Assembly: GCA_045597125.1 (NCBI GenBank) | Contig: JAZODR010000052.1 | Span: 34,947 to 98,946, forward strand | Direction of reading: 5' to 3' | Source: Eubacteriales bacterium | GTDB lineage: Bacteria > Bacillota > Clostridia > Oscillospirales > SIG627 | Length of the DNA: 64,000 nt | Shown: positions 1 through 64,000 of the stretch, piece by piece | How positions within the stretch are numbered: position 1 is the stretch's first letter | Layout: every line of letters starts with the position of its first letter | Notes under the pieces: model-generated | What the model was told of the DNA's origin: nothing | Seen by the model: only the letters and a program-made list of their open reading frames with translations | The model's database searches: none | Translations under genes and position numbers: made by a program

Positions 1-42
1 ATGTCGGTTTAACCGACAAAACCACTTGGAAAGGAAACGAAA

Positions 43-228
43 ATGGTAAACCTTACGACAAAAGAACTTTCCACAATTGAGGATAGTTTAAAGTGCGAAG
101 AAAACTTGATTTGCAAGTGCAAAATGTATGCTGCTCAAACGCAGGATGCCGAACTAAAAAACAAATTTGAAGAAGTTGCACAGAAGCATATACAGCATTA
201 TCACAAGCTGTGTTCCCTTTTGAGCTGA
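43..228 (+). CDS. small helical protein, probable partner of the adjacent Coat F-like protein
   Basis: 61 aa ORF ending 11 nt before a Coat F-like ORF; helical and K/E/Q-rich, ending in an H-x-x-H motif; RBS-like ggaaaggaaa upstream. Confidence 0.4.
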   Translation: MVNLTTKELSTIEDSLKCEENLICKCKMYAAQTQDAELKNKFEEVAQKHIQHYHKLCSLLS

Positions 229-239
229 AGGAGGCCTAA

Positions 240-503
240 ATGAACCCCAATTGTTTTGATGATCGCGCAATGATCAACGATGCCCTTTCCTCACAAAAGT
301 TTATCAGTGATGGCTATAACACCGGTGCAAACGAAGCCGCTGCACCAACCGTGAAAAGCACTTTGATGTCACTTCTTGAAGACGAACACACCATCCAGCA
401 TGATTTGTTCGTTCAAATGCAAAAGCGCGGCTGGTATCAAACAGAAGCAGCACCCCAACAGAAAATTGACGAGACAAAGTCAAAATTCTCTACCTGCTGC
501 TAA
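240..503 (+). CDS. Coat F domain (spore coat protein F-like) protein
   Basis: 87 aa; the DRAMINDALSSQKFISDGYNTGANEAA...LEDEH pattern matches my recollection of the CotF domain; AGGAGG RBS at 228-235. Confidence 0.55.
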   Translation: MNPNCFDDRAMINDALSSQKFISDGYNTGANEAAAPTVKSTLMSLLEDEHTIQHDLFVQMQKRGWYQTEAAPQQKIDETKSKFSTCC

Positions 504-504
504 T

Positions 505-540
505 AAAAAATGGCACGATAATTATCGTGCCATTTTTTTA
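505..540. terminator. bidirectional intrinsic terminator
   Basis: Hairpin atggcacgat-aatt-atcgtgccat flanked by an A-run and a T-run, between convergent genes. Confidence 0.8.
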
Positions 541-1278
541 ATAAAAGCGAATATGCGGATTCATTTCTTCAGGGGTTTTCCAATCAATACCGAAATCTTC
601 TTTCAATACCTCTTTTTTTGTATGCCAATACAAAACACAGTAAGGAATCCCCTCTAAATTCTTTTGTGAAAGAATCTTATCTGTTTTTTCTTCTACATCA
701 AAGCGAATTTTCAAATACACCTCTGATGATTCAATGGGGTCAGTTAATATTTGTCCTTCAACCTCAGCAACCGAAGCATTTTTAATTTCATCAAGCCTTT
801 TTATGCCAAATTTTTCTTGAGCAAAAGAAAGGTCAGTTAGAAGCTCTTTGCCAAAACGGGCTTGATAAAAAAATGCAGAAGACAAAGCTGCATTTGCTTT
901 TTCCAAAGATTGGAAGTATCGAGCAGCTTCGGAATAACAGATAACCGCCTCGGGAAAATATGTACCGTATGCGTAGGCGTCGCCAAACGAATTATAAATT
1001 TCCGCCAAGGTCTGGCTATCCGCCATAAAATCTCTCAAAAAGCGCAGCGCACCACGGGATGCTTCCAGGATTGGAAAAGCTTTCCAAGGCTTTTTCATTG
1101 CACTGCAAATTTGTGCGTATAAAATGACTCCTCCAACATAATCCGTTGCCGTATTTACGGTAAGTTTCTCCATAAATTCTGACTTATAATGATCAATGAG
1201 CGTTTCACAGCAATAAAATGCAGCAAGATACTCTTCCCTGCCTAAAAGATCAATTGCTTCTTCAACGAGATTTTTCAA
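538..1278 (-). CDS. hypothetical protein (helical-repeat/TPR-like N-terminal half)
   Basis: 246 aa ORF whose start overlaps the upstream SDR stop by 4 nt; I recognise no family motif. Confidence 0.5.
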   Translation of the reverse strand: MKNLVEEAIDLLGREEYLAAFYCCETLIDHYKSEFMEKLTVNTATDYVGGVILYAQICSAMKKPWKAFPILEASRGALRFLRDFMADSQTLAEIYNSFGDAYAYGTYFPEAVICYSEAARYFQSLEKANAALSSAFFYQARFGKELLTDLSFAQEKFGIKRLDEIKNASVAEVEGQILTDPIESSEVYLKIRFDVEEKTDKILSQKNLEGIPYCVLYWHTKKEVLKEDFGIDWKTPEEMNPHIRFY

Positions 1279-1991
1279 CAGTACATCCCTCCGTTCATAC
1301 CGATGATCTGACCGGTCAATGATGTTGATGAATGTTCTGAAAGATACAAAGCAAGTTTTGCAATTTCATCAGGAGAAGTAAAACAACCGGCAGGTATATC
1401 CTGAGCAATTGCCGCTTTTTCTTCATCGGAAAAAGAAGCCATCATAGCAGTATCCACAACTCCGGGTGAAATGCAGTTCACAACAATATTGCTGGGCGCA
1501 AGTTCTTTCGCGAGAGCTTTTGTAAAAGAAATCATAGCACCTTTTGCAGAAGAATATAAAACCTCGCAAGAAGCGCCGGCTTCCCCCCAAACCGAGGCTA
1601 TATTTATAATCACACCTGATTGCTTCGCAATCATATGGGAAAGCAGTCGTTGCGTTAAGAAAAAGGGACTCTGAAAATTGATTGCAAACAGACGCTGAAA
1701 TTCTTCTTGCGTAACATCTTGAATTAAACCATAGTGGGCAATACCCGCATTGTTTATCAAGATATCAACAGGCCCTGCTTCAGAAACAATGCGATCAGCA
1801 AAATCGGAAACCTGAAGCGGATCCTCGAAATTGACACAATACTTGGAGGCACCCGTATGCTCGGCAAGAAAAGTAGATTCGGATGAAATATTATATGTAA
1901 ATGAAACACGATAACCGGCAGCGGAAAAAGCCAAAACAAGAGCTTTCCCAATACCCCCCGTTCCGCCGGTAATCAATACATGTTTAGGCAT
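1275..1991 (-). CDS. SDR family oxidoreductase (FabG-like)
   Basis: TGGTGGIGKA Rossmann motif, NNAG, and YSSAKGA (YxxxK). Start moved to the ATG at 1991 (GGAGA RBS, 8 nt overlap with the upstream stop). Confidence 0.8.
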   Translation of the reverse strand: MPKHVLITGGTGGIGKALVLAFSAAGYRVSFTYNISSESTFLAEHTGASKYCVNFEDPLQVSDFADRIVSEAGPVDILINNAGIAHYGLIQDVTQEEFQRLFAINFQSPFFLTQRLLSHMIAKQSGVIINIASVWGEAGASCEVLYSSAKGAMISFTKALAKELAPSNIVVNCISPGVVDTAMMASFSDEEKAAIAQDIPAGCFTSPDEIAKLALYLSEHSSTSLTGQIIGMNGGMYC

Positions 1992-2550
1992 TCTCATTCT
2001 CCGGCGAAAGAACATTCTTCAACTTTTCGCAATGAGAAGAAAGAGATTCCAGCAGTTCTAAAAGTTCTGCGACAGATTGAGAGGAATTAAGTTCATTGGA
2101 AATGGCAACCTTTTCGGGGACTTCGCTTGCCACAACATTTTCCGGCTGATTAAAAATGCTGGAAAGAACACCGGAAAGCTGATCGAATTTTTCAGCCTTT
2201 TCCCGCAATTTTTCCGCATTTTCCACACGAATTTTCATCTCTGCAAATTTTAAACTTGTCTCTTTTTCCTCATCTAAAATGATATTTGCACAATTCAATA
2301 TTTTCATTTTGTCATCCAAAATCTCACTTACAAATGCAGATATGGATTTTAAAAGTTCTTGAGACTCATTGGCGGCATTTCTGAGAGTAACGAGCTCGGC
2401 ACTGTCCCGCTCAAATTCGGTAGCCTGCTTTTCAATTATTTCATTAAGCTCTGCAACCTTTGTTTCATATTGTTTATTCTGTTTTGTAATAAAATTAAAC
2501 ACATCTTCTTTGCTAAATCCAAACATTGCGCTTCTGAAAATCGGTTTCAT
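1984..2550 (-). CDS. coiled-coil protein with DivIVA-like N-terminal motif
   Basis: 188 aa. The N-terminal FGFSKEDVFNFI resembles the DivIVA-domain F-x-x-GY-x-x-x-EV-x-x-FL motif; the rest is heptad-rich. Confidence 0.4.
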   Translation of the reverse strand: MKPIFRSAMFGFSKEDVFNFITKQNKQYETKVAELNEIIEKQATEFERDSAELVTLRNAANESQELLKSISAFVSEILDDKMKILNCANIILDEEKETSLKFAEMKIRVENAEKLREKAEKFDQLSGVLSSIFNQPENVVASEVPEKVAISNELNSSQSVAELLELLESLSSHCEKLKNVLSPENENA

Positions 2551-2604
2551 ATCCTACTCCTAAAACAAGAATTTGACTTATTATACCATAAAAAATGAAA
2601 TTTG

Positions 2605-3015
2605 TTAATCCTTCGCATCCAAATAACCTTGTAAAATCAACTGTGCTGAGAGTGCATCCACACAGTTTATATGACTGCGATTATCAAGACCTGTTTCAAA
2701 AAGAAGGGTATGCGCTTGTACTGTTGTATAGCGCTCATCCTCCGTCACAACAGGAACATCTACCATTTCCCGTAAAAAGGAAAGAAAAAACTCGGTTTTT
2801 TCACAACGTTCCCCACGAAAGCCTCCTGCTCGTTCAGGCATACCAACAACAATCTTTTCTGCTCCGCGTTCCTTCGCCAATGCCGCCGCCTTAATTGCCG
2901 CATCCTTGGCACCCTTAACTTGAACGGTGGCAACACTGACAGCCATCGTTTCGTCGCGATCACAAATCGCGGTTCCCATTCGTTTATCCCCAAAATCAAT
3001 TCCGAGAATTACCAT
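2605..3015 (-). CDS. ruvX: Holliday junction resolvase RuvX (YqgF)
   Basis: MVILGIDFGDKRMGTA N-terminus and a size of about 136 aa are typical of YqgF/RuvX. Confidence 0.85.
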   Translation of the reverse strand: MVILGIDFGDKRMGTAICDRDETMAVSVATVQVKGAKDAAIKAAALAKERGAEKIVVGMPERAGGFRGERCEKTEFFLSFLREMVDVPVVTEDERYTTVQAHTLLFETGLDNRSHINCVDALSAQLILQGYLDAKD

Positions 3016-3146
3016 AAACACCTCAATTTTTTTACTATTTTAACACAATTCATTTTCAAATGCAATAAAAGAAATGTGATTTTAGGGATTGAATTTCTGA
3101 AAAAAATGGTTTATAATGAATCTATCAATTTTGAAAGAGGTAAATT

Positions 3147-3491
3147 ATGTTCACACCCTATCTTATAGCAGAAGCAACAAACGGTACCGGAAGTGGTGCT
3201 GCAGGAGGCGGCATCTCCACCATTATTATGCTGGTAGCCTTCATTGCCATCTTCTACTTTATGATCTATCGCCCTCAGAAGAAACAAGAAAAAGAAACCA
3301 CTAAAATGAGAGACAACCTTCAGATCGGCGACGAGATTTCTACCAATGGCGGCATTCTGGGAAGAGTCGTAAAAATTAAGGATGATATTGTTACCATTGA
3401 AACCGGTTCTGACAAAAACAAACTGAAGATTTTCAAATGGGCAGTCAGAGCAGTTGAGATCCCGGCAAATTCCGAAGAAGAAGATTCTTAA
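3147..3491 (+). CDS. yajC: preprotein translocase subunit YajC
   Basis: One TM helix followed by YRPQKKQEKE...MRDNLQIGDEI.T.GGI.G.V, the YajC signature. Confidence 0.85.
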   Translation: MFTPYLIAEATNGTGSGAAGGGISTIIMLVAFIAIFYFMIYRPQKKQEKETTKMRDNLQIGDEISTNGGILGRVVKIKDDIVTIETGSDKNKLKIFKWAVRAVEIPANSEEEDS

Positions 3492-3552
3492 TTATAATTT
3501 CATCAGTTTCCGCTATATTTTTCGTTTTTTTGAAAAAATAATAAAAAAACAC

Positions 3553-3581
3553 TTGATTTTTCTAAAACTCTGTGTTAGAAT
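3553..3581 (+). promoter_or_regulatory. sigma-A-like promoter for tRNA-Ser
   Basis: TTGATT, 17 nt spacer, TAGAAT with a TGn extended -10; about 28 nt upstream of the tRNA. Confidence 0.6.
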
Positions 3582-3608
3582 ATCACACGATCTGCGGAAG
3601 CTGAACTT

Positions 3609-3700
3609 GGAAAGATGGCTGAGCTGGTCTAAGGCGCACGACTGGAAATCGTGTAGTGGCTAATACCCACTCCAGGGTTCGAATCCCTGTCTTTCCGCCA
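3609..3700 (+). tRNA. tRNA-Ser (anticodon GGA), encoded CCA
   Basis: The acceptor GGAAAGA pairs with TCTTTCC. Also present: a CT-GGA-AA anticodon loop, a long variable arm, a GGTTCGAATCC T-arm and a 3' CCA. Confidence 0.9.
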
Positions 3701-3703
3701 AAA

Positions 3704-3732
3704 CTCCGATGCAAACGTATCGGAGTTTTTTT
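3704..3732 (+). terminator. intrinsic terminator after tRNA-Ser
   Basis: Hairpin ctccgat-gcaaacgt-atcggag followed by a T-run. Confidence 0.8.
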
Positions 3733-3751
3733 ATATATTTTTTCTGAGGAC

Positions 3752-3780
3752 TTGAAATTTTGATCAAACAGTATTATAAT
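3752..3780 (+). promoter_or_regulatory. sigma-A-like promoter
   Basis: TTGAAA, 17 nt spacer, TATAAT; upstream of the aminotransferase gene. Confidence 0.6.
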
Positions 3781-3817
3781 AATAAAGTTAATCGCAAGAA
3801 AGAAAGTGAGTACTTAG

Positions 3818-5098
3818 ATGAATTATTATTCTTCCACAAAAGAAAAGCTGCAAAACGAATACAATAATCTCCTCGCACAATGGAATGAAATCAAGATGAA
3901 AAATTTGAATCTTGATATGTCGCGCGGAAAACCTGAAATCGGTCAGTTAAATCTTGCTCTTGATATTATGACAATCTTGAAGACACCGGAAGACTGTAAA
4001 AATGAGTCCGGTTTTGATGTTAGAAATTACGGTCTTCCCACGGGCATTCCTGAATTGAAAAAAATCTTTGCAAAGATTTTGGGAGTGAAGGCTACGGAAA
4101 TCTTTACTGGTGGTAATTCCTCTCTGAATATGATGTATAACATTATCGTTGACGCTATGGCAATCGGTTTTCCCGAATCAGAAAAACCTTGGGGAAAATA
4201 TGAAAAAATTCGCTTTCTCTGCCCTGCGCCCGGTTATGACCGTCATTTTTCAATTTGTGAGCATCTCGGAATTGAAATGATTACAATTCCAATGCTTTCT
4301 ACCGGGCCCGATATGGATATGATTGAAAAGCTTGTTGCTGAGGACGAAACCATCAAAGGAGTCTGGTGTGTTCCCAAATACTCCAACCCCACAGGAATTA
4401 CCTTCAGCGACGACACTGTACGCAGATTTGCTGCTCTTAAGCCCAAAGCAAAGGACTTTAAAATATTCTGGGATAACGCATACCTCATCCACGACTTATA
4501 TGATGAGCATGATGAGCTTCTGAACATTCATACTGAGGCTTTAAAATCTGGCAACGAAGATATGATTTTCCAGTTCTTATCTACATCAAAGGTAACCCTT
4601 GCCGGTGGCGGTGTTTGCTTTATCGCGTCTTCCGAAAAGAATATATCCTGGCTTTCATCCATGTTGGCTCTTGAGGGACTTGGTTATGACAAAGTAAATC
4701 AGCTTCGTCACGTTAGATTCTTTAAGGATGAAAACGGTGTTTACGAAATTATGAAAAAACATGCCACGATTCTAAGACCAAAATTTGAAGCTGTATTAAA
4801 AACCTTTGCCGAGGAATTCGGCGATACCGGTTTCGCCTCATGGCATTCCCCTCGCGGCGGCTACTTTATCAGTTTGGATGTAATGCCGGGATGCGCGAAG
4901 AGAACCTGGGAACTTGCATCACAGATCGGTGTTACCTTGACCGGTGCCGGTGCAACTTTCCCCTATAAAAAAGATCCCGAAGACAAAAACCTTCGCATCG
5001 CCCCCAGCAATGTTGAGCTCAATAACATTGTTGCCATCTCAAAATATGTTACAATTTGCGCAAAACTAGCGGCATTAGAAAAGCTACTGATGCTTTAA
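3818..5098 (+). CDS. PLP-dependent aminotransferase (likely aspartate aminotransferase of the Corynebacterium AspB-like class)
   Basis: 426 aa. LDMSRGKP, VRNYG, PGYDRHF, KYSNPTG and WDNAY blocks match my recollection of that aminotransferase family. Confidence 0.7.
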   Translation: MNYYSSTKEKLQNEYNNLLAQWNEIKMKNLNLDMSRGKPEIGQLNLALDIMTILKTPEDCKNESGFDVRNYGLPTGIPELKKIFAKILGVKATEIFTGGNSSLNMMYNIIVDAMAIGFPESEKPWGKYEKIRFLCPAPGYDRHFSICEHLGIEMITIPMLSTGPDMDMIEKLVAEDETIKGVWCVPKYSNPTGITFSDDTVRRFAALKPKAKDFKIFWDNAYLIHDLYDEHDELLNIHTEALKSGNEDMIFQFLSTSKVTLAGGGVCFIASSEKNISWLSSMLALEGLGYDKVNQLRHVRFFKDENGVYEIMKKHATILRPKFEAVLKTFAEEFGDTGFASWHSPRGGYFISLDVMPGCAKRTWELASQIGVTLTGAGATFPYKKDPEDKNLRIAPSNVELNNIVAISKYVTICAKLAALEKLLML

Positions 5099-5165
5099 CC
5101 TTGACGAATTTTTGTTTTTCTTCTATAATATTTCCAATATCGTTAAATTTAGAAAGGTATATAAA

Positions 5166-6428
5166 ATGAAAAAGACTTTAAAATATGTTTTTATTGTATT
5201 GCTATTTGTGTCAATCCTTGCAATACCTGTTTTTGGATTTCGTTTTTACGATTTTGGCTACAACAAAGATAGCAAAGAGTGGACAACAGATTGGATTACA
5301 TTGGTCCCCTCTGTTTTTGATGAAAATTCCATCCTCACCAATATGCAATTCGGTGGAGGCAGCTCCGTTTATCTTTCCTATGATTCCGATGATGAGAAAA
5401 TAAATTCTGAAGAGAACCTTAAAAATGGCGCAAAAATTTTAAAGTCCCGTTTTAGAGACCGCGGTTTTACCGATGCTAAGGCAACCGTAGAAGACGGAAT
5501 GATTCGAGTTGATTTTGCGCAGAAGAATTACCTCAATAGTTTGATACAGTCTTTTGGTTCTATCGGTGAATGGTCCTTTGTTGGAACGGATATGGCCAAA
5601 GTTCTTTGCGATCAATCCTACGTAAAAAGCGCCAGTGTTACCGCGCATCCTCAAGGTGGCTACGCGGTAACCATTGAGTTTACAGAAAAAGGTGCCGAAG
5701 ATTTCTATGCAAATACTGCAAGCTATGCTATTTCAGGCTCTTATTTTTATTTGATGCTGGATGGTCAAATGGCTGCTTATGCAAACGTTAGTGATAGCAG
5801 CGTGAAAGAAACATTCACATTTGGTCAGTATGATTATGAAAATGCTGCAGCACTTGCCTCCTTTATCAAAAGTGGCTCTCTCCCCGCCGCTGTAAAGCTT
5901 GTAAAAACCACAGAACTGGAGCCAACTCTGGGCAGACCACTTCTTACGGCGATTGCAGTTATAATCACAGCAATTCTTTTTGTCTGCATCATAGCATTTT
6001 TCCTCGTTGGAAAGAAGGCCGGTACTTTTGCCACCATTGCTCTAATTTCTGATGTTGCGATTCTTTTAATCGCAATGCTCACCTCCTCCTATCAATTGAA
6101 TTTTGTCACCTTGATTACAATGCTCGTTTTCCTGGTTCTTGCCGCTGCAATCTATATTATGGCTCTAAAACCGATTGGCGCAAATCTGAAGGACAAGGGG
6201 GCAATTACAGCTCCCGCTATCTCTGTTCTTAATAAATTTAGTTTCCGCTTACTTGCCATCCACGGAGCCCTGCTATTTGCATCGTTGATTTGCTTCTTGT
6301 TTGCTCAAGGAAACTTTACGTACGTTGTCAGAATTACAATGCTCTTCTCTGCTGCCAATGCAGCGGTATATTTCCTCCTCTTTTATTTTGGAATCCGAAC
6401 TTTGGCAGACCGCAACAATTATTCATAA
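5166..6428 (+). CDS. SecD-like membrane protein
   Basis: N-terminal TM helix, a large extracytoplasmic domain, then GSLPAAVKLVKTTELEPTLG (compare the SecD G-LP-x-x-L-x-x-x-x-x-x-VGP-LG motif) followed by about 5 TM helices. Start set at MKKTLKY. Confidence 0.5.
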   Translation: MKKTLKYVFIVLLFVSILAIPVFGFRFYDFGYNKDSKEWTTDWITLVPSVFDENSILTNMQFGGGSSVYLSYDSDDEKINSEENLKNGAKILKSRFRDRGFTDAKATVEDGMIRVDFAQKNYLNSLIQSFGSIGEWSFVGTDMAKVLCDQSYVKSASVTAHPQGGYAVTIEFTEKGAEDFYANTASYAISGSYFYLMLDGQMAAYANVSDSSVKETFTFGQYDYENAAALASFIKSGSLPAAVKLVKTTELEPTLGRPLLTAIAVIITAILFVCIIAFFLVGKKAGTFATIALISDVAILLIAMLTSSYQLNFVTLITMLVFLVLAAAIYIMALKPIGANLKDKGAITAPAISVLNKFSFRLLAIHGALLFASLICFLFAQGNFTYVVRITMLFSAANAAVYFLLFYFGIRTLADRNNYS

Positions 6429-6430
6429 CA

Positions 6431-6458
6431 AAAAAGCCACTCAATTGAGTGGCTTTTT
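6431..6458. terminator. bidirectional intrinsic terminator
   Basis: aaaaagccactc-aatt-gagtggcttttt between convergent genes. Confidence 0.8.
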
Positions 6459-6970
6459 TATTTTCCGTGAATCAAGAAAATCTTTTTATTTTTTCTTTTT
6501 GCGTATCGAATCGTTTGAGCAGTACCGCTACGCTCTTCGTTTTCATTAAATACCGCAATCAAAGCATCTGTGGAATCCACCATGAAAAAATTTCGCTTTT
6601 GATAACATTTCTTCGTAAAATTTCTTGATACAAGAAAACGCTCAGAAGAAGCGTCCATAATTTTTCGATAACGTTTCTGATTCATTAAGGACATGGTAAA
6701 CGGCTGAGAAACAAAAGGAATAACAGCGCAAATTTGGAGAGGAGGGTCAAACTGATGCTGCAATTCTAAAACAATTTCTCCGCACCATAAATCGACTCCT
6801 TCCGCCATGCCACAATAAAAGGTGCGACATCCGGCATTGCAAACCTGAATAATTGTATTTTTGATTTTAATACGAAGCTCTTCAAATTCTTTGGACGATT
6901 CATTACCCCCAAATGAAAAAGAACGCGGACGATGTCCCGTGAAAGCACAAGACTGAATATTTCTAACCAT
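6458..6970 (-). CDS. SLOG/DUF1273 family protein (YpsA-like)
   Basis: CAFTGHRP...FYCGMAEGVDLW motifs. Start moved to MVRN (RBS gtgagg). Confidence 0.7.
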   Translation of the reverse strand: MVRNIQSCAFTGHRPRSFSFGGNESSKEFEELRIKIKNTIIQVCNAGCRTFYCGMAEGVDLWCGEIVLELQHQFDPPLQICAVIPFVSQPFTMSLMNQKRYRKIMDASSERFLVSRNFTKKCYQKRNFFMVDSTDALIAVFNENEERSGTAQTIRYAKRKNKKIFLIHGK

Positions 6971-7087
6971 AATAACCTCACTTTTTTTAGTATAACATCT
7001 GACTGGTTGATTTGCAAGTGGATTTTCCGCCAAGGGTTTACATTCTTCCAATTATATAGTAAAATAGTCTGGTAAAAGGAGATAATT

Positions 7088-9457
7088 ATGCCCGAAATCG
7101 ATTTAAAATTAAAACAGCAATTATTTGATAACTATTATTCTTTTCTCAATGATAAACAAAGAGAAGCCGTTTTGACCTACGGTGGTCCTTTGCTTGTCAT
7201 TGCAGGCGCAGGAAGTGGAAAAACCACCGTTCTGGTCAATCGTATTTCTCATTTGATTCATTACGGAAATGCATACAATTCCAATAAAAAAGTTGAAGTC
7301 AATCCCGAAGAACTTATTCTTCTTCAACAGCTTGGAAATGATAAAAAGCTATTTCCAAGAGGTGCATATCCACCAATTCTGAAAACTTTTGCCGATGACC
7401 CATGCCCTCCTGACAGAATTCTTGCAATCACCTTTACCAATAAGGCGGCAGGCGAAATTAAAGAACGCTTGGAGCGGGTAATCGGACCCGGCGCCCGTGA
7501 TATTTGGGCCGGAACCTTTCATTCCATCTGCGTACGCTTACTTCGCATGTTCGCAAACGAAACCTCATACGGGAAAGATTTCATCATTTACGATCAGGAC
7601 GATTGCAAAAAGATTATTACAAATATCATTAAGGAAATGGAAATTGATAGTGATGAACTCACGCCAAAATACGTGATGAACGTTATCTCAAAAGCGAAGA
7701 ATTCTTTGATTTCCGCTTCCGAATTTGAAAAGCAAAATCAAGCCAATGAAAAGCGCCAAATTTGTGCCAAAATTTTTCACGCTTATCAAGAACAGTTATC
7801 TGATGCAGATGCCATGGATTTTGACGACTTGATTATGCAAACAGTTATCCTTTTACGGGATAACGAAAAAGTTCTCTCCTATTGTCAAAACAAATTCCGT
7901 TTTGTTCTGGTTGACGAATATCAAGATACGAACCACGCACAATATATGATGATGAAATACATTGCCGACGGATATAGAAACGTAATGGTAGTTGGTGACG
8001 ACGATCAGAGCATCTACAAATTTCGCGGAGCGGCAGTTGAAAATATTTTGAATTTTGACAAGCAATATCCCGATGCTAAAATCGTACTTTTAGAGCAAAA
8101 CTACAGATCCACAAAAAGCATCATCACCGCCGCCAATTCTCTTATTGCAAAGAACAATTCCAGACGGGGAAAAACACTTTGGTCTGACAATGCAATCGGG
8201 AAGCAACCACGTGTAACACAGCTTGAAAACCAAGAAAAAGAAGCTCTTTTTCTCGTTGATGAAATCAATCGTCTTACCGTTGGAAATAATTACAAATACA
8301 AGGACATTGCCATCCTTTACCGCACCAAAGCACAGGCAAACATTTTAGAAACTGTCTTCACAAAAAGCGGACTTCCACACAGACTTCTTGCAGGGCTTCG
8401 TTTTTATGACCATGCAGAAGTAAAGGATATAATTGCTTATTTACGCTTTTTGCACAACAAAGCCGATTTTGTCAGTTTCAGCAGAATTATCAACATCCCC
8501 CGTCGCGGAATTGGACATGCAACGGTTGAAAAAATTAGGGATATTGCAAATAAAAACGGTCTTGATTTCTATGATGTAATTTCCCGCGCAAATGAATTTC
8601 CCGATTTGAAACGCAGCTATGCAAAACTTTCGGAATTCTATACTCTGATACATTCTTTAACCGAGTTTTCCAGCGAACATACGCCAAGCGAAATTGTTCA
8701 TGAAGTCATTGACCAAAGCGGATATATGCAGACCCTGATTGGTGATGAAAACGAAGAACGAAGAAAAAATGTTGATGAATTGATTTCTTCTGCAGCATTT
8801 TTTGAAGAAAAGCATCAAAACGACCAAGCCACGCTTTCCGGATTTTTGGAAGAAATTGCTCTTGTAAGCGATGTGGATAACTACGATAAAAGCGCAAATT
8901 CTGTAGTCATGATGACGATTCATGCAGCAAAGGGGCTGGAATTCCCTATTGTTTTTCTTGTAGGAATGGAAGAAAACCTATTCCCCTCCCCCCAATCCTG
9001 CAACACAGATGAAAACCTAGAGGAAGAGCGAAGACTTGCATACGTGGCTATGACAAGAGCAAAAGAACAACTATTTATTACTTGCTGTCATCATAGAATG
9101 CTCTATGGAAAGACAACATCTAACGATTTATCCAGATTTATAAGAGAAATCCCCGAAGAGCAAATTGAAATCAATCTTTTTCAGGCTTATCACAGAAGTC
9201 TTGAAGAGCAGTATGGCTATCAGCCTTCAACCGTTTACAGAGTTACAAATTTTGAGAATAGGCCCAAAAAGAGTGATTTCTCCCAAAAACAGCAAGTGTT
9301 TTTAGCCGGAGACCGTGTAATCCACGGAATTTTTGGTGTTGGAACGATCATCAGTGCAAAAAGCTACGCAGCAGATACGCTTTACGAAATTGAATTTGAA
9401 AAAGCGGGTAAAAAGAAGCTAATGGCAACATATGCAAAACTAAAACCAGCCAAGTAA
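7088..9457 (+). CDS. pcrA: ATP-dependent DNA helicase PcrA/UvrD
   Basis: 789 aa. AGAGSGKT Walker A, ITFTNKAA, VDEYQDTN, GDDDQSIYKFRGA, QNYRS, and a C-terminal Tudor-like GDRV.H..FG.G tail. Confidence 0.9.
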   Translation: MPEIDLKLKQQLFDNYYSFLNDKQREAVLTYGGPLLVIAGAGSGKTTVLVNRISHLIHYGNAYNSNKKVEVNPEELILLQQLGNDKKLFPRGAYPPILKTFADDPCPPDRILAITFTNKAAGEIKERLERVIGPGARDIWAGTFHSICVRLLRMFANETSYGKDFIIYDQDDCKKIITNIIKEMEIDSDELTPKYVMNVISKAKNSLISASEFEKQNQANEKRQICAKIFHAYQEQLSDADAMDFDDLIMQTVILLRDNEKVLSYCQNKFRFVLVDEYQDTNHAQYMMMKYIADGYRNVMVVGDDDQSIYKFRGAAVENILNFDKQYPDAKIVLLEQNYRSTKSIITAANSLIAKNNSRRGKTLWSDNAIGKQPRVTQLENQEKEALFLVDEINRLTVGNNYKYKDIAILYRTKAQANILETVFTKSGLPHRLLAGLRFYDHAEVKDIIAYLRFLHNKADFVSFSRIINIPRRGIGHATVEKIRDIANKNGLDFYDVISRANEFPDLKRSYAKLSEFYTLIHSLTEFSSEHTPSEIVHEVIDQSGYMQTLIGDENEERRKNVDELISSAAFFEEKHQNDQATLSGFLEEIALVSDVDNYDKSANSVVMMTIHAAKGLEFPIVFLVGMEENLFPSPQSCNTDENLEEERRLAYVAMTRAKEQLFITCCHHRMLYGKTTSNDLSRFIREIPEEQIEINLFQAYHRSLEEQYGYQPSTVYRVTNFENRPKKSDFSQKQQVFLAGDRVIHGIFGVGTIISAKSYAADTLYEIEFEKAGKKKLMATYAKLKPAK

Positions 9458-9516
9458 CAGAAAATGCCTTTTTTTCATAAAATACATAAAGTATTTTGGA
9501 AGAGAGGCATTTTTTT

Positions 9517-10593
9517 ATGTCAGAAAATCAAACATCGTTTTTTGCATCACTAAACACTGCACGTGGATTTCAAAGCGATTTTGAATCCATTTTCGATCCA
9601 AAAGAATTAAAGCAAATTTACATCTTAAAAGGTGGGCCCGGAACGGGAAAATCAAGCTTGATAAGAAAAATTGCAGAAGACGCTGAAAAGAGAGGTCAGA
9701 CCGTTGAGCGCTTTCGCTGCTCATCCGACCCCCAATCATTGGATGGAATTATTTTATCAGAAATAAATATAGCAATACTTGACGGAACAGCTCCGCATTT
9801 GATGGACGCCGATTTTCCGGGAATTATAGAAACTATCATAAATCTTGGCTCCTTCTGGGATATTAAAAAGCTGATTTCTAATAAACAAAGAATTTTTGAA
9901 CTAATCAAAGAAAAAAAGAACTATTATAAAAGCGCTTATCACTTTTTGGAAGCCTTCGGAGACATCTCTGAAGAAATACTGAATTTTTCAAAAAAACATT
10001 TATTACAGGAAAAAATGCTAAGAAATATTAATGTACAAACGGGATATTTTTTTCAAAGGCAATTTAGTAATGCAAAAAAAAGAATTCGAAACGTCTCCAC
10101 AATTTGTAAAGATGGAGCATACCAACTCAGGACTTTTGAACATAAGAGCAATCGCATCTGGGTGATAGATGATCATTGTTACAGTGGTCACTTATATCTG
10201 GAAGAACTAAAAAATATTGCAGAAATAAAAAACCAGTCATACGATATCAGCCACTCCCCTATTTTTCCGAATAAACCTAACGCATTGTTTTTCCCCGAAT
10301 CCAAAATTTGCTTTATTCTCGGGAAGCGGGACTACGATAATGAACTGCCAAACAAAGAATATCATTACATCAATATGAAGCGTTTTCTGGATCTTGATAA
10401 GTTTGCCGAAGCCAAACAAAAAATTAAATTTAGCTTTAAATGCTGTAATGAACTACTGGATGGCGCAACATACCTATTAAAATCCGCATCAAATTGTCAC
10501 AAAGAGCTTGAAGAATATTATATATCCGCTATGGATTTTAAAAAGGTGGAAGCACTACAAAATGAAATTTCCGAATCCATTTTCAATTCCTAA
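9517..10593 (+). CDS. P-loop NTPase of unknown function
   Basis: GGPGTGKS Walker A near the N-terminus and about 358 aa. It resembles the uncharacterised Firmicute ATPases I recall as PRK06851-like. Confidence 0.5.
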   Translation: MSENQTSFFASLNTARGFQSDFESIFDPKELKQIYILKGGPGTGKSSLIRKIAEDAEKRGQTVERFRCSSDPQSLDGIILSEINIAILDGTAPHLMDADFPGIIETIINLGSFWDIKKLISNKQRIFELIKEKKNYYKSAYHFLEAFGDISEEILNFSKKHLLQEKMLRNINVQTGYFFQRQFSNAKKRIRNVSTICKDGAYQLRTFEHKSNRIWVIDDHCYSGHLYLEELKNIAEIKNQSYDISHSPIFPNKPNALFFPESKICFILGKRDYDNELPNKEYHYINMKRFLDLDKFAEAKQKIKFSFKCCNELLDGATYLLKSASNCHKELEEYYISAMDFKKVEALQNEISESIFNS

Positions 10594-10606
10594 AATTTCA
10601 ATTACC

Positions 10607-10635
10607 TTGACATAGCCAAAAAGCTTTTATATAAT
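10607..10635 (+). promoter_or_regulatory. sigma-A-like promoter
   Basis: TTGACA, 17 nt spacer, TATAAT; upstream of the AraC-family gene. Confidence 0.6.
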
Positions 10636-10665
10636 AATTGCAAATAATTTGGAAAGAGAAATACA

Positions 10666-11460
10666 ATGTTAGAGGAATTTAAATTGTGGGACGTCCCAAT
10701 ACACGTCTTTAAAACAATAAACGGTATTTCGGAATTTCCGTCAATTTTTTATAATCAACTGAAATTATGCTACGTTTTGGACGGAATTCTGGAAGTTGAA
10801 ATTGAGGGCAGAAAACGAATTGTAAACCAAGGAGATATTTGTCTTATTTTCCCCAATATTCCTCACACATTCTTGCCCAGCTCTGCCACCGCGTTAATCG
10901 CAATCATAGACAACAATTTCATCCAATCTTATCAAGAAATTTTACTACACCAAAAGCCAAAGAATGCAGTACTCACAAAAGATGGTTTGAACCGCGAAAT
11001 TAAATACTTATTTCAACAAATTTATGATGTTTACATCCATGATTCCGCTTTTCGCAATACAATTCTCTACTCGCTCATCAACGCGCTTTTCGGTACTCTT
11101 ATAATTTCCTGTAAAACAGTTCCGCGAAATTCAAAAAATGAGTTAATTGAAAAAATAATAGTATATTTATCCGAGCACTTTACGAGTAAAATTACACTGG
11201 ATGACATTGCAAAGGAATTTGGCTACAATAAATATTATATTTCTCATATAATCAGCGAAAGCCTTTTCTGTAATTTCTCTGCGTTAATCAACATCTACCG
11301 AATCGGATTAGCTCAAAATCTTTTGATTTATACCAATAAATCTATTTCGAACATAGCGAGTGAATGCGGATTTCAAAATCAAACATCATTCAGTCGTGTT
11401 TTTTCAAAACGCGTAGGCCTTTCACCGGGCAAATTTCGAATCAAAAGAGAACGATATTAA
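10666..11460 (+). CDS. AraC family transcriptional regulator (cupin + HTH)
   Basis: N-terminal cupin-like domain and a C-terminal double HTH (IASECGFQNQTSFSRVFSKRVGLSPGKFR). Confidence 0.85.
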   Translation: MLEEFKLWDVPIHVFKTINGISEFPSIFYNQLKLCYVLDGILEVEIEGRKRIVNQGDICLIFPNIPHTFLPSSATALIAIIDNNFIQSYQEILLHQKPKNAVLTKDGLNREIKYLFQQIYDVYIHDSAFRNTILYSLINALFGTLIISCKTVPRNSKNELIEKIIVYLSEHFTSKITLDDIAKEFGYNKYYISHIISESLFCNFSALINIYRIGLAQNLLIYTNKSISNIASECGFQNQTSFSRVFSKRVGLSPGKFRIKRERY

Positions 11461-11486
11461 GCACGAAATGAATAAAAGAGGTAGTT

Positions 11487-12050
11487 ATGAAAATTATTTT
11501 AGCATCTGCTTCCCCGAGACGCGAAGAACTTATCAAACGAATTTTTGACGAATTCATCGTAGTTCCCGCCAATATTGACGAAACTCTTCCCGATGATATC
11601 GGTTTAGAATTTGCTCCCGTATTTCTAGCAGCTGAAAAAGCAGAAGCAATCGCCAAGTCATATCCCAATGATCTGATTATCTCTGCTGATACAATTGTTC
11701 TGGCAGACGGAAAGATGCTAGGAAAACCAAAAAATAGAAACGATGCTAAAAAAATGCTGGAGTTTCTATCCGGAAAAACTCACAAAGTGATTACGGGTTG
11801 TTGCATACGAAAAGGAGAACTTCTTACATCCTTTTCAGAAGAAAGTTACGTCACTTTCTTTGATTTAAGCAAAAATCAAATTGAAAGCTACGTGGAATCG
11901 GGCGCTTCCGATGGCAAAGCCGGTGCTTACGGAATTCAAGATAAAGGCGCACTCTTTGTCGAAAAAATAGAGGGCGATTATTACAACATTGTAGGACTTC
12001 CTATTGCAAAACTTAACCGAGAAATTCAAGGACTTTTAGAAGAATTCTGA
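11487..12050 (+). CDS. maf: Maf-like nucleoside triphosphate pyrophosphatase
   Basis: ILASASPRR..L, SADT.V, GKP, AGAYGIQ motifs. Confidence 0.9.
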   Translation: MKIILASASPRREELIKRIFDEFIVVPANIDETLPDDIGLEFAPVFLAAEKAEAIAKSYPNDLIISADTIVLADGKMLGKPKNRNDAKKMLEFLSGKTHKVITGCCIRKGELLTSFSEESYVTFFDLSKNQIESYVESGASDGKAGAYGIQDKGALFVEKIEGDYYNIVGLPIAKLNREIQGLLEEF

Positions 12051-12056
12051 TACATA

Positions 12057-12093
12057 AAACAAAGGGTTTTGGAATCCAAAACCCTTTGTTTTA
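12057..12093. terminator. bidirectional intrinsic terminator
   Basis: aaaacaaagggttttgg-aatcc-aaaaccctttgtttt between convergent maf and ygiQ. Confidence 0.8.
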
Positions 12094-13956
12094 TTTTCTT
12101 TTTTTCAAATGTTTGGTTAAAGAAGTTTTTCGCTTGGAAGGGGCTTTTATCGGTTTGATTGCGCCTTTTTCGGGAGGAACCAAACAATTCTTACCGAATC
12201 CTATCAAATCTTCCCTGCCAAGATGTCGCAACGTGTCACGAATCATACGATAATTCTCAGGCCTATAGTATTGAAGCAGAGCGCGTTGTACCGCCTTTTC
12301 TTTACGCTCCTTAGCAACATACACAGGCTTTAATGTATATGGGTCTAGGCCCGTATAATACATGCAAGTAGAAACCGTTCCGGGAGTAGGATAGAAATCT
12401 TGTACTTGCTCGGGATGCATATTTTCTTGCTTTAAAAATAGCGCTAACTCTATCGCATCCATAATCGTACTTCCCGGATGAGAAGACATCAGATATGGTA
12501 CTAAATACTGCTTCTTGCCAATTGATTTGGTCAATTCCATAAAACGATCGCGAAACTTCTTATAAATAGAAAATGAAGGTTTTCCCATAAAAGACAGAAC
12601 CTGATCAGAACAATGCTCCGGAGCTACCTTTAACTGACCGCTGACGTGATGTCGAACCAGCTCCTTGAAAAAGGAATCATCTCGGTCTGCAAGAAGATAG
12701 TCAAAACGAATACCGGACCGAATAAATACCTTTTTGACTCCGGGTATCGCACGAAGCTTTTGCAAAAGAGCAAGGTAATCACGGTGATCCACGACAAGAT
12801 TTTTACATGGTTTTGGAGCCAGACACTTCTTTCCTTTACACATACCATGGGTTTCTTGAAAATCGCAAGAAGGGGCTCTGAAGTTGGCGGTGGGGCCGCC
12901 AACGTCGTGAATATATCCTTTAAAATCAGGAAGCTTTGTCAAAAGCTTCGCCTCTTTTATGACGGACTCGTGACTACGAGATGTGACAGCACGGCCTTGA
13001 TGGAAAGCGATTGCGCAAAAATTACATGCACCAAAGCAACCACGATTGTGAGCAATGGAAAATTTTACTTCTTCGATTGCACGAACACCGCCGGCAGACT
13101 CATATGAGGGATGATAATTTCTCTCATAGGGAAGATCATAAACAGCATCCAATTCTTCTCTTGACAAAGGCGGCATAGGAGGATTTTGAATCAAAAATAT
13201 ATCTTTTTGCTTTTGGATAACTCTTTTCCCGCGAATCGGATCGTGTTCTTCAAGCTCAATTCTGGTAGCAACGGCATAATTGCGAAAGCCTTGGGCAGTC
13301 TGTGGCTTAACATCTTCCAGGGAAGGACAAATTACACAGTCTCTGTCTTCATAATCCATAGCCAGGTAACAAGTGCCGCGTATGTCACGAAGATCATTTA
13401 CCGCTTCCCCGTTTTTTAAACGGGTGGCAATTTCAACAACCTGTTTTTCGCCCATTCCATACATTAAAATATCAGCTTTACTTTCAAAAAGAATAGACGG
13501 GTGAACCGTGTTATCCCAATAATCATAGTGTGCAAAACGACGCAAGGATGCCTCAAGCCCTCCGATTGCTATCGGAATATTACCAAATGCAGCACGAATC
13601 GACGAACAATACGTAACCGTAGCACGGTCAGGTCTCCGACCCATTACACTACCGGGGGTATATAAATCCTCTTTTCGTTTCTTTTTTGCTACGGTATAAT
13701 GGGCAACCATCGGGTCAATATTCCCGCCATTGACAAAAAAACCGATTTGGGGTCTGCCAAACTGCAGATAATCCTTCTCTTCTTGCGGCTGTGAAAGAAT
13801 ACATACACGAAATCCGTTTTTTTCCAAAACACGTGAAATGATGGCAGTGCCAAAACTGGGATGATCCACATAAGCATCGCCGGTGACAAGCACGATATCA
13901 CATTCATTCCAGCCACGCGCAAACATATCTTCACGGTTAATCGGTAAAAAAGCCAT
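12091..13956 (-). CDS. YgiQ family radical SAM protein (UPF0313)
   Basis: 621 aa. The N-terminal LPINREDM..RGW...D.VLVTGDAYVDHPSFG is typical of YgiQ; CxxxCxxC-type cluster CFGACNFC. Confidence 0.85.
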   Translation of the reverse strand: MAFLPINREDMFARGWNECDIVLVTGDAYVDHPSFGTAIISRVLEKNGFRVCILSQPQEEKDYLQFGRPQIGFFVNGGNIDPMVAHYTVAKKKRKEDLYTPGSVMGRRPDRATVTYCSSIRAAFGNIPIAIGGLEASLRRFAHYDYWDNTVHPSILFESKADILMYGMGEKQVVEIATRLKNGEAVNDLRDIRGTCYLAMDYEDRDCVICPSLEDVKPQTAQGFRNYAVATRIELEEHDPIRGKRVIQKQKDIFLIQNPPMPPLSREELDAVYDLPYERNYHPSYESAGGVRAIEEVKFSIAHNRGCFGACNFCAIAFHQGRAVTSRSHESVIKEAKLLTKLPDFKGYIHDVGGPTANFRAPSCDFQETHGMCKGKKCLAPKPCKNLVVDHRDYLALLQKLRAIPGVKKVFIRSGIRFDYLLADRDDSFFKELVRHHVSGQLKVAPEHCSDQVLSFMGKPSFSIYKKFRDRFMELTKSIGKKQYLVPYLMSSHPGSTIMDAIELALFLKQENMHPEQVQDFYPTPGTVSTCMYYTGLDPYTLKPVYVAKERKEKAVQRALLQYYRPENYRMIRDTLRHLGREDLIGFGKNCLVPPEKGAIKPIKAPSKRKTSLTKHLKKRK

Positions 13957-13967
13957 AGTAAACCTTT

Positions 13968-14504
13968 CTAATTAACAATCTCAGGAATTATAATTTCTCT
14001 TAAAGACTTTTCTCTCTCTTTCCAGTCCGGTAAAAAACGAGAAACAAGAGCATAAAATTTTGGCGAATGATTATGCTCTAGCGTATGACAAAGTTCGTGA
14101 ATAATCACGTAATCCATTTGAGCGTCAGAGGTCAAATTTAAAAACACGGAAAAACACAAATGATTTTTACTGCTGCAGCTTCCAAAACGCCCTCTAGCCG
14201 TGGTAATTTTGGCGCCTTGATAGGTTAACCCCGTCAAATGACTTAACGCCTCAACGCGGGGCAAAATGCGAAGACGGGCTTGACTTTTCATCTGTTCAAG
14301 CTCTAAGCGATTTACAGTAGGCGTGGCAGGCATATCGAGCATTTTTGCTCGATGTTTTTCAAGAATTTTCTGTTTTTTCATTATAAAATTATCAATTTGT
14401 ATTTGTGGGTAAAACATTGGCGCTCGGACCAAAAAACTACCGTCGCGCATAACTTGAACGGAAACCGTCCGACGCTTAGAGCGAATCAATTTATATTCGA
14501 GCAT
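13968..14504 (-). CDS. YgjP-like/DUF45 zinc metallopeptidase-fold protein
   Basis: HELCH...H motif (IIHELCHTLEHNHSPKFY) and about 178 aa. Confidence 0.75.
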   Translation of the reverse strand: MLEYKLIRSKRRTVSVQVMRDGSFLVRAPMFYPQIQIDNFIMKKQKILEKHRAKMLDMPATPTVNRLELEQMKSQARLRILPRVEALSHLTGLTYQGAKITTARGRFGSCSSKNHLCFSVFLNLTSDAQMDYVIIHELCHTLEHNHSPKFYALVSRFLPDWKEREKSLREIIIPEIVN

Positions 14505-14575
14505 AAATCTCCTAAAACATTTTCTTTTTTCATTATATCAAATAATAATAGATATTTCAACAAATACTTAAAAAT

Positions 14576-14603
14576 AAAAAAACGGCACTTCGTGCCGTTT
14601 TTG
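14576..14603. terminator. terminator-like hairpin in a divergent intergenic region
   Basis: aaaaaaacggcac-ttc-gtgccgttttt; the T-run is longer on the minus strand (7 T). Confidence 0.6.
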
Positions 14604-14650
14604 ACCTTTCAGTGCCTCCCGCATAAACTGATGTTAAGGAGGTGCTTCAT

Positions 14651-14989
14651 ATGGCGGAAATACTACTTTCTTTTTTTGCTGTAATCGGGTTGATGTTTCT
14701 TGTTATCTACATTTGCGATTATTTCTTTTATCGAAAATACAATCAAAGACTTACACTTGCCATTGACGCAAGAAAAATGTCAATTGAGCAATGTATTGAT
14801 ACATTTGAACTAATAAACTCAGTTCGGCAAACCACGTCCGGTAAAGCTGCAATAGCATCTATTTTGGTTATTGTAGAAAATGAAAATAACGAGAATATAA
14901 AAATTGTCAGGGAATATATGCGCATTTTTCATATACCAGGAGAAATACAAATAAAACCGTATAGCTCTAACGACAATCCTTTTTCATAA
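14651..14989 (+). CDS. small membrane protein, unknown function
   Basis: AAGGAGG RBS 8 nt before the ATG at 14651; one N-terminal TM helix; 112 aa. Confidence 0.5.
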   Translation: MAEILLSFFAVIGLMFLVIYICDYFFYRKYNQRLTLAIDARKMSIEQCIDTFELINSVRQTTSGKAAIASILVIVENENNENIKIVREYMRIFHIPGEIQIKPYSSNDNPFS

Positions 14990-15644
14990 TTTTTACATTT
15001 CCCAAATAATCAGCAGACAAGAGAAACACCTCGTTTTCTGATGCAAAGTGTTCTCGGTTAAGAATACGCCTCAGCCATTTTTCATTTTTTCCAATCGCGG
15101 AAAGCGCTTTCCGATTGATTCTGCCGTCGTTTATAACCGCGACCGAAAAACCAATTTCGGGAACCTGTAAATTTAGATCCTCCGGTGCCACAGAATCACT
15201 TCTGGCGTAAGGCACGACACTAAGCTGACCGTTGGGTTCTAAGATTGCAAATCGCACCTTAGAAAGATCATAATAACCATTCAGTCTCAAGAGACTAAGA
15301 AGCTCATCCAGAGTAATACGATTTTTTCGCAATTCTTTCTCAAGAATGTCCCCTTCTCGTATTAAAATGCTGGGTGAGAAGTCAAATGCTTTTTTAATGA
15401 AAGGAATCTTCAAAGATAAATAGGAAACAAAAATTTCGGTTAAAACCATCAAAAGAATAGGAATCAATCCGTAATATAGCGGCACTTCTCTATTAGTCAC
15501 GGTAAAGCTGGCAAACTCTGAAAGAAAAAAAGCCGCAACCAACTCAGAAGTTTGCATTTCACCGATTTGCCTTTTACCAATCAATTTTAATGAAAATAGC
15601 ACATAAAAATATACAATAATAAATCTTATAATAATTTGTTTCAT
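14967..15644 (-). CDS. DUF421 (YetF-like) membrane protein
   Basis: The N-terminal L.GKRQ.G.M...E.V motif and overall layout are typical of DUF421. Confidence 0.75.
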   Translation of the reverse strand: MKQIIIRFIIVYFYVLFSLKLIGKRQIGEMQTSELVAAFFLSEFASFTVTNREVPLYYGLIPILLMVLTEIFVSYLSLKIPFIKKAFDFSPSILIREGDILEKELRKNRITLDELLSLLRLNGYYDLSKVRFAILEPNGQLSVVPYARSDSVAPEDLNLQVPEIGFSVAVINDGRINRKALSAIGKNEKWLRRILNREHFASENEVFLLSADYLGNVKIMKKDCR

Positions 15645-15675
15645 AAAAGTATTATAAGCGTTTTTTTGTCAACTA

Positions 15676-15712
15676 TGAAAAAAAGAATCTGAAAAATTCA
15701 GATTCTTTTTTT
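15676..15712 (-). terminator. intrinsic terminator overlapping the folA stop codon
   Basis: aaaaaaagaatctgaa-ttttt-ttcagattcttttttt; the folA TGA stop lies inside the stem. Confidence 0.75.
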
Positions 15713-16201
15713 GTTGGTATAAACTTGAAAAGCATATTCAATTTCCTTTTTTGAAAGAAGCTTTTCGCCCTCATCAGATAAAACGAAATCGGGATGCTCA
15801 TCAAGATTTGGAAAAAACACGGTAGCTTCCGTATCCGTTTTAAAAATCTTGGTAACAAATGCCTTTTTACAATAAGGCAGAAGTTGTCGATAAACGCTTT
15901 CTCCTCCTATAACAAAAACCTCGTCTTCGGGAAGGTGGGAAATTAAAGTAAAAAGTTTCTCAAGGCTATCAACCACAACAAGCTGATCGGATTCGGGAAA
16001 AGTACTATGTGTTAGAACAAAATGCTTACGATCGGGCAAAGGAATACCACCCGGGAAACTCAAAAGCGTATTCTTTCCGCAAATGACACATTTGCCAACA
16101 GTCATAGAACGAAAAAACTTCATATCCTCCGGAAGATGAAACAGCAAATCGTTATTCTTCCCGATTCCCCAATTCTCATCTACGGCAACAATAATATTCA
16201 T
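15698..16201 (-). CDS. folA: dihydrofolate reductase
   Basis: IVAVD.NWGIG..N.L....EDM..F...T and a VIGG motif; 167 aa; immediately downstream of thyA. Confidence 0.9.
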   Translation of the reverse strand: MNIIVAVDENWGIGKNNDLLFHLPEDMKFFRSMTVGKCVICGKNTLLSFPGGIPLPDRKHFVLTHSTFPESDQLVVVDSLEKLFTLISHLPEDEVFVIGGESVYRQLLPYCKKAFVTKIFKTDTEATVFFPNLDEHPDFVLSDEGEKLLSKKEIEYAFQVYTNKKRI

Positions 16202-16209
16202 AACTCCTC

Positions 16210-17058
16210 CTAGATGGCAACAGGAATTCCCTTAATCTGTTCGTGGGTTTCATAATCCAAAAGTTTCACATCGTCCACAGTGAAATCATAAAAATTCTTT
16301 ACCTCGGGATTCAACCAAAGTTTAGGAGCGGACAACGGCTCTCGTTCAATTAATTCTTTCACGAGAGGGATATGACGGTCATAAATATGTGCATCCGCGA
16401 TAACATGCACCAGCTCACCCACTTCCATATCACATTCTCTGGCAAACATATGGATTAGAATAGCATACTGTACAACATTCCAATTGTTTGCAGTAAGAAC
16501 ATCACTGGAGCGCTGATTCAGCATCCCATTAAGAACCAGCTTTCCGTTTTCACCTTGGGTCACGTTGAAGGTCATGGAATAGGCACAAGGCTCAAGACCC
16601 ATTTCCGAAAGGTCCGAAAAATTATAAAGACTGGTCATAATACGGCGGGAGAAAGGGGTGTTTTTCAGTTGCCAAAGAACGTTATCAACCTGATCCATTA
16701 CACCATGTTTAAACTTATATTTTTGAGCCAGTTGATAGCCGTACGCTTTGCCAATCGTTCCGTCATCCCCGGTCCAAGCCTCCCAAATTTTAGGGTTAAC
16801 AAGATGGGCGGTAACATTACTCTTTTTCTGCCAAATCCAGAGAATCTCATCAACACAGCTCTTCAAAGCAGTTCTTCGCAAGGTAATTGCAGGAAACTCC
16901 TTTGAAAGGTCATAGCGATTTACAATACCGAATTTTTTCACGGTGTAAGCCACCTCGCCGTCCTCCCAATGAGGACGAACCTTTTCGCCTTTTGTATCCG
17001 TTCCATTCTCCAAAATATCTCGGCACATATTGATAAAAATATGATCAGCTGCACTCAT
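16210..17058 (-). CDS. thyA: thymidylate synthase (ThyA)
   Basis: Contains the active-site LEPC block, plus QRS.D and a C-terminal ...PVAI. Start moved to MSAADH. Confidence 0.9.
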   Translation of the reverse strand: MSAADHIFINMCRDILENGTDTKGEKVRPHWEDGEVAYTVKKFGIVNRYDLSKEFPAITLRRTALKSCVDEILWIWQKKSNVTAHLVNPKIWEAWTGDDGTIGKAYGYQLAQKYKFKHGVMDQVDNVLWQLKNTPFSRRIMTSLYNFSDLSEMGLEPCAYSMTFNVTQGENGKLVLNGMLNQRSSDVLTANNWNVVQYAILIHMFARECDMEVGELVHVIADAHIYDRHIPLVKELIEREPLSAPKLWLNPEVKNFYDFTVDDVKLLDYETHEQIKGIPVAI

Positions 17059-17209
17059 TTTGATTACCTCACACCTTTTTTTACATTTTAACACAATGTA
17101 GAAAAATTTGCAATAAAATTAATGAATCTTTCAAATTTGACGAAATCCATATTGATTTTTTCAAAAATATATGCAATAATAGTTTCATCATATTATAGTG
17201 TGTGGAGTT

Positions 17210-18253
17210 ATGATGACGAAAAACGAATTTATCAGCTTTTTAGAATCTCACCTTGATTTTTTGGATTCAGTAAAAGAAAAAATTGTTCTTAGCTTTTTTC
17301 AAGAAAAATTTTCTTTTTGTGCCACCCTTGAAGAAGAAAATGCAATGATAGAAGCATTTGGAACGCCGGAACAATTTATTGAAAATTTAAAAATGCATAT
17401 TTTCTCTGCGAATCAATCACAGCCGGAATTGTATGCTTATTTAGAATCCATCCTTCAAGAGAAACTGCCTTCTCTTCGGGATAATTCTTCAGAGGGTGAT
17501 GTCATTTTCTCCAGACCAATCCCTATTGAAAAAGCTTCAAAAGTCATCCATTCCATGGATGACCGAGAAGTTAAAACTCTTTACGGAGAAAAGGTTGTCA
17601 TAGAAAATCGAACGGAATCCATAGAAGAAACTGTATCTGAGCCGATTGATGAGGCAAACGGACTAACCACCGAGGAAATTCGTATTGCAAAAAAGAAAAC
17701 TCTCGAAAAAACTGAGGGTTTTTCAAGCAAAACAGATGAAACGCGTATCCCCCTTGAGGAAGAAGATTTTGTTTCCGAAGAAAATGTCACTGAGGAAACC
17801 GGTGACGAGAAGAAAGAATTTATTGGTTTGTTTCACGACATTCTCCCGGATAACAAGTACAATAAAACAACTAAACTTTCTCTACTTGCATTGCTGACTT
17901 TAGCCGTTTCCCCGCTCTTGCTTTTTGCTTTTGGACTTGTTATTTTACTGTATGCAGCTTTGGTTACATTTACGCTCATCGTTGTTGTCACACTCTTTGC
18001 CCTTATGGTTGTTTTGCTTGCAATTGGCATCATTGAATTGGTGCACGGCTTTTTGGTTCTATTTGACAGTGTCGCTGCAGCACTGATTGAATTGGGCTTC
18101 GGTACAATTTTGTTCTCTCTTGTTATTGCCATTGCAGCCTTGATTTACGAATTTATTTTCGCTATTGTTCCCAAATGGTTGAAATGGGTTACAAAAACTT
18201 TTATTCATTATACCAAACTCATCTATTGTTATCTTTACGGAGGTAAGGCATGA
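17210..18253 (+). CDS. DUF1700-like membrane protein
   Basis: The N-terminal KNEFISFLESHL...E is typical of DUF1700. An acidic linker and C-terminal multi-TM region follow; the stop overlaps the next gene's start. Confidence 0.6.
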   Translation: MMTKNEFISFLESHLDFLDSVKEKIVLSFFQEKFSFCATLEEENAMIEAFGTPEQFIENLKMHIFSANQSQPELYAYLESILQEKLPSLRDNSSEGDVIFSRPIPIEKASKVIHSMDDREVKTLYGEKVVIENRTESIEETVSEPIDEANGLTTEEIRIAKKKTLEKTEGFSSKTDETRIPLEEEDFVSEENVTEETGDEKKEFIGLFHDILPDNKYNKTTKLSLLALLTLAVSPLLLFAFGLVILLYAALVTFTLIVVVTLFALMVVLLAIGIIELVHGFLVLFDSVAAALIELGFGTILFSLVIAIAALIYEFIFAIVPKWLKWVTKTFIHYTKLIYCYLYGGKA

Positions 18254-19239
18254 AAAAAACAACGCATTCTCTGCTGATCTCCGCCTTGATTTTATTTTGT
18301 ACCGGACTTTTACTTGCGGTGGTTACCTCTCTTTATGCAAAAATTGCAAAGATTGAGGTTTATGATGTGCCCAAAAAAGCCAAAACCATCGAAACCATTT
18401 CCGTTTCTATTGATGAAATTCTCAAGCACTCTCCCGAATCCAATTATGTCAAGCAACTTTCTGAAACAAAATTTGCCAAAATTGATTTAAGTTCCTTTGT
18501 TGGTGACGTTATTATTTGTCAGAGTGATAAAGCAGAGTTACAGTTCAATAAGGCGAACACCAACAATCTGTCTTATATCATTACAGGTGACACACTTACC
18601 GTTGAAGAGGTTGACCCGGTTGGCTTTATGGGCTTTTATATAAGCCGCGGTGGCATCTCTTTCAAAGGTCTTCGTCACATATTCAATCCCGGCAATCCCA
18701 CCAACGGCGCAAAAACAATTACGATTAAAATTCCAAAAGAACAAAATTTAACACAGATTGATATTTATTCTTCAATTGGAGATATTACAATTGACGGTAT
18801 TTCCTCTTCCAACATCAACGTTGAATCGGGAAATGGTGATGTAATCATTAAAAATCTCTCCAATCCTGAAGGGAAAATTACGGTCAATGGTAATTTTACC
18901 GATGTAAAAATGGAAAAGAACCTTTATTACAATTGTGTCGTTTCAACACATTTCGGTAACATTGAAACCAAACTTCCGAATCATGCAAATGCAAGCACAA
19001 TTCTTGATCTTTGGTGCGGTGATATTGACGTAGAAACCAATCTTCCTGCCACCCACTACAAACTTAGCTTAACCACCACCCTTGGAATGATTACGAGAAA
19101 TTCTGAGGACGTCGGAAAAAAATTAAATAGTGACGGAAGCGGTGCCGCGCGTATTTCATCTGATATTTTCCTTGGAGATTTTAATCTTGAATTCTCCGAT
19201 GATGATAAGAATTACAAACCGGAACAAACGATTTCATAA
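18250..19239 (+). CDS. DUF4097-like (putative beta-helix adhesin) protein
   Basis: N-terminal TM helix and repeated GD(V/I)xI...G beta-strand repeats. DUF1700-DUF4097 is a common gene pair. Confidence 0.6.
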   Translation: MKKTTHSLLISALILFCTGLLLAVVTSLYAKIAKIEVYDVPKKAKTIETISVSIDEILKHSPESNYVKQLSETKFAKIDLSSFVGDVIICQSDKAELQFNKANTNNLSYIITGDTLTVEEVDPVGFMGFYISRGGISFKGLRHIFNPGNPTNGAKTITIKIPKEQNLTQIDIYSSIGDITIDGISSSNINVESGNGDVIIKNLSNPEGKITVNGNFTDVKMEKNLYYNCVVSTHFGNIETKLPNHANASTILDLWCGDIDVETNLPATHYKLSLTTTLGMITRNSEDVGKKLNSDGSGAARISSDIFLGDFNLEFSDDDKNYKPEQTIS

Positions 19240-19342
19240 TTTAAAAAAATTACCAACCATTATATTTGAAAAAGAGGTCATAATATCTACAGGATATATG
19301 ATCCTTTTTTATATCCTAATTTCAAACCAACAGAGGTTAAAA

Positions 19343-19552
19343 ATGTTAGACCGAATTGCTCTTACAATTCTGATTATCGGTGGGTTAAACTGGGGAAGCA
19401 TTGGACTATTTAATTTTGATATTGTTTCCTGGATTTTCTCAGGTACTTCTCACGCGATTGCACGCATTATTTTCGCGATTGTTGGACTATGTGCACTTTG
19501 GTGCATTTCCATCCTCTTTAAAAGCAACGAGCACTTGAGAGCAGCGGAGTAA
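19343..19552 (+). CDS. DUF378 small membrane protein
   Basis: 69 aa; IGGLNWG..G.F.FD.V motif. Only the last 70 codons of the track ORF 19130..19552 are credible (RBS agagg). Confidence 0.75.
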   Translation: MLDRIALTILIIGGLNWGSIGLFNFDIVSWIFSGTSHAIARIIFAIVGLCALWCISILFKSNEHLRAAE

Positions 19553-19556
19553 ATGC

Positions 19557-19588
19557 AAAAACAGCAGGGAAATTCCCTGCTGTTTTTA
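19557..19588. terminator. bidirectional intrinsic terminator
   Basis: aaaaacagcaggga-aatt-ccctgctgttttt between convergent genes. Confidence 0.8.
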
Positions 19589-20185
19589 TATTTCGGTACG
19601 ACCCTCAAGGGCTTTGAATAATGTCAATTCATCTGCGTATTCCAATTCACCACCGGCAGGCAAACCATAAGCCAAACGAGTTGTTTTGATACCAAAGGGT
19701 TTAATCATACGACTTAAATACATCGCCGTCGCCTCTCCTTCGATACTGGGATTGGTGGCTACAATAATTTCTCGTAGCTGATCATCAGAAAGTCTTGAAA
19801 TCAGTTCCTTTATATGAATATCATCAGGTCCTACACCCTCGATGGGATTAATCAGACCACCAAGGACGTGGAACAAGCCTTTATAATCATTGATTTTTTC
19901 AATAGCAAGTACATCTTTCGAGCTTTCAACAACACAAATGATGCCAGAATCACGAGTAGGGTCCGAACAGATTGGGCAAAGTTCTTCCTCGCTAATATCC
20001 ATACAAAGCTTGCAATTGCCGATTTTTTCTTTTGCTTCCAATATGGCACCGGCAAAACTTTTTGCCTTTTCATCTGACATATCCAAAATGTGAAAAGCCA
20101 TACGGACAGCAGATTTATACCCTACGCCCGGCAACAAACGAAAATGCTCTACTAATTTCTCAAGAGCTGGCGTGAAACCTATCAT
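19586..20185 (-). CDS. recR: recombination protein RecR
   Basis: LPG.G.KSA.R.A.H, a C4 zinc finger (C..C....C..C) and a Toprim domain. Confidence 0.92.
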   Translation of the reverse strand: MIGFTPALEKLVEHFRLLPGVGYKSAVRMAFHILDMSDEKAKSFAGAILEAKEKIGNCKLCMDISEEELCPICSDPTRDSGIICVVESSKDVLAIEKINDYKGLFHVLGGLINPIEGVGPDDIHIKELISRLSDDQLREIIVATNPSIEGEATAMYLSRMIKPFGIKTTRLAYGLPAGGELEYADELTLFKALEGRTEI

Positions 20186-20532
20186 CAGAACAAACCGGGA
20201 ATATTCAAGCTTCCCGTAATCTTGGACATTTCCTCTGAAGTGGTTTCTTCAACCCGTTTAATCGCTTCATTCACTCCTGCAACCAAAATATCTTGTAAAG
20301 TTTCAATATCTTCGGGATCCACAATCATTGAATCCAACTCGATAGAAAGAATTTCCTTCTTTCCGGTAATTTTAATTTTGCAAACACCGCCGCCGGCGGC
20401 AATGTCATATTCTCTTGCCTCCAGTTCAGCTTGCTTGGCCTCCATATCTTGCTGCATTTTTTGCACCTGACGAAGCATATCCTTCTGACTGCCGGGACCT
20501 TTTCCCATTCCCTGAGGTAATCTGGCTTTCAT
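20185..20532 (-). CDS. ybaB: YbaB/EbfC nucleoid-associated protein
   Basis: 115 aa; MLRQVQKMQ..M...Q.EL motif; conserved dnaX-ybaB-recR order. Confidence 0.9.
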   Translation of the reverse strand: MKARLPQGMGKGPGSQKDMLRQVQKMQQDMEAKQAELEAREYDIAAGGGVCKIKITGKKEILSIELDSMIVDPEDIETLQDILVAGVNEAIKRVEETTSEEMSKITGSLNIPGLF

Positions 20533-20543
20533 AACTTTCTCCT

Positions 20544-22022
20544 TTATAAACCTTCAAAATCATTCGTACTTTCGGACGGAGCTTGATCTGTCTGAACAAA
20601 CATCAAATCAACAATGGACGGATCCACCTTCTGAGCAGCTTGCAAAATCGTATCTTTCGCATCCGAAGACTGTAACAAAGCATTAACAAAAGAACTGGCA
20701 ATTAAATTCAAACGATTGCCATCTGATTCAAAACGAATCTGCGAAATCCACGGCTTGATATATGGAACGTTTTGCAACAGATTCTTTAATTTCAAACTCC
20801 CATTAAATTCTCCTGTACAATTGAAAGAATCTTTCTGAAAAGGAATAGGTGCTTTGGTTTTCTCAGAATTTTTTGCACAAATTGTACCGGATTCCAATTT
20901 CGACAATCGGCTCAGAATTGCATTCATATCTTGGGAAAGCGACTCATTACAAAGACGTATCAAGAGAATTTCGGAAGATGCCTTCTTATCAGTGACAATT
21001 CTATCGTAAGAGATATAAAAATCCTCCATCTCTTTTACCTGATACAATACAGTTTCCAAAGTAAGAAGCTTTGAAATCTCAACCAATACCGGAATTTCGT
21101 TCTCATAACCCTCTACAAAATTCTTATAATCGGGAACGGTTTTAATCACTAAAAGGTCACGATAAAGTGAAATCAATTCGCCAACAACCTCTTTGAAATC
21201 ACTCATTTTCTCGTAGATGGCAGAAACCAAGGAAAGGCAGTTAGAAACATTCTGCTCGGCAATTGCTCGACATAAGGACAAAACAGAGTCCCGAGAACCA
21301 AGCCCTAAAATCGAATGAATCTTTTCTGCAGTAATCTGACCCTGGTATCCTTGACATGCCTCTAGCAAACTCAGAGCATCACGCATAGCACCGTCAGCCA
21401 AACGGGCGATTACCGCCGCCCCATCCCGTTCCAAAGGAAGATTTTCTTTTTGAGCTACCTTCATCAAGCGCTCCGTAATAACAGCGGGAGTGATTCTCTT
21501 AAAATCAAACCTCTGACAACGAGACATAATGGTTGCAGGAATATCATTCATCTCCGTGGTTGCCAGAATGAAGAGAACATGAGCGGGAGGCTCCTCTATG
21601 GTCTTTAAAAGCGCATTAAAAGCGCTGGTAGAAAGCATATGGACCTCGTCAATAATATAAACGCGCTTTTTAAGCTCGGAAGGCAAATACTGAACCTCAT
21701 CGCACAAACGCCGAATGTGATCGACACCGTTGTTACTTGCCGCGTCCATTTCTACCACGTCCAGAACGCGCTCCTCATTGATGGCAATACAAGAAGGACA
21801 AGCGTTGCAAGGTTCTCCGTTTATCGGATTTTCACAGTTTACAGCTTTTGCAAGAATTTTTGCACAAGTTGTTTTTCCCGTTCCTCGCGATCCGCAAAAA
21901 ATATATGCATGAGAAATTCTTCCCTTTTGAAGCTGTGTCTTCAAAACGGAAGTAATATGTTCCTGACCGCATACATCCTCAAAAGTAGAGGGACGGTATT
22001 TGCGATAAAGCGCCTGATACAT
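20544..22022 (-). CDS. dnaX: DNA polymerase III subunit gamma/tau
   Basis: YQALYRKYRP..F..V.GQ, GSRGTGKTT, a C-x-x-C zinc module, DEVHMLS, and SRCQRF. Start moved to MYQALY (AGGAG RBS). Confidence 0.92.
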   Translation of the reverse strand: MYQALYRKYRPSTFEDVCGQEHITSVLKTQLQKGRISHAYIFCGSRGTGKTTCAKILAKAVNCENPINGEPCNACPSCIAINEERVLDVVEMDAASNNGVDHIRRLCDEVQYLPSELKKRVYIIDEVHMLSTSAFNALLKTIEEPPAHVLFILATTEMNDIPATIMSRCQRFDFKRITPAVITERLMKVAQKENLPLERDGAAVIARLADGAMRDALSLLEACQGYQGQITAEKIHSILGLGSRDSVLSLCRAIAEQNVSNCLSLVSAIYEKMSDFKEVVGELISLYRDLLVIKTVPDYKNFVEGYENEIPVLVEISKLLTLETVLYQVKEMEDFYISYDRIVTDKKASSEILLIRLCNESLSQDMNAILSRLSKLESGTICAKNSEKTKAPIPFQKDSFNCTGEFNGSLKLKNLLQNVPYIKPWISQIRFESDGNRLNLIASSFVNALLQSSDAKDTILQAAQKVDPSIVDLMFVQTDQAPSESTNDFEGL

Positions 22023-22036
22023 AAAATCTCCTAAAA

Positions 22037-22340
22037 AAGCAGGATACAAAATAAGATCGCGCACCCTTTCTCGAAAAACAAGTACGCCCGCTTCTTCTCT
22101 GCGCGGCTCAAATTAGGCACCCTCGTGGCACACCAAAAAATCCGCTTAATGCTGCTTGGTTCCCCACCTGACATGATTCACGGCATTCGATTGCACAAGA
22201 CCCGACTCTCAACGCCTAGCAAAGCAAGGCTGCGACATCCCCATCCCCCTCAAAAGTGAATTCTCCCCCTCTGTAGCGGATTGAGGGTACAAGGCACCGC
22301 TAACTCCCCGGATAGCGCGACCTTATTTTGTATCCTGCTT
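22037..22340 (-). ncRNA. ffs: SRP RNA (large Bacillus-type scRNA/ffs) including a flanking precursor stalk
   Basis: On the minus strand: the Alu-domain motif GGGGAGTTAGCGGTGCCTTGTACC, and the domain IV motif CATGTCAGGTGGGGAACCAAGCAGCATTAAGCGG (compare GUCAGGUCCGGAAGGAAGCAGC). It sits directly upstream of dnaX as in B. subtilis. The mature core is about 22063..22314. Confidence 0.85.
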
Positions 22341-22351
22341 AATATACTCTT

Positions 22352-22380
22352 ATTATAACACAGGACTTTGAAATTAGCAA
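22352..22380 (-). promoter_or_regulatory. sigma-A-like promoter of ffs(-dnaX)
   Basis: TTGCTA, 17 nt spacer, TATAAT with a TGn extension. The predicted TSS falls at the start of the stalk. Confidence 0.6.
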
Positions 22381-22384
22381 GAAT

Positions 22385-22822
22385 TTAGTCTAGGTTTTCC
22401 TCAAACATATTCACACGAGTTGCATGTCTTCCGCCTTCAAACTCAGTGTCCAAGAATATATCGACCAAATCCATAGCAAGACCTCTTGCCATTACACGTG
22501 CGCCCATGCAAAGAATATTCGCATCGTTGTGCAATCTACAATGGCGAACCGAAAACACATCGGAAGCTACGACAGCACGTACTCCACGGAATTTATTGGC
22601 GCAAATGCTCATACCAATACCCGTTCCGCAAAACAACATTCCCTTTTCTGCTTTACCGCTCTGCACGTAGCGAGCAACCTCTTTAGCAATGATAGGATAA
22701 TCATCATCTCGTTTCAATTCATGAAATCCAAGATCAATGTACGCTATTCCTTTTTCATCAAAATATTTTTTTACGTGCTGCTTTAATTCATCTCCAGCAT
22801 GGTCAGAACCCAAAACGATCAT
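22385..22822 (-). CDS. rpiB: ribose-5-phosphate isomerase B
   Basis: GSDHAG..LK, CGTGIGMSI.ANK..G.RAA, 145 aa. Confidence 0.9.
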   Translation of the reverse strand: MIVLGSDHAGDELKQHVKKYFDEKGIAYIDLGFHELKRDDDYPIIAKEVARYVQSGKAEKGMLFCGTGIGMSICANKFRGVRAVVASDVFSVRHCRLHNDANILCMGARVMARGLAMDLVDIFLDTEFEGGRHATRVNMFEENLD

Positions 22823-22827
22823 AGTAT

Positions 22828-23514
22828 TTACCTCTCTTTACTTTTTTTATTCCATTCGCGCTCCGCTTGTGGAAGTCGCAAATATTTTGGCGAAAGTTTT
22901 GTGCAAGGAACTCCCTTTCCTGCAAGTCCTAAACGTGCAACGCTACGTCCGGACTGATAGCGCATCTCCTCCGGAGCAAGATAATCTGAAAAAGAAGGGT
23001 TTTGCTGAACAAATTTTACTGCTCCATCCCCTACAATACAAATCTTTTCAAAGGAACTCAATTCCTCAGCAATCTTCAAGCCGGGAAATGCCCGATCCTC
23101 AGAAAGACGCAAAAGCTTATGATTGTCAACACGAAAAAGCGCATTATAAAACTCACCACGACGGGCATCCATAACCGAACAAACAATCGTGCCTTCAAGT
23201 TCTATTGCATTCATAGCCAAAGCTTCCAATGTAGAAACGCCAACACAAGGAATATTGTTTGAAACAGCCAATCCCTTAACAGTAGAAATACTAATGCGAA
23301 GTCCGGTAAAGGACCCGGGCCCGTGAGAAATTGCAATACAATCCAAATCGGACAAAGACATTCTTCCCTCTTCTAAAACATCCTTGATAAGGGGAAGAAG
23401 TGTTTCGCTGTGTGTTAATCCATCTGAAATCGTTTTTGAAGCCAAAAAAGCATCATCGGAAAGCAAAGCAGCGCTGCAAACAATAGCTGACGTATCAATA
23501 CCCAAAACCTTCAT
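22828..23514 (-). CDS. tsaB: tRNA t6A biosynthesis protein TsaB
   Basis: MKVLGIDTS....SAAL, GPGSFTGLRI motif. Start set at MKVLG. Confidence 0.85.
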   Translation of the reverse strand: MKVLGIDTSAIVCSAALLSDDAFLASKTISDGLTHSETLLPLIKDVLEEGRMSLSDLDCIAISHGPGSFTGLRISISTVKGLAVSNNIPCVGVSTLEALAMNAIELEGTIVCSVMDARRGEFYNALFRVDNHKLLRLSEDRAFPGLKIAEELSSFEKICIVGDGAVKFVQQNPSFSDYLAPEEMRYQSGRSVARLGLAGKGVPCTKLSPKYLRLPQAEREWNKKSKER

Positions 23515-23515
23515 A

Positions 23516-23932
23516 TCAAACCCTTTCAACGGAAATCACACGCTGATTTTCACCCTTTTTGTGAAAGATAATCCGAAAATAGTGATCGGGGAGAAACTCT
23601 TCGATATTTTCTGACCATTCACAAACCGTAATTCCACTTTGTATAATTTCTTCAAAACCCGTAGAATACAGATCCTCTTCGGAAGTAATACGATACATAT
23701 CAAAATGATTGACATTGATTTCATCCCCTTCATACACATTCAAAATTGCGTAGGTAGGACTGGAAACCAAAGCATTCGGAACAAGTTTACCAACAAAGCC
23801 GCGCATAAAAACAGTTTTTCCGCTTCCCATTTCCCCATAGAGCGCAAGAAAATCGCCATCTTTACACATATTCGCCACAAGCGCTCCAACATTTTGTGTT
23901 TCCTCTTCACAGAAAGTAATAAATTCTCTCAT
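23516..23932 (-). CDS. tsaE: tRNA t6A ATPase TsaE
   Basis: L.GEMGSGKT.F.RG, SPTY, HFD.YR motifs. The track ORF N-terminal extension, which overlaps rqcH, was discarded. Confidence 0.85.
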   Translation of the reverse strand: MREFITFCEEETQNVGALVANMCKDGDFLALYGEMGSGKTVFMRGFVGKLVPNALVSSPTYAILNVYEGDEINVNHFDMYRITSEEDLYSTGFEEIIQSGITVCEWSENIEEFLPDHYFRIIFHKKGENQRVISVERV

Positions 23933-23948
23933 ATATTCTCCAAACGAA

Positions 23949-25709
23949 TTACGAAATCGGTCGAGGCTCAACAATAACAGTGGTATGGTTTTTATACGTA
24001 ATAAAACCAGGCTTAGAGCCATTTGGCTTTTTAATGAAACGAGCTTTCGTATAATCAACCTCAACCCTAGTGCTATTATTCAGCTCTGAATAATAGGCAG
24101 CGTAGGAAGCCGCAGTTTCAATATCCAAATTATCAAAAGAACGCTCCTTTTCCCATTTCAGCAAAACGTGACTTCCACGATAATTCTTAATATGAAACCA
24201 AAGATCTTCTTTTTCTGCCAATGCGGTAGACACTGCATCATTTTGCAAATTATTCATTCCGATATAAATGGTAAAACCGCCGGGCGATAAAACCTGTCTT
24301 GGCCTTGGTTTTTCTTTTTTCATCTGCGGTTTTTTCAGCGATGAAACAAGTCTACGGCCATAGCTCCAATGGGATAGCTCCTGACGAATTTGCATTAAAT
24401 CGGCATAATTCTGAGCATAATCCAGCATTGCATAAATTCCTTCCGCATAAGCAAGTTCATCACGGGCAATTGCAATTTGCTCTTGAAGTTTTTGTGAAGC
24501 CGTCTTTTTCTTCGTGTATTCTCGGTAAAATTTCTGCGCATTTTGAGCAGGCGAAAGCATCGGATCAAGCACAATCTTCAAAACAGAGTATGGCTCCGAG
24601 GAGTAATTGATAGCTTCTATCAATGTATCACCTTTGCGGATACGATACATTTCCTGCATAATCAAATCGCCGTACAGTTTATCCCTCTCAGCATCAGAAG
24701 CTTCCTCCATCTGAATCTGCTGAGCAGCAATTTTTCTCTCAAGCCTGTGCATACATGTTTTTAAAATTTGAGAAATATCATTATAATGCTGTCTACGACG
24801 CTCTGCTAAATTACGGTTTAAATAATATTTTTCAATTGCTTCGGAAGCGGATGCACAAGGAACAATACAAACCTGATTTTCAAATTGAGTAATATCCGTA
24901 AAAGAAAAGTCCAAGGGGCTCTCCCCTTTTTCCATAGACTCAATGGAAGAATAAATCAGACAGGGAGAATAATCAGAATTTTTGACTTTGCTGACAATCG
25001 AAGAAAACGCCTCCCAAAGCGCATCAGCAGATACATGGGAACTGGTGCAATCAGCATCGCCGCAAGCACGATAAACAATCTCACGAGCGGTCAGTTTTCC
25101 AAATCCGAGAAATTGTTTTTGAAAAAAAAGATCCAGCCTGCTTTCTTCGGGCAATAGCGCAAATCTATCGCAAAAGAGAGATTTGTCGCACGTAATCGGA
25201 TTAATGCGGTCCAAGGTAGGCATAGGCTGATACGGAAATCCTACCATAATGATTCGATCGAATTTTGTCGTTATATCATTTTGCCGAAAAGCCGCAAGAA
25301 TTTTCTCATCTTCATCTGCAAAAATCAAATTGGAACCGCGTCCCATCATTTCGCAGTACAGATATTTGGGTTTAAAATAGCCCATTTCATCTCCGCTATC
25401 AAACGCAAGGCGGATAATGCGGTCAAATCCAAGCTGCTCAACAGAAGTGATTTTAGCGCGAGAGAGATGCTTGCGAAGAAGCATACACATCATCGGTGGA
25501 ACCGAAGGATTTTCTCTCACTTGATCCGACAAAGCCATATACGGAGTAGACGCGGTACAATTTATAATGAGCTTACTTCTTCCGCGTATCCGAAACAAGA
25601 GGTTAATCTCATCACGCTCAGGTTGACAAATTTTATCAACTTTCAGGCCGCAAATCTTCTGCGAAAGCTCATAAGTCAAAGCCGCAGTCATAAAAGAATC
25701 AAAGGGCAT
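23949..25709 (-). CDS. rqcH: NFACT-family ribosome quality control protein RqcH (FbpA-like)
   Basis: 586 aa. N-terminal MPFD......L..EL...L.G.K..KI.QP, a coiled-coil middle, and a C-terminal NFACT-R block (GRNN-like GMNNLQND, GSHV). Confidence 0.85.
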   Translation of the reverse strand: MPFDSFMTAALTYELSQKICGLKVDKICQPERDEINLLFRIRGRSKLIINCTASTPYMALSDQVRENPSVPPMMCMLLRKHLSRAKITSVEQLGFDRIIRLAFDSGDEMGYFKPKYLYCEMMGRGSNLIFADEDEKILAAFRQNDITTKFDRIIMVGFPYQPMPTLDRINPITCDKSLFCDRFALLPEESRLDLFFQKQFLGFGKLTAREIVYRACGDADCTSSHVSADALWEAFSSIVSKVKNSDYSPCLIYSSIESMEKGESPLDFSFTDITQFENQVCIVPCASASEAIEKYYLNRNLAERRRQHYNDISQILKTCMHRLERKIAAQQIQMEEASDAERDKLYGDLIMQEMYRIRKGDTLIEAINYSSEPYSVLKIVLDPMLSPAQNAQKFYREYTKKKTASQKLQEQIAIARDELAYAEGIYAMLDYAQNYADLMQIRQELSHWSYGRRLVSSLKKPQMKKEKPRPRQVLSPGGFTIYIGMNNLQNDAVSTALAEKEDLWFHIKNYRGSHVLLKWEKERSFDNLDIETAASYAAYYSELNNSTRVEVDYTKARFIKKPNGSKPGFITYKNHTTVIVEPRPIS

Positions 25710-25753
25710 ATTTTTCTCCGAAAAAAATAAAATGTATCAAAAGGGGTGATAGC

Positions 25754-26014
25754 ATGAATCCAAATAGAAATTGCTGTACGCTATACGATCTGAGAAAGCT
25801 GGAGGTTATCAACGTTTGCAACGGAAAAAGGCTCGGTTGCATTGTGGATATCGAATTCGACTTGTGCACAGGTTGTATAATCTCTATTTTAGTACCAAAG
25901 AAAATCGAAATTGCGGATTTATTTTGCAAACGTGAATTGCGGACAATTCGAATTCCCTGGTGTTGCATAGAACGCATAGGCGATGACATAATTTTGGTTC
26001 GACTGGAAAAATAA
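25754..26014 (+). CDS. YlmC/YmxH family sporulation protein (PRC barrel)
   Basis: 86 aa; L.KLEVINV.NG.RLG...D.EFD..TG.I..I.VP motif. Confidence 0.85.
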   Translation: MNPNRNCCTLYDLRKLEVINVCNGKRLGCIVDIEFDLCTGCIISILVPKKIEIADLFCKRELRTIRIPWCCIERIGDDIILVRLEK

Positions 26015-26689
26015 TCAATCAACCAATCGAAGAAACAATTCTCGATTTATTTGATCTTGCAAAGTCTTCTCTTCCGGGGAATCTTCCCCGACCACGGGGG
26101 AAAATTTCAAACAAAGAATCGTATCTTTCGGCAAGGAGGAAAATCCTTCTTGTTGATAGAGTTTGGTCTCACCAAGACGCAGTCCATAATAGTCAACAGC
26201 GCTTTTGGGAAGCTCCGAATACATCTCGTAAAGATTCACCAAAGCACCATTTTGAGCAAGTTCTGAATAAAAGAATTCATCTAGCAACAAGATACATCCA
26301 TCTCCGGCTAAAATTTCTTCAGAATATGCTTGGAATTCCTCCCGGGCCTGTATTTTCTGCCCCTCATGATTTAAAATATCAAAATCAGAATATAAAACAA
26401 AATTTTTAAAATCAAGAGAGACTTTACCATCTCCATTCACATCAAAAAGAAGTGTTTTGGAAGAACAGATGATTTTTTCACAATCATCATCTGATAAAAT
26501 GGTAGCACCGGCATACAATATTCCTGCATCCGGCTCATCCTTTGTAAAAAACTGAACAGATGCAATGACGATTAAAGCAAGAAAAACAATTCCTACCAGA
26601 ACAAACCACTTGTTGTAATACCAAAAATTCTCAACATACTGCTTTGGAGTCATTTTGGGACAAGGATATTTTTCTTCCATATCTTTCAT
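26015..26689 (-). CDS. hypothetical membrane-anchored protein
   Basis: 224 aa ORF with one N-terminal TM helix; no family recognised. Confidence 0.45.
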   Translation of the reverse strand: MKDMEEKYPCPKMTPKQYVENFWYYNKWFVLVGIVFLALIVIASVQFFTKDEPDAGILYAGATILSDDDCEKIICSSKTLLFDVNGDGKVSLDFKNFVLYSDFDILNHEGQKIQAREEFQAYSEEILAGDGCILLLDEFFYSELAQNGALVNLYEMYSELPKSAVDYYGLRLGETKLYQQEGFSSLPKDTILCLKFSPVVGEDSPEEKTLQDQINRELFLRLVD

Positions 26690-26690
26690 C

Positions 26691-27614
26691 CTATTTCAAA
26701 AATCCGGCGATGATTTGTTCTTCTGCTTCCGACTCTGTTAAGCCAAGTGTCATTAATTTCACAAGCTGCTCTCCCGCAATCTTTCCAATCGCAGCCTCAT
26801 GAACCAAAGAAGCGTTAATATCATTTGCCAAAACCTCGGGAACGGCAAGAACAGTTGCCTCATCCATAATAATAGCATCGCACTCGGTATGACCGTGACA
26901 AAGATTATTTCCATTGATGCGGGAAACAAATTTCTGATGAGATTTATTTTTGGCAACAGATCTGGATATCACGTTGGCAGAAGAATTTTCTCCATTCAAA
27001 TCTATGGTAAAATCGGTAATGGCAGTTTGCAAGGCTTCAGTCAAAAGTTTTTCGCGAACAATCAAAGTAGCATCATCTGCCACATCCGCAACGGTTTTAC
27101 GCTCCGTAGAATCAACACCGCCAATTTGTGTAGTTTCAAGTTCCATTGAAGCTCCTTTTGCAAGATGGATCACCGTTTGAGGATTCATCAGATTCTTTCC
27201 CTCGCCCTCACCTTGACCATAATGCTTTTCAACGTAGCGTACAACAGAATTTTCACCTACGTGGAAGGTATGAATACCATCGTGCTTTGCAGTGTCACAG
27301 CCGCTGTTGTGAATACCACAGCCGGCAATAATCGTAACGTCGCAATCTTCACCGATATAAAAATCATTATAGACCGTATCTGTCAGACCGGACTGTGTCA
27401 GCACAACAGGAATATGAACGGACTCATTTTTCGTATGAGGCAAAATAGTAATATCAATACCGGGCGCATCTTTTTTGGAAGATATCGTAATATGCTCGGT
27501 AGAACTACGACCTGCACTTTCCCCGTTGAGACGAATGTTGTAAGCACCGGTGGGTATTTCGTGCAAATCCGCAATTTCTTTCAAAAGATTTTTCTCGATT
27601 AAATCCATAGCCAC
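26691..27614 (-). CDS. SufB/SufD family Fe-S cluster assembly protein (short form)
   Basis: Beta-helix-type repeats and a C-terminal H.A..G.....QL.YL...G...EA motif; immediately downstream of sufC. Confidence 0.75.
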   Translation of the reverse strand: MAMDLIEKNLLKEIADLHEIPTGAYNIRLNGESAGRSSTEHITISSKKDAPGIDITILPHTKNESVHIPVVLTQSGLTDTVYNDFYIGEDCDVTIIAGCGIHNSGCDTAKHDGIHTFHVGENSVVRYVEKHYGQGEGEGKNLMNPQTVIHLAKGASMELETTQIGGVDSTERKTVADVADDATLIVREKLLTEALQTAITDFTIDLNGENSSANVISRSVAKNKSHQKFVSRINGNNLCHGHTECDAIIMDEATVLAVPEVLANDINASLVHEAAIGKIAGEQLVKLMTLGLTESEAEEQIIAGFLK

Positions 27615-27619
27615 CCTCC

Positions 27620-28342
27620 TTACATCTTATCCGTCAAGGCGGAACAAACAGAATTCTGATTCAGAAGCTGAGGCAAAATCTCATCTTTGCTGCCACTGGC
27701 TGATACTTTTCCATCGGCAATGACAACAACACGGTCAGCAATATTTAAAATACGCTCCTGATGGGAAATAATCAAAATCGAACCTTTTACGTCATTTCTG
27801 AGTTTTTCAAAAACCTGAATCAAATTTTGAAAACTCCAAAGGTCAATCCCTGCTTCCGGCTCATCAAAAATAGAAAATTCAGTTCCTCTTGCAATAATCT
27901 GCGCAATTTCAATACGCTTTAATTCACCTCCGGATAGTGAGCTATTCACTTCACGATGAATATATTCCCGCGCACAAAGACCAACGCGAGAAAGATACTC
28001 ACACGCTTCCGAAACACCGATTTCCTTACCGGATGCAAGTCGAATCAAGTCCATCACACAAAGTCCTTTAAAACGAACAGGCTGCTGAAAAGCAAAACTG
28101 ATTCCACGCTTTGCTCGCTCTGTGACAGAAAGACTAGTAATATCTTCACCGTTCAAGAGAATTTGGCCGGAAGTGGGCTGATAAATACCCGCAATAATCT
28201 TTGCAAGAGTACTTTTACCTCCCCCGTTGGGACCGGTAAACGCCGTAAATCCCTCATCAATAACCAGATTGATGCCGTTTATAATTTCTTTGCTCCCTTC
28301 GGGAGAATCCACTTTAAAACAAATATCTTTCAGTTCTAGCAT
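27620..28342 (-). CDS. sufC: Fe-S cluster assembly ATPase SufC
   Basis: GPNGGGKST Walker A, LSGGE.KR signature, FDEPE.G.D Walker B, 240 aa. Confidence 0.85.
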   Translation of the reverse strand: MLELKDICFKVDSPEGSKEIINGINLVIDEGFTAFTGPNGGGKSTLAKIIAGIYQPTSGQILLNGEDITSLSVTERAKRGISFAFQQPVRFKGLCVMDLIRLASGKEIGVSEACEYLSRVGLCAREYIHREVNSSLSGGELKRIEIAQIIARGTEFSIFDEPEAGIDLWSFQNLIQVFEKLRNDVKGSILIISHQERILNIADRVVVIADGKVSASGSKDEILPQLLNQNSVCSALTDKM

Positions 28343-28358
28343 AATTAAACCTTAAAAT

Positions 28359-30071
28359 TCAAGAATTCTTTTGCTTTTCAGCCTCTTCCTTCTCAAGGAC
28401 GGTATAAGCAACTTTGCCAACAAGAGTTTTGGGAAGGGATTTGCGAATCTCAATATCATACGGCAAAGCGTATTTTGCAATATTTTTTCTGCAATGTTCA
28501 CGGAGAGATTTCAACGTATTTCCATCAGGGGAAAAACCCTCTCGAAGCATTACGAATGCTTTGATTTTCTGCATCTTCACAGGATCGGGCACACCAATAA
28601 CGCAACTCATCTGAACCGCTTCGTGAGACTCGATGATATTCTCCAGCTGAGAAGGATACACATTATAGCCTGAAGTTATAATCATTCGTTTGATTCTTTG
28701 CTTAAAGAAGATATATCCTTCTTCGTTCATATATCCAAGGTCGCCTGTATGAAGCCAAGTTCTGCCATCCGTATGCTTGCGGAGCGTATTGGTATTCTCT
28801 TCAGGGTGATTTAAATACCCCATCATAACGGTAGGACCTGTCAAACAAATCTCGCCATCCTCACCGTAACAAACTTCTTCCTCTGTGCCAACCTTGCAAA
28901 TCTTGTAATACGTATCGGGATACGGGAATCCGATACTGCCCTCAACCTCTTTATGATAAGGCGTTAAACAACTGGCAGTAACACATTCTGTAGTACCATA
29001 ACCCTCACGAATGCGAACATTCGCCCCATGATCAGAAAGAAATTTATCAAACTTCTTTTTCAATTCAATGGAAAGACTGTCACCGCCGGAAAATACTCCC
29101 ATCAAGGAATCCAATCTTTTTCCTTCAAGATATGAATTACGCGTCAAGGTTTCAAATAAGGTAGGCACTCCTGCAATATAATTTGGCCTCTCTTTGATAA
29201 TAAGCTCTGCATATTCTTTCGGAGTAAATCGAGGAATCAAAATGGAAGTTCCGCCTGCTACCATCATAGTATGTACACACACGCCAAGTCCAAACCCATG
29301 AAACATTGGCATAGCAGCAAGCATTCGCTTTCCGGTAACAGGTCTGTTACACATGGCAATTGTCTGCATTGCAAGAGCATTAAAATTCAGATTGGAAAGC
29401 AAAATTCCCTTTGTAACGCCGGTGGTACCGCCGGAAAAAAGGATGACAGCAGGATCATGATCGTATTTTTCAACCAAATACTCCCCTTCAAATGATCTTC
29501 CTTGCTTTAGAAAATCCTTCCACATAACAACGCGTTCATCCTCGGGAATAGAGGGGATTTTCCGCCCCTGGGTAAGTTTGAACCCAACGCTCTTCACGAC
29601 TCCCAAACTATCAGCAACGGAAGTAATCACAATCTTATTAATTTTAACAGAATTTGCAACAGTAGCAACCTTGCCGTAAAACTGATTCAACGTTACGATC
29701 ACACTACTATCCGCTTCCTTCAAGTAATATGCAATTTCTCCTTCTGCAGAAAGTGGATGAATCATGGTAGCAATAGCGCCAATACGGTTTAAGCCGTACA
29801 AACAAAAAACAGTTTGCGGAACGTTAGGCATACACAAACAAACGTGCTGACCCTCGGTAATTCCAATGGCTTTAAACGCTCTGGCGCAAAGATCAATCAT
29901 ATTAGCCAGCGTGCGAAAATCTGTCTTTTTACCCATAAAAGACAATGCGACCCGATCCGGATAAGTAGTCGCGGTATTCATAACGACTCGGCTCATAGAA
30001 AGTTTCGGGTAATCCAAATGAAATGGAACATCACCGTAGCCTGTAAGCCAAGGGGTTTTCAATTCTTCCAC
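28359..30071 (-). CDS. AMP-forming acyl-CoA synthetase / adenylate-forming ligase (FadD-like)
   Basis: 570 aa. FSGGTTGVTKG (A3), GYGTTE (A5), HTGDLG (A7), KRMI.TSGYNVYP (A8). Confidence 0.85.
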   Translation of the reverse strand: MEELKTPWLTGYGDVPFHLDYPKLSMSRVVMNTATTYPDRVALSFMGKKTDFRTLANMIDLCARAFKAIGITEGQHVCLCMPNVPQTVFCLYGLNRIGAIATMIHPLSAEGEIAYYLKEADSSVIVTLNQFYGKVATVANSVKINKIVITSVADSLGVVKSVGFKLTQGRKIPSIPEDERVVMWKDFLKQGRSFEGEYLVEKYDHDPAVILFSGGTTGVTKGILLSNLNFNALAMQTIAMCNRPVTGKRMLAAMPMFHGFGLGVCVHTMMVAGGTSILIPRFTPKEYAELIIKERPNYIAGVPTLFETLTRNSYLEGKRLDSLMGVFSGGDSLSIELKKKFDKFLSDHGANVRIREGYGTTECVTASCLTPYHKEVEGSIGFPYPDTYYKICKVGTEEEVCYGEDGEICLTGPTVMMGYLNHPEENTNTLRKHTDGRTWLHTGDLGYMNEEGYIFFKQRIKRMIITSGYNVYPSQLENIIESHEAVQMSCVIGVPDPVKMQKIKAFVMLREGFSPDGNTLKSLREHCRKNIAKYALPYDIEIRKSLPKTLVGKVAYTVLEKEEAEKQKNS

Positions 30072-30971
30072 TCAATTTTCTCCTTCAAAAAGAATTTTCT
30101 GAGTTAACGGCTCATCCAAGATTTCAGGATGCGCCAAAATATAACGCAAGATTTTAATGCTATTGGCAAAATAGAAACCGTCTGCAATACGCTCATCAAT
30201 GGTAAAGCCCAAGGGAAGCATTTCACGCATTTCATACGTTCCATCCGGTCGAAAAACAGGCTTCCATTGCTTCTCACCAATAATCACAAAAAATGAATTT
30301 GTGCCCCAGTCAATGAGATGGTGATAAGAAGCACTCATTTTTATGCTGCCAAGATTTGAAACGAAGCACGTAGAATGATATGGGTCTATTTTTTCAAAGA
30401 AAGCAGGCAACCAGCCGTGATACTCAAGCCAAAAGAGAAATTTTGCAACAAGACGGAGTAAAAAGCGAGGAATGCGATTAAGAAGTTCGATTACCTCAAT
30501 CGTTGCGCCCTCTTTATTCTCTTGCCGAATATGATAAACCTCTTTCTTAACCTTGGTGTACACCTGCTCTAAAGGAGACAGTTCGCTATCTTCCCGCATT
30601 TTCATAATTACCAAAGCTTCTTCGGCACGATCACTAAATGCACGTTTTACAACAAAAGAAAAGGAAATATCATTTCTTTGGTATAAACGATGCCCCTGCA
30701 AAAAACGATTCATCGCGGGACGAAGATAGATTGTTTTTGCAAGTGCAGCCAAAACTACGTGGAAAATTGTATATTTAAAATCAGGAGAGGACGCATTTTT
30801 CTTTTCAAGATATTCCGTAACAGCAGTAAGATCAATCTCATCATTTAAAAGAGCTTCATTGTCGGTCCTACCAAGCAACAGATATGGCATAAAAGCGTGC
30901 AAGGGATCAGCATCACGAACCAAAGTAGCGTCTCTACGATCACCAAGCTTTTTCTTTTCTTTTTTGCTCAT
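30072..30971 (-). CDS. 2-oxoacid dehydrogenase E2/CAT-fold acyltransferase-like protein (catalytic-domain only)
   Basis: The C-terminal LPLGFTIDERIADGFYFA aligns with the DHRxxDG active-site block of E2/CAT acyltransferases, but with Glu in place of His. Start set at MSKKEK, downstream of the predicted promoter. Confidence 0.5.
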   Translation of the reverse strand: MSKKEKKKLGDRRDATLVRDADPLHAFMPYLLLGRTDNEALLNDEIDLTAVTEYLEKKNASSPDFKYTIFHVVLAALAKTIYLRPAMNRFLQGHRLYQRNDISFSFVVKRAFSDRAEEALVIMKMREDSELSPLEQVYTKVKKEVYHIRQENKEGATIEVIELLNRIPRFLLRLVAKFLFWLEYHGWLPAFFEKIDPYHSTCFVSNLGSIKMSASYHHLIDWGTNSFFVIIGEKQWKPVFRPDGTYEMREMLPLGFTIDERIADGFYFANSIKILRYILAHPEILDEPLTQKILFEGEN

Positions 30972-31007
30972 AAATTTTCCCTTCATATCATTAAAAATTT
31001 TCATTAT

Positions 31008-31036
31008 ATTTTATCATAATCGACGAAAAAAGTCAA
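31008..31036 (-). promoter_or_regulatory. sigma-A-like promoter
   Basis: TTGACT, 17 nt spacer, TAAAAT on the minus strand; upstream of the acyltransferase-like/ligase pair. Confidence 0.55.
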
Positions 31037-31049
31037 CATTCCACCCGCG

Positions 31050-31079
31050 AAAAAAAGAGCCCTGAAACCAGAGCTCTTT
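31050..31079 (-). terminator. intrinsic terminator after the histidine kinase gene
   Basis: Minus strand: aaagagctctgg-ttt-cagggctcttt followed by 7 T. Confidence 0.65.
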
Positions 31080-31097
31080 AAAAATAATTGTATCGCA

Positions 31098-32591
31098 TTA
31101 ATCAGCTTTTTTCAAAGCAAACCAAAAAACACTTCCCTTTCCCACATCACTTTTTACTCCAAAATGAGCCTGATGCAGAAGCAGTAGTTTTTTCACAATG
31201 GAAAGTCCAAGGCCGGCTCCAACCGGAGCGCTCTGATGGCTTTGATCTACACGATAATAACGATCCCAAATGTACGCAAGCTTCTCCTCCGGAATTCCTT
31301 CTCCGTGATCTTCAACCTGAAAAACTGCAAGATCATCCTCGACAAAAACCTTTACCACAACTTTTTTATCATCACCACAATAATGAATTGCATTATTAAC
31401 CAGATTATAAATAATCTGATTCAATTTCACGGGGTCCGCTAATACATAAATCTGCTGAAATTCCGTTCTAAAATCAAGGGTATAGCCACAAAATCCAGTC
31501 ATTTTTTCATAGCGTAGCAAAATTTCACGAACAAGAGAAACAAGGTCAACGCGTTCAAGGTTTAGTTGTTCCATTCCGGCTTCAAGTTTTGACAAATCCA
31601 TCAAATCCGTAACAAGATCGGATAATCTGTGCGCTTCATCAATCACAACCTGCAAATTTTCCGGTGTATTTTCTCCGGGAATATCGCGCATGACCTCACT
31701 GTAAGCAGAAATTAATGTCAATGGAGTTCTCAAATCGTGAGAAACATTGGCAATCAGTTCTTTTCTCAAACGGTCAACTTGCTGAATCTCCAGTGCGGAC
31801 CGATGCAAGGTTTCGGCTAATTCTTCTACCTCTCTATATCCCTTGATATCCCTTCCGTCAAAATGACCGTCTAATAGGCTTTTTGACGCTTTATTAAGCT
31901 TTGTAATAGGACCGGAAATTGTTCGAGAAAGAATAACGGACATTAAAATAGAAACCAAAATTAAAATCGCAATTAAAAGATTCAATTCAAATCGTATGGT
32001 CTGCACTGTAGATTCAATGGGCAAAAGCACCGCTGAAATTAAGGCGTAACGTTCTTGACCTTGATCATTCTCGAAAATCTGACTGTAAAGAATACAATCA
32101 TAAGCATCTGAAGAGGCGCTGAGTGCAGGTTCCTTTTGTATAAAAAAGCCCGGAGGGAATTGGAAATAATCCAGCGAATGTTCAACACGTTTTAGAATAT
32201 TTGTTATATCACTTGCGGATAGATGGCTCTCAAATCTGGTATTTTCAAAATTTTTCGTTGCGCTATAAAAAAAAGAAATCGTTTTTGGGGATAAATTATG
32301 AACCACGCACTGACCGCTGGTATGTTCCTGAGCCAAAACATTTAATTTTTCATCATAAATGGTAAAGCAAAGCCCGACAGATGCAGAAGCATCATAAGAT
32401 AGCCCAATCACTTGTTCATCACTTAAGCCAAGCATATTATCGGCCGTTCTCCGAACGGAATTAATTTTAATTGCACGATAAATCTGGTCGAGAAATACAA
32501 CCTCCAGAAGCCAAAGAAGCACAATTACGAGAATGCTGAATGCAATAAAAGAAATCAGCAATTTCGATTTTACTCCAAAATTACGCTTCAA
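31098..32591 (-). CDS. sensor histidine kinase (HAMP + HisKA + HATPase)
   Basis: Two TM helices, H-box VSHDLRTPLT, N-box NLVNNAI.Y, G-boxes DHGEGI and GAGLGLSI. Confidence 0.9.
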   Translation of the reverse strand: MKRNFGVKSKLLISFIAFSILVIVLLWLLEVVFLDQIYRAIKINSVRRTADNMLGLSDEQVIGLSYDASASVGLCFTIYDEKLNVLAQEHTSGQCVVHNLSPKTISFFYSATKNFENTRFESHLSASDITNILKRVEHSLDYFQFPPGFFIQKEPALSASSDAYDCILYSQIFENDQGQERYALISAVLLPIESTVQTIRFELNLLIAILILVSILMSVILSRTISGPITKLNKASKSLLDGHFDGRDIKGYREVEELAETLHRSALEIQQVDRLRKELIANVSHDLRTPLTLISAYSEVMRDIPGENTPENLQVVIDEAHRLSDLVTDLMDLSKLEAGMEQLNLERVDLVSLVREILLRYEKMTGFCGYTLDFRTEFQQIYVLADPVKLNQIIYNLVNNAIHYCGDDKKVVVKVFVEDDLAVFQVEDHGEGIPEEKLAYIWDRYYRVDQSHQSAPVGAGLGLSIVKKLLLLHQAHFGVKSDVGKGSVFWFALKKAD

Positions 32592-33255
32592 AACGATAAC
32601 CTACCCCTCTTAACGTTACAATCTGTTTTGCATAATCACCAAGGCTTTTTCTCAGCAATTTAATATGTGTATCCAGGGTACGGTCATCACCATAAAAATC
32701 GTATCCCCAAACATCGCAAATCAGTTTTTCTCGACTGAGAGCCAAATTTCTATTTTTAACCAAATAAAACAGTAATTCATATTCCTTAGGCGAAAGATCC
32801 ACACGCTGATCGTCAATGGTTACAATTCTGGCTGAAAAATCAACTCTTAATCCATCCAAAATAAATTCATCGGAATTCCCCTGATTTTTTCCTCTTTGCA
32901 CGCGATTCAAAATTGCTTGTACACGCATCATCAGTTCTTTGGGAGAAAAAGGTTTTACTACGTAATCATCTATCCCAAGCTCGAAGCCATGGATTCGGTC
33001 ATACTCTTCGCCCCTTGCAGAAAGCATCAAAACAGGAATGTTACTGAATTTGCGAATTTCTCGAACGGCAGAAAAGCCGTCCAATTCAGGCATCATCACG
33101 TCTACAATTGCAAGGTCATAAGAGTTAATCTTACACAAGGAAACAGCCTGCATACCATCGGAAGCTTCTTCAACCTCAAAACCATCGTATTCGGCATATT
33201 TACGAATAATGGTACGGATTTTCATTTCATCATCGACAATTAAAATCTTCATCAT
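32581..33255 (-). CDS. OmpR-family response regulator
   Basis: The receiver domain has the DD...D...K set; C-terminal winged helix (LSPKEYELL..L......L.R..L...VWG, RGVGYRF). Confidence 0.9.
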   Translation of the reverse strand: MMKILIVDDEMKIRTIIRKYAEYDGFEVEEASDGMQAVSLCKINSYDLAIVDVMMPELDGFSAVREIRKFSNIPVLMLSARGEEYDRIHGFELGIDDYVVKPFSPKELMMRVQAILNRVQRGKNQGNSDEFILDGLRVDFSARIVTIDDQRVDLSPKEYELLFYLVKNRNLALSREKLICDVWGYDFYGDDRTLDTHIKLLRKSLGDYAKQIVTLRGVGYRFEA

Positions 33256-33308
33256 ATCAACTCCTTGACCACATTGTAAACAAAAAATGTGACAACCAAG
33301 TGAAAACG

Positions 33309-34127
33309 CTAAATTTCGATTACCTTTGCAAAAAGAACATAACGGTTATTTTGCCCAACCGCACCCGAGCATGTAGACATTAAAAATATTCTGTCTTCGG
33401 AAGAAACGGAAACATTGGAAGAAAACGTAGATTTTGAAAATACGGACAAAATAAAGTCTTCAGGCTTATCAGGCTCCAGATAAAGATTGGAAGTAGCTAA
33501 AGTATTAACTCCTGCAAAAATCTCAAGTCGATAGGTTTTTTCCTCGGTAAAGTAGAACATAAAAGGATGCTTTTGAAAGTATCCTTCTTTGCGATAATCC
33601 AAAATCGTACCAAACATAGAATTATTCTTCATATTATGGCCATACAAAACATGAGAAAAATCGGTCAAAGCCGCGTTATCGCGATAATCCATAAAGATGC
33701 TTCCGGCAGCATTTTCAGCTCCATTGGGCAAACGATTTACAAAATATGCGTTATCTTTTCCCTGCATAACGGGATAATTAATCGGAGTATCGGGACTGTA
33801 AAGCCACCCCACTGCATTGGGATATTTTTCTTTTACCTTTTCCATATCAACCTTGATATCAGGATAAATCAAAACATTAGAAGAAGGGTCATAGCCTTCA
33901 AAAGGGGAAATTTTATCAATGGCTTCCTTGGAAAAATCATACTCATCCTCAGGATTTATATCAGAAACAGCAGAATCTGCTAGTTCTCCGTGAAAATCGT
34001 GTTCCTTTTTCCCCTCATTCACGTATGAAACAATTTTATAAATCGAAAAAATAAATACAAAAATTAATATCAATTCAATCATCGAAACGAGGAAATTAAT
34101 TTTCTTTATTTTCTGAAACAAACTCAT
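33309..34127 (-). CDS. srtB: class B sortase
   Basis: N-terminal TM helix, YGHNM, LMSTCS (TLxTC-type Cys), and a C-terminal R.V. The size and motifs are SrtB-like. Confidence 0.75.
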   Translation of the reverse strand: MSLFQKIKKINFLVSMIELILIFVFIFSIYKIVSYVNEGKKEHDFHGELADSAVSDINPEDEYDFSKEAIDKISPFEGYDPSSNVLIYPDIKVDMEKVKEKYPNAVGWLYSPDTPINYPVMQGKDNAYFVNRLPNGAENAAGSIFMDYRDNAALTDFSHVLYGHNMKNNSMFGTILDYRKEGYFQKHPFMFYFTEEKTYRLEIFAGVNTLATSNLYLEPDKPEDFILSVFSKSTFSSNVSVSSEDRIFLMSTCSGAVGQNNRYVLFAKVIEI

Positions 34128-34184
34128 AGTTTTCCCTCCTTTTCTCTGATATTATAGCAGAAACACGGGCATTAAGCAAGAAGA

Positions 34185-34222
34185 AAAAACAGGTAGCAAA
34201 AATGCACCTGTTTTTTTCTCTT
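34185..34222. terminator. intrinsic terminator downstream of metA
   Basis: acaggt-agcaaaaatgc-acctgt flanked by an A-run and a T-run. Confidence 0.7.
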
Positions 34223-34224
34223 AA

Positions 34225-35142
34225 CTATTTTAACGATTTTAAATCGTAAGGAGTTGATTGATAAACAAAATAATTCAACCAATTGATAAACAATAAGCTC
34301 CCGTGAGCTCTCCAATTTACAATAGGACCTTGGTCAGGATCATTGTTTCGATAATAATTCTCAGGAAGCGCAGTGCCGATTCCTGCAGATATATCCCTTC
34401 GATATTCCTCGTCCAATGTCAAAGGATCATATTCCGCATGTCCCATAATAAAAAACTGTCTTCCACCGTTTTGAGAAACAATGTGAACGCCCGCTCGTTC
34501 CGAAGAAGCAAGAACCTTCAATTCAGGTACCGTTTCTATCTCCTCGCGCTTAACAGTAGTATATCGGGAATGAGGCACAAAGAATTCATTGTCAAAACCG
34601 CGAAGCAACATGGAAGTAGGATGATCAGCGGTATGAGAGAAAACGCCGAACAGTTTTTCACTCATTCTGTATTTTTTGATGCCGTAGTGATAATACAAGC
34701 CCGCCTGCGCACCCCAACAAATATGCATAACGCTATGGACGTGGGATTTACTCCATTCCATAATCGTACAAAGTTCGGGCCAATAGTCAACCTCTTCAAA
34801 TTCCTTCAATTCAACGGGTGCACCTGTGATGATCATCCCATCGTAATTTTCGTTTTTGATATCATCAAAGGTCTTATAGAAGGCGAGAAGATGTTCCTGA
34901 GTTGTATTTTGTGATTGATGCGTTGCAGTTCGTATCAAAGTTAATTCAATCTGCAAAGGAGTATTTCCCAAAACTCTTGAAATTTGAGTTTCGGTTTCAA
35001 TCTTCTTCGGCATCAAATTTAAAAGCAAGATGCGTAATGGACGAATATCCTGCGTGATCGCCCGCGTTTCGGTCATTACGAAGATGTTCTCTTGGGCAAG
35101 TGTCTGAACTGCAGGTAAATCATTTGGGATTTTAATTGGCAT
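34225..35142 (-). CDS. metA: homoserine O-acyltransferase MetA
   Basis: MPIKIP..LPA...L..E.IF.M, LNLMP.K..TE.Q, CWGAQA motifs; 305 aa. Confidence 0.9.
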
Positions 35143-35152
35143 TTTTTGCTCC

Positions 35153-36433
35153 TTAAATGTTTCTCAAAGCATTCTCAATATCTGCGATGAGATCCTCTGC
35201 GTCCTCCAAACCTACAGAAAGACGTACAAGATCAGGGCCAACACCGCAAGCAACAAGTTCATCATCGCTCAGCTGACGGTGCGTTGTAGTTGCAGGATGC
35301 AGACAACAAGAACGCGCATCTGCCACATGCGTCTCAATTGCGATCATTTCAAGCCTAGACATAAAGGTTGCCGCAGCTTCCCTACCGCCTTTTACACCGA
35401 AACTGATAACACCGCATGTGCCACCGGGGAAATACTTCTTTACAAGATCATAATTGTCAGCCGTTTCAAGTCCGGGATAGGTAACCCAGGAAATCTTTTC
35501 ATGTGCTTCCAAAAATTTTGCAACCTTCAATGCACTCTCACAGTGGCGCTTCATCCTTACATGCAAACTTTCAAGACCGAGGTTAAGAATATATGCACTC
35601 ATAGGAGCAGGTGTTACACCAAGGTCACGCATCAACTGCGCGGTTGCTTTCGTAATATACGCTCCCTCAATACCAAAACGCTCGGTATAAGTAATGCCAT
35701 GATAACTTTGATCGGGGGTACACAGACCGGGGAATTTCTCGGGATATTTTGTCCAATCAAATTTACCGGAATCAATGATGGCACCGCCAACACAGCTTCC
35801 ATGACCATCCATATACTTAGTGGTAGAATGGGTAACGATATCAGCACCCCACTCAATGGGTCTGCAATTTGCAGGAGTCGGGAAGGTATTATCAATTATC
35901 AAAGGAACACCATTTCGATGGGCAATCTTAGCAAAACGCTCGATGTCTAGCACATTCAGAGCGGGATTGGCAATGGTTTCACCGAAAAGCGCCTTTGTTT
36001 CGGGACGAAAAGCTGCCTCAATTTCTTCATCGGTTGACTCCGGAGTTACAAAAGTAACATCAATCCCCATTCTCTTTAAAGTGACGGAAAACAGATTGAA
36101 GGTTCCTCCGTAAATGGAAGCCAAGGATACAAAGTGATCACCGCAGCTGCAAATATTAAAAATTGCAAGGAAGTTGGCTGCCTGACCGGAAGAGGTAAGC
36201 ATTGCGGCACTACCACCTTCCATCTCACAAATCTTGGCTGCAACAGTATCACAGGTGGGATTCTGTAATCTGGAATAAAAATATCCGTTTGCCTCCAGAT
36301 CGAAGAGCTTTCCCATTGCTTCACCGGTTGCATATTTAAAAGTGGTGCTTTGAATAATGGGAATTTGTCTGGGTTCGCCATTTCCGGGACGGTAACCGCC
36401 CTGCACACATTTTGTACCAATACCTTTTTTCAT
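35153..36433 (-). CDS. metY: O-acetylhomoserine aminocarboxypropyltransferase/sulfhydrylase (MetY)
   Basis: 426 aa Cys/Met-metabolism PLP enzyme. HSTTKY..GHG carries the PLP Lys; [16 protein letters not shown] is the C-terminal block. Confidence 0.85.
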
Positions 36434-36468
36434 TTCAATTCCTCCAGAAATTGTTTAAGGCCATTATA

Positions 36469-37470
36469 TCATAAAAGTTCGGGGTCTGCAAGAGTTGCTG
36501 CCATAACAGCTTTTATGGTATGCATTCTGTTTTCAGCTTCGTCAAAGACAATGGAAGCTTCGCTTTCAAACACCTCGTCCGTAACCTCCATACAATCAAT
36601 CCCGAATTTATCGTAAATCTGTTTGCCAACAGTGGTTTTCAAGTCGTGAAACGCAGGCAAACAATGCATAAACTTGCACTGAGGACCTGCATTTTCCATC
36701 AAATGGGAAGTAACGCGATAAGGAGTCAATTCGCGTATACGCTCTTGCCAAACATCATCGGGCTCACCCATAGAAACCCAAACATCTGTATAAATCACAT
36801 GTGCACCACGCGTTGCCGCCAAAGGATCCTCAACAAATTCTAAAACTGCACCGGTTTCCTTGGCAATTTTCAATGCCATTTGGCGAAGTTCTACATCGGG
36901 GAAATATTTTGCAGGCGCGCAAGCAACGAAGTGCATTCCCATTTTCGCGCAGCCTACCATCAATGAATTACCCATATTGTAACGGGCATCCCCCATATAA
37001 ACAAGCTTTTTCCCTTTCAACTCTCCGAATTGTTCACGAATTGTGAGAAAATCCGCCAAAATCTGAGTAGGATGAAATTCATTGGTCAGACCGTTCCAAA
37101 CGGGAACTCCGGCAAAATGAGCAAGTTCCTCCACAATCTCCTGACCAAAACCGCGATATTCAATGCCGTCAAACATTCTGCCCAATACGCGGGCGGTATC
37201 AGCAATGCTTTCCTTCTTCCCCATCTGGGAGCCGGTAGGCTCAAGGTAAACCGGATGCATCCCCAAATCGGCACCGGCAACCTCAAAAGCACAACGGGTT
37301 CTGGTACTGGATTTCTCAAAAACAAGAGCGATGCTCTTCCCTTCACAAATACGATGAGAAATCCCTTTTTTCTTTTCCTCTTTGAACTTTGCAGAAAGAT
37401 CCAATAAATAAGAAATTTCCTCAGAAGAAAAATCAAGAAGCTTTAAAAAGCTTTTGTTTTTTAAATTCAT
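36469..37470 (-). CDS. argF: ornithine carbamoyltransferase
   Basis: STRTR, HPTQ, FMHCLPA(F)H motifs; 333 aa. Confidence 0.9.
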
Positions 37471-37473
37471 AAT

Positions 37474-38646
37474 CTACTCCTTTTCGGCACAGACTTTCGC
37501 AATAATCTCCAGCGCCTCTTTTAAACACTCCATGGAAATATTCAGTGCAGGAAGCAAACGTACTTTATCTTTGGCAGTCAAACAAAGAACGCCGCGCTCT
37601 AAACACTCTCGAACAATTTCTTTTGCATTGCCGTGTGTTTTGATACCGATCATCAAACCCATACCACTGACAGATTCAATTCCTTTTTTATCTTTTAAAT
37701 ATGCAAAAGTAAAAGCACTTTTTTCTTTCACAGATTCTAGAAATTCTTTATCCAAGCGTTCCATAACGCTGATCGCTCCCGCACAAGCAATGGGATTGCC
37801 GCCATAAGTAGAACCGTGATCCCCGAAACCGAATATATTTTCGACCTTTTCACCAAGAAGAGCTGCGCCCAAAGGCAAACCGCCACCGATTCCCTTTGCC
37901 GTACTGACAAGATCAGGCTGAATCCCGAAATTTTGATAAGCATAGAGCGAACCGGTTCTTCCGTTTCCGGTCTGAACCTCATCAACAATGAGAAGAATAT
38001 CTTCCGCCTTAGCAAACTCGGCAAGTTCCCTAACAAAATCAGCCTCAAGGGCAATCACGCCGCCCTCTCCTTGAACGCATTCAATCATAATTGCGCAAGC
38101 CTTATGCTTTAAAGCGCAAGCTTTCAGCGCATTTATATCATTTGCAGGGGTATGAACGAAGCCGGGTGTCAGAGGTTGAAACAATTCGTGATAATGGTCC
38201 TGACCGGTTGCGGAAAGAGTCGTAATGGTTCTTCCGTGAAAACTGTTCTCAAGAGTTACAATGGTGTAATACTCTGCGCCCTTTTTCTCAAAGCCGTATT
38301 TTCTTGCAGCCTTAATCACACACTCGTTTGCCTCAGCACCGGAATTACAGAAAAAAACTTTTTTCATTCCGCTTTTTTCGCAAATAAGCTCTGCCAAACG
38401 GACACAAGGCTCAGTATAATACAGATTAGACATATGCTGAACCTTATGAAGCTGATCGCTAACCGCCTTTACCCAAAGATCATCGGAGATGCCAAAACAA
38501 GTTACACCAATTCCGGAACCCATATCAATATAGCGCTTTCCGTTTTCATCATAAACCTCAGAGCCTTTGCCTGAAATTATGGAAACGGGAAAACGCGCAT
38601 AAGTTCCCGCGATATATTTTTGATCCAAATTTTGTAAATTACTCAT
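37474..38646 (-). CDS. argD: acetylornithine aminotransferase
   Basis: Class III aminotransferase: FCNSGAEANE, DEVQTG.GRTG, and TAKG.GGG (PLP Lys). The ATG at 38646 overlaps the argB stop (ATGAGTAA). Confidence 0.88.
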   Translation of the reverse strand: MSNLQNLDQKYIAGTYARFPVSIISGKGSEVYDENGKRYIDMGSGIGVTCFGISDDLWVKAVSDQLHKVQHMSNLYYTEPCVRLAELICEKSGMKKVFFCNSGAEANECVIKAARKYGFEKKGAEYYTIVTLENSFHGRTITTLSATGQDHYHELFQPLTPGFVHTPANDINALKACALKHKACAIMIECVQGEGGVIALEADFVRELAEFAKAEDILLIVDEVQTGNGRTGSLYAYQNFGIQPDLVSTAKGIGGGLPLGAALLGEKVENIFGFGDHGSTYGGNPIACAGAISVMERLDKEFLESVKEKSAFTFAYLKDKKGIESVSGMGLMIGIKTHGNAKEIVRECLERGVLCLTAKDKVRLLPALNISMECLKEALEIIAKVCAEKE

Positions 38647-39511
38647 ACTTCTCACCAGTTACCATCGTACCTGCGCCTTCATCCGTCAGAAGCTCCATCA
38701 AGATGGAATGAGGTACTCTTCCGTCCATAATAACCACGTTTTTTACACCCTCTCGAATAGCTTCAATGCAGCACTCCACCTTGGGAATCATACCACCGGA
38801 AACGATTCCCTGTTTTTTCAATTCTTCAGCCTGATCGATGCTAACATAATGAATCAGCGAAGAAGGATCATCGCGGTCACGGAGGATCCCCGCAATATCG
38901 GTCATCATAATCAATCTCTCAGCGCCGAGAGCACCCGCAATATAAGCTGCTGCCGTATCACCATTGATGTTATATGAATTACCTTCGCGATCACAACCGA
39001 TTGTTGAAATAACAGGAATATAATTTTTTTCCAAAAGGTCCATAACAGGTGCAATGTTAATCTTAGTAATCTTTCCCACATAGCCCAGTCTTTCATCTTT
39101 GGTGGTCGCTTCAATCAAGCGGCCGTCCATACCGGAAATACCCATTGCCTTTCCGCCCTTGGACTCCAAAAGATTAACAAGAGTTTTATTCACCTTTCCT
39201 GCCAAAACCATTTGCGCAATATCAATGGTTTCTTTATCAGTAACACGAAGGCCCTCAATGAAAACAGCTTTCTTGCCGAGCTTTTCCATCATTTCGCTAA
39301 TCTCAGGTCCGCCACCGTGAACCAGAACGATTTTAACACCGATGAGCCAAAGCAAAGCAACATCTTCCATTACCTGCATTTTTAAATGCTCATCTATCAT
39401 AGCATTTCCGCCATATTTTACAACAACGATTTTATTGTTGTAACGCTTAATATAGGGCAAAGCCTGCGTAAGCATTTCAGCACGGACAGCATTGGAAATA
39501 TTCATATCCAT
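38639..39511 (-). CDS. argB: acetylglutamate kinase
   Basis: VVKYGGNAM, VHGGGP, INGDTAA motifs. Confidence 0.9.
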   Translation of the reverse strand: MDMNISNAVRAEMLTQALPYIKRYNNKIVVVKYGGNAMIDEHLKMQVMEDVALLWLIGVKIVLVHGGGPEISEMMEKLGKKAVFIEGLRVTDKETIDIAQMVLAGKVNKTLVNLLESKGGKAMGISGMDGRLIEATTKDERLGYVGKITKINIAPVMDLLEKNYIPVISTIGCDREGNSYNINGDTAAAYIAGALGAERLIMMTDIAGILRDRDDPSSLIHYVSIDQAEELKKQGIVSGGMIPKVECCIEAIREGVKNVVIMDGRVPHSILMELLTDEGAGTMVTGEKYE

Positions 39512-39520
39512 TTTAACACC

Positions 39521-40735
39521 TCAAGTACGGTAGTCACCGTTAATTTTTACATAATCGTAGGTCAAATCACAGCCCCAAGCAGTAGCGTTTCCCACACCGT
39601 TTCCTAGGTCAATACGAATTTCAATTTCCTTTTCAAGCAAAATTTCTTTTGCTTTTTCTTCAGAGAAATCCACACCCGCACCATTTTTGCAAACACAAAT
39701 CTTACCTTTCTTGCTCACAAAGGAAACGGCAACTTGATTTACATCAACATTTGCACCGCTATAGCCGATGGCACAAAGAATTCTGCCCCAGTTTGCATCT
39801 GCACCAAACATAGCCGCCTTCAAAAGATTGGAGCAAATTACGCTCTTAGCAATTATCTTGGCATCCTTCACCGTAGAAGCACCGCATACAGAGCACTCCA
39901 GAAGCTTTGTTGCACCTTCTCCATCAGCAGCAATCATACGGGAAAGAGCTACCGAAACGGTGTTAAGAGCCTTCATAAAAACTGCAAAATCAGCATCATC
40001 TTTTTCAACCACAGGATTTCCTGCACAACCATTTGCCATTACAATCACATTGTCATTGGTAGAGGTATCTCCGTCAACACTGATCATATTAAAGGTATTT
40101 TGAACATCAGTGGAAAGTGCCTTTTGAAGCATTTCTGCGGAAATAGCAGCATCGGTAGTAATAAAAACAAGCATCGTTGCCATATTGGGATGAATCATCC
40201 CGCTTCCCTTTGCAATGCCACCCATTCGGCAAATCTTACCACCCAGCTCAAACTCTACGGCAATTTCCTTTTTTGTAAGATCGGTAGTCATAATTGCCTT
40301 TGCAGCTGCATCGGAACCGTCATAAGAAAGCTTGGTAAGAAGTGTGGGCAAGCCGTTCTCAATTGGCTCTAAAGATAAGGGTTGACCGATTACACCGGTG
40401 GAGGCAACCAAAACATCATCGGATTGAACACCAAGACCTTCGGCTGCAAGTGAACACATTGCTTCTGCAATTTCAATGCCGTTGGCATTACAAGTATTCG
40501 CATTGCCACTGTTGATAATGACAGCACGGGCAACACCGTTTTCAAGGTGTTTACGAGTAACGGTCAACGGTGCGCCTTTTACCAAATTGCACGTATAAAC
40601 AGCAGCAGAACTGCAAGAAGTATCACTACATATCAAAGCAAGATCGGGTTTTGTTTTATTTTTTCGAATTCCGCAATGTATGCCGGAGGCACGAAAGCCC
40701 TGCGCCGCGCAGACACCACCATCAATGATTTTCAT
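39521..40735 (-). CDS. argJ: bifunctional ornithine acetyltransferase/N-acetylglutamate synthase ArgJ
   Basis: 404 aa. It has the autoprocessing site ATMLVFITTDA and the C-terminal DL...YV.INGDYRT. Confidence 0.9.
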   Translation of the reverse strand: MKIIDGGVCAAQGFRASGIHCGIRKNKTKPDLALICSDTSCSSAAVYTCNLVKGAPLTVTRKHLENGVARAVIINSGNANTCNANGIEIAEAMCSLAAEGLGVQSDDVLVASTGVIGQPLSLEPIENGLPTLLTKLSYDGSDAAAKAIMTTDLTKKEIAVEFELGGKICRMGGIAKGSGMIHPNMATMLVFITTDAAISAEMLQKALSTDVQNTFNMISVDGDTSTNDNVIVMANGCAGNPVVEKDDADFAVFMKALNTVSVALSRMIAADGEGATKLLECSVCGASTVKDAKIIAKSVICSNLLKAAMFGADANWGRILCAIGYSGANVDVNQVAVSFVSKKGKICVCKNGAGVDFSEEKAKEILLEKEIEIRIDLGNGVGNATAWGCDLTYDYVKINGDYRT

Positions 40736-40747
40736 ATTTTCCCTCCA

Positions 40748-41671
40748 TCAAACGGCAAGTCCCGTATCTTCCGGGACACCGAGAATCAAATTCATATTTT
40801 GAATTGCTGCGCCACTTGCGCCTTTGCCAAGATTATCAAATCTGGCAGTCAAAAGGATGCGCTGGTCATTACCGCTTACAGTAATCTGCATATCATCTCT
40901 TCCTGAAAAAGCTCCGGCAGATAAAAATCCGTTCTCATCGGCATCTTTTGCAAAATGAATCAAGCCACTTTGATAATATTCAACAAAAAAATCCTCAAGC
41001 TCCGATTTGGAGCACAAAAGATTATCTGCAAACAAAGGAACGGTAACTTCCATACCGCTATAAAAAGGAGCTACAATGGGACAAAATGCCGGAGCAGTTT
41101 GCAAAGAGCACAATGAAACAATTTCCTTTAAATGTTTATGCTGTTGGCTTAAACCATAAAGTCTTGGCGCATCCAGAAGTTTATTACGTTTTTCTCCCTC
41201 ATATTCAGCAATCATTTGCTTTCCGCCGCCGGAATAACCGGTCAGAGAAAAGCATGAAAGAATGGCATCATTTTTCAGCACACCTTCACGAACCAAAGGT
41301 GCAACCAGCGCTACCACACCGCTGGCGTGGCATCCGGGATTTGCAATCCTCTTAGAAGATATGATTTTTTCTTTTTGTCCCTTCAATTCGGGAAAGCCAT
41401 AAACCCATGCAGGATTTGTACGATGCGCTGTGGAAGTATCAATCAAAACTGTTTCAGGATTTTCTACAAGCAAAGAAGATTCAATCGCGGCGGCATCGGG
41501 AAGACAAAGAAAAGCAATGTCAGCCGAATTCAGCGCTTGTTTTCTTGCAACAGGATCTTTGCGAAGGTCTTCGGAAAGGGTAATAACCTGCAAATCCTTG
41601 CGCTGTGCCAAACGTTCATGAATACGGAGCCCCGTTGTTCCTGCACTACCGTCAATAAATATCTTTTTCAT
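40748..41671 (-). CDS. argC: N-acetyl-gamma-glutamyl-phosphate reductase (short type)
   Basis: G.TG..G......L, NPGCHA (active-site Cys), DNL.KGA.G.A.QN. Confidence 0.88.
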   Translation of the reverse strand: MKKIFIDGSAGTTGLRIHERLAQRKDLQVITLSEDLRKDPVARKQALNSADIAFLCLPDAAAIESSLLVENPETVLIDTSTAHRTNPAWVYGFPELKGQKEKIISSKRIANPGCHASGVVALVAPLVREGVLKNDAILSCFSLTGYSGGGKQMIAEYEGEKRNKLLDAPRLYGLSQQHKHLKEIVSLCSLQTAPAFCPIVAPFYSGMEVTVPLFADNLLCSKSELEDFFVEYYQSGLIHFAKDADENGFLSAGAFSGRDDMQITVSGNDQRILLTARFDNLGKGASGAAIQNMNLILGVPEDTGLAV

Positions 41672-43047
41672 TTCGATTCGATCCTTTCTTTTACGTACGC
41701 GATCTGCGAATCAACTGAACCGAGAGAGGTTCCACCCTCGCTGATTCTTTTTTCTACGCAGTTTACAAGATCGATGTCTGCATAAACATCCTCTTCAATT
41801 AAATCGGAAAAGGATTTAAATTCATCCAAGGTCAAATTCTCGAGAACCTTCCCGTTCTGAATACAAAAAGCCACAGCAGTACCGGAAATCTTATAAGCAG
41901 TTCTGAACGGAAGGCCTTTTTTCACCAAATAGTCAGCAAGATCAGTTGCATTGATAAAGCCCTTTTGAGCGGCTTTTTTCATATTTTCGCGATTTGCCTT
42001 CATTCCCGAAAGCATTCCGCAAAATACATCCAGACACATTTTTACGGTATCGCAGGCATCGAAAATGCTTTCCTTATCCTCCTGCATATCTTTGTTGTAA
42101 GCCAAGGGCAAACCCTTCAAGGTGGTGAAAAGCGCCATCAAATCGCCATACACGCGGCCGGTCTTTCCTCGTACCAGTTCCGCAATATCGGGATTTTTTT
42201 TCTGAGGCATAATGGAAGAGCCTGTCGTGAAATCATCTGAAAGCTCAATGAACTTAAACTCCCAACTTGCCCAAAGAATAATCTCCTCGGAAAAGCGGGA
42301 AAGATGCATCATCAAAATAGAAAGTGCGCTCATCAGCTCCAAACAAAAATCTCGATCGGAAACAGCATCCAAGGAATTAAGACAAATTCCGTCAAAGGAA
42401 AGCTCTTTTGCCTCAAATCTTCGATCCGTTTCGTATGTAGTGCCCGCTAATGCACAAGCGCCAATAGGCGAAAAGTTCATTCTCTTTTTGCAATCTGCAA
42501 AACGCTCCAAATCACGAAGCAGCATCATGGCATAAGCCATCAGATGATGACCGAAAGAAATCGGCTGGGCTCGCTGAAGATGCGTGTAACCGGGAAGAAT
42601 GTAATCCCGATAAAGTTCTGCCTTTTCGCAAATCACGGAAAGCAGCGAAGCTGTCTTCTCCTCAAACAAGGCTATTTCATCCCGCAAGTACATACGGATA
42701 TCCAATGCCACCTGATCGTTTCTGCTTCTGGCAGTATGAAGCTTCTTGCCCAGATCGCCAAGACGATCCGTGAGCACCTGCTCAACGAACATATGAATAT
42801 CCTCACAGGTCATATCAAAATCAAGCTTTCCGTTTTCAAGATCATCCAGAATTTCGGCAAGACCGCAAATGAGCTCTTTTCCTTCATCCGAAGTTATGAT
42901 TCCTTGCCGTGCCAGCATAGCAGCATGAGCCATACTTCCGCGAATGTCCTGACGATACATTCTGAAATCAAAATGAATCGAAGAATTAAAATCATCAGCG
43001 ATTTGATTCACATTACCGTCTGTCCGACCAGCCCACATTTTTGCCAT
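41668..43047 (-). CDS. argH: argininosuccinate lyase
   Basis: MW.GR, TGSSIMPQKKNPD signature, 459 aa. Confidence 0.92.
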   Translation of the reverse strand: MAKMWAGRTDGNVNQIADDFNSSIHFDFRMYRQDIRGSMAHAAMLARQGIITSDEGKELICGLAEILDDLENGKLDFDMTCEDIHMFVEQVLTDRLGDLGKKLHTARSRNDQVALDIRMYLRDEIALFEEKTASLLSVICEKAELYRDYILPGYTHLQRAQPISFGHHLMAYAMMLLRDLERFADCKKRMNFSPIGACALAGTTYETDRRFEAKELSFDGICLNSLDAVSDRDFCLELMSALSILMMHLSRFSEEIILWASWEFKFIELSDDFTTGSSIMPQKKNPDIAELVRGKTGRVYGDLMALFTTLKGLPLAYNKDMQEDKESIFDACDTVKMCLDVFCGMLSGMKANRENMKKAAQKGFINATDLADYLVKKGLPFRTAYKISGTAVAFCIQNGKVLENLTLDEFKSFSDLIEEDVYADIDLVNCVEKRISEGGTSLGSVDSQIAYVKERIESK

Positions 43048-43078
43048 CGTTTCACTCCTTGAAAGCCAACAATAATTT

Positions 43079-43092
43079 TGAATAAATATTCA
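43079..43092. promoter_or_regulatory. ARG box (ArgR/AhrC operator candidate)
   Basis: TGAATAAATATTCA is a near-perfect palindrome matching the TNTGAATWWWWATTCANW consensus. It sits between the predicted -10 and the argH start. Confidence 0.7.
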
Positions 43093-43114
43093 TAATGTTT
43101 TATTCGACTGAAAT

Positions 43115-43143
43115 ATTATAAACATTTCAGTCTTTCTTGTCAA
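43115..43143 (-). promoter_or_regulatory. sigma-A-like promoter of the arg operon
   Basis: Minus strand: TTGACA, 17 nt spacer, TATAAT. Confidence 0.65.
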
Positions 43144-43175
43144 TAATTACCGCAAAACTAATTCAAAATTTTTAT

Positions 43176-43214
43176 AAAAAAACAATACCGACCGAAAATA
43201 TTCAGTCGGTATTA
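43176..43214 (-). terminator. intrinsic terminator of the his operon
   Basis: aataccgac-cgaaaatattca-gtcggtatt, followed on the minus strand by a T-run. Confidence 0.7.
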
Positions 43215-43246
43215 TTCTATTTTTTTGAATATTATTCATTTTTAGC

Positions 43247-43897
43247 TTATTTCGTCATTTTTTCCTGCTTCACCTTGTGATCGATCACGTGGCGAGAGGC
43301 AAGCTCGTGATGAATATCTTCTAAGGAAATTCCCATTTGGATCATCAGAACCATCACATGATATGCAAGATCAGCAATTTCGTAAATTGTTTCTTTTTTG
43401 TCATCTGCCTTACCGGCAATGATTACTTCCGTACACTCTTCGCCCACCTTCTTAAGGATTTTATCAAGACCCTTTTCAAAAAGATAAGTAGTATATGACC
43501 CCTCTTTTTTATCAATTTTTCTTCCCTCAATCAGCTTCATCAAAGCTTCCGGAGAGAACTCTTTGAGTTTTTCGCTCTCCCAAACGGGATTCTCAAAGCA
43601 AGATACAGAACCCGTGTGACAAGCAGGTCCGTCAGGTTCTACCATAACGACTAAGGCATCCTTGTCACAATCTGCAGTAATAGAAACAATATGTTGATAG
43701 TTTCCGCTGGTTTCCCCTTTCAGCCACAATTCATTTCGGGAGCGGCTCCAGAAGCAAGTCAAACCTTTTTCCATAGAAATTTCAAGACTTTCGCGATTCA
43801 TATAAGCCAAAGTCAAAACCTTCTTTGTAATCGCATCTACAACAATTGCGGGAATCAAACCTTTTTCATCAAATTTCAATTCACCCATATTTAACAT
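43247..43897 (-). CDS. hisI: bifunctional phosphoribosyl-AMP cyclohydrolase/phosphoribosyl-ATP pyrophosphatase HisIE
   Basis: N-terminal LIPAIV.D, SRSR..LW.KGE.SG, CHTG; a C-terminal MazG-like PRA-PH half. Confidence 0.9.
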
Positions 43898-43909
43898 AAA
43901 AATCCCCCC

Positions 43910-44668
43910 TTAGATTCTCACGGGAATCCCGTGCATATTCAATTCTTTTTTTAAATCGGATATCTCCAGTTCGCGGTAGTGGAAAATCGAAGCCGCAAGA
44001 CCTGCATCCACCTTTGGTAAAGTTTGAAATAGCTCTGTAAAATGTCTGCTGCACCCGGCTCCACCGGAAGCAATCACCGGCACAGAAACCGCACTGCAAA
44101 CCGCTTCAAGCATCTCAAAATCAAAACCGTTTTTAACACCGTCCGTATCAATGGAATTTACAACTACCTCACCTGCACCGTTTTCTACGCAACGGCGGAT
44201 CCATTGAATTCCATCCATTCCGGTATCTACCCTACCGCCTTTGGAAAACAAGCGAAATGTGCCATCTACGCGCTTGATATCCGCGGAAAGTACAACGCAT
44301 TGATCACCGTATCTTTTTGCTGCTTCCCCGATCAAATCGGGATTGCGAATCGCACCGGAATTTACACTCACCTTATCGGCACCGCATTTCAAAACACGGT
44401 CAAAATCCTCAAGTGTATTAATGCCGCCGCCTACCGTTAGAGGAATAAAAATCGTTGATGCAACCTCTTTTAAAATATCGGTAAACAATGCTCTTCCCTC
44501 AGCAGAAGCGGTAATATCATAAAAAACCAATTCATCTGCACCTGCCGAATTATAAAATTTTGCAAGTTCAACAGGAGAAGAGACGTCATTGAGTCCAAGA
44601 AAATTCTTCCCTTTTACTACACGTCCGTCCTTAACATCAAGACAAGGGATAATGCGTTTTGTAATCAT
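43910..44668 (-). CDS. hisF: imidazole glycerol phosphate synthase cyclase subunit HisF
   Basis: KRIIPCLDV..GRVVKG, PLTVGGGI, ASGGAG motifs. Confidence 0.92.
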   Translation of the reverse strand: MITKRIIPCLDVKDGRVVKGKNFLGLNDVSSPVELAKFYNSAGADELVFYDITASAEGRALFTDILKEVASTIFIPLTVGGGINTLEDFDRVLKCGADKVSVNSGAIRNPDLIGEAAKRYGDQCVVLSADIKRVDGTFRLFSKGGRVDTGMDGIQWIRRCVENGAGEVVVNSIDTDGVKNGFDFEMLEAVCSAVSVPVIASGGAGCSRHFTELFQTLPKVDAGLAASIFHYRELEISDLKKELNMHGIPVRI

Positions 44669-45378
44669 TTAGACACCTCGATAGCCTTTTGAAGATCAAT
44701 TGCCTTTGTATAATACGCTTTTCCGATAATTGCACCGTAAAGATCCATTTTTGCCAAACTTTCCACATCCTCCATCGAGGATACTCCGCCGGAAGCAATA
44801 ATTTGCAGATTAAATTTTCGAGAAAGTTCGCCATATAAGGCAAGATTCGTCCCTTGCATTGCTCCATCTTTTGAAATATCGGTGCAAATAATCGTTTTTA
44901 CGCCAAGAGTCTGAATCTTTGAACAAAAATCAAATGCATTTTCAGAAGAAATCTCCGTCCAGCCCTTAATGGCAACCATACCATCCTTCAAGTCAACGCC
45001 CACGGCAATTTTTTCACCATACAATCCAATGGCATCCTCTAAAAATTTCGGATCTTTTACCGCGGCAGTACCAAGGATTACTCGACTCACGCCGCTATTT
45101 AAATAGATCTCAACCGTTTCAAGATTGCGGATACCGCCGCCAACTTCAACGGAAAGATTCGTTTCCTGTACAATTCTGCAAATCGTTTCAAGATTCGGTG
45201 TCAAACCGGATTTTGCGCCTTCAAGATCCACCAAATGAACCCACTTTGCTCCTGCCCTCTCAAAATCCTTCGCTACCGAAACAGGGTCGTCGCTATAAAC
45301 AGTCATTTGTGCATAATCGCCTTTAAACAAACGAACTGCTTTTCCACCTACTATGTCAATCGCGGGAAGAATCAGCAT
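44665..45378 (-). CDS. hisA: ProFAR isomerase HisA
   Basis: ILPAID...GK.VRL..G, VGGGIR, ASGGV. Confidence 0.9.
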   Translation of the reverse strand: MLILPAIDIVGGKAVRLFKGDYAQMTVYSDDPVSVAKDFERAGAKWVHLVDLEGAKSGLTPNLETICRIVQETNLSVEVGGGIRNLETVEIYLNSGVSRVILGTAAVKDPKFLEDAIGLYGEKIAVGVDLKDGMVAIKGWTEISSENAFDFCSKIQTLGVKTIICTDISKDGAMQGTNLALYGELSRKFNLQIIASGGVSSMEDVESLAKMDLYGAIIGKAYYTKAIDLQKAIEVSK

Positions 45379-45379
45379 A

Positions 45380-45994
45380 TTAACCCTCCAATTCGCAAAA
45401 TGCGCGTAAAATCTTCAGTCCTACATCACCGCTTTTTTCTGGGTGGAACTGACAACCGTAAACATTTTTATTCTGCACGGATGCCGTTAATGGCACACTG
45501 TATTCCGCAGTAGCCGTCACATAATCATCACAGCCTGCACCGTAATAGGAATGGACAAAATAAACAAAATCCGAATCATTTAAATACTTGAAAATCTCAG
45601 ACTGTTTAGAAAATTTGAGCGCATTCCAGCCAATATGCGGAATTTTTAAATCCTTAGAAATAACATCTGAAATCGGACGAATCTGTCCCGGAATCAATCC
45701 AAGTCCTTCATATTCTCCATATTCAAAGCTTTTTTCAAATAAAAGCTGCATTCCAAGACAGATTCCCAGAAGAGGCTTTCCACGAGAAACCTCTTCCAGA
45801 ATCACAGGAATGAGCCCTGTTTCGCGAAGCTTTGCAATCGCATCTGAAAAGGCTCCTACACCCGGTAACAAAATACGATCCGCCTGGCGAATCATCTCGG
45901 GATCCCTCGTAACTACCGCTTCATAGCCGATTGCGGCAAAGGAGCTGGATAAAGAAAACAAATTTCCTACGCCGTAATCTATAATTGCAACCAT
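45380..45994 (-). CDS. hisH: imidazole glycerol phosphate synthase glutaminase subunit HisH
   Basis: IIDYG.GN, LPGVGAF, GICLGMQ, HSY, QFHPEKS. Confidence 0.92.
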   Translation of the reverse strand: MVAIIDYGVGNLFSLSSSFAAIGYEAVVTRDPEMIRQADRILLPGVGAFSDAIAKLRETGLIPVILEEVSRGKPLLGICLGMQLLFEKSFEYGEYEGLGLIPGQIRPISDVISKDLKIPHIGWNALKFSKQSEIFKYLNDSDFVYFVHSYYGAGCDDYVTATAEYSVPLTASVQNKNVYGCQFHPEKSGDVGLKILRAFCELEG

Positions 45995-46581
45995 TAGAGA
46001 ACTCCTTTTGTAGATGGGATTTCATCTGCGGCAGAAGGATCAACGGATGTGGCTTGTCTGAGAGCTCTGGCAACCGCTTTAAACGATCCTTCGGCGATAT
46101 GATGAGAATTCCTTCCCGCCATCAAACGAATATGAAGCGCCATGGGACAATTTCGCACAAAGGAAACCCAGAACTCCTCTAAAAGCTCCGTATCAAACGT
46201 GCCAATTTTTTTAGCTCGTATGGGAAGATCATAACTCAGACAGCTTCTTCCCGACAAATCAACTGCAGCCAGAATCAGCGCCTCATCCATGGGCAAAATC
46301 ACAGAGCCGTAACGATAGATTCCTCGCTTATCTCCCAAAGCTTTTTCAAAAGCTTTTCCCAAACAAATACCGATATCCTCGGCACTGTGATGATCATCAA
46401 CATTGGTATCACCTTTGCAAGACACAGAAAGATCAAATTTTCCGTGAGAAGCAAAGAGAGTCAACATATGGTCCAAAAAACCGCAGCCCGTATCTATTTC
46501 TGCTTTACCGCTTCCGTCAAGAGAAAGGAAAAGCGAAATATCTGTTTCCTTGGTTTTTCGGTCAATTTTAAATTCTCTCAT
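45994..46581 (-). CDS. hisB: imidazoleglycerol-phosphate dehydratase HisB
   Basis: R.T.ET.I, GF.DHML, D.HH..ED, GRN.HH..E..FKA. Confidence 0.92.
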   Translation of the reverse strand: MREFKIDRKTKETDISLFLSLDGSGKAEIDTGCGFLDHMLTLFASHGKFDLSVSCKGDTNVDDHHSAEDIGICLGKAFEKALGDKRGIYRYGSVILPMDEALILAAVDLSGRSCLSYDLPIRAKKIGTFDTELLEEFWVSFVRNCPMALHIRLMAGRNSHHIAEGSFKAVARALRQATSVDPSAADEIPSTKGVL

Positions 46582-47642
46582 AATAATTCCTCCAAAATAA
46601 TTTGGATCTGTTTCACAAGCTCCTTCATTTCCTCTTTAGAGCCAATCGTAATTCTACAATAATCTGATACGCGGGGCTTATTAAAATAGCGAACCAGTAT
46701 CCCCTTCTCTTTTAAAGAAAGATATAAAGTTTCCCCCGCGATTTTAGGATGCTTGGCGAAGATGAAATTCGCCGTGGAAGGGGTCATATCAAAGCCAAGT
46801 TTATTAAGTTCTAAAGTAACATAGGATCGGTTTTTAATAATCTTTTGGCAGTTTTCGCGAGTATATGATTCATCGCGAAGGACTCCAATTCCTGCCGCCA
46901 TCGTCATCGTATTAATATTATAGGGATTGGTAGCGTAACGAATGGTTTGCAAATCAGCTATCAAATCCTTAGAACCGACAGCGAAACCAAGTCGTGCACC
47001 GGCCATAGAGCGAGATTTGGAAAAGGTCTGAGTGACCAGAAGATTATCAAATTTTTGAATCAACGGAATACAGCTCTCAGCGCCGAAATCTACATATGCC
47101 TCGTCGATCACAACCACACGGTCAGGATCGGACAAGAGCAATTCTTCAATTTGATTCGGGCTCAATGTGATACCGGTTGGCGCATTGGGATTTGCGATAA
47201 AAACGGTTCCTTTTTGCTTTTTATAGTCCTCCAAGGAAACCGTAAAATCCTCTTTTAACGGAATCGTTTGGTACGGAATACGATTTGCCTCGGCAAATAC
47301 GGAATAGAAACCGTAAGTAATATCGGGAAAAATCGCGGGATGGTCTTCGTCGCAAAACGCCATAAAAGCAAAATTCAGAACGTCATCGGAGCCATTGGTC
47401 CAAATAATCTCGTCGCTTGAAACGCCGAGCATTTCCGCTAAAGTAGATGTTAATTCCCTACAATCGGGATCGGGATAAAGCATTAAGCGCTTTGCTGATT
47501 CTGCCGCCATTTTCTGAGCCAATTGAGAGGGAGGGAACGGAGATTCATTGGTATTGAGCTTAATATATTTCCGTTCTTTCGGTTGTTCACCGGGCGTATA
47601 GGGAACAAGATTTGCATACTTTTTGCTGAAAAAACGACTCAT
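46578..47642 (-). CDS. hisC: histidinol-phosphate aminotransferase HisC
   Basis: KLNTNE.P, NPNAPTG, TFSK...AG.R.G; 354 aa. Confidence 0.9.
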   Translation of the reverse strand: MSRFFSKKYANLVPYTPGEQPKERKYIKLNTNESPFPPSQLAQKMAAESAKRLMLYPDPDCRELTSTLAEMLGVSSDEIIWTNGSDDVLNFAFMAFCDEDHPAIFPDITYGFYSVFAEANRIPYQTIPLKEDFTVSLEDYKKQKGTVFIANPNAPTGITLSPNQIEELLLSDPDRVVVIDEAYVDFGAESCIPLIQKFDNLLVTQTFSKSRSMAGARLGFAVGSKDLIADLQTIRYATNPYNINTMTMAAGIGVLRDESYTRENCQKIIKNRSYVTLELNKLGFDMTPSTANFIFAKHPKIAGETLYLSLKEKGILVRYFNKPRVSDYCRITIGSKEEMKELVKQIQIILEELL

Positions 47643-48919
47643 TTTTTATCCTCCGAGCGAACAATTGCACTTTTCGCGTGAGCAGTTAAGCCTTCTTTTC
47701 TTGCAAAGTATGCAACATCTTGTGCAACAGAATTCAAAGCCGATTCAGAAAAATAAGTATACTGCATTTTTTTAACAAAATCATCCACGGAGAGAGGGCT
47801 GGAAAAACGCGCCGTTCCGCCGGTTGGTAAAGTATGATTAGGACCTGCAAGATAATCTCCCAAAGCCTCGGGACAATTTCTGCCGAGAAAAACAGAGCCT
47901 GCATGGCGAATCCGGTCCAAATAATCAAAAGGATTATCCACGCAAAGCTCCAGATGCTCCGGAGCAATCTCATTTGAAATCCCAATGGCTTCATGCAAAT
48001 CAGAAACCACAATAATTTTTCCGTTATCATCAATTGACGCTCTTGCAATTTCAGCGCGTTCCAAAAGCGGAATTTGTTTTTCCACTTCTGCCTGCACCTG
48101 TTCTGCCAATTGAATGGAGCTGGTAACCAAAACCGCACTGGCGAGCTTATCATGCTCAGCTTGGGACAATAAATCCGAAGCCAAATGCACGGGATTGCTC
48201 TTCTCATCTGCAATGATCAAAATTTCACTGGGGCCGGCAATCATATCAATGGAAACAACACCGAAAACTTGCTTTTTCGCTTCAGCAACGAAAGCGTTGC
48301 CCGGACCTACAATTTTATCAACTCGCGGAATCGTTTCCGTTCCGTAAGCTAAGGCTGCAATTGCTTGCGCGCCACCGACTTTAAAAATTCGGTCAACACC
48401 TGCAACAGATGCGGCTGCAAGAATAACAGGATTAATTTTTCCATCTTTACCGGGAGGAGTAACCATTACAACTTCCGGACAGCCGGCAATCTTTGCGGGA
48501 ATCGCATTCATTAAAACAGAAGACGGGTAAGAAGCAGTTCCGCCGGGAACGTAAAGACCTGCTCGTTCTACAGGCATAATTTTCTGTCCCATGACAACTC
48601 CGTTGTCACGATTTAAAATAAAACTGTTCCGAACCTGCTTTTCGTGAAACAGACGGATGTTTTCTGCCGCAACTTCCAAAATTCGCAAAAACTGAGGCTC
48701 CGTTTGAGCAAGCGCCGATTCAATTTCTTCACGGGAAACTTCCAGCGAAGAAAGTTTTGCCCCGTCAAATTTTTCACAATAAGAAAACAGAGCAAAATCG
48801 CCGTTTTTACGAACGTTTGCAATGATATCCGCTACAATTGACTCTACATCAAACTTGGGCTGAACACGAGAAAAGATCTCAGCAGAAGAAACCTTGTCAT
48901 TCTTCAATATGCGAATCAT
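47639..48919 (-). CDS. hisD: histidinol dehydrogenase HisD
   Basis: GLYVPGGTA.YPSSVLM, AGPSE, QAEHD, and a C-terminal EGL.AH motif. Confidence 0.92.
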   Translation of the reverse strand: MIRILKNDKVSSAEIFSRVQPKFDVESIVADIIANVRKNGDFALFSYCEKFDGAKLSSLEVSREEIESALAQTEPQFLRILEVAAENIRLFHEKQVRNSFILNRDNGVVMGQKIMPVERAGLYVPGGTASYPSSVLMNAIPAKIAGCPEVVMVTPPGKDGKINPVILAAASVAGVDRIFKVGGAQAIAALAYGTETIPRVDKIVGPGNAFVAEAKKQVFGVVSIDMIAGPSEILIIADEKSNPVHLASDLLSQAEHDKLASAVLVTSSIQLAEQVQAEVEKQIPLLERAEIARASIDDNGKIIVVSDLHEAIGISNEIAPEHLELCVDNPFDYLDRIRHAGSVFLGRNCPEALGDYLAGPNHTLPTGGTARFSSPLSVDDFVKKMQYTYFSESALNSVAQDVAYFARKEGLTAHAKSAIVRSEDKK

Positions 48920-49545
48920 TTTTGCTCCTCCAATTGTTGAGAAAGACTTGTCAAAATCTTTCGGATTGCATCATTTTTAAACTTAAAACCGGATTTATTT
49001 GCAATCAAGCGTGTACTGATAGGAACGATATCTTCAAACACCTCAAGATTGTTTTCTTTTAAAGTCTTTCCCGTTTCCACGATGTCAACAATAACGTCTG
49101 TAAGACCTAAAATCGGTGCAATTTCAATGGAACCGTTTAAATGAATAATATCAATATCTCTACCTTTTTTGAAGTAATAATCTTTTGCAATATTCGAAAA
49201 TTTCGTTGCAACCTTCAATGTTTTGCGAATATCATCTCGAAAATCCACAGGCGCGGCAACTGCCATTTTGCAAACACCGGTTTTCAAATCCAAAAGTTCA
49301 TATACATCCGGATTATATTCCAGAAGAATATCTTTTCCTGCAACTCCCAGATCTGCAGCACCACGTTCAACGTAAATAGCCACATCGGACGGCTTTACCC
49401 AAAAATAGCGGACACCACATTCTTCATTTTCGAAAATCAGCTTGCGGGTATTTTCCATTACCTGAGGACATTCAAAGCCTGCCTTCTCGAACATGGTATA
49501 AACACGCTCTCCCAGTCTTCCTTTCGGGAGAGCAATATTAAGCAT
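48916..49545 (-). CDS. hisG: ATP phosphoribosyltransferase, short form HisG
   Basis: About 209 aa short HisG (LNIALPKGRL, DIV.TG.TL). The ATG at 49545 overlaps the hisZ stop. The TTG at 49554 is an alternative start. Confidence 0.88.
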   Translation of the reverse strand: MLNIALPKGRLGERVYTMFEKAGFECPQVMENTRKLIFENEECGVRYFWVKPSDVAIYVERGAADLGVAGKDILLEYNPDVYELLDLKTGVCKMAVAAPVDFRDDIRKTLKVATKFSNIAKDYYFKKGRDIDIIHLNGSIEIAPILGLTDVIVDIVETGKTLKENNLEVFEDIVPISTRLIANKSGFKFKNDAIRKILTSLSQQLEEQK

Positions 49546-50659
49546 TTCTTTCAAGAAGCTCCACCCCGCTTTCCGAAATTTTCCACAATTCTTTAAACTT
49601 GATTTTAGACGGAATACTTCTCTGCGCCATTACAGACTTTCCCTCTAAAATCAATTTCTTCAATACAAGATCTACCTCAGAGAAAAGAACGTTGGGACTA
49701 TACACCACAACGGAATCAACGTCATATTCCCTCTTTTCAATTAATAAATCTTCCATCAAATCCAGATAAACGGCAAAACCGATAGCCCCGGCATTTCGAT
49801 CCATTTTTTTCATCAAACCGTCATAACGACCGCCGGAAAGAACTGCAGACGGAATGCCATTTATAAATCCTTTGAAAACGATTCCGTTATAATAATCAAC
49901 ACCGTTGACGATGGAAAAATCAATTCGAAGCATCTTTTCAAACCCGCTTTCGCAAAGATTCTTGCAAAGCGATTCAAATGATGCAAGTTCCCCATCGTTT
50001 ACTTTTCCTTCCAGCAATGTTCTGACCTTAGGCAAAACCAGAGCGGGAGAACCGTAAATCTGAACAAGCTCATTCAAAACATCAATGTCTTCGGAATTCA
50101 CTCCCGCAGAAACGCAAATTCGTTCCAAATCATGAGCATTTTTTTCGCCGATTGCGAAAAGAACCTCTTTTTTGATAGAATCTGCGATTCCAAAAGAAGC
50201 GAGAAGCTGGGTTAAGAGACCAAAATCCGATATATCAAGAATAACATCATCGGAAAGCACAGAAAGACTTTTGGCAGCCAGACTCAGCACTTCAAACAAG
50301 GAGTAATCGTCCACCAATCCCATACACTCCACGCCAAGCTGCATAATTTCTTTAAAAGAATTTGTCCCGCTGGAAACGCGATACACATTTTCATTGTAAT
50401 ATACTTTATCCAGCAAACCTTCACTCGATCTGAAATTTTTAATGATTGACAATGTAACATCAGGTTTTAAGGCTAAAAGCTTCCCATTTGTATCCGTAAA
50501 GGTGATAATACTGTCTGAAATCAAAAAATCTTTGTTTCTCACATAAAGATCATATTCCTCGAATTTGCTCATTTTAAATTGAGCATATCCGTACTGTTCA
50601 TATAAACAGCGCAGGCGATTGATCACAAGTTCTTCTTTTCGCAAACTCGTTGTATTCAT
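49538..50659 (-). CDS. hisZ: ATP phosphoribosyltransferase regulatory subunit HisZ
   Basis: 373 aa HisRS-paralogue fold without an anticodon-binding domain, directly upstream of short-form hisG. Confidence 0.8.
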   Translation of the reverse strand: MNTTSLRKEELVINRLRCLYEQYGYAQFKMSKFEEYDLYVRNKDFLISDSIITFTDTNGKLLALKPDVTLSIIKNFRSSEGLLDKVYYNENVYRVSSGTNSFKEIMQLGVECMGLVDDYSLFEVLSLAAKSLSVLSDDVILDISDFGLLTQLLASFGIADSIKKEVLFAIGEKNAHDLERICVSAGVNSEDIDVLNELVQIYGSPALVLPKVRTLLEGKVNDGELASFESLCKNLCESGFEKMLRIDFSIVNGVDYYNGIVFKGFINGIPSAVLSGGRYDGLMKKMDRNAGAIGFAVYLDLMEDLLIEKREYDVDSVVVYSPNVLFSEVDLVLKKLILEGKSVMAQRSIPSKIKFKELWKISESGVELLERNA

Positions 50660-50949
50660 TTTTGTTCATCCTCAATTTTCTCCAAAACCGCATGATATCC
50701 ACCACTTCCGTAGGAAAGGCATTTATTTACACGGCTAATCGTTGCGGTGCTAACACCCGTTTTCTTATTGATTTCCTGATAATTGGTTCCATTTTTCAAC
50801 AGAATTGCAATTTCAAGTCTTTGTGACATATCCAAAATCTCTTTAATCGTACATAAATCTTCCAAAAAAGAATAACACTCTTCCGGTGTTTTCAATTCTG
50901 CAAAAACCTTCATCAACCGATCAGTAAATTCATTATGCCAACTTGCCAT
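50656..50949 (-). CDS. YerC/YecD family TrpR-like protein (candidate histidine regulon repressor)
   Basis: 97 aa. F..L.T.EE...F..DL.T..E...M.QR......L, Y..I...TG.S.ATISRV motif. The stop overlaps the hisZ start (ATGA). Confidence 0.8.
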   Translation of the reverse strand: MASWHNEFTDRLMKVFAELKTPEECYSFLEDLCTIKEILDMSQRLEIAILLKNGTNYQEINKKTGVSTATISRVNKCLSYGSGGYHAVLEKIEDEQK

Positions 50950-50979
50950 AATCGTCTCCTTACATCTTTTGATTTTAAT

Positions 50980-51008
50980 ATATTATCACTTTACCTCGCT
51001 AAAGTCAA
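50980..51008 (-). promoter_or_regulatory. sigma-A-like promoter of the yerC-his operon
   Basis: Minus strand: TTGACT, 17 nt spacer, TAATAT. Confidence 0.55.
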
Positions 51009-51025
51009 TACAAAATTTTAAATTT

Positions 51026-51069
51026 CTAAAAATAATGATGCAAAGGTTTTTCTTCCTTTGCATCATTAT
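51026..51069 (-). terminator. intrinsic terminator after the TIM-barrel/ligase fusion gene
   Basis: ataatgatgcaaagg-(8 nt)-cctttgcatcattat, followed on the minus strand by TTTTT. Confidence 0.8.
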
Positions 51070-51073
51070 CGAA

Positions 51074-53575
51074 TTATTTCAAGCCAAGCTTTTCAACTGC
51101 AGCTTCACGCATTTTATATTTCAAAATTTTGCCGGCTGCATTCATGGGAAATTGTTCCACAAATTCTACGTAGCGCGGAACTTTATGACGTGCCATACTG
51201 GCAGCCACAAAGGCTTTCATTTCCTCTTCGGACATACTCTCACCTTCTTTTAAGATGATACAAGCCATAATTTCTTCACCATACTGCTTATCGGGCACAC
51301 CGATTACCTGAACATCACGAACTTTAGGATTGGTATAAATAAATTCCTCAATTTCCTTAGGATAGATATTTTCTCCGCCTCGGATAATCATATCCTTTAA
51401 GCGTCCGGTAATCAGATAATTCCCTTCGGGTGTGCGACATGCAAGATCCCCGGTATGAAGCCATCCTTCGTCGTCAATGGTGGAAGCCGTGGCACCGGGC
51501 ATTTTGTAATAGCCCTTCATCAAATTATAGCCGCGGGCAACAAATTCACCGTTTACACCATCGGGGCAATCTAGTCCCGTTTCGGGATCTACAATCTTGC
51601 ACTCGACATTTGCAAAGGCGCTGCCCACTGTTTCGGTACGAACCTGCAGAGAATCATAGTAGCTGCTCATCGTACATCCCGGACTTGCTTCGGTTTGACC
51701 GTAAACGGAAACAATCTCTTTCATATTCATAATGTCGGCTGCTTTTTTCATCAAATCGGCAGGACAGTTAGCACCTGCCATAATACCGGTTCGAATATAA
51801 GAAAAATCCGTCTTTGAAAAATCAGGATGCTGCATCATTGCAATGAACATTGTAGGAACACCATTAAAGGTGGTAATATGTTCATTGTGGACACATGCAA
51901 GGGCAGGTTTCGGTGAAAAATACGGCAACGGGAACATCGTAGCGCCGTGGGTCATCGCAGCAGTCATAGAAAGAACCATACCGAAGCAATGGAACATAGG
52001 AACCTGAATCATCATTCGATCGGCCGTGGAAAGATCCATATGGTCTCCGATATATTTACCGTTGTTTACAACGTTGTAATGGGTCAACATAACACCCTTG
52101 GGGAAACCTGTGGTTCCTGAGGTGTACTGCATATTACAAACGTCATTCTTATCTACAGCAGCAGCCATACGGCGTACCTCTTCCAAGGGAACCTGACCGG
52201 CTCTTTCAAGAGACTCTTGCCAGGTCATACAGCCCTTTTGCTTAAATCCGACTGTAATGACATTGCGCAAAAAAGGAAGTCTTCTGGCATGAAGAGATGC
52301 GCCCGCCTTCAAAGACTTAAGTTCAGGACAAAGCTCTGCAATAATCTTTCCGTAATGCGTATCTTTCGCGCCTTCTGTCATAATTAAAGTATGAGTATCA
52401 GACTGGCGAAGCAAATACTCAGCTTCGTGGATTTTATAAGCGGTGTTCACCGTTACAAGAACAGCACCAATCTTTACGGTTGCCCAGAATGCGATAAACC
52501 ATTGAGGAACATTGGATGCCCAAACGGCAACATGAGTTCCCGCTTTTACACCCAATGCAATCAAACTTCTTGCAAAGGTATCCACATCATCACGGAACTG
52601 ACTATAAGTTCTGGTATAATCAAGAGTCGTATATTTAAAAGCATATTGATCCGGAAATTCTTCAACCATCCGATCCAGAACATCAGAAAAAGTAGCATCA
52701 ATCAAAAGATCCTTTTTCCAAACGAATTTACCCGTACGCGCGCGATTATAATACAATGTCTTCCGATTCTGAGAAGGATCACCAAACTGGTTCATAAAAC
52801 TGACAAACTGAGAAAAAATGATCTCCATATCATCAAGCTCGGTACACCAAGAAGGATCCCATACCAATGATACAAATCCGTCATAATTTACGGATCGAAG
52901 GGCAAGGATAATCTCTTTTATTGGAAGATCTCCCTCGCCTGCCAAGCAATATTCAACACCATTTTCAGTTCTTCTGGCATCATTGAACTGAACATGGCGA
53001 ACATAAGCACCAAGGTTTTTAATAACCTCTTCGGGGGTTTCGCCTTTTCCAAAATAAGCTGCTGACATCTGCCATAAAGCGGCAAAATGATCACTTGCAA
53101 ACCGATCTAACAAGTTGCGCAGAACAGAAGTGTCGCTAAAAGGGCCTGTTGTTTCCAAAAGCAACGTAACGGAAGCATCCTTAGCCTTTTCTAAAACTCT
53201 ATTAATGAGTTCGTAAACAGTTTCAACAGCGGCATCGGTGCTCTCTGCATCGTTGGCGCGCAAACGAATATAAGGGATATGGAGATTGGATGCAATACGA
53301 ATGCAGTTCTCAATCTCATCAATTGCTTTGTCCTGTAGGTTAACAGAGCCCACATCAGTAATGGTATCAATACAGGGAATTCTCAGATTCTTCTCATAAA
53401 GCTTGCGAAGAGTGGCCCCGGCGGTATAATCGTGAAATGCACCGTCTTTGTCCGTAAAGAGGCGATTATAAATATTATGAAGTTCGATTCCCTGAAAACG
53501 AAGTTCTTGGGCAATGTTACAAAATTCATCAAAATTGTTATGATGCCAACCCTTTGTAGAAAAGGAAAGTTTCAT
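51074..53575 (-). CDS. fusion protein: xylose-isomerase-like TIM barrel (sugar phosphate isomerase/epimerase family) + AMP-forming acyl-CoA ligase
   Basis: About 833 aa. The N-terminal 270 aa or so have TIM-barrel blocks (GIELH, LLLETTG, HVQFND). The rest has ligase motifs: YTSGTTGFPKGVMLTH, YGQTE, HTGDL, GRLKDMIIRGGENIYP, GKI.K. The GGAGG RBS lies inside the upstream gene's end, and the ATG is 1 nt after its stop. Confidence 0.8.
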   Translation of the reverse strand: MKLSFSTKGWHHNNFDEFCNIAQELRFQGIELHNIYNRLFTDKDGAFHDYTAGATLRKLYEKNLRIPCIDTITDVGSVNLQDKAIDEIENCIRIASNLHIPYIRLRANDAESTDAAVETVYELINRVLEKAKDASVTLLLETTGPFSDTSVLRNLLDRFASDHFAALWQMSAAYFGKGETPEEVIKNLGAYVRHVQFNDARRTENGVEYCLAGEGDLPIKEIILALRSVNYDGFVSLVWDPSWCTELDDMEIIFSQFVSFMNQFGDPSQNRKTLYYNRARTGKFVWKKDLLIDATFSDVLDRMVEEFPDQYAFKYTTLDYTRTYSQFRDDVDTFARSLIALGVKAGTHVAVWASNVPQWFIAFWATVKIGAVLVTVNTAYKIHEAEYLLRQSDTHTLIMTEGAKDTHYGKIIAELCPELKSLKAGASLHARRLPFLRNVITVGFKQKGCMTWQESLERAGQVPLEEVRRMAAAVDKNDVCNMQYTSGTTGFPKGVMLTHYNVVNNGKYIGDHMDLSTADRMMIQVPMFHCFGMVLSMTAAMTHGATMFPLPYFSPKPALACVHNEHITTFNGVPTMFIAMMQHPDFSKTDFSYIRTGIMAGANCPADLMKKAADIMNMKEIVSVYGQTEASPGCTMSSYYDSLQVRTETVGSAFANVECKIVDPETGLDCPDGVNGEFVARGYNLMKGYYKMPGATASTIDDEGWLHTGDLACRTPEGNYLITGRLKDMIIRGGENIYPKEIEEFIYTNPKVRDVQVIGVPDKQYGEEIMACIILKEGESMSEEEMKAFVAASMARHKVPRYVEFVEQFPMNAAGKILKYKMREAAVEKLGLK

Positions 53576-53576
53576 T

Positions 53577-54959
53577 TTATGCCTCCTCGTAAACAATTTT
53601 ATTCACAGCATTCAAGTAAGCACGAATGCTGGCGCCGATGATATCGGTAGATATACCATTGCCCGAATAAAGTTTGCCCCCGGCACGAAGTTTTACAAGA
53701 GCAGAGCCCATTGCTTCTTTGCCTTCTGTAACAGATTGGATCTGAAAATCATCCAATTCATAGTGATGTCCAATGATTTGATCAATCGCACGGAATGCTG
53801 CGTCAACGGGACCGTCACCAATACAAACCCCCTGCAATACGCTTTCTTCTTTTTCCAAAGTAATTTGGGCGCTTGCGGAGATGATATTGCCATTATTTAT
53901 CATATAGTTAACAAGTTTAAAGGTTGCGGGAACCTGCAAAGCTACACTTGCAACAATGGCATCCAATTCCTTAGAACCAACGGATTTTTTAGCGGCTACA
54001 CGAAGAAACTCGTCAAAAACCCGCTTTTGATCTTCTTCAGAAAGATCGTAACCGAGTTTTGCAACTACGGCAATCACAGTAGCTTGATCGTCGTTCTGGC
54101 TTAAATAGGAGCCAACTTCGTCACAGGTTGCTACAGTCATTGCGGAACGCTCATTTTTAGCATTGTTTGCAATCCAATTGATTTGCTTTAAAATGCGGAA
54201 CAATTCAGTCTGATTGATTTTCGCAAAATAGGAATAACGGTTTCCGCAGTTCTTTAGAATAGAAGCAATGTCTGCCAAAGGCGCATTGATACCGATGACA
54301 TCCGCTTTAATGCAAGATGCACCGCTACGGAGCGCCAAAACAGACGCCGCGCAAGCCAAGCCGTTTGCATTTTCGCAGCGAACACTAACAGGAACAGAAA
54401 GGCCCTCGGAATAAGTCTGAACAAAAGCGGCAAAATCATCGGGAAGCATTTCAGCAGCGCTATCACACAAAGAAATCGAGGTTGCACCGGACTCTACTGC
54501 AATCTGAATAGCCTTTTTTAAAAAGTCACATTCTGCACGGGTAGCATCCACAGCACAAAATTCAACATCTTCCACAGAAGCTTTTGCCATACGAATTGCT
54601 TCGCTGATCCATAAAAGCATAGGGTCAGCCTTCTTTTTTGCAATATACTCCATTCCAATCGGCGAAACAGGAACCTCAATGCGAATTCGGCCGTTTTTCA
54701 CGGCAGACAAGGCGGAAATCGCATCAGTAACGCTATCAATATTACTGCCGGCAGCTACAGAAATAATACTATTCTTCACAAAGGAAGCGGCAGTTCGCAC
54801 GAAAAGACAGTCCGCCTTGGTATTGGAAATCTCGGGAAGTTCAATAATATCAACGCAAAGTTTATCCAGTTGACGCGCAATTTCAAGCTTTTCCTTAAAG
54901 CCAAAAACACCCTCTTCTGTACAAAGTGTTGTATCAGCAATCATAATCTGTTTCATCAT
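53577..54959 (-). CDS. 2-isopropylmalate synthase (LeuA) paralogue with degenerate catalytic site and an intact LeuA regulatory domain
   Basis: 460 aa. The DTTLRDGEQ block reads DTTLCTEEG and HxH(N/D)D.G reads RCENANG. The C-terminal GDGPVDAAFRAI and GNGISTDIIGASIRAYLNAVN match the LeuA allosteric/dimerisation domain. Confidence 0.7.
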   Translation of the reverse strand: MMKQIMIADTTLCTEEGVFGFKEKLEIARQLDKLCVDIIELPEISNTKADCLFVRTAASFVKNSIISVAAGSNIDSVTDAISALSAVKNGRIRIEVPVSPIGMEYIAKKKADPMLLWISEAIRMAKASVEDVEFCAVDATRAECDFLKKAIQIAVESGATSISLCDSAAEMLPDDFAAFVQTYSEGLSVPVSVRCENANGLACAASVLALRSGASCIKADVIGINAPLADIASILKNCGNRYSYFAKINQTELFRILKQINWIANNAKNERSAMTVATCDEVGSYLSQNDDQATVIAVVAKLGYDLSEEDQKRVFDEFLRVAAKKSVGSKELDAIVASVALQVPATFKLVNYMINNGNIISASAQITLEKEESVLQGVCIGDGPVDAAFRAIDQIIGHHYELDDFQIQSVTEGKEAMGSALVKLRAGGKLYSGNGISTDIIGASIRAYLNAVNKIVYEEA

Positions 54960-54988
54960 AAAACCCTCTCATTTTCGAAATTCCTCAA

Positions 54989-55240
54989 GAAAAAAATCCC
55001 TGAGGTAAAAACCTCAGGGACGAAAAAATCCGCGGTACCACCCTGTTTGCCGTCAAGCGGCCTTCTCTACGAGTTCTAACAAACCCTTTGCCATGATAAC
55101 GGGGCAAGCCGTAACCGCTTACTATCATTCAGCGACTCTGCTCCGGAATGAGAATCTAATCCTCGCATTTTGCTGCCTTGCACCAACCGACAGTTCTCTG
55201 TAAAATGCCTTGAGAAAAAGACGATTTCCTTCATCGCATT
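54989..55240 (-). promoter_or_regulatory. T-box riboswitch leader, specifier CUC (tRNA-Leu)
   Basis: Minus strand: a K-turn TGCGATGAA...GGAGCA, a GGTGCAA distal loop, the specifier context ATT-CTC-A-TTCC, the T-box AACAGGGTGGTACCGCGG, and the terminator tccctgaggt-tttt-acctcaggga plus a T-run at 54989-55020. Confidence 0.85.
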
Positions 55241-55256
55241 TAAAAAACTTAAATGG

Positions 55257-55286
55257 ATTATATCACAGTAAAAACAAGTTTGTCAA
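55257..55286 (-). promoter_or_regulatory. sigma-A-like promoter of the Leu T-box leader
   Basis: Minus strand: TTGACA, 18 nt spacer, TATAAT. It starts only 16 nt after the stop of the oxidoreductase gamma gene. Confidence 0.6.
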
Positions 55287-55301
55287 TACCAATCGGTTAT
55301 T

Positions 55302-55838
55302 TTATTTGTATTCTGCACCAAGTGTCATTGCCTTCAGGTTTACATCAATCATATCGGCACGCTTTGCAGAAATAACTTTGGTAAGAGTCTTCTTAACCTG
55401 CTCCTCATCAAACTCTCCGAGGACCTTGAAAATCTTACCCATCAAAATCATATTTGCAAGAGTCGCAAAGCCATTTTCACCTGCAAGTCTGGTTGCGGGT
55501 ACAGGGAAAACCTGAACGTCGGTGCGCTTCACTTCTCTCTCTACCAAGGAAGAGTCGTAGAAGATCATACCACCGGGAACAACAGAATCCTCAAACTTAT
55601 CCAAAGAAGGAAGATTCATTGCTACTAAAATATCAGGCTTGGAAACAATGGGCGAGCCAACGGGCTCATCGCTGATGATGACGCTGCAGCTTGCAGTACC
55701 GCCACGCATTTCAGGACCATAGGAAGGAAGCCAGCTTACTTGCTTATCCTCAATCAATCCTTTGTATGCAAGCATTTTACCGGTAAACAGAATACCCTGT
55801 CCGCCAAAACCGGAAAGCAAAAACTGTTTTGCGCTCAT
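55302..55838 (-). CDS. 2-oxoacid:ferredoxin oxidoreductase gamma subunit
   Basis: 178 aa. GFGGQG...G..LA motif; start overlaps the beta stop (ATGA). Confidence 0.88.
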
Positions 55839-56590
55839 TTGTTTTCCTCCTTTGCACTACGATCCTTATACACACCAAGAGGATAATAAGGAATCATCTT
55901 CTCGTCAATCCATTTCAGAGCATTTTGAGGAGTCATACCCCAGTTGGTGGGACAAGAAGAAAGAACCTCTACCAAAGAGAAGCCTTTTCCATCAATCTGA
56001 TTCTGAAAAGCCTTTTTAATTGCCTTCTTGGCATTCTTAATATTCTTAACACTGTTAACGGTAACGCGTTCCAAATATTCGGGACCATCCAACTCAGAGA
56101 GCATCTCGCATACACGAATGGGGAAACCGCAAGCATTGGTATCTCTGCCATAGGGAGAGGTCTGTGTGACCTGTCCGGGAAGAGAGGTAGGTGCCATCTG
56201 ACCACCGGTCATACCGTAGATAGCATTATTAATAAAGATAATGGTGATGTTCTCATTTCTTGCGGCAGAATGTACGGTTTCAGCCATACCAATAGAAGCC
56301 AGATCTCCATCACCCTGATAAGTAAATACAATGTGATTTTCAGGATCTGCGCGCTTTACACCGGTAGCTACTGCAGGAGCTCTACCGTGAGCAGCCTCAA
56401 TCATATCACAGTTAAAATAGTCATAAGCCATAACGGAGCAACCAACGGGGGCAACACCAATGGTCTTACCTTCAATACCAAGCTCGTCAATTACTTCGGC
56501 AACCAAGCGGTGAACAATACCGTGGGTACAGCCGGGACAATAATGCATCGGCACTTCAGCCATTGCATGGGGTCTATCAAATACTACCAT
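55835..56590 (-). CDS. 2-oxoacid:ferredoxin oxidoreductase beta (TPP-binding) subunit
   Basis: 251 aa. CPGC.H, and GDGD....G TPP/Mg motif. Confidence 0.88.
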   Translation of the reverse strand: MVVFDRPHAMAEVPMHYCPGCTHGIVHRLVAEVIDELGIEGKTIGVAPVGCSVMAYDYFNCDMIEAAHGRAPAVATGVKRADPENHIVFTYQGDGDLASIGMAETVHSAARNENITIIFINNAIYGMTGGQMAPTSLPGQVTQTSPYGRDTNACGFPIRVCEMLSELDGPEYLERVTVNSVKNIKNAKKAIKKAFQNQIDGKGFSLVEVLSSCPTNWGMTPQNALKWIDEKMIPYYPLGVYKDRSAKEENK

Positions 56591-56600
56591 AGTTCACACC

Positions 56601-57653
56601 TCACTTCTGCGCACTTCTGATGGCTTCCAAAACCTGCTCGGGGGAAGGAATCATACCGCCAACACGGTTGCAAAGGCTTACGGGAACTTTGCACTCGGTT
56701 GCAAGTCTTACATCTTCAATCATCTGACCCATGGAAAGCTCAACAGAAATAATGGATTTTACTTTTTCAGCAGCTTTTGCAAAGGGAGCCTTGGGGAAAG
56801 GCCACAAAGTAATGGGACGGATCATACCAACGCGAATACCCTCTTTGCGTGCTTCGTTGATGGCATTTTTCGCTACACGAGCGGCAATACCGAATGCTGC
56901 AATACAAATCTCTGCATCATCCATCAAATACTCTTCGTACATGGTTTCATTCTCTTCAATGATGCGATAGCGGTCATAGCGAGAAAAATTAAATTTTTCC
57001 AATGCCTCGGGAGCAAGAAACAAAGAGTTTACGATATTGTGCTCTCTCTGCATTTTGGTGCCGGTGGTAGCCCAAGGCTTTGCAGGAGTTTCCTTCACAT
57101 CAAAATCAAGGGAAACAGGCTCCATCATCTGACCCATAGTACCATCAGCAAGGATCATTGTGGTCATACGATAGGTATCGGCAAGCTCAAAGCCCTTCAC
57201 AGTAAGCTCTGCCATTTCCTGAACGGAACTGGGAGCAAGAACGATCATATGGAAGTCACCGTGTCCTGCACCACGAGTTGCCTGGAAATAGTCAGACTGG
57301 CTAGGCTGAATTCCACCAAGGCCGGGACCGCCACGCTGTACGTTTACAACCAATGCAGGAAGATCTGCACCGGCAAGATAAGAAAGTCCCTCGCCCTTCA
57401 AAGAAATTCCGGGGCTGGAAGAGGAAGTCATAACACGCTTACCGGTAGAAGCAACGCCGTAAACCATATTAATCGCGGCAATTTCACTTTCTGCCTGAAG
57501 GAAGGTACCGCCGATTTTGGGCATTTTCTTTGCCATATATGCGGCAACTTCAGTCTGGGGAGTAATAGGATAACCAAAATAGTGACGACAACCGGCAAGA
57601 ATTGCAGCTTCTGCAATTGCTTCGTTGCCCTTCATCAAAATCTTTTCCGACAT
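56601..57653 (-). CDS. 2-oxoacid:ferredoxin oxidoreductase alpha subunit (VorB/KorA-like)
   Basis: About 350 aa. MKGNEA.AEAA..AG....FGYPITPQ.E motif. The ATG at 57653 has an RBS; the GTG at 57662 is an alternative start. Confidence 0.88.
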   Translation of the reverse strand: MSEKILMKGNEAIAEAAILAGCRHYFGYPITPQTEVAAYMAKKMPKIGGTFLQAESEIAAINMVYGVASTGKRVMTSSSSPGISLKGEGLSYLAGADLPALVVNVQRGGPGLGGIQPSQSDYFQATRGAGHGDFHMIVLAPSSVQEMAELTVKGFELADTYRMTTMILADGTMGQMMEPVSLDFDVKETPAKPWATTGTKMQREHNIVNSLFLAPEALEKFNFSRYDRYRIIEENETMYEEYLMDDAEICIAAFGIAARVAKNAINEARKEGIRVGMIRPITLWPFPKAPFAKAAEKVKSIISVELSMGQMIEDVRLATECKVPVSLCNRVGGMIPSPEQVLEAIRSAQK

Positions 57654-57658
57654 CTTCT

Positions 57659-57865
57659 TCACCTCTCAACCTTGATTACGCAATCGGGGCACATCTGCGC
57701 ACAAAATGCACATCCTACGCAATCCTCCTGCTTTGTAATTTCAGCAGGATGGTGACCTTTCTTATTGATCTTATCAGGTGCAAGTCTGATCAGCTTTTTG
57801 GGACAAGCATCAACGCAAAGACCGCAACCCTTACAAAAATCAGTATTGAATGTAAGTTTTGCCAT
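57659..57865 (-). CDS. 4Fe-4S dicluster ferredoxin (oxidoreductase delta subunit)
   Basis: 68 aa with CKGCGLCVDACP and CVGCAFCAQMCP motifs. Confidence 0.88.
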   Translation of the reverse strand: MAKLTFNTDFCKGCGLCVDACPKKLIRLAPDKINKKGHHPAEITKQEDCVGCAFCAQMCPDCVIKVER

Positions 57866-57887
57866 ACAAATTTCTCCTTTTTACAAA

Positions 57888-58547
57888 TCAATAATACTTT
57901 TTTTGCAGCTTCAGCGGATATAGATCCGAAATCTTTCCCCGCAAAGTTTCATAAAGTTCTTCCCGCACGGAAGTCATAACCACAGGCAAGTGGCAAAGCT
58001 TTGCAAAACTTTTTGCTTTTTCAACTGTGGAAAGCACATCCTCGGGAGTAGTTTCTTCTCCTAAATTGGAGTTATTTACAATTCCTGTAAATGAAATACC
58101 TGCAGCCTGTTCCATTTCCTTCATTACCTCCAGCATCGACTGATTGTCTCTGGTAAGAGGTCTAAAAAAATTCACCACCAGCAGCATTTCATAATTGTTC
58201 TCTTCCACAATGGAAGGTGCCAATCTGCCAAGCGCCAAAGCGCCTCTGTCATCTCCGCCAATATCCAAAACAAAATGACTTTCTACATCATCCATCACCG
58301 CATACATTCCCTGAGGCAATGCGGGAACATCTACATTGGTATTGGCAAATTCCGAGGAAATCAAACGAATCCCTGCCTTTTGAAAATCCTCAAGGCTGTC
58401 CTTGGTACGAAAATACGGATTCACAATATCCAAATCACAAACGGATACCTTCTTCCCTTCCCGTTTCAATGAGAACGCAAGATTCACGGCAATATTGGTT
58501 TTACCGCTGCCGTAGTGACCCGCTAAAATGGTAATTCTTTTATCCAT
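57888..58547 (-). CDS. P-loop (SIMIBI-like) ATPase of unknown function
   Basis: About 219 aa. Walker A GHYGSGKTN, then DLD and DIGGDD acidic motifs. The ATG overlaps the ilvE stop (ATGGATAA). Confidence 0.6.
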   Translation of the reverse strand: MDKRITILAGHYGSGKTNIAVNLAFSLKREGKKVSVCDLDIVNPYFRTKDSLEDFQKAGIRLISSEFANTNVDVPALPQGMYAVMDDVESHFVLDIGGDDRGALALGRLAPSIVEENNYEMLLVVNFFRPLTRDNQSMLEVMKEMEQAAGISFTGIVNNSNLGEETTPEDVLSTVEKAKSFAKLCHLPVVMTSVREELYETLRGKISDLYPLKLQKKYY

Positions 58548-59619
58548 TGCAGACCTTGACGGTCCAACCGTTTGCATCCTCGATTTTTCCCCACTGAATA
58601 CCGGTCAGATTATCATAAAGCTTCTGCGTAAGCTGGCCAATCTGATTATCACAAACCACGTACTCCTTGCCCTGATAAAAGAGCTGACCAATGGGAGAAA
58701 CAACGGCAGCAGTGCCTGTTCCCCAAGCTTCCTCGAGTTTGCCGTTTGCGGCAGCCTCAAAGAGCTCGTCCACAGAAATGAGTCTTTCTTCAACGGTGTA
58801 GCCCCAAGAACGGAGAAGTTCTACGCAGCTTTTTCTGGTAATACCGGGAAGGACAGAACCGGTCAGTTCGGGAGTGACGATTTTGCCATCAATCTTGAAC
58901 ATAACGTTCATTGCGCCGACTTCTTCAATGTACTTTCTTTCAACACCGTCCAGCCAAAGAACCTGTGTATAACCGTTCTTTTCAGCCCGTTCACCTGCCC
59001 GAAGAGATGCAGCATAGTTACCGCCGCACTTTGCGTAGCCGGTACCGCCTCTTACCGCACGGACGTCCTGAGACTCAATAGCAATCTTAACGGGATTGAT
59101 ACCCTCAGCGTAGTAAGCGCCAACAGGGGAGCAAATCACAGCTAGGGTAGCATTTTTAACGGCGTGAACGCCAAGGTGAGGGTCATTGCCGTACATAAAA
59201 GGACGAATATAAAGGCTGGTACCTTCGGAATGAGGAACCCAATCCTTCTCAAGCTCCACCAAGGTCTTCAAAATATCAAGAGTGCCTTCTTCATCCACTT
59301 GGGGAAGGCAAAGGCGCTCAGCGCTATTGTTCAATCTTTTGATGTTCTCCATCGGACGGAACATAGAAATTTCACCGTTTGCTTTGCGATATGCCTTCAT
59401 ACCTTCAAAAATTTCAACACCGTAATGAAAAACGGTTGATGCAGGATGAAGCGGAATGGGACCGAAGGGAACGATTCTGGCATCATGCCAACCTTTCTCC
59501 TGATTGTAATCCATTAAGAACATATGGTCGGTAAAAATTTTACCGAATCCGAGCTTAGATTCATCAACAGGCTTCTCCTTGGGAGAAGTGGTTTTGGTGA
59601 TAGAAATGGAATATTTCAT
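58540..59619 (-). CDS. ilvE: branched-chain amino acid aminotransferase (class IV)
   Basis: About 359 aa. FGK.FTDHM, E.GMKAY, R.G.G..K.GGNYA, E..GAMN.F, GITR motifs. Start set at MKYSIS (AAGGAG RBS). Confidence 0.88.
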   Translation of the reverse strand: MKYSISITKTTSPKEKPVDESKLGFGKIFTDHMFLMDYNQEKGWHDARIVPFGPIPLHPASTVFHYGVEIFEGMKAYRKANGEISMFRPMENIKRLNNSAERLCLPQVDEEGTLDILKTLVELEKDWVPHSEGTSLYIRPFMYGNDPHLGVHAVKNATLAVICSPVGAYYAEGINPVKIAIESQDVRAVRGGTGYAKCGGNYAASLRAGERAEKNGYTQVLWLDGVERKYIEEVGAMNVMFKIDGKIVTPELTGSVLPGITRKSCVELLRSWGYTVEERLISVDELFEAAANGKLEEAWGTGTAAVVSPIGQLFYQGKEYVVCDNQIGQLTQKLYDNLTGIQWGKIEDANGWTVKVCNG

Positions 59620-59632
59620 AATAATTCTCCTT

Positions 59633-61921
59633 TTAAAGCTTATTTCTTTGAATTTTACCGCTGACTGTCTTAGGCAATTCATCGCGGAAGACAACCAGTC
59701 TTGGATATTTGTAAGGGGCGGTGTGCTCCTTCACATAATTCTGAATTTCCTTTTTCAGTTCATCGGTACCTTCCGTCCCCTTGGTTAAAACGATGCTCGC
59801 TTTAACAATCTGCCCTCTGACCTCATCAGGAGCAGCGGATACACCGCATTCCAAAACATAAGGAAGTTCCATAATAACGCTTTCAATCTCAAAAGGACCG
59901 ATACGATAACCAGAGGATTTTATTACGTCATCCGCCCTGCCTACGTACCAGAAGAAGCCGTCTTCATCACGCCAAGCAAGGTCGCCGGTATGGTAATAAC
60001 CATCTCGAATCGCCTCATTCGTCTTTTCTTCATCGTTGTAGTATCCAACAAAGAGACCGCAAGGAACGCCGTTTTTCAGATTGATAACAACCTCACCGGG
60101 TTCACCGTTTGCAACGGCATTTCCATCAGCATCAACGAGTTCAACGGCATAAATCGGAGCAGGCTTACCCATAGAGCCAATCTTGTGCGAAGCGCCGATC
60201 ATATTGCCGACAATCATAGTACTTTCCGTCTGACCAAAACCCTCTAAAATCTGAAGTCCGGTGGCCTTTTCAAATTGACGATAAACCTCAGGATTGAGCG
60301 CTTCTCCAGCCGTAGTCATATGACGAACGGAAGACAAATCATATTGTGAAATATCCTGCTTAATCATCATACGAAGCATGGTGGGAGGAGCGCAAAATGT
60401 GGTAATTTGATGTTTGGCAAACATCGGTAGGATCTGGGAAGCGTCAAAACGATCAAAATCATACACGAAAATTGCTGCCTCGCAAAGCCACTGACCATAA
60501 AGTTTACCCCACATAGATTTTGCCCAACCGGTATCGGAAATCGTAAAGTGTAATCCATCGGGATCAACGCAATGCCAATATTTGGCAGTATGGAAATGTC
60601 CAAGAGGATACTTGTGATTATGAGCCGCGATTTTGGGGTAACCGGAAGTACCTGATGTAAAGAACATCAAAAGAAGATCATCGCCGCAGGGAGAATCCTC
60701 AGTACGATTAAAATGGGAACTGTAAAGGGTATATTCTTCGTCAAAAGAACGCCAACCTTCCCTTTTTCCGTTTACAATCAATTTTACGGAAAGTTCGGGA
60801 TGGTTTGCCGCTGCACGGTCAACATGTTCTGCAATATCACCGTCTGCGGTGCAAACAATGCCTTTAACCCCCGCAGCCCCAAAACGATAATCCAAATCGT
60901 GTTCAAGAAGTTGATTCGGAGCAGGAATTGCAACAGCACCGAGCTTATTTAACCCAAGCATTGCAAACCAAAACTGATAATGGCGCTTCAAGATCAGCAT
61001 AACCTTGTCGCCTTTTTTGATGCCAAGAGATTTAAAATAATTTGCACACTGGTTAGAAGCCTTCTTAATATCTTTAAAGGTAAATCTTCTCTCTGTAAGA
61101 TCCTTGGCGATATGAAGCATTGCCAATTTATTAGGCTCTCGCGCGGCAAGCTCATCAATTAAATCAAATGCGAAATTGAATTTCTCCGTATTTTTAAACT
61201 GAATAGAAAGCGGTGTTCCCTTTTCATTTTCCACAACGTCAATGAAATTCTGATAAACACGAGGTTTGGTATCCTTCTTGCCAACTATGCCGGAAGCAAT
61301 TGCCTTAGGCGTAGTAAGCTCGGGAATCGGCTCACCGGTAGGATTTAAAACAATGGCATAGAATACACAATCCTCGCCTTGAACGGCAATCATACCATGG
61401 GGAGCGGAACTATCATAATAAATGCTGTCACCCGGACCGAGAACTTCTCTGTGCTCTCCGATTTGTACCATCAAATGACCTTCAATGACGATATCACATT
61501 CCTGCCCGGAGTGGGTCGTCAATTCAATATCACGATTCTGCGCCGCTTCATCATAACGAATCTTAACATACAAAGGCTCTGCAATACGGTTACGAAAAGC
61601 GTATGCCATATTGTAGTAGGTCATACCGTGTGCATCGGTAATTTCCTGCCCTTCTCCACTTCTGGTCAAGGTATAGGACTTCAAATTCGGACTATGGCCT
61701 TCTATAATATCCGTTACATTAACGTTCAATGCTAAAGAACAACGATAAATAAAGGCAAAATTCAAATCGCTTCTTCCGTTTTCGCAATCCAGATATTCTT
61801 CCACCGAAACATCGGTTTTTATCGCCATCTCTTCAGGGGTAAGCCCTTGAATCTGACGAAGCTCGCGAATACGCGCAGCCATTTCCTGAATTTTAAATTC
61901 AAGTCCTGTAATCTTATTCAT
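59633..61921 (-). CDS. fusion protein: XRE-type HTH + cupin domain + AMP-forming (medium/short-chain type) acyl-CoA synthetase
   Basis: About 762 aa. N-terminal IRELRQIQGLTPEEMA...VS.YE.G. HTH, a cupin core (HSGQE.D.V.EG....IG.......GDS.Y..S...H). The ligase motifs are FTSGTSGYPK, GFGQTE, HTGD, GRADDVIKSSGYRIGPFEIES and SGKIQR. Start set at MNKITG (GGAG RBS). Confidence 0.85.
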   Translation of the reverse strand: MNKITGLEFKIQEMAARIRELRQIQGLTPEEMAIKTDVSVEEYLDCENGRSDLNFAFIYRCSLALNVNVTDIIEGHSPNLKSYTLTRSGEGQEITDAHGMTYYNMAYAFRNRIAEPLYVKIRYDEAAQNRDIELTTHSGQECDIVIEGHLMVQIGEHREVLGPGDSIYYDSSAPHGMIAVQGEDCVFYAIVLNPTGEPIPELTTPKAIASGIVGKKDTKPRVYQNFIDVVENEKGTPLSIQFKNTEKFNFAFDLIDELAAREPNKLAMLHIAKDLTERRFTFKDIKKASNQCANYFKSLGIKKGDKVMLILKRHYQFWFAMLGLNKLGAVAIPAPNQLLEHDLDYRFGAAGVKGIVCTADGDIAEHVDRAAANHPELSVKLIVNGKREGWRSFDEEYTLYSSHFNRTEDSPCGDDLLLMFFTSGTSGYPKIAAHNHKYPLGHFHTAKYWHCVDPDGLHFTISDTGWAKSMWGKLYGQWLCEAAIFVYDFDRFDASQILPMFAKHQITTFCAPPTMLRMMIKQDISQYDLSSVRHMTTAGEALNPEVYRQFEKATGLQILEGFGQTESTMIVGNMIGASHKIGSMGKPAPIYAVELVDADGNAVANGEPGEVVINLKNGVPCGLFVGYYNDEEKTNEAIRDGYYHTGDLAWRDEDGFFWYVGRADDVIKSSGYRIGPFEIESVIMELPYVLECGVSAAPDEVRGQIVKASIVLTKGTEGTDELKKEIQNYVKEHTAPYKYPRLVVFRDELPKTVSGKIQRNKL

Positions 61922-61940
61922 ACAAACTCCATATCCGGGA

Positions 61941-62205
61941 CAAAAAAGCACTCGTCCCAAAAGTCTTTACTTTGAGACGAGCGCATAATTTGTAACACCC
62001 GCGGTACCACTCAAATTGCAGATAAACTGCCACTCAGGATCCAACAACCCGTATGCATTTACGCAGCAATCACGGAGAGGTTCTACTCCCTTTCGGTTTC
62101 TTCCTCTCGGCTCGGAAGCTACCAACAAAGCATCAATCCTTAGTGACTCGCACCGTCCGTCACTTCTCTGAAAGGTCTTTGCATCGCCCTCTTCTTCAAC
62201 GCCTT
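61941..62205 (-). promoter_or_regulatory. T-box riboswitch leader, probable specifier GUA (tRNA-Val); alternative register GGU
   Basis: Minus strand: a K-turn GGCGTTGAA...CGAGCC, an AG bay CAGAGAAG, a distal loop GGTGCGA, the specifier context TTG-GTA-G-CTTC, the T-box TTTGAGTGGTACCGCGGG, and the terminator ctcgtctcaaagt-aaag-acttttgggacgag plus a T-run at 61941-61981. Confidence 0.8.
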
Positions 62206-62217
62206 TAAAGATAATTT

Positions 62218-62246
62218 ATTATAACACTTTCATACAATTATGTCAA
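62218..62246 (-). promoter_or_regulatory. sigma-A-like promoter of the Val T-box leader
   Basis: Minus strand: TTGACA, 17 nt spacer, TATAAT. Confidence 0.65.
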
Positions 62247-62269
62247 GATAAAAGAAGAATTTTTCCTCA

Positions 62270-64000
62270 TCAAAGCTTATTTCGTTGAATTTTGCCGCTG
62301 ATGGTCTTAGGAAGTTCGTCGCGGAATTCAATTACACGGGGATATTTATAGGGAGCAGTATGCGCTTTTACATAGCTTTGAATTTGTTTTTTCAATTCTT
62401 CATTGCCTTCTGTCCCCTTAGTCAAAACGATACTTGCCTTAACAACCTGACCTCTCACCTCATCGGGCACTGCGGAAACACCACATTCCACAACGTAAGG
62501 CAATTCCATAATTACACTTTCAATCTCGAAGGGACCGATACGATAACCTGAAGATTTAATAACGTCATCCACACGGCTAACATACCAGAAAAAGCCATCT
62601 TCATCCCGCCACGCAGTGTCACCCGTATGATACAGACCGTCATACCAAGCATCATTGGTCTTTTCTGCATCACGATAATATTCCTTGAATAAACCGCAAG
62701 GAATCGTTTCTTCCGTGTGAATAACGATTTCGCCAACCTCGCCGGCAGGAAGACTCTTTCCATCGGGGTCAACAATATCAATATCGAATTGTGGAGAAGC
62801 TTTACCCATAGAACCGATTTTCGGAACAGTTCCCGCAAGGTTTGCAATTACAAGAGTCGTTTCCGTCTGTCCGAATCCCTCCATAATCTCAAGTCCGGTA
62901 GCTTCCTTAAATTTCTTAAATACCTCGGGATTCAGCGCTTCTCCTGCAGTGGTCATATGATGAATCGAAGAAAGATCATACTTGGAAAGGTCACCGCGGA
63001 TCAGCATTCTAAGCATGGTGGGAGGAGCGCAGAAGGTGGTAATATTGTATTTTGCAAACATAGGCAATATATCATTTTCATCGAACCGATCAAAGTCGTA
63101 CACAAAAACGGCACCTTCGCAAAGCCATTGTCCGTAAAGCTTACCCCAAAGAGATTTACCCCATCCCGTATCAGAAATGGTTAGATGCAAACCGTCCCGT
63201 TCGCAGCAATGCCAATATTTAGCGGTAACGAAGTGCCCAAGCGCATAAGTATGCTTGTGCGCTGCCATTTTAGGATTTCCGGTTGTACCGGAAGTAAAGA
63301 ACATCAAAGCCGTCTCATCTCCAGCAGAAGCATCCTCGGGACGAACAAATTTTCTGCTGAAAAGTTTGAATTCTTCATTAAAATCGTGCCAATTCTCTTT
63401 TTTGCCTCCAACAAGAATCAAATTCTTTACAGAAGGACAATTCTTCGCAGCAGCCTCGGCAATATCAGCAACGTCCCCATCGGCAGTACATACGATGGCA
63501 GAAACTTCAGCAGCGTTGAAACGGTATTCGAAATCGTGCTGCTTAAGCTGATTGGTAGCGGGAATTGCAACTGCACCAATCTTATGAAGTGCAACCATTG
63601 CAAACCAGAACTGATAATGACGCTTCAAAACCAGCATAACCTTATCACCTTTTTTGATACCCAAAGAGGTAAAATAGTTTGCGCACTGGTTTGAATACTG
63701 CTTCATATCCTTAAAGGTAAATCGACGCTCGGTTTTATTTACATCCAAGTGAAGCATAGCAAGTTTCTCAGGGTATTGTTCGGCAATGCCGTCAACAATA
63801 TCAAAACCGAAATTGAATTTGTCTGTATTAACAAATTCAATGCTTTCCAATGCCCCTTCGGCATTTTCCTCGGTTTTAATAAACTTTTCGCAAATCAAAG
63901 ACTGAGAACTTTTAGCAGTCACAAGGCTATTGCGAACAACTTCTTCTTTTGTTTCTTCACCCGGCAAAACCACCGCACAGAACACACAGTCTTCCCCATC
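62270..64000 (-). CDS. paralogous cupin + AMP-forming acyl-CoA synthetase (5' end outside the window)
   Basis: Collinear with 59633..61921 and highly similar in the C-terminal half. The reading frame stays open to the window edge (..DGEDCVFCAVVL, compare GEDCVFYAIVL of the cupin domain), so the track start at 63985 is not the true start. Confidence 0.85.
   Translation of the reverse strand, partial: DGEDCVFCAVVLPGEETKEEVVRNSLVTAKSSQSLICEKFIKTEENAEGALESIEFVNTDKFNFGFDIVDGIAEQYPEKLAMLHLDVNKTERRFTFKDMKQYSNQCANYFTSLGIKKGDKVMLVLKRHYQFWFAMVALHKIGAVAIPATNQLKQHDFEYRFNAAEVSAIVCTADGDVADIAEAAAKNCPSVKNLILVGGKKENWHDFNEEFKLFSRKFVRPEDASAGDETALMFFTSGTTGNPKMAAHKHTYALGHFVTAKYWHCCERDGLHLTISDTGWGKSLWGKLYGQWLCEGAVFVYDFDRFDENDILPMFAKYNITTFCAPPTMLRMLIRGDLSKYDLSSIHHMTTAGEALNPEVFKKFKEATGLEIMEGFGQTETTLVIANLAGTVPKIGSMGKASPQFDIDIVDPDGKSLPAGEVGEIVIHTEETIPCGLFKEYYRDAEKTNDAWYDGLYHTGDTAWRDEDGFFWYVSRVDDVIKSSGYRIGPFEIESVIMELPYVVECGVSAVPDEVRGQVVKASIVLTKGTEGNEELKKQIQSYVKAHTAPYKYPRVIEFRDELPKTISGKIQRNKL

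Follow-up and report, generated by a model that had tools for sequence, protein, structure and literature searches.

The window considered here, by which the whole analysed stretch of 64,000 nucleotides is meant, carries on its minus strand an open frame continuous over 51074..53596 (840 aa when counted from a TTG), within which the ATG at 53575 gives a protein of 833 aa beginning with MKLSFS, an N-terminus that is the same in all of the homologues. This protein joins a TIM barrel to an AMP-forming acyl-CoA ligase and is encoded by the second gene of a short operon, the order of which is promoter, Leu (CUC) T-box, pseudo-leuA, TIM barrel–ligase fusion and terminator (Table 1). Much of what the first-pass annotation had read from the letters holds: there is a single uninterrupted frame, its product has both a TIM barrel and a complete ligase (Pfam AP_endonuc_2, AMP-binding and AMP-binding_C), a 15-bp hairpin terminates transcription after the gene, and the start codon lies just past the stop of the leuA paralogue, the 3' end of which (...GAGGAGGCATAA) is followed by one base and then by the ATG of the fusion, so that the GGAGG ribosome-binding site falls inside pseudo-leuA.

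Table 1. Features of the fusion operon and of the adjoining cluster, with positions given within the window.
Feature	Position	Strand	Details
Operon-end terminator hairpin	51032..51069	.	15-bp stem; UAUUUUU next on the minus strand
Fusion gene	51074-53575	minus	TIM barrel + 30-aa linker + AMP-forming ligase
AMP-forming acyl-CoA ligase domain and stop codon	51074..52699	minus	residues 293-833
Linker	52700..52789	minus	residues 263-292; motif LYxNxxxTGK(F/Y)VW, read from the translation
TIM-barrel domain, xylose-isomerase-like, metal site degenerate	52790..53575	minus	residues 1-262; PF01261
Pseudo-LeuA, 460 aa	53577..54959	minus	HMGL-like barrel without metal ligands + LeuA_dimer regulatory domain
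Leu T-box leader	55013..55243	minus	Rfam RF00230, 109.9 bits vs. gathering 93
Sigma-70 promoter	55257..55286	minus	TTGACA, 18 nt, TG-TATAAT; 12/12 consensus, extended -10
VOR-type four-subunit 2-oxoacid:ferredoxin oxidoreductase	55302..57865	minus	Pfam POR_N, PFOR_II, TPP_enzyme_C, POR
VOR subunits	delta 57659-57865, alpha-type 56601-57662, beta 55835-56590, gamma 55302-55838	minus	
CbiA/ParA/Mrp-like P-loop ATPase	57888..58577	minus	Pfam CbiA, ParA; adjoins VOR genes in related loci
Branched-chain amino acid aminotransferase (BCAT)	58540..59619	minus	NCBIfam NF009897, 484 bits vs. 307
HTH + cupin + MbcS-like acyl-CoA ligase (Val branch)	59633..61932	minus	Pfam HTH_3, Cupin_2, AMP-binding
Second T-box leader, Val (GUA)	61970..62208	minus	heads the ligase-BCAT-VOR operon
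Third MbcS-like ligase	62270..63985	minus	NCBIfam MbcS, 450 bits (cut-off 850); leader outside the window

That the frame might represent two genes joined by an assembly error or a frameshift, for which a join at about 52700-52800 had been proposed as the telltale sign, is an explanation with practically nothing left to it: no point in its favour was found, the identical continuous ORF recurs at 79 genome loci that are independent of one another and in 120 protein clusters (829-841 aa; NCBI, ENA, JGI and Logan assemblies), with the frame unbroken over the linker region in all of them, and the linker motif is conserved, recurring also in the distant fusions P0122, P0123, P0131 and P0140, which together exclude such an artefact. 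The AF2 confidence does drop within the linker, at residues 268-272. The fusion is not the unusual architecture it had initially been taken for, as full-length relatives are present in at least 80 gut/rumen Oscillospirales genomes, and of the caveat that the architecture might turn out to be common and already assigned a function, the first half is true and the second is not, the sole annotation of these relatives being “AMP-binding protein”. The gene is therefore widespread in gut bacteria and uncharacterised, and a search of the literature on the fusion, on T-box-controlled acyl-CoA ligases and on isoacid-carboxylation genes found no account of this module.

Judging by its Pfam matches (AMP-binding over residues 301-690, E 5e-92, 309 bits vs. 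29.9; AMP-binding_C over residues 741-816, 64.2 bits vs. 24.5) and by the ANL core motifs seen in the translation (YTSGTTGFPKG for A3, YGQTE for A5, HTGD for A7, RGGENIYP for the A8 hinge and AGKILK with the A10 Lys), among which every ligase motif claimed earlier was found, the C-terminal half is a complete AMP-forming acyl-CoA ligase of the ANL superfamily, predicted to form an acyl-CoA at the expense of ATP. It also appears to be the selected core of the fusion: across the orthologues, the ligase domain shows 80% mean identity, 60% conserved columns and an omega of ~0.09, whereas the TIM domain shows 52% mean identity and an omega of ~0.25 (these and the other dN/dS values given here are to be read with a dS of ~1.5, which is nearly saturated). 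The ligase half shares 55% identity with the stand-alone ligase (554 aa) of locus L086, and its best NCBIfam family is PRK12583/NF009233, “fatty acid CoA ligase family protein” (653.8 bits, below the cut-off of 832, spanning residues 290-832), a group that we take to be the YngI/ACSF2-like ligases and that aligns with it end to end, but which is generic, has no assigned substrate and, unlike the fusion, lacks an N-terminal TIM barrel. MbcS (NF047394) is not among the 25 best NCBIfam families of the fusion.

The N-terminal half is a far less straightforward matter. It matches AP_endonuc_2 (PF01261) over residues 22-238 (E 9e-20, 71.8 bits vs. a cut-off of 31.1), and its AF2 model (pLDDT 91.9) is matched by Foldseek with a probability of 1.00 and TM-scores of 0.7-0.78 to many members of the PF01261 fold, including 2zds, Art22, AsbF, UlaE and ketose 3-epimerases, yet these matches are generic (identity of 19% at most), so no reaction can be read from them. 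Against family columns at least 90% conserved (taken from alignments A1 and A2), the domain carries the substitutions D169Q, H172A, H196Q, K198N, S200A and E238V, and thus, of the Glu-Asp-His-Glu metal tetrad, E141 is kept while D169, H196 and E238 are replaced by Q, Q and V, respectively. Since three of the four canonical ligands are lost, the barrel of this particular protein cannot mark an undescribed reaction, as had been suggested; that question would rather pass on to relatives with an intact barrel, as the E/D/H/E ligands are kept in orthologues and in unfused TIM barrel–ligase gene pairs. More speculatively, the degenerate domain could, in this lineage, have taken on a structural or docking role. 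The fold is the same as that of the known PF01261 barrels (ketose 3-epimerases, UlaE, IolI, AsbF, Art22, SCO6571), none of which, to our knowledge, shares a polypeptide or an operon with a T-box-controlled CoA ligase, and their metal tetrad, kept in the relatives of the fusion, is here reduced to the first Glu alone.

The Leu T-box that had been proposed was confirmed by the Rfam match and by a CUC specifier at 55152-55150 followed by a purine (CUC-A, 55152-55149); the leader further contains the T-box sequence GGGUGGUACCGCG around 55030-55046 and a terminator hairpin with a U-run at 54996-55021, and it starts ~14 nt downstream of a promoter whose TTGACA/TATAAT equivalents are seen in many of the aligned orthologous leaders. 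A T-box motif was found upstream of pseudo-leuA in 51 of the 71 leaders examined (70 loci and the window), and alignment-based reading called a Leu specifier in all 49 aligned orthologous leaders (CUC in 47, CUG in 2), all of which is consistent with the fusion being turned on by leucine shortage. On one point the earlier reading needs correcting: this T-box governs pseudo-leuA and the fusion only, and VOR and BCAT stand behind a separate Val T-box.

The degenerate leuA paralogue, regarded as background by the first-pass annotation, is indeed degenerate, yet hardly a bystander, as it precedes the fusion in all 72 loci with room for it, the two genes being spaced -4 to +14 nt apart at most of the loci, and would seem to be a catalytically dead but obligate partner of the fusion. 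Its Pfam domains (HMGL-like, 103 bits; LeuA_dimer, 107 bits) give it the full architecture of 2-isopropylmalate synthase (LeuA), with which it also shares Leu T-box control, many leuA genes being under a Leu T-box, and its AF2 model (pLDDT 86) is matched by Foldseek to full-length M. tuberculosis LeuA, including the leucine-bound 3fig. It fails all curated LeuA cut-offs, however (best equivalog 267.9 bits vs. 532), and, compared with 3rmj, has C-T-E-E for RDGEQ and R-C-E-N-A for HxHND; none of the 70 orthologues retains RDGEQ with its metal-binding Asp, or HxH, and no His stands at these positions in any of them, so that an isopropylmalate-synthase role was set aside. Conservation is inverted relative to LeuA as well: sequence conservation drops sharply from the regulatory domain (74% identity, 46% conserved columns) to the barrel (45% and 14%), which suggests that pseudo-LeuA is a putative leucine sensor, although that it binds leucine and contacts the fusion is pure inference. 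A PDB sequence search with the regulatory domain gave no match, and neither the window nor any of the 80 loci yielded a canonical leuA with the HxHND motif.

A bolder thought is that pseudo-LeuA and the fusion together make up a new synthase, e.g., one condensing isovaleryl-CoA with glyoxylate to 3-isopropylmalate, or an ATP-dependent isopropylmalate-CoA enzyme. The HMGL-like fold does carry out Claisen condensations, the barrel contains the conserved residues E133, D138 and R141 and a conserved SP..MEY segment, and the coupling of the two genes is tight; nevertheless, the lost metal ligands, a barrel less conserved than any other part of the protein, and the lack of leuB, leuC and leuD among the window genes scanned (the loci were searched for the cluster genes and canonical leuA only) make such an activity very improbable.

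Upstream of the fusion operon lies the ligase-BCAT-VOR operon. The GUA at the aligned specifier position of its leader identifies a Val T-box, one scoring 80.3 bits in Rfam, below the gathering score of 93, but with an E of 5.7e-18 (401-nt search). The alpha-type subunit of the oxidoreductase falls into the VorB subfamily NF005507 (540 bits vs. a cut-off of 399), the delta ORF has two CxxCxxCxxxCP motifs, and the Val-branch ligase has MbcS as its best NCBIfam family (445 bits vs. a cut-off of 850). The third MbcS-like ligase is probably that of the Ile branch, as Ile-T-box ligases of other loci resemble it slightly more closely than they resemble the Val-branch ligase. The T-boxes found before MbcS-like ligase/VOR operons (n=28) are Val in 17, Ile in 9 and Leu in 2 cases, and tandem paralogues have the Ile T-box first and the Val T-box second. 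In 36 of the 80 loci, the fusion has VOR, BCAT and the P-loop gene in its vicinity, in several arrangements.

That cellulolytic Firmicutes of the rumen and gut depend on isoacids, which they carboxylate reductively to branched-chain amino acids, has been known for decades, and the classical work on this process in rumen bacteria is reportedly that of Allison and co-workers. Set against this background, the explanation that we hold to be somewhat better supported than its negation is that the product of the gene is an acyl-CoA ligase induced by leucine starvation, providing the Leu-specific entry into a route from branched short-chain fatty acids to branched-chain amino acids, with isovalerate as its most likely, putative substrate. 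Uncharged tRNA-Leu would let transcription read through the T-box; the ligase would then convert isovalerate, ATP and CoA to isovaleryl-CoA, VOR would carboxylate it reductively to 4-methyl-2-oxopentanoate, and BCAT would transaminate the latter to leucine. More speculatively, the regulatory domain of pseudo-LeuA might bind leucine and throttle the ligase, which would yield the double control, by T-box and by feedback, that LeuA gives to the classical pathway. The proposed route is the same as that of isoacid carboxylation in the rumen (isovalerate, acyl-CoA, 2-oxoacid via a ferredoxin oxidoreductase, leucine), where microbes make leucine from isovalerate by carboxylation and then amination (PMC7356843), and our literature search found no paper that assigns the isoacid-activating ligase genes, their regulation, their partition by T-boxes or their accessory proteins.

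The partition between a Leu-controlled ligase and Val/Ile-controlled MbcS-like ones lends further support to the isovalerate idea. MbcS, the methylbutyryl-CoA synthetase of Staphylococcus aureus and likewise an AMP-forming ligase for short branched-chain acids of exogenous origin, acts on 2-methylbutyrate and isobutyrate but poorly on isovalerate (PMC10026030), which would leave isovalerate to the third, Leu-controlled ligase. Two such paralogues share the cluster of the fusion, whose own ligase belongs to another subfamily, and MbcS lacks the TIM domain, the pseudo-LeuA partner and the T-box. The earlier claim that the ligase is a candidate isovalerate-activating enzyme feeding the neighbouring genes has gained strong comparative support from the contrast of Leu and Val/Ile T-boxes, although VOR and BCAT of the window are not under the same T-box. 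The latter fact does count against our explanation, as do the generic nature and the below-cut-off score of the best curated family of the ligase, and a Leu/Val/Ile partition that is not strict: in L068, the entire operon is behind a Val T-box, and in L033 and L052 a single Leu T-box precedes the complete VOR-BCAT-pseudoLeuA-fusion operon.

It could also be argued that isovaleryl-CoA is meant chiefly to prime the synthesis of iso-odd branched fatty acids, sparing scarce leucine in an MbcS-like manner, rather than to feed VOR, given that MbcS uses exogenous acids in support of branched fatty-acid synthesis for the membrane (PMC10026030) and that unfused TIM barrel–ligase pairs with a Leu T-box are not clustered with VOR/BCAT. 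The Oscillospirales gene, on the other hand, is repeatedly clustered with both, the two loci with a single Leu T-box over all of these genes tie them together directly, and T-boxes usually regulate genes that supply their cognate amino acid, for which reasons we find a lipid destination quite improbable.

The unfused relatives pose the more serious challenge. The two genes are adjacent, in either order, or fused in 48 of 80 metagenomic loci, where a third conserved neighbour of the unfused pairs was sought and none was found; the barrels of these loci retain the invariant E/D/H/E, and pairs stand behind CUC T-boxes (L086 and L088, 114 bits each; a CUC specifier in 20 of the 22 aligned metagenomic leaders of unfused pairs). 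The activation of isovalerate would not by itself call for a TIM enzyme, but in many Clostridia intact barrels are coupled to this ligase under Leu T-boxes, so a second step may exist, and the true substrate of the ligase may differ from isovalerate. In its explicit form, this would be a two-step salvage of another leucine precursor, in which the barrel makes or isomerises an acid that the ligase then activates, the first step being dispensable or located elsewhere in the lineage of the window. There is a precedent for such coupling in petrobactin synthesis: AsbF, one of the best structural matches to the TIM model, has the same barrel fold and produces the acid that AsbC adenylates, although the chemistry is unrelated (3-dehydroshikimate to 3,4-dihydroxybenzoate) and the two are unfused, with no link to an amino acid or a T-box. 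The known members of the fold being sugar isomerases, epimerases and dehydratases, no candidate chemistry leads from them to a leucine precursor; the clade of the window has kept its T-box and its ligase, as well as VOR and BCAT as neighbours, in spite of the lost metal site; and the omega of the TIM domain is alike in the intact (0.28) and degenerate (0.25) clades. We therefore regard this two-step scheme as unlikely, albeit less so than a lipid destination. A further point against our main explanation comes from the distant orthologous loci, where an Rfam scan at the gathering score found no T-box for the pair in nine of ten, and in the tenth (L075) the T-box is on the opposite strand and belongs to another ligase. 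The distant fusions P0190 and P0207, as well as some of the stand-alone barrels, were considered as further informants and dropped, as they sit in unrelated contexts (glycosyltransferases, an acyltransferase) and are thus uninformative about the Leu module.

If the ligase is indeed the Leu-specific activator of isovalerate, the cluster would constitute a testable gene set for the isoacid route, with three ligases, each under a T-box for a different amino acid (Val, Ile or Leu), grouped about a single VOR and a single BCAT, and the fusion as its Leu branch. A tentative extension, which we consider possible but would not bet on, is that the dead LeuA has been turned into a leucine-sensing allosteric subunit of an enzyme not homologous to it, docked on the degenerate TIM domain, the ligase thereby being a feedback-controlled committed step on the way from isovalerate to leucine, and that the ancestral TIM barrel with its metal site intact, linked to this ligase under Leu T-boxes across Clostridia, has a leucine-supply reaction of its own. 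Pseudo-LeuA may, in that case, exemplify a pseudoenzyme recruited as a metabolite sensor, its barrel being already dead while its regulatory domain stays under strong selection, and the loss of the metal site of the TIM barrel can be traced stepwise inside one orthologous family.

The TIM barrel-acyl-CoA ligase fusion is encoded in a single open frame on the minus strand, running from a TTG at 53596 or an ATG at 53575 to the stop at 51074, and from the ATG, the start found in all homologues, it yields 833 aa beginning with MKLSFS, which agrees with the one uninterrupted ORF of the first-pass annotation. The N-terminal barrel and complete ligase proposed there are borne out by three Pfam domains and by a translation containing all the ligase core motifs that had been quoted (YTSGTTGFPKG, YGQTE, HTGD, RGGENIYP, AGKILK). 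The upstream gene, pseudo-leuA (a LeuA paralogue without the metal ligands), ends in GAGGAGGCATAA, followed by one base and the fusion ATG, so that the ribosome-binding site of the fusion lies inside that gene, as had been claimed along with the intrinsic terminator, likewise recovered. The mapped promoter, T-box and terminators thus delimit a unit comprising promoter, T-box, pseudo-leuA, fusion and terminator. The his operon downstream is unrelated, and the TrpR-like ORF has its own promoter-like site immediately past the fusion terminator.

Features of the window and related loci (window coordinates unless stated otherwise)
Feature	Position	Strand	Remarks
tRNA-Ser(GGA)	3609-3700	+	
Large bacterial SRP RNA	22057-22320	-	168 bits
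AMP-binding ligase and acyltransferase	28359-31004	-	
arg cluster	33309-43047	-	beside sortase
his operon hisZ-G-D-C-B-H-A-F-IE	43247-50659	-	
TrpR-like (PF01371) small ORF	50656-50949	-	heads his operon
Terminator hairpin	51032-51069		15-bp stem; after fusion stop
AP_endonuc_2 (xylose-isomerase-like TIM barrel)	fusion residues 22-238		Pfam, E 9e-20
AMP-binding	fusion residues 301-690		Pfam, E 5e-92
AMP-binding_C	fusion residues 741-816		Pfam
T-box terminator	55021-54996		
T-box leader	55013-55243		Rfam, 109.9 bits vs gathering score 93
Promoter	55286-55257		12/12 consensus, extended -10; just upstream of T-box
P-loop ATPase	57888-58577	-	
HTH-cupin-ligase fusion	59633-61932	-	leader is the second T-box
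Second T-box, specifier GUA (Val)	61970-62208		between the two MbcS-like ligases; 80.3 bits, below gathering score; E 5.7e-18, local search
Third MbcS-like ligase	62270-63985	-	ORF begins at window edge
Unfused TIM-barrel + ligase pairs	L086 5947-8813; L088 3942-8813; L090-L169		both orders; Leu (CUC) T-boxes

The fusion, initially taken to be unusual, turned out to be common: a protein search of NCBI, ENA, JGI and Logan assemblies gave 120 clusters (79-93% identity, all of 829-841 aa and with the three Pfam domains), and a scan of species-representative genomes gave at least 599 matching stretches, an upper bound for the fusion because some patterns are ligase-only, of which the best 80 loci (63-81% identical, coverage mostly residues 1-833) all come from gut/rumen MAGs of Acutalibacteraceae, Oscillospiraceae or Ruminococcaceae. 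Because the frame runs on through the linker in 79 loci, a frameshift or an assembly artefact there (about 52700-52800), named beforehand as a possible refutation, is excluded. Another refuting condition named there, that the architecture be common and have an assigned function, holds for the former and not for the latter, public annotations of the homologues being only “AMP-binding protein” or “AMP-dependent synthetase”. The parts come from established superfamilies and the physiology has long been known; literature searches found no description of the TIM barrel::ligase architecture, the obligate pseudo-LeuA partner, a TIM + ligase pair under a Leu T-box, or a Val/Ile/Leu partition with a trio of ligases around a single VOR and a single BCAT.

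The specifier of the fusion-unit T-box reads CUC at 55152-55150, the next base being A. Of 71 leaders (the window's and those of 70 loci), 51 have a T-box motif at most 420 nt upstream of pseudo-leuA, and all 49 aligned T-box leaders carry a Leu codon (CUC in 47, CUG in two), which upholds the Leu T-box control put forward earlier and marks the element as a predicted conserved Leu T-box. Ten distant orthologous loci were scanned with Rfam: nine lack a T-box for the pair at the gathering score, and that of the tenth (L075), on the opposite strand, belongs to another ligase.

The designation “degenerate leuA paralogue” was apt: compared with N. meningitidis IPMS (3rmj), pseudo-LeuA has C-T-E-E for RDGEQ and R-C-E-N-A for HxHND, it lies under every curated LeuA model cut-off (268 bits vs 532), NCBI names it “hypothetical protein”, and the two histidines of HxHND occur in none of 70 orthologues, regardless of the TIM-domain state. 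Each of the 72 loci with room for it has the gene ahead of the fusion, mostly at a gap of -4 to +14 nt, and pseudo-LeuA is an obligate pseudoenzyme partner of the fusion. A new synthase formed by the fusion with this partner, which differs from LeuA in having neither RDGEQ nor HxHND, is unlikely. For the AF2 model of pseudo-LeuA (pLDDT 86), full-length M. tuberculosis LeuA is a match, also in its leucine-bound form, and the LeuA_dimer regulatory domain of pseudo-LeuA (74% identity, 46% conserved columns, omega 0.14) is conserved far above the barrel (45%, 14%, omega 0.33), which suggests that the leucine-binding, regulatory part carries the function; on this ground pseudo-LeuA is proposed, albeit as a rather doubtful possibility, to sense leucine and act on the ligase.

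The AF2 model of residues 1-285 (pLDDT 91.9, pTM 0.87) is a xylose-isomerase-like barrel, similar in fold to its best PDB matches (SCO6571, Art22, AsbF, UlaE and ketose 3-epimerases; TM-scores 0.7-0.78) but just 12-19% identical to them. Alignments with relatives that stand alone or are distantly fused show at least 90% conservation of E141, D169, H172, H196, K198, S200 and E238; the window reads E, Q, A, Q, N, A and V. The metal site is lost here (D169Q, H196Q, E238V), canonical catalysis very probably with it, and the barrel of this protein can no longer be regarded as the mark of a new reaction, which had been raised as a possibility. Within one orthologous family the site forms a graded series, from intact (WDxHHPYR, HVHIKDS, SLEW; e.g., L045, L054, L070) through intermediate (WDMYSPYF, HVHIKDA, SLEW) to degenerate (WN.SAAYF, HVH..DA, SLVW), with WQMSAAYF, HVQFNDA and SLVW in the window's subclade. 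Even the degenerate domain is not in free drift: its omega is ~0.25, against 0.28 in the intact clade and 0.09-0.10 for the ligase (rough values, dS of ~1.5 being close to saturation), and the TIM domain averages 52% identity where the ligase averages 80%.

Stand-alone members of the barrel family (~270 aa, tetrad intact) are frequent. An Acetivibrionales MAG (L086) has, in this order, a T-box (114 bits, CUC), a ligase of 554 aa that shares 55% identity with the ligase half of the fusion, and the barrel, and L088 is similar, with an intervening kinase gene. Among 80 loci from a metagenome scan with a stand-alone-barrel profile, the ligase lies upstream of the barrel in 30 (51-60% identity to the ligase half), while 18 show barrel then ligase (gap usually ~75-105 nt, 61-72% identity), which is the pre-fusion state; CUC is read in 20/22 aligned leaders of the metagenomic TIM + ligase loci. 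The unfused pairs, from bioreactor and gut Clostridia, retain their metal ligands and lack pseudo-LeuA; pseudo-LeuA, BCAT and a close VOR homologue are absent from the 80 loci (the sole VOR-like match, in L153, has 25% identity), and no third conserved gene was found beside the metagenomic pairs. TIM-ligase coupling thus predates the fusion and is likewise linked to leucine, and the pair behind its Leu T-box is an old, self-contained Leu-regulon unit of Clostridia. Elsewhere in the window, the gene for a 570-aa AMP-binding ligase immediately follows that for a 2-oxoacid_dh-like acyltransferase (310 aa); in L084, a comparable acyltransferase comes after a distant TIM-ligase fusion (P0207), together with a homoserine O-succinyltransferase (Pfam HTS).

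The genes next upstream of the fusion unit, all in the same orientation, encode a VOR-type 2-oxoacid:ferredoxin oxidoreductase of four subunits (alpha-type subunit 540 bits vs 399 cut-off, VorB subfamily), then a P-loop ATPase, then a BCAT exceeding its curated cut-off, and finally two ligases that score best against the MbcS family. Of 80 loci, 36 have VOR, BCAT and the P-loop gene together with the fusion, placed before it, after it or in opposite orientation; in L033 and L052 the whole operon has a single Leu T-box at its head. T-boxes heading MbcS-like ligase or VOR operons in related loci (n = 28) read Val in 17 cases (GUA 16, GUC 1), Ile (AUC) in nine and Leu in two (L052, and L033 with its leader ahead of the P-loop gene); tandem MbcS-like paralogues (L055, L060, L065) have first an Ile and then a Val T-box. 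The neighbourhood is a putative branched fatty acid to branched amino acid pathway partitioned by T-boxes; no ilv or leu genes are among the window genes scanned. One neighbouring ligase is a second unusual fusion (XRE-type HTH + cupin + MbcS-like acyl-CoA ligase, 775 aa), with paralogues behind Ile (AUC) or Val T-boxes in related loci; the third MbcS-like ligase, its N-terminus resembling a cupin-domain end, probably represents the paralogue of the Ile branch, its leader falling outside the window. The CbiA/ParA/Mrp-like P-loop ATPase, which many related loci keep between VorDABC and the ligase, may be an Fe-S maturation/assembly factor for the oxidoreductase.

Characterised MbcS activates 2-methylbutyrate and isobutyrate, and isovalerate poorly (PMC10026030), which makes isovalerate, the remaining isoacid, the natural candidate for the third, Leu-T-box ligase, which, unlike MbcS, falls in another subfamily (best match PRK12583, 654 bits, under cut-off). 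Rumen physiology includes carboxylation and subsequent amination of isovalerate to leucine (PMC7356843), and AMP-forming ligases with uncharged-tRNA induction indicate the biosynthetic direction: uncharged tRNA-Leu would cause leader read-through, the fusion ligase would form isovaleryl-CoA, VOR would carboxylate it reductively and BCAT would yield leucine. The intact barrel, which has no place in this simple story, is the main argument that it may be incomplete. Less likely rivals are a two-step salvage of another leucine precursor by TIM and ligase together, and a supply of isovaleryl-CoA for lipid primers. On balance, isovalerate-to-leucine is the role we lean towards for the fusion ligase. 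Farther along the same strand, the arg cluster comprises argH, argC, argJ, argB, argD and an argF-like gene, followed by a gene for a Cys/Met PLP enzyme and one for a homoserine O-succinyltransferase (Pfam HTS).

Follow-up and report, generated by a model that had tools for sequence, protein, structure and literature searches.

Why would a bacterium place a gene for a LeuA-like protein that lacks the catalytic residues behind a leucine-specific leader and directly ahead of an acyl-CoA ligase gene? This question is raised by a 460-amino-acid (aa) open reading frame (ORF) in the window, by which we mean the whole 64,000-nucleotide (nt) stretch of Eubacteriales DNA that was analyzed. The ORF and its domains are as follows.

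53577..54959, minus strand: putative LeuA-like pseudoenzyme, 460 aa, intact ORF (Pfam HMGL-like and LeuA_dimer).
54210..54959, minus strand: N-terminal DRE-TIM-type barrel, aa 1-250, without the catalytic set (from alignments).
53976..54209, minus strand: shortened linker, aa 251-328, with the LeuA subdomain I carrying HxSGxHQ deleted (from alignment with genuine LeuAs).
53580..53975, minus strand: LeuA allosteric (leucine-binding/dimerization) domain, aa 329-460 (PF08502).

An HMM check of the assignment to LeuA, made in an initial annotation of this DNA, matched both expected domains, with HMGL-like at residues 16-250 (E 2.3e-29) and LeuA_dimer at residues 329-455 (E 9.8e-31). All equivalog scores stayed below their cut-offs: the best LeuA equivalog scored 267.9 bits against a cut-off of 532, the CimA models matched weakly, and none of the 20 NCBIfam models used (including LeuA, CimA, NifV, and HCS) reached its curated cut-off. 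In an AlphaFold2 model (pLDDT 78.8; below 50 for linker residues 268-283), the barrel superimposes on 2-isopropylmalate synthase (IPMS) with an rmsd of 1.9-2.9 Å. The predicted fold matches structures 3RMJ, 3EWB, and 3EEG, and over its full length Mycobacterium tuberculosis LeuA (MtLeuA, 1SR9) and the leucine-bound form 3FIG.

Catalytic columns were read from residue-level alignments to the solved IPMS structures 3RMJ, 3EWB, and 3EEG. The motif DTTLRDGEQ has become DTTLCTEE-G, with the substrate Arg replaced by Cys13 and the metal-binding Asp by Thr14, and HCHND has become RCENA, with Arg194 and Glu196 in place of the two metal-binding His residues. Val137 aligns with the Glu of the EDA motif of 3RMJ. 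The GERAGN region is gone; some of its residues are missing and the remainder are substituted. Thus, the changes in the catalytic blocks that the initial annotation had pointed out, and whose quoted strings are present in the translation, hold against solved structures. In the M. tuberculosis enzyme (MtIPMS), the divalent metal is bound by Asp81, His285, and His287 (PMC5498780), and R80 and E218 mutants are listed as inactive (PMC10464499).

The same columns were counted across the family in 106 representatives clustered at 50% identity. The first and the second metal-binding His were each kept in 0/106, the metal-binding Asp in 9/106, and the substrate Arg in 34/106. GERAGN was deleted in 105 representatives and the HxSGxHQ subdomain in all 106. 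The former catalytic columns vary freely and have no common replacement; position 13, for example, is R, K, C, A, Q, S, V, or L. As judged from these alignments, the 460-aa ORF encodes a paralogue of LeuA that has lost the catalytic residues. We also considered whether Cys13, Cys135, Cys165, and Cys195 of the barrel form a new site for a metal or an Fe-S cluster. These residues are conserved in close relatives, but position 13 is variable family-wide, and Cys195 is ancestral, as it corresponds to the Cys in the middle of HCH in real LeuAs. This idea was rejected.

Like LeuA of M. tuberculosis (1SR9/3FIG) and Neisseria meningitidis (3RMJ), the protein combines a TIM barrel, a helical linker, and a LeuA_dimer domain. 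It is approximately 31% identical to a genuine LeuA, to which its regulatory domain aligns without gaps, and a Leu T-box stands ahead of its gene. It differs from LeuA in lacking the substrate Arg, the Asp/His/His site, GERAGN, and subdomain I. Moreover, its gene lies outside an ilv-leu operon and is paired with a CoA ligase gene, whereas the genuine LeuA P0375 is encoded inside such an operon. P0375 had been considered as an evolutionary intermediate because its alignment looks partly degenerate, but its position in a canonical ilvN-ilvC-leuA-cimA/leuA-leuB-ilvD-ilvB operon identifies it as an ordinary enzyme. No genuine leuA was found near the module, either in the window or within ±10 kb of 86 loci.

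A decaying leuA pseudogene behind a still-working T-box would explain the loss of all catalytic residues. However, the family is present and intact in at least 589 species of gut and rumen Oscillospirales, ruminant gut metagenome-assembled genomes among them, and the ORF keeps a constant length of about 455-475 aa across hundreds of them. Each domain has a dN/dS far below 1 (barrel, 0.05-0.17; regulatory domain, 0.00-0.07), showing that both are under purifying selection. The Shine-Dalgarno motif and the coupling to the next gene (see below) are conserved as well. We regard decay as practically negligible, in line with the initial annotation, which had denied that this is a decaying pseudogene. 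Where database entries of the family are named at all, the name is only "hypothetical protein." As a separate observation, the strong constraint on the putatively dead barrel hints at a role beyond that of a passive scaffold.

The C-terminal regulatory domain, described as well conserved in the initial annotation, is better conserved than any other part of the protein. It covers positions 4-130 of the 131 positions of PF08502, and its mean identity to the window protein across loci is 80%, vs 54% for the barrel. Among the 106 representatives, conservation reaches 81-100% at every position of GDGP(I/V)DA and at all positions of STDII except the fifth. In MtIPMS, leucine is bound by this C-terminal domain (PMC10464499). 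For the leucine-pocket residues of MtLeuA and CimA, phmmer searches of PDB sequences with the C-terminal domain and with the family profile did not retrieve 1SR9, 3FIG, or 3F6G; the regulatory domains with solved structures have diverged too far from this domain for a sequence search, but the fold search does reach these structures. The conserved motifs suggest that the protein binds leucine via the retained domain. A PF08502-type domain is also used for end-product sensing in CimA, where it binds isoleucine. CimA differs in being an active enzyme, and for the LeuA-like protein we presume leucine as the ligand from the specifier of the T-box.

The elements upstream of the LeuA-like gene are the following.

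55257..55286, minus strand: sigma-70-type promoter of the Leu operon (TTGACA, 18-nt spacer, upstream TG, TATAAT; hexamers 12/12).
55013..55243, minus strand: Leu T-box leader (Rfam RF00230).
54986..55021, minus strand: intrinsic terminator of the Leu T-box (hairpin 54996-55021 plus T-run), alternative to the antiterminator.

The promoter immediately precedes the 5' end of the T-box. The leader matches RF00230 over the full model (1-219 of 219) with 109.9 bits, above the gathering score of 93 (E 2.2e-23). Its Stem I specifier loop reads GAUU-CUC-A-UUCC/GGAGC. The specifier CUC (Leu) lies at 55150-55152, and CUC-A, with the conserved purine after the codon, at 55149-55152, adjoining the base of Stem I. 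The T-box core AAACAGGGUGGUACCGCG is located at 55031-55048 and includes the T-box sequence GGGUGGUACCGCG with the UGGN bulge at 55031-55043. The terminator has an 11-bp stem with 6 GC pairs, followed by TTTTTTT; in the Rfam alignment its hairpin shares sequence with the 3' half of that helix of the T-box, making terminator and antiterminator mutually exclusive. The T-boxes ahead of 69 related LeuA-like genes carry CUC (66/69) or CUG (3/69), and CUC was also read at distant loci. The same specifier register yields Leu, Val, and Ile in paralogous leaders. By sequence and covariance model, the leader upstream of the LeuA-like gene is a Leu-specific T-box, with the hallmarks and the CUC specifier claimed in the initial annotation.

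T-box leaders in Firmicutes control genes for amino acid biosynthesis and aminoacyl-tRNA synthetases. With its Stem I specifier loop, T-box sequence, and terminator/antiterminator, the Leu leader is a canonical member of this class (RF00230). What differs is the set of genes regulated here, a putative pseudoenzyme and an acyl-CoA ligase, and the apparent division of one salvage pathway by substrate among three paralogous T-boxes (Leu, Val, and Ile).

Downstream of the LeuA-like gene lies a single long ORF.

51074..53575, minus strand: fusion protein, 833 aa, proposed isovalerate-CoA ligase (Pfam AP_endonuc_2, AMP-binding, and AMP-binding_C).
52721-53575, minus strand: xylose-isomerase-like TIM domain of the fusion (AP_endonuc_2, residues 22-238, E 9.1e-20).
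51074-52720, minus strand: AMP-forming acyl-CoA ligase part of the fusion (AMP-binding, E 5.4e-92; AMP-binding_C, E 2.1e-17).

The best NCBIfam match of the fusion is the generic subfamily PRK12583 (653.8 bits; cut-off, 832). From the gene context, isovalerate is the proposed substrate of the ligase. The fusion gene starts 1 nt past the stop codon of the LeuA-like gene, and a GGAGG motif is located within the last LeuA-like codons. In 78 of 80 related loci, the fusion lies 3' of the LeuA-like gene, and the remaining two contigs end before that point. The gap measures -4 to +6 nt in 74/78 loci, and a Shine-Dalgarno-like motif is present in 77/78, supporting the translational coupling stated in the initial annotation. 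The combination of Leu T-box, degenerate LeuA, and coupled fusion is found down to 31% identity, with linkage at 31-40% identity in L081, L083, L084/85, and L089/90. Among five distant lineages in which the contig continues past the LeuA-like gene, four retain the fusion. The exception is P0373 (L082), which stands alone without a ligase. Hence, the association of the degenerate LeuA with the fusion and a Leu T-box, raised earlier as a point to survey, extends to 78/80 loci for the fusion and to 69/69 Leu specifiers, yet it is not universal.

This linkage is compatible with different roles of the LeuA-like protein. It could be an obligate structural or activating subunit that is needed for folding, oligomerization, or activity of the fusion and does not sense leucine; its ligand could then be another compound (2-oxoisocaproate, isovalerate, or CoA), and the C-terminal domain would mainly be a dimerization module. 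The strict linkage and coupling fit such a role, as do the strong purifying selection on a barrel whose catalytic columns vary and the fact that PF08502 doubles as the dimerization domain of LeuA. HisZ is likewise reported both to activate HisG and to mediate its inhibition. However, GDGP(I/V)DA and STDII are shared with genuine leucine-regulated LeuA at a conservation higher than dimerization should need, and the operon stands under a Leu T-box every time, indicating that leucine is the relevant signal. We therefore consider a purely structural subunit unlikely.

Alternatively, the protein may be a leucine-binding regulator of another target, such as 2-oxoisovalerate:ferredoxin oxidoreductase (VOR), the aminotransferase IlvE, a transporter, or a transcription or translation factor, with its adjacency to the fusion reflecting co-regulation only. 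VOR and IlvE genes are often neighbors, and the L082 family member has no adjacent ligase. The fusion is, however, the sole invariant neighbor: in more than half of the loci, the flank examined contains neither a VOR nor an IlvE gene, and the fusion is still found at -4 to +6 nt. In addition, the TIM subfamily was met only as a part of the fusion, and, across loci, the LeuA-like barrel diverges from its counterpart in the window in step with the TIM domain (r 0.66) and not with the ligase domain (r 0.14), which is weak evidence. A different target thus appears distinctly unlikely. No Rosetta-stone fusion of the LeuA-like protein to the ligase was present among the homologues listed.

The TIM domain of the fusion seems to be losing metal ligands itself, a point missed in the initial annotation. 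At the Glu-Asp-His-Glu site, the window protein reads E-Q-Q-V. Across 284 fusions, the last three ligand columns read D-H-E in approximately 20% and N-H-V in approximately 50%; these columns are tentative, since they were derived from weak alignments to 3DX5, 3WQO, and 2ZDS and from the family consensus. By the same tentative columns, most fusion TIM domains have lost two to three of the four ligands. In some lineages, the full metal site in approximately 20% of these domains would allow an extra enzymatic step.

These data bear on the idea of a cryptic enzyme, in which the remodeled barrel, either by itself or jointly with the fused TIM domain, performs a new metal-independent or differently ligated reaction needed only in the leucine arm. 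The low dN/dS of the barrel, the conservation of Cys13, Asn197, Asn199, and Lys218 in close relatives, and the D-H-E ligands in a minority of TIM domains would suit it. Family-wide, however, the active-site columns have no common replacement, no member retains the acetyl-CoA- and His-bearing subdomain, and the TIM domains have mostly lost their ligands. Furthermore, the route from isovalerate via isovaleryl-CoA and 2-oxoisocaproate to leucine is established biochemistry and requires no additional step. We judge a new reaction to be quite improbable.

What, then, could a CoA ligase do with a leucine sensor? The genes on the upstream side, a context missed in the initial annotation, offer an answer.

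55302..57865, minus strand: VorDABC (Pfam POR_N/PFOR_II, TPP_enzyme_C, POR, and Fer4), with delta at 57659-57865, alpha at 56601-57662, beta at 55835-56590, and gamma at 55302-55838, all on the minus strand.
58540..59694, minus strand: branched-chain amino acid aminotransferase IlvE (NCBIfam PRK13357, 484 bits; cut-off, 307); the true start is probably the ATG near 59619.
59633..61960, minus strand: protein with HTH_XRE, cupin, and MbcS-like acyl-CoA ligase domains (Pfam), proposed isobutyrate-CoA ligase (MbcS, 445 bits; cut-off, 850).
61970..62208, minus strand: second T-box (Rfam T-box full model), specifier GUA (Val), ahead of the HTH-cupin ligase gene.

The VOR alpha subunit scores above the NCBIfam VorB cut-off (540 vs 399). 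VOR genes are found upstream of the module in 37/80 loci, most of which also have ilvE. IlvE is conserved beside VOR or the module; at L089/90 its gene lies just 3' of the fusion. At L069 and L070, a single CUC T-box precedes an ATPase-VOR-ilvE-LeuA-like-fusion gene order. Two MbcS-like HTH-cupin ligases adjoin the module, behind Val (GUA) and Ile (AUC) T-boxes; MbcS is the best model for both, with scores below its cut-off. The Val T-box scores 80.3 bits, under the gathering score of 93 (E 7e-18; nhmmer, E 5e-42), and orthologous T-boxes carry GUA or GUC in 16 loci.

These neighbors would explain why a CoA ligase needs a leucine sensor. The locus would be the leucine arm of a three-armed route from gut or rumen branched-chain fatty acids to branched-chain amino acids (BCAAs). 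First, the acid would be converted to its acyl-CoA by an AMP-forming ligase. Second, VorDABC with reduced ferredoxin would carboxylate the acyl-CoA reductively to the 2-oxo acid. Third, IlvE would convert the 2-oxo acid to the amino acid. With one T-box per ligase (Leu CUC, Val GUA, Ile AUC), the matching uncharged tRNA would turn on activation of the corresponding acid. We infer the biosynthetic direction, and with it the reductive direction of VOR, from this arrangement, because induction by uncharged tRNA makes sense only in that direction.

This assignment is consistent with known physiology and biochemistry. Carboxylation of isovalerate to leucine by rumen microbes is established physiology (PMC7356843). 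The ligases, VorDABC, IlvE, and the ruminant gut habitat fit the conversion of isovalerate, isobutyrate, and 2-methylbutyrate into Leu, Val, and Ile by reductive carboxylation; the literature searched describes this conversion in physiological terms, whereas here it would appear as a gene cluster. Purified MbcS activates isobutyrate and 2-methylbutyrate, and isovalerate poorly (PMC10026030). The preference of the Staphylococcus aureus enzyme for the first two acids fits the Val and Ile T-boxes of the HTH-cupin ligases, and its poor activity with isovalerate would be the reason why a different type of ligase serves leucine. The ligase of the leucine arm belongs to another subfamily (approximately 25% identical) and carries a TIM domain. 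MbcS also differs in serving fatty acid synthesis and not amino acid synthesis.

We propose that the LeuA paralogue is made together with the leucine-arm ligase through translational coupling and acts as a noncatalytic, HisZ-like subunit. It would bind the fusion, probably at the N-terminal, largely ligand-less TIM domain, and relay leucine occupancy of its regulatory domain to the ligase. The predicted complex and the inhibition of the ligase would result in fast feedback at the ATP-consuming committed step, in addition to T-box control.

HisZ provides the closest parallel. It is likewise a paralogue of an enzyme for the same amino acid that was stripped of catalysis, and it is encoded beside the enzyme that it serves. 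Absent catalytic residues, purifying selection, and conserved linkage to a catalytic partner are common to both proteins, and end-product feedback at the committed step is shared as a proposal for the LeuA-like protein. The origins differ: HisZ is derived from an aminoacyl-tRNA synthetase and the LeuA-like protein from LeuA, whose sensor domain is already allosteric in the parent enzyme. Moreover, the partner here would be an adenylate-forming CoA ligase, and both complex and allostery are proposed. The initial annotation had named a HisZ in the same window as a parallel. The best NCBIfam match of the corresponding ORF (49538-50659) is indeed hisZ (190 bits, above 125 for hisS), and a short-form hisG is adjacent, although the score is under the hisZ cut-off of 272. 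The his operon itself was rejected as a part of the unit described here; it lies downstream in just two related loci (L002 and L071), and a hairpin follows the fusion stop codon.

Taken together, we regard it as an evenly balanced prospect that the cluster serves BCAA synthesis via reductive carboxylation of branched-chain fatty acids and that the degenerate LeuA, in the manner of HisZ, senses leucine on behalf of the ligase that activates isovalerate. Against this reading stand the ligase-less P0373 (L082), the lack of a Rosetta-stone fusion among the homologues listed, the strong constraint on the barrel, the generic NCBIfam match of the ligase below its cut-off, and the full metal site in some fusion TIM domains. 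A fuller picture, which we put forward tentatively and slightly short of an even chance, is a device of two pseudoenzymes, with the LeuA sensor docked on the decaying sugar-isomerase-type TIM domain of an isovalerate-CoA ligase. Together with the HTH-cupin ligases under Val and Ile T-boxes, VorDABC, and IlvE, it may constitute the gene set for the rumen pathway from branched-chain fatty acids to Leu, Val, and Ile.

The full-text literature searched held no description of the LeuA-like family, the gene cluster, or the partitioning by T-boxes. To our knowledge, adenylate-forming CoA ligases are not known to be under amino acid feedback control. If the proposal is true, an allosteric biosynthetic enzyme has been reused in its entirety, together with its barrel, as a sensor subunit that serves another enzyme of the same end product, in a parallel to HisZ with independent origin. 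For genome annotation, the LeuA-like protein could be miscalled as LeuA, leading to a false prediction of leucine prototrophy via the isopropylmalate route. The physiology of the rumen pathway from branched-chain fatty acids to Leu, Val, and Ile has been known for about 60 years, and isobutyrate, isovalerate, and 2-methylbutyrate are required by many fiber-degrading ruminococci. The T-box specifiers pair one ligase with each acid and amino acid and put VorDABC and IlvE in a biosynthetic role, making this old pathway testable at the gene level and predictable from genomes. If true, the hitherto unassigned genes of the rumen pathway would be those of this cluster, which hundreds of Oscillospirales species from the gut carry.

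The initial annotation took the gene behind the leucine leader for a paralogue of 2-isopropylmalate synthase (IPMS, LeuA) with altered catalytic blocks and a well-conserved regulatory domain. The gene and its control region comprise the following features.

55257-55286, minus strand: perfect sigma-70 promoter
55013-55243, minus strand: T-box leader (Rfam, end-to-end match; 109.9 bits, gathering score 93, E 2.2e-23)
54996-55021, minus strand: intrinsic terminator, followed by a T-run
53577-54959, minus strand: LeuA-like ORF, 460 aa (Pfam HMGL-like and LeuA_dimer)

HMGL-like covers residues 16-250 and LeuA_dimer, full-length, residues 329-455 (E 1e-30). All the protein strings quoted in the annotation were found in the translation. 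When the catalytic columns were inspected in an alignment to solved isopropylmalate synthases, as had been proposed, the substrate Arg, the metal triad, and GERAGN were absent: DTTLRDGEQ is replaced by DTTLCTEE-G and HCHND by RCENA, and of GERAGN some residues are missing and the remainder substituted. Opposite the Glu of the EDA motif of 3RMJ stands a Val. In the M. tuberculosis enzyme, the metal ligands are Asp81, His285, and His287, with chain-B residues around His379 nearby (PMC5498780), and substitutions of R80, E218, and other active-site residues are listed as abolishing activity (review, PMC10464499). The protein scored below the cut-off of every curated LeuA, CimA, NifV, and homocitrate synthase model (top score 268 vs 532). 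It is homologous to LeuA, yet the lost metal triad, Arg, and GERAGN and the low model scores place it outside the enzyme family. The case from sequence for a dead enzyme is solid.

Among 106 diverse representatives of the LeuA-like family, none keeps either metal His residue, 9 have the metal Asp, and 34 have the substrate Arg. A deletion removes GERAGN from 105 of them and the linker subdomain, which bears HxSGxHQ in real LeuAs, from all 106. The regulatory domain, which holds the leucine binding site in IPMS (review, PMC10464499), is indeed well conserved: every GDGP(I/V)DA position and the first four positions of STDII are retained in 81-100% of the 106 representatives, with Ile at the last STDII position in 63%. 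Compared with a genuine LeuA (P0380), the LeuA-like protein shows 31% identity overall and a gapless alignment across the regulatory domain. The AlphaFold2 model has a pLDDT of 78.8, with most barrel blocks >90. Its superposition on truncated IPMS structures gave an rmsd of 1.9-2.9 Å, and in a fold search the whole model matched LeuA of M. tuberculosis, with leucine-bound 3FIG among the entries hit. That the LeuA-like protein is a cryptic enzyme is, in our judgment, very improbable. The residues replacing the catalytic ones vary by lineage across the 106 representatives, which speaks against any new, conserved active site.

As the annotation had maintained, the LeuA-like protein is not a decaying pseudogene; it is a member of a large unnamed family. 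The protein database holds more than 120 clusters (90% identity) of approximately 459 aa that are 63-88% identical to it; where a relative carries any source name, this is "hypothetical protein". A library clustered at 50% identity added over 100 clusters, 453-497 aa long and as little as 31% identical, with genuine LeuAs ranking only below the LeuA-like clusters. At least 589 relatives were confirmed in GTDB contigs (one genome per species). For comparison, 80 loci were retained, all from Clostridia MAGs labeled Acutalibacteraceae, Ruminococcus, Oscillospiraceae, or Eubacteriales; many record titles give a ruminant gut or rumen origin (deer, goat, sheep, yak, buffalo, cattle). Among related loci, the barrel had pairwise dN/dS values of 0.05-0.17, the linker 0.00-0.17, and the regulatory domain 0.00-0.07; the barrel averaged 54% identity to the window protein and the regulatory domain 80%. 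The number of relatives, the more than 100 clusters of 453-497 aa, and the low dN/dS rule out a decaying leuA pseudogene.

The leader is an ordinary T-box family member. Its specifier loop reads GAUU-CUC-A-UUCC/GGAGC, giving the codon CUC (Leu) with the usual purine next; together with the full-model match above the gathering score, this bears out its reading as a Leu (CUC) T-box. The core of this T-box is AAACAGGGUGGUACCGCG. Two other RNAs were found elsewhere in the window: a large bacterial SRP RNA at 22057-22320 on the minus strand (168 bits) and, at 3609-3697 on the plus strand, a tRNA with a long arm and the anticodon GGA (Ser).

The LeuA-like gene is solidly linked to a downstream gene for an 833-aa fusion, in which a xylose-isomerase-like TIM domain (AP_endonuc_2) is joined to an AMP-forming acyl-CoA ligase. 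The translational coupling claimed for this pair is borne out by a fusion gene start 1 nt past the LeuA-like stop and a GGAGG within the last LeuA-like codons. The fusion directly follows the LeuA-like gene in 78 of the 80 loci, the other two contigs stopping short of the partner position; the two genes are spaced by -4 to +6 nt in 74/78, and 77/78 have a Shine-Dalgarno-like motif. The pairing is kept even at 31-40% identity (loci L081, L083, L084/85, and L089/90). No Rosetta-stone fusion of a LeuA-like protein with a ligase was found among the homologues listed. The ligase domain is highly conserved (89% among close homologues). Divergence of the TIM domain roughly keeps step with that of the LeuA-like barrel, and in the homologue search this TIM subfamily was seen only within the fusion. 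The canonical metal site of xylose-isomerase-like TIM enzymes is Glu-Asp-His-Glu. Both the window and the family consensus have the first Glu (LLET motif). For the other three columns, tentatively assigned from weak alignments to 3DX5, 3WQO, and 2ZDS, approximately 20% of 284 fusion sequences have D-H-E and about half N-H-V, with Q-Q-V in the clade of the window. The TIM domain (52721-53575, minus strand) may tentatively be regarded as noncatalytic in most members, and it seems to add a second pseudoenzyme domain to the system. The LeuA-like protein could alternatively be a subunit whose role is purely structural or activating, or one sensing another ligand, which we consider unlikely.

Using an nhmmer profile seeded with the Leu T-box of the window, we detected 101 T-boxes across the loci. 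All 69 that precede a LeuA-like gene specify Leu, by CUC (66) or CUG (3), and CUC is present in distant lineages too. In L082, a lone family member (P0373; 1287-2693, 34% identity) is the exception to an otherwise strict linkage: at that locus the downstream ligase fusion is absent and a T-box was not detected. That the protein is a leucine sensor acting on some other target we regard as improbable.

The initial annotation recognized the ligase fusion and overlooked the upstream genes. Directly upstream on the same strand lie four 2-oxoacid:ferredoxin oxidoreductase subunits, of which alpha passes the NCBIfam VorB cut-off (540 vs 399), and also IlvE (484 vs 307, NCBIfam). Further features are as follows.

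57888-58577, minus strand: ParA/MinD/Mrp-like P-loop ATPase, with weak matches to Fe-S cluster carriers (MrpORP, ApbC)
59633-61960, minus strand: unusual fusion of XRE-type HTH, cupin, and acyl-CoA ligase (best model MbcS)
61970-62208, minus strand: second T-box, specifier GUA (Val), ahead of the HTH-cupin ligase fusion (Rfam E 7e-18; 80.3 bits, short of the gathering score)
62270-63985, minus strand: third AMP-forming ligase, cut by the window end (best model MbcS, 449 bits)

VOR genes occur within the flanks covered in 37 of the 80 loci, usually with the ATPase, IlvE, and HTH-cupin ligases, often including a second HTH-cupin ligase. In most VOR-bearing loci, the ATPase is kept, with the VOR genes on one side and either IlvE or the Val ligase on the other; it may help to mature the Fe-S-rich oxidoreductase. 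Specifiers were GUA or GUC (16) ahead of the proximal HTH-cupin ligase and AUC (6) ahead of the distal one. Judging from its position, the third ligase probably corresponds to the Ile-T-box paralogue and would have its leader and N-terminal HTH-cupin part beyond the window. Perhaps the HTH-cupin module corresponds, for Val and Ile, to the LeuA-like sensor; alternatively, it may turn the ligase into a BirA-style DNA-binding regulator. In L069 (5326-5610) and L070 (5311-5590), a lone CUC T-box stands ahead of ATPase-VOR-ilvE-LeuA-like-fusion and not directly before the LeuA-like gene, placing the whole reductive-carboxylation set under leucine control. In L084, an extra AUC (Ile) T-box (6400-6626) lies 3' of an Amidohydro_2 gene that follows a distant LeuA-like/fusion pair; the contig stops short of the gene it would regulate.

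AMP-forming ligases drive acid activation, and T-boxes turn on with uncharged tRNA; we therefore infer that the cluster is biosynthetic and not catabolic. Its assignment to a pathway from branched-chain acids to amino acids is well supported. Purified S. aureus MbcS activates isobutyrate and 2-methylbutyrate and hardly isovalerate (PMC10026030), which fits the split of MbcS-like ligases with Val and Ile and another ligase type with Leu. Formation of leucine from isovalerate by carboxylation and then amination is established physiology of rumen microbes (PMC7356843).

In its working principle, the closest known system to a dead LeuA would be HisZ. The presence of HisZ in the same window was supported in part: the top NCBIfam match 3 kb downstream is hisZ, beside a short-form hisG, and its score is under the hisZ cut-off.

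50656-50949, minus strand: TrpR/YerC-like small protein
49538-50659, minus strand: likely hisZ (best match, below model cut-off)
48916-49554, minus strand: short-form hisG, then the rest of the his operon

A palindromic hairpin (51032-51069) separates the fusion gene from the TrpR/YerC-his genes. The his genes were rejected as part of the unit because they lie downstream of the module in only two related loci. In the literature searched, which omits most subscription journals, no description of the LeuA-like family, the fusion, or the T-box-partitioned cluster was found.

In the canonical leucine pathway, two controls act on the committed step, LeuA: attenuation, and leucine feedback exerted via the regulatory domain. 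Here, the ligase would catalyze the step that consumes ATP and commits the leucine arm, with the T-box as the first control layer and the dead LeuA as the second. The dead LeuA is proposed to dock on the fusion, plausibly by contact of its barrel with the TIM domain, and its leucine occupancy would be relayed to the ligase as from HisZ to HisG. Strong constraint on a barrel devoid of ligands and the parallel divergence of this barrel and the TIM domain are compatible with such an interface. The overall reading of the initial annotation was largely right and gains interest from the gene context: a leucine-sensing subunit is the best explanation of the LeuA-like protein, and we give it an about even chance of being how these bacteria would control the leucine arm.

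Follow-up and report, generated by a model that had tools for sequence, protein, structure and literature searches.

Genes A and B, which lie at the end of a 64,000-nucleotide stretch of DNA (the window), encode paralogous acyl-CoA ligases, and the reading favoured here, with a probability of about one half, is that they are T-box-gated ligases for the salvage of Ile and Val precursors, with a tethered metal- or ligand-sensing partner domain that would act at the protein level. Both ligases are predicted to use short α-branched acids and to catalyse the first step in a salvage route from branched-chain volatile fatty acids to amino acids, in which the acid would be converted to its acyl-CoA by A or B, the acyl-CoA reductively carboxylated to the 2-oxo acid by the ferredoxin oxidoreductase encoded downstream, and the 2-oxo acid transaminated by the downstream class IV aminotransferase. 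A separate T-box riboswitch would turn on each ligase. The N-terminal module (~195 aa) is an old and obligate partner of the ligases of this clade, supplied either by a gene directly upstream or, as here, by fusion through a floppy tether. The His-Glu-His site of its cupin is proposed to bind a metal and a small molecule, such as a 2-oxo acid or amino acid of the pathway, and the ligand-bound cupin would modulate or organise the tethered ligase through a presumed module–ligase contact; the HTH-like bundle would not read DNA but would have a structural or oligomerising role, as in HppE. No published account of such a fused HTH–cupin ligase system was found.

The tandem ligases and their neighbours

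The features of the locus are collected in the table. The ATG was taken as the right start of gene A because the longer TTG start (61960) falls within the T-box terminator; a GGAG lies 7 nt upstream of the ATG. The description of A in the earlier note, an XRE-type HTH followed by a cupin and an AMP-forming synthetase, is confirmed by Pfam matches to HTH_3 (residues 18–71, 23.0 bits, exactly on the cut-off of 23.0), Cupin_2 (131–190, 44.2 bits), AMP-binding (257–615, 212 bits) and AMP-binding_C (678–756, 74 bits), with HTH_19 at 23.7 bits, under its cut-off of 30.2. The weak HTH_3 call is trusted because structure backs it: the AlphaFold model of residues 1–202 is a five-helix bundle plus β-barrel (pLDDT 86), with helices at 6–25, 29–35, 40–47, 55–64 and 69–74 (pLDDT 84–96), and its top PDB match in Foldseek is the HTH_3+cupin protein 1Y9Q (E 4.9e-15). 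Full-length relatives of A are encoded by at least 597 species-level genomes.

Table. Features of the ligase locus, in window coordinates
Feature	Position	Strand	Remarks
Gene B, C-terminal 576 codons, fused HTH–cupin–acyl-CoA synthetase	62270..64000	(-)	cut inside cupin by window edge
Gene A promoter	62218..62246	(-)	-35 TTGACA 62241-62246; 17-nt spacer; -10 TATAAT 62218-62223
T-box leader ahead of gene A	61970..62208	(-)	Rfam RF00230
Specifier codon GUA (Val), Stem I specifier loop	62120..62122	(-)	Rfam alignment
Conserved T-box sequence AGTGGTACCGCG	62000..62011	(-)	read from sequence
Intrinsic terminator of T-box	61942..61984	(-)	hairpin then TTTTTT; aligns with terminator region of related leaders
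Gene A, HTH + cupin + linker + acyl-CoA synthetase	59633..61921	(-)	762 aa from ATG
XRE-type five-helix HTH-like domain, gene A	61694..61906	(-)	aa 6-76; Pfam HTH_3 and AlphaFold helices
Cupin barrel, gene A	61346..61582	(-)	aa 114-192; Cupin_2, 44 bits
Cupin triad H137, E141, H175, gene A	61511-61513; 61499-61501; 61397-61399	(-)	
Variable module–ligase tether, gene A	61202..61336	(-)	aa 196-240
AMP-forming acyl-CoA synthetase domain, gene A	59636..61201	(-)	aa 241-762; MacS/MbcS type
Co-oriented downstream genes completing the pathway	55302..59619	(-)	
Class IV aminotransferase	58540-59619	(-)	
P-loop CbiA/ParA-like ATPase	57888-58577	(-)	
2-Oxoacid:ferredoxin oxidoreductase, delta; alpha; beta; gamma	57659-57865; 56601-57662; 55835-56590; 55302-55838	(-)	

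The frame of gene B is open up to the window edge (64000) and begins in DGEDCVFCAVVL; it matches AMP-binding (231 bits) and AMP-binding_C (77 bits), and A and B are 66% identical across 581 aa. Their last 110 aa had been called nearly identical; the similarity there is indeed high, yet at 87.3% it falls short of near identity, and it reflects constraint and not gene conversion, because third-codon-position identity in this segment (54%) is no higher than elsewhere. In the related locus L081, where A is 97% and B 93% identical to the window genes, the B orthologue (7387–9651, 754 aa) carries HTH_19, Cupin_2 and AMP-binding, and so does that of L001 (7384–9648, 86% identical), with HTH_19 at 36.7 bits, above the cut-off; B was thus rightly expected to have the same N-terminal module as A. 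The tandem pair is found in 68 of 80 related species-level loci, in which every complete upstream copy (62 of 62) bears the module. In nearly every one of the 80 loci, the ligases are followed by the same genes for ATPase, oxidoreductase and aminotransferase.

T-box specificity and the predicted substrates

The leader of gene A scores 80.3 bits on RF00230 (E 6.9e-18), under the gathering score of 93, and its orthologue in L003 reaches 99.2 bits, above gathering. The only invariant triplet at the specifier position reads GUA in 71 and GUC in 3 of 78 A leaders, which gives a Val specifier in 74 of 78, synonymous GUA/GUC switching included, and the Ile specifier AUC occupies this place in 55 of the 58 B leaders of relatives. 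The T-box 12-mer precedes A in 76/78 loci and B in 57/58, and Rfam places T-boxes at 7103–7340 and 9713–9951 of L081; each paralogue therefore has its own T-box in the relatives, as had been anticipated. The TTGACA/TRTG-TATAAT layout is kept in 68 related A promoters. With their Stem I and specifier loop, T-box sequence and terminator, these leaders resemble the T-box riboswitches of amino-acid genes; they differ from the usual ones, which serve tRNA synthetases, biosynthetic genes and transporters, in gating ligases that activate fatty acids. Ile, Val and Leu T-box specificities are all three lined up within one cluster.

The best solved relative of the ligase domain is MacS of M. acetivorans (3ETC; 615 bits, E 2e-183), which aligns with the whole domain, although the solved chain has ~50 residues before the aligned region, too few for the ~195-aa module; the best NCBIfam match is MbcS (NF047394) at 445 bits, far below its equivalog cut-off of 850. 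Motifs A3, A5, A7, A8 and A10 are all intact. As in MacS, the position of the Acs pocket Trp is occupied by Gly, and W471 corresponds to MacS Trp259; since this Gly is characteristic of medium-chain enzymes (PMC10455477), acetate is an unlikely substrate. MacS prefers 2-methylbutyrate (PMC10455477), and MbcS is selective for the two acids proposed for B and A, 2-methylbutyrate and isobutyrate, activating neither isovalerate nor acetate (PMC10026030); unlike the route proposed for A and B, MbcS feeds fatty-acid and not amino-acid synthesis. Six ligase positions, no more, are fixed differently between A and B, among them A467G and M470L, which flank W471, and M569L and G572A, which come after motif A5. 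The WGK motif that B has in common with MacS is shared by all Ile-type, split and MacS sequences that were examined, except the distant split ligase of L096, which has WAK; WAK is otherwise found in the window A, with M470 beside the pocket Trp, and in the 80 A-type sequences. On the strength of specifiers and homology, B would be the probable 2-methylbutyrate ligase (Ile arm), because its T-box answers uncharged tRNA-Ile, and A the probable isobutyrate ligase (Val arm), because its T-box answers uncharged tRNA-Val. The suggestion that the duplication follows different acids, for which the earlier note named isobutyrate and 2-methylbutyrate as an example, is thus well supported by the Val and Ile specifiers, the closeness to MacS and MbcS, and the A467G/M470L pair.

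The HTH–cupin module and its alternative readings

The pairing of HTH–cupin module and ligase is ancient, with the two encoded as adjacent separate genes in other lineages. A module gene accompanies the ligase in 7 of the 7 stand-alone relatives looked up and in 72 of 73 loci of a distant clade without T-boxes, at a gap of ~4–40 nt or, in L095/L096, with an overlap, and the stand-alone ligases start at the equivalent of residue 223. The tether varies (mean identity 0.59 within A, 0.26 between A and B), the pLDDT drops below 50 at residues 192–214, and the full-length AlphaFold model is poor (pLDDT 65.5, pTM 0.55). Conservation is concentrated in the cupin, where fused and stand-alone relatives alike keep H137, E141 and H175 without exception, and in helices 1, 4 and 5, which form the conserved surface of the HTH-like domain. 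Module decay after a chance fusion, which would leave a functionless relic of a former regulator gene, could account for the poorly conserved linker and for DNA-contact positions that look unconstrained; it is very improbable, as strong conservation of the cupin and these helices extends over at least 597 species genomes, to A as well as B, and to split versions at identities down to 31–37%, and none of 142 complete genes has a truncated or frameshifted module.

Several lines of evidence disfavour DNA binding by the HTH. Its net charge is −5.8 in A, −6.0 in B and −5.2 in a third clade, and the 11 positions homologous to 434-type DNA contacts lie in the 73rd to 100th percentile of variability, with entropies of 1.99, 2.45 and 2.19 bits against 0.54, 0.90 and 1.14 at other HTH positions of the three clades, a comparison that had no proven XRE–cupin regulator as positive control and that is to be read knowing that exposed helix positions outvary buried ones in any protein. 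Of the residues at these positions 8–9% are basic and 21% acidic, with a basic share of 7–9% across the three clades, so that recognition-helix features are largely lost. No palindrome is shared by 127 promoters or by 76 further upstream regions, and inverted repeats in the 127 promoters show no excess over shuffled sequence; an apparent ACAA-N10-TTGT operator is accounted for by the -35 and TRTG promoter elements, and a T5-6/A5-6 tract upstream of B matches an UP element. The idea put forward in the earlier note, that adenylation may be coupled to DNA binding as in BirA, is therefore not supported.

These same observations weigh against the reading in which the module is a working XRE–cupin repressor fused to its target enzyme, which we consider about half as probable as the favoured one; cupin or ligase would sense the acid, acyl-AMP, acyl-CoA or amino acid, the HTH would then bind DNA, and a signal of substrate availability would be added to the T-box signal of amino acid need. 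BirA, NadR and PutA are such trigger enzymes, in which one chain carries an adenylate-forming or metabolic enzyme together with a DNA-binding-type domain at its N-terminus; BirA, however, has a winged helix, acts at a defined operator of the bio promoter and uses its adenylate as corepressor, whereas the sequence evidence here argues against DNA reading. A ligase, P. aeruginosa FadD1, has also been reported as a regulator (PMC12754631). In favour of the repressor reading, the XRE fold is real, with Pfam HTH matches, purifying selection acts on the module (identity 0.73–0.77 within A), clades without T-boxes need another regulator, and palindromes occur at single loci (ATTGTACAAT in L092/L093; CGTATC-N12-GATACG in L095/L096). 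Other observations count against a role at the protein level. The paralogue P0281 combines dead ligase motifs with an intact module, a hint that the module may do something that does not depend on catalysis, and an operon headed by its regulator would also be nothing unusual. DdrO is the top sequence match for the HTH, and it binds DNA despite being slightly acidic itself; the stand-alone XRE–cupin proteins studied beside metabolic genes are local repressors that sense a pathway precursor (PMC7901475). PuuR and the Pseudomonas factors ErfA, PsdR and PauR likewise place an XRE HTH at the N-terminus, ahead of a cupin, and have a metabolic gene as neighbour (PMC7901475), but they are free-standing dimers that bind palindromes and repress their neighbours, whereas the present module, with its acidic HTH, variable contact positions and no detectable operator, is tied to a single enzyme family, by fusion or tight coupling, and a regulator at a 1:1 ratio with an abundant enzyme would be an unusual design.

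The HTH-like domain of HppE-type enzymes is not known to read DNA, and in Foldseek the module matches HppE, Psf4, HEPD and MPnS, which share its two-domain HTH-like plus cupin fold, with E values down to 4.5e-14; HppE lies at 1e-13 to 1e-14, and the best chains of Psf4 reach 1e-10 to 1e-11. The invariant triad has the His-X3-Glu...His spacing of the HppE ligands His138, Glu142 and His180 (PMC7916636). The module might accordingly be a metalloenzyme performing an extra step on the acid, acyl-CoA or 2-oxo acid, such as 2-methylbutyryl epimerisation, an option to which we give little weight, since the pathway requires no further enzyme, A keeps the module although isobutyrate is achiral, identity to HppE is 17% at a TM-score of about 0.46–0.49, and the top structural match, 1Y9Q, is a putative regulator; moreover, HppE-type enzymes have no ligase attached and perform phosphonate chemistry foreign to this pathway, with a dependence on O2 or H2O2 that is implausible in strict gut anaerobes. 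In summary, for the favoured reading of a tethered sensor, these ligases have a conserved add-on that resembles a gene regulator, yet bears no sequence sign of DNA reading, and that would most likely work at the level of the protein.

Tandem ligase genes and their T-box leaders

Two co-oriented genes, A and B, close the window (see the table), and the architecture given for gene A in the earlier note, an HTH followed by a cupin and an AMP-forming synthetase, is borne out by matches to four Pfam domains: a borderline XRE HTH (HTH_3, 23.0 bits, exactly at the cut-off), Cupin_2 (44 bits), AMP-binding (212.3 bits) and AMP-binding_C (74.4 bits), the last two above the curated cut-offs of 29.9 and 24.5, which gene B also exceeds (230.8 and 76.9 bits). 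By these profile scores, A and B are AMP-forming acyl-CoA synthetases of the ANL superfamily. The ATG start named earlier for gene A also holds, since the longer TTG ORF starts within the terminator hairpin. An AlphaFold model built with 100 homologues folds residues 1-202 of A into five helices followed by a beta-barrel (pLDDT 86), and its top PDB match is 1Y9Q, an HTH_3 plus cupin protein (E 4.9e-15); the HTH is real as a fold.

The N-terminus of B that the window edge cuts off was read from a related contig, L081, where A is 97% and B 93% identical to the window gene; there B encodes 754 aa and matches HTH_19, Cupin_2 and the two ligase domains, so that the expectation of a second copy of the same module proved right. 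The window B shares 66% of residues with A over 581 aa, rising to 87% in the final 110 residues, where third-position identity is 54%, the same as elsewhere; gene conversion behind the alike C-termini is ruled out, as synonymous positions are as diverged as in the rest of the gene, and the likeness therefore reflects constraint. With one genome per species scanned, full-length relatives turned up in no fewer than 597 loci, mostly in MAGs of Oscillospiraceae, Acutalibacteraceae and Ruminococcus from ruminant and human guts. Among the 80 best loci, the tandem pair is found in 68, seven are genuinely A-only, and the module is present in all 62 complete upstream copies.

The B-A intergenic stretch is occupied by a consensus promoter and a T-box leader with its terminator, and the leader has the T-box parts: specifier codon, 12-mer and terminator/antiterminator. 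Orthologous leaders in the related locus L003 reach 99.2 and 93.5 bits, above the gathering score of 93 for RF00230. The proposal that each paralogue has its own T-box is upheld, since L081 has both leaders and the 12-mer lies upstream of A in 76 of 78 loci and of B in 57 of 58. Either set of leaders has a single invariant specifier triplet, GUA for A (71/78, with three changed to the synonymous GUC) and AUC for B (55/58), and the leucine leaders of relatives read CUC or CUG in 20 of the 29 parsed. With AUC, GUA and CUC as specifiers, the cluster is thus controlled through Ile, Val and Leu, one after the other.

Features of the window, with strand and basis of assignment
Feature	Position	Strand	Basis or remark
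Gene A	59633-61921	minus	762 aa, ATG start
Gene B	62270-64000	minus	frame open to window edge, starts within cupin (DGEDCVFCAVVL)
T-box leader of gene A	61970-62208	minus	RF00230 80.3 bits, E 6.9e-18, below Rfam gathering score 93
Val specifier codon GUA of A leader	62120-62122	minus	specifier loop alignment
T-box 12-mer AGTGGTACCGCG	62000-62011	minus	in A leader
Terminator of A leader	61942-61984	minus	hairpin and U-run in sequence
CbiA/ParA/Mrp-like P-loop ATPase	57888-58577	minus	
Third leader, specifier CUC (Leu)	55013-55243	minus	RF00230 109.9 bits
Divergent LeuA-like gene	53577-54959	minus	after Leu T-box; 268 bits vs isopropylmalate synthase cut-off 532
Xylose-isomerase-like TIM barrel + AMP-binding ligase	51074-53596	minus	840-aa fusion, after LeuA-like gene
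Complete histidine biosynthesis operon	43910-50659	minus	includes hisZ-like gene; ordinary
Large bacterial SRP RNA	22057-22320	minus	168 bits; ordinary
tRNA with long variable arm	3609-3697	plus	ordinary

Probable ligase substrates and the proposed salvage cluster

The closest structure to the ligase domain is MacS of M. acetivorans (3ETC, 615 bits), which prefers 2-methylbutyrate (PMC10455477), and the closest NCBIfam family is that of S. aureus MbcS, an enzyme that accepts 2-methylbutyrate and isobutyrate, hardly isovalerate and not acetate (PMC10026030); at 445.4 bits for A and 442.3 for the B orthologue, far under the equivalog cut-off of 850, both are relatives and not equivalogs. The patterns sought were the A3 P-loop, A5 GxTE, A7 YxxGD, A8 GRxDD..K..G and A10 PKTxSGK with the catalytic Lys. 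The catalytic motifs are intact in A (A3 FTSGTSGYPK, A5 EGFGQTES, A7 YHTGD, A8 GRADDVIKSSGYRIG, A10 PKTVSGKIQR), with equivalents in the B orthologue. EGFGQTE aligns to GFGQTE of MacS, so that Gly replaces the pocket Trp of Acs, which makes acetate specificity unlikely, and W471 aligns to the alternate pocket Trp, Trp259 of MacS (chain residue 282; PMC10455477).

Fixed differences between the ligase domains of 80 A and 62 B sequences are restricted to six positions, four of which adjoin pocket elements (A467G, M470L, M569L and G572A). The sequence WGK is common to B, the Ile-type ligases encoded apart from their module and MacS, and WAK is found in the window A, in the 80 A-type sequences and in the distant split ligase of contig L096. 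These pocket-side differences, together with the Val and Ile specifiers, speak for the earlier suggestion that the two paralogues act on different acids, and point coherently to B as a putative 2-methylbutyrate/Ile ligase and A as a putative isobutyrate/Val ligase. The positions of the module specific to A or B lie in residues 78-117, and the cupin core is the same in both, so the cupin ligand may be common to both arms.

The gene order kept among relatives is B, A, a P-loop ATPase, four 2-oxoacid:ferredoxin oxidoreductase subunits and a class IV aminotransferase, the last being the gene next to A in the window but, in most relatives, coming behind the oxidoreductase; the LeuA-like gene and then the TIM-barrel/ligase fusion come next. 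This last pair, kept downstream of the cluster in many relatives, may be a leucine arm, via isovalerate or 2-oxoisovalerate. The ATPase gene always lies after the ligases and before the delta subunit of the oxidoreductase, and a similar one is found on the unrelated contig L095 (707-1378), beside a delta-like ferredoxin and a split HTH-cupin/ligase pair; the ATPase may serve the oxidoreductase in Fe-S maturation or as a carrier factor.

The HTH-cupin module and its pairing with the ligase

A word-based search for homologues of the module yielded chiefly fragments at contig ends, and a full HMMER scan gave 2508 relatives, many of them free-standing proteins of ~185-195 aa. For each free-standing module looked up, the next gene downstream is a free-standing ligase of the same clade, ~4-40 nt away or, in L095/L096, overlapping; Ile T-boxes precede two such split loci (L082 and L084). 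Digesters, peat and sediments are the source of a distant clade (L097-L176) whose free-standing HTH-cupin protein is 36% identical to the window module and has the ligase directly downstream in 72 of 73 loci; its HTH is likewise acidic and variable, with no shared upstream palindrome, and no T-box is found in any of the 80 loci. Conservation of the module effectively excludes the view of it as a functionless relic.

With its N-terminal XRE HTH and a cupin barrel behind it, the module has the fold of an XRE-cupin factor; the free-standing form expected of such regulators (~180-200 aa) is not that of the window, where the module continues through a tether into a ligase of ~520 aa. The HTH is acidic in every sequence, with a mean net charge of -5.8 in A and -6.0 in B (range -10 to -3). 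The positions taken to match the DNA contacts of 434-type HTHs are the N-terminus of helix 2, residues 1-3, 6 and 7 of helix 3 and the loop that follows this helix. They show the highest variability in the whole protein, with entropies in the 73rd to 100th percentile, at 1.99 and 2.45 bits vs 0.54 and 0.90 for other HTH positions (permutation p < 5e-5), in a comparison that has no positive control from proven XRE-cupin regulators. Basic residues make up only 8-9% at these positions, and the invariant HTH surface is formed by helices 1, 4 and 5. The constrained DNA-reading surface expected of an XRE-cupin regulator thus does not appear in the module sequences.

A gapped palindrome search (k = 4-6, spacers 0-16) in the upstream regions of A, B and stand-alone modules found no palindrome common to the 76 stand-alone upstream regions, and none to the promoters of A (68) and of B (59) beyond promoter elements and a UP-like A/T tract; the longest inverted repeats of the A and B promoters show no excess over shuffled controls (p 0.49 and 0.34), and a repeat search of five split operons found T-box terminators only. 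An ACAA-N10-TTGT signal in A promoters was rejected as an operator, being the -35 plus the TRTG extended -10 elements. In B orthologues, the -35 box is closely preceded by a T5-6 N1-3 A5-6 tract (e.g. TTTTTTCAAAAAA), as at ~6990-7090 of contig L001; with 4-nt arms, it occurs in about half of the 59 B promoters at any one spacing (up to 28/59), and the T5-6 N A5-6 signal is read as a UP-like element and not as an operator. Two single-lineage palindromes, neither of them significant, were also rejected: ATTGTACAAT, with ATTGTA adjoining, at 3885-3915 of L092 and 75-105 of L093, and CGTATC-N12-GATACG of L095/L096, where GTATC GTATC ... GATAC is found at 1375-1410 of L095, both upstream of split operons that lack a T-box. 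These L092/L093 and L095 palindromes, statistically unsupported, are the best candidates if the module binds DNA anywhere.

In HppE-type enzymes, an HTH-like helical domain does not read DNA. HppE, Psf4, HEPD and MPnS are the next-best structural matches of the module after 1Y9Q, and no variation is seen at H137, E141 and H175 in either fused or split forms. As in HppE, whose iron ligands are His138/Glu142/His180 (PMC7916636), a 2-His-1-Glu facial triad in the cupin is preceded by an HTH-like helical domain; sequence identity is only 17%, so the relation is one of resemblance, not membership. That the module is itself a metalloenzyme, a catalytic cupin, is improbable. The earlier note had compared the module with BirA, in which adenylation and DNA binding are coupled. 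The module fold is of the XRE type, whereas that of BirA is a winged helix, and the acidic HTH, the variable contact positions, the lack of a shared operator, the ancient pairing and the metal triad depart from that analogy.

The simplest reading, with a probability of about 0.5, is that the module is an obligate protein-level partner of the ligase clade. A metal- or ligand-binding cupin and a structural HTH-like bundle would form this partner, which would act on or together with the ligase and would have been fused to it in the Oscillospiraceae lineage via a poorly conserved, low-confidence tether; transcriptional control would be supplied by the T-boxes. The estimate is held at this level because the full-length AlphaFold model (pLDDT 65.5) is too poor for domain contacts and offers no predicted interface, because the variability comparison has no positive control, and because of two facts that favour a trigger enzyme, in which a DNA-binding regulator would be fused to its own enzyme: characterised XRE-cupin proteins act as local repressors (PMC7901475), and a paralogue with dead ligase motifs, P0281, keeps the module. 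The acidic HTH, its variable contact positions and the lack of a shared operator stand against such a regulator, and leave it a less likely alternative.

In one MAG (L090, 4493-6769), P0281 stands second in a tandem fused pair; it no longer has the P-loop of A3, the Asp of A7 or the catalytic Lys of A10, retains the HTH and the cupin His-Glu-His triad, and is likely a pseudoenzyme. A further proposal, an unlikely one, is a combined sensor, enzyme and regulator, in which the T-box would report demand through uncharged tRNA and the HTH-cupin-ligase would report branched-acid supply, the two jointly forming an AND gate for salvage; as part of this same proposal, the protein would bind DNA or other nucleic acid in a ligand- or adenylate-dependent manner.

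Branched-acid salvage in gut and rumen Clostridia

Many fibre-degrading rumen and gut Clostridia require isobutyrate, 2-methylbutyrate and isovalerate, and biochemists have known for decades that such acids can be reductively carboxylated to valine, isoleucine and leucine. Full-text literature searching found no gene-level account of this cluster, nor any paper that describes a fusion of HTH, cupin and ligase or branched-acid ligases under T-box control. Enzyme, riboswitch and pathway chemistry all belong to known kinds; what is new is the HTH-cupin partner that is always there and the Ile/Val/Leu labelling of the salvage cluster. Database labels of such proteins vary among 'AMP-binding protein', 'cupin domain-containing protein' and 'transcriptional regulator', which calls for caution in annotation.

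The locus offers a compact, testable set, with one ligase per acid marked by the T-box specifier of its amino acid, and an oxidoreductase and aminotransferase that complete it, and the module marks a large ligase clade in which an HTH-cupin partner is always present, either fused or as a separate protein. Should the module be a sensor at the protein level, it would represent a new control mode for adenylate-forming enzymes and, with HppE-type enzymes as the first, a second case in which an XRE-like fold has been diverted from DNA to another use; should it bind DNA, it would be a new trigger enzyme, and if sensing, catalysis and regulation are combined in it, a new trigger-enzyme class would extend across hundreds of gut and rumen Clostridia.
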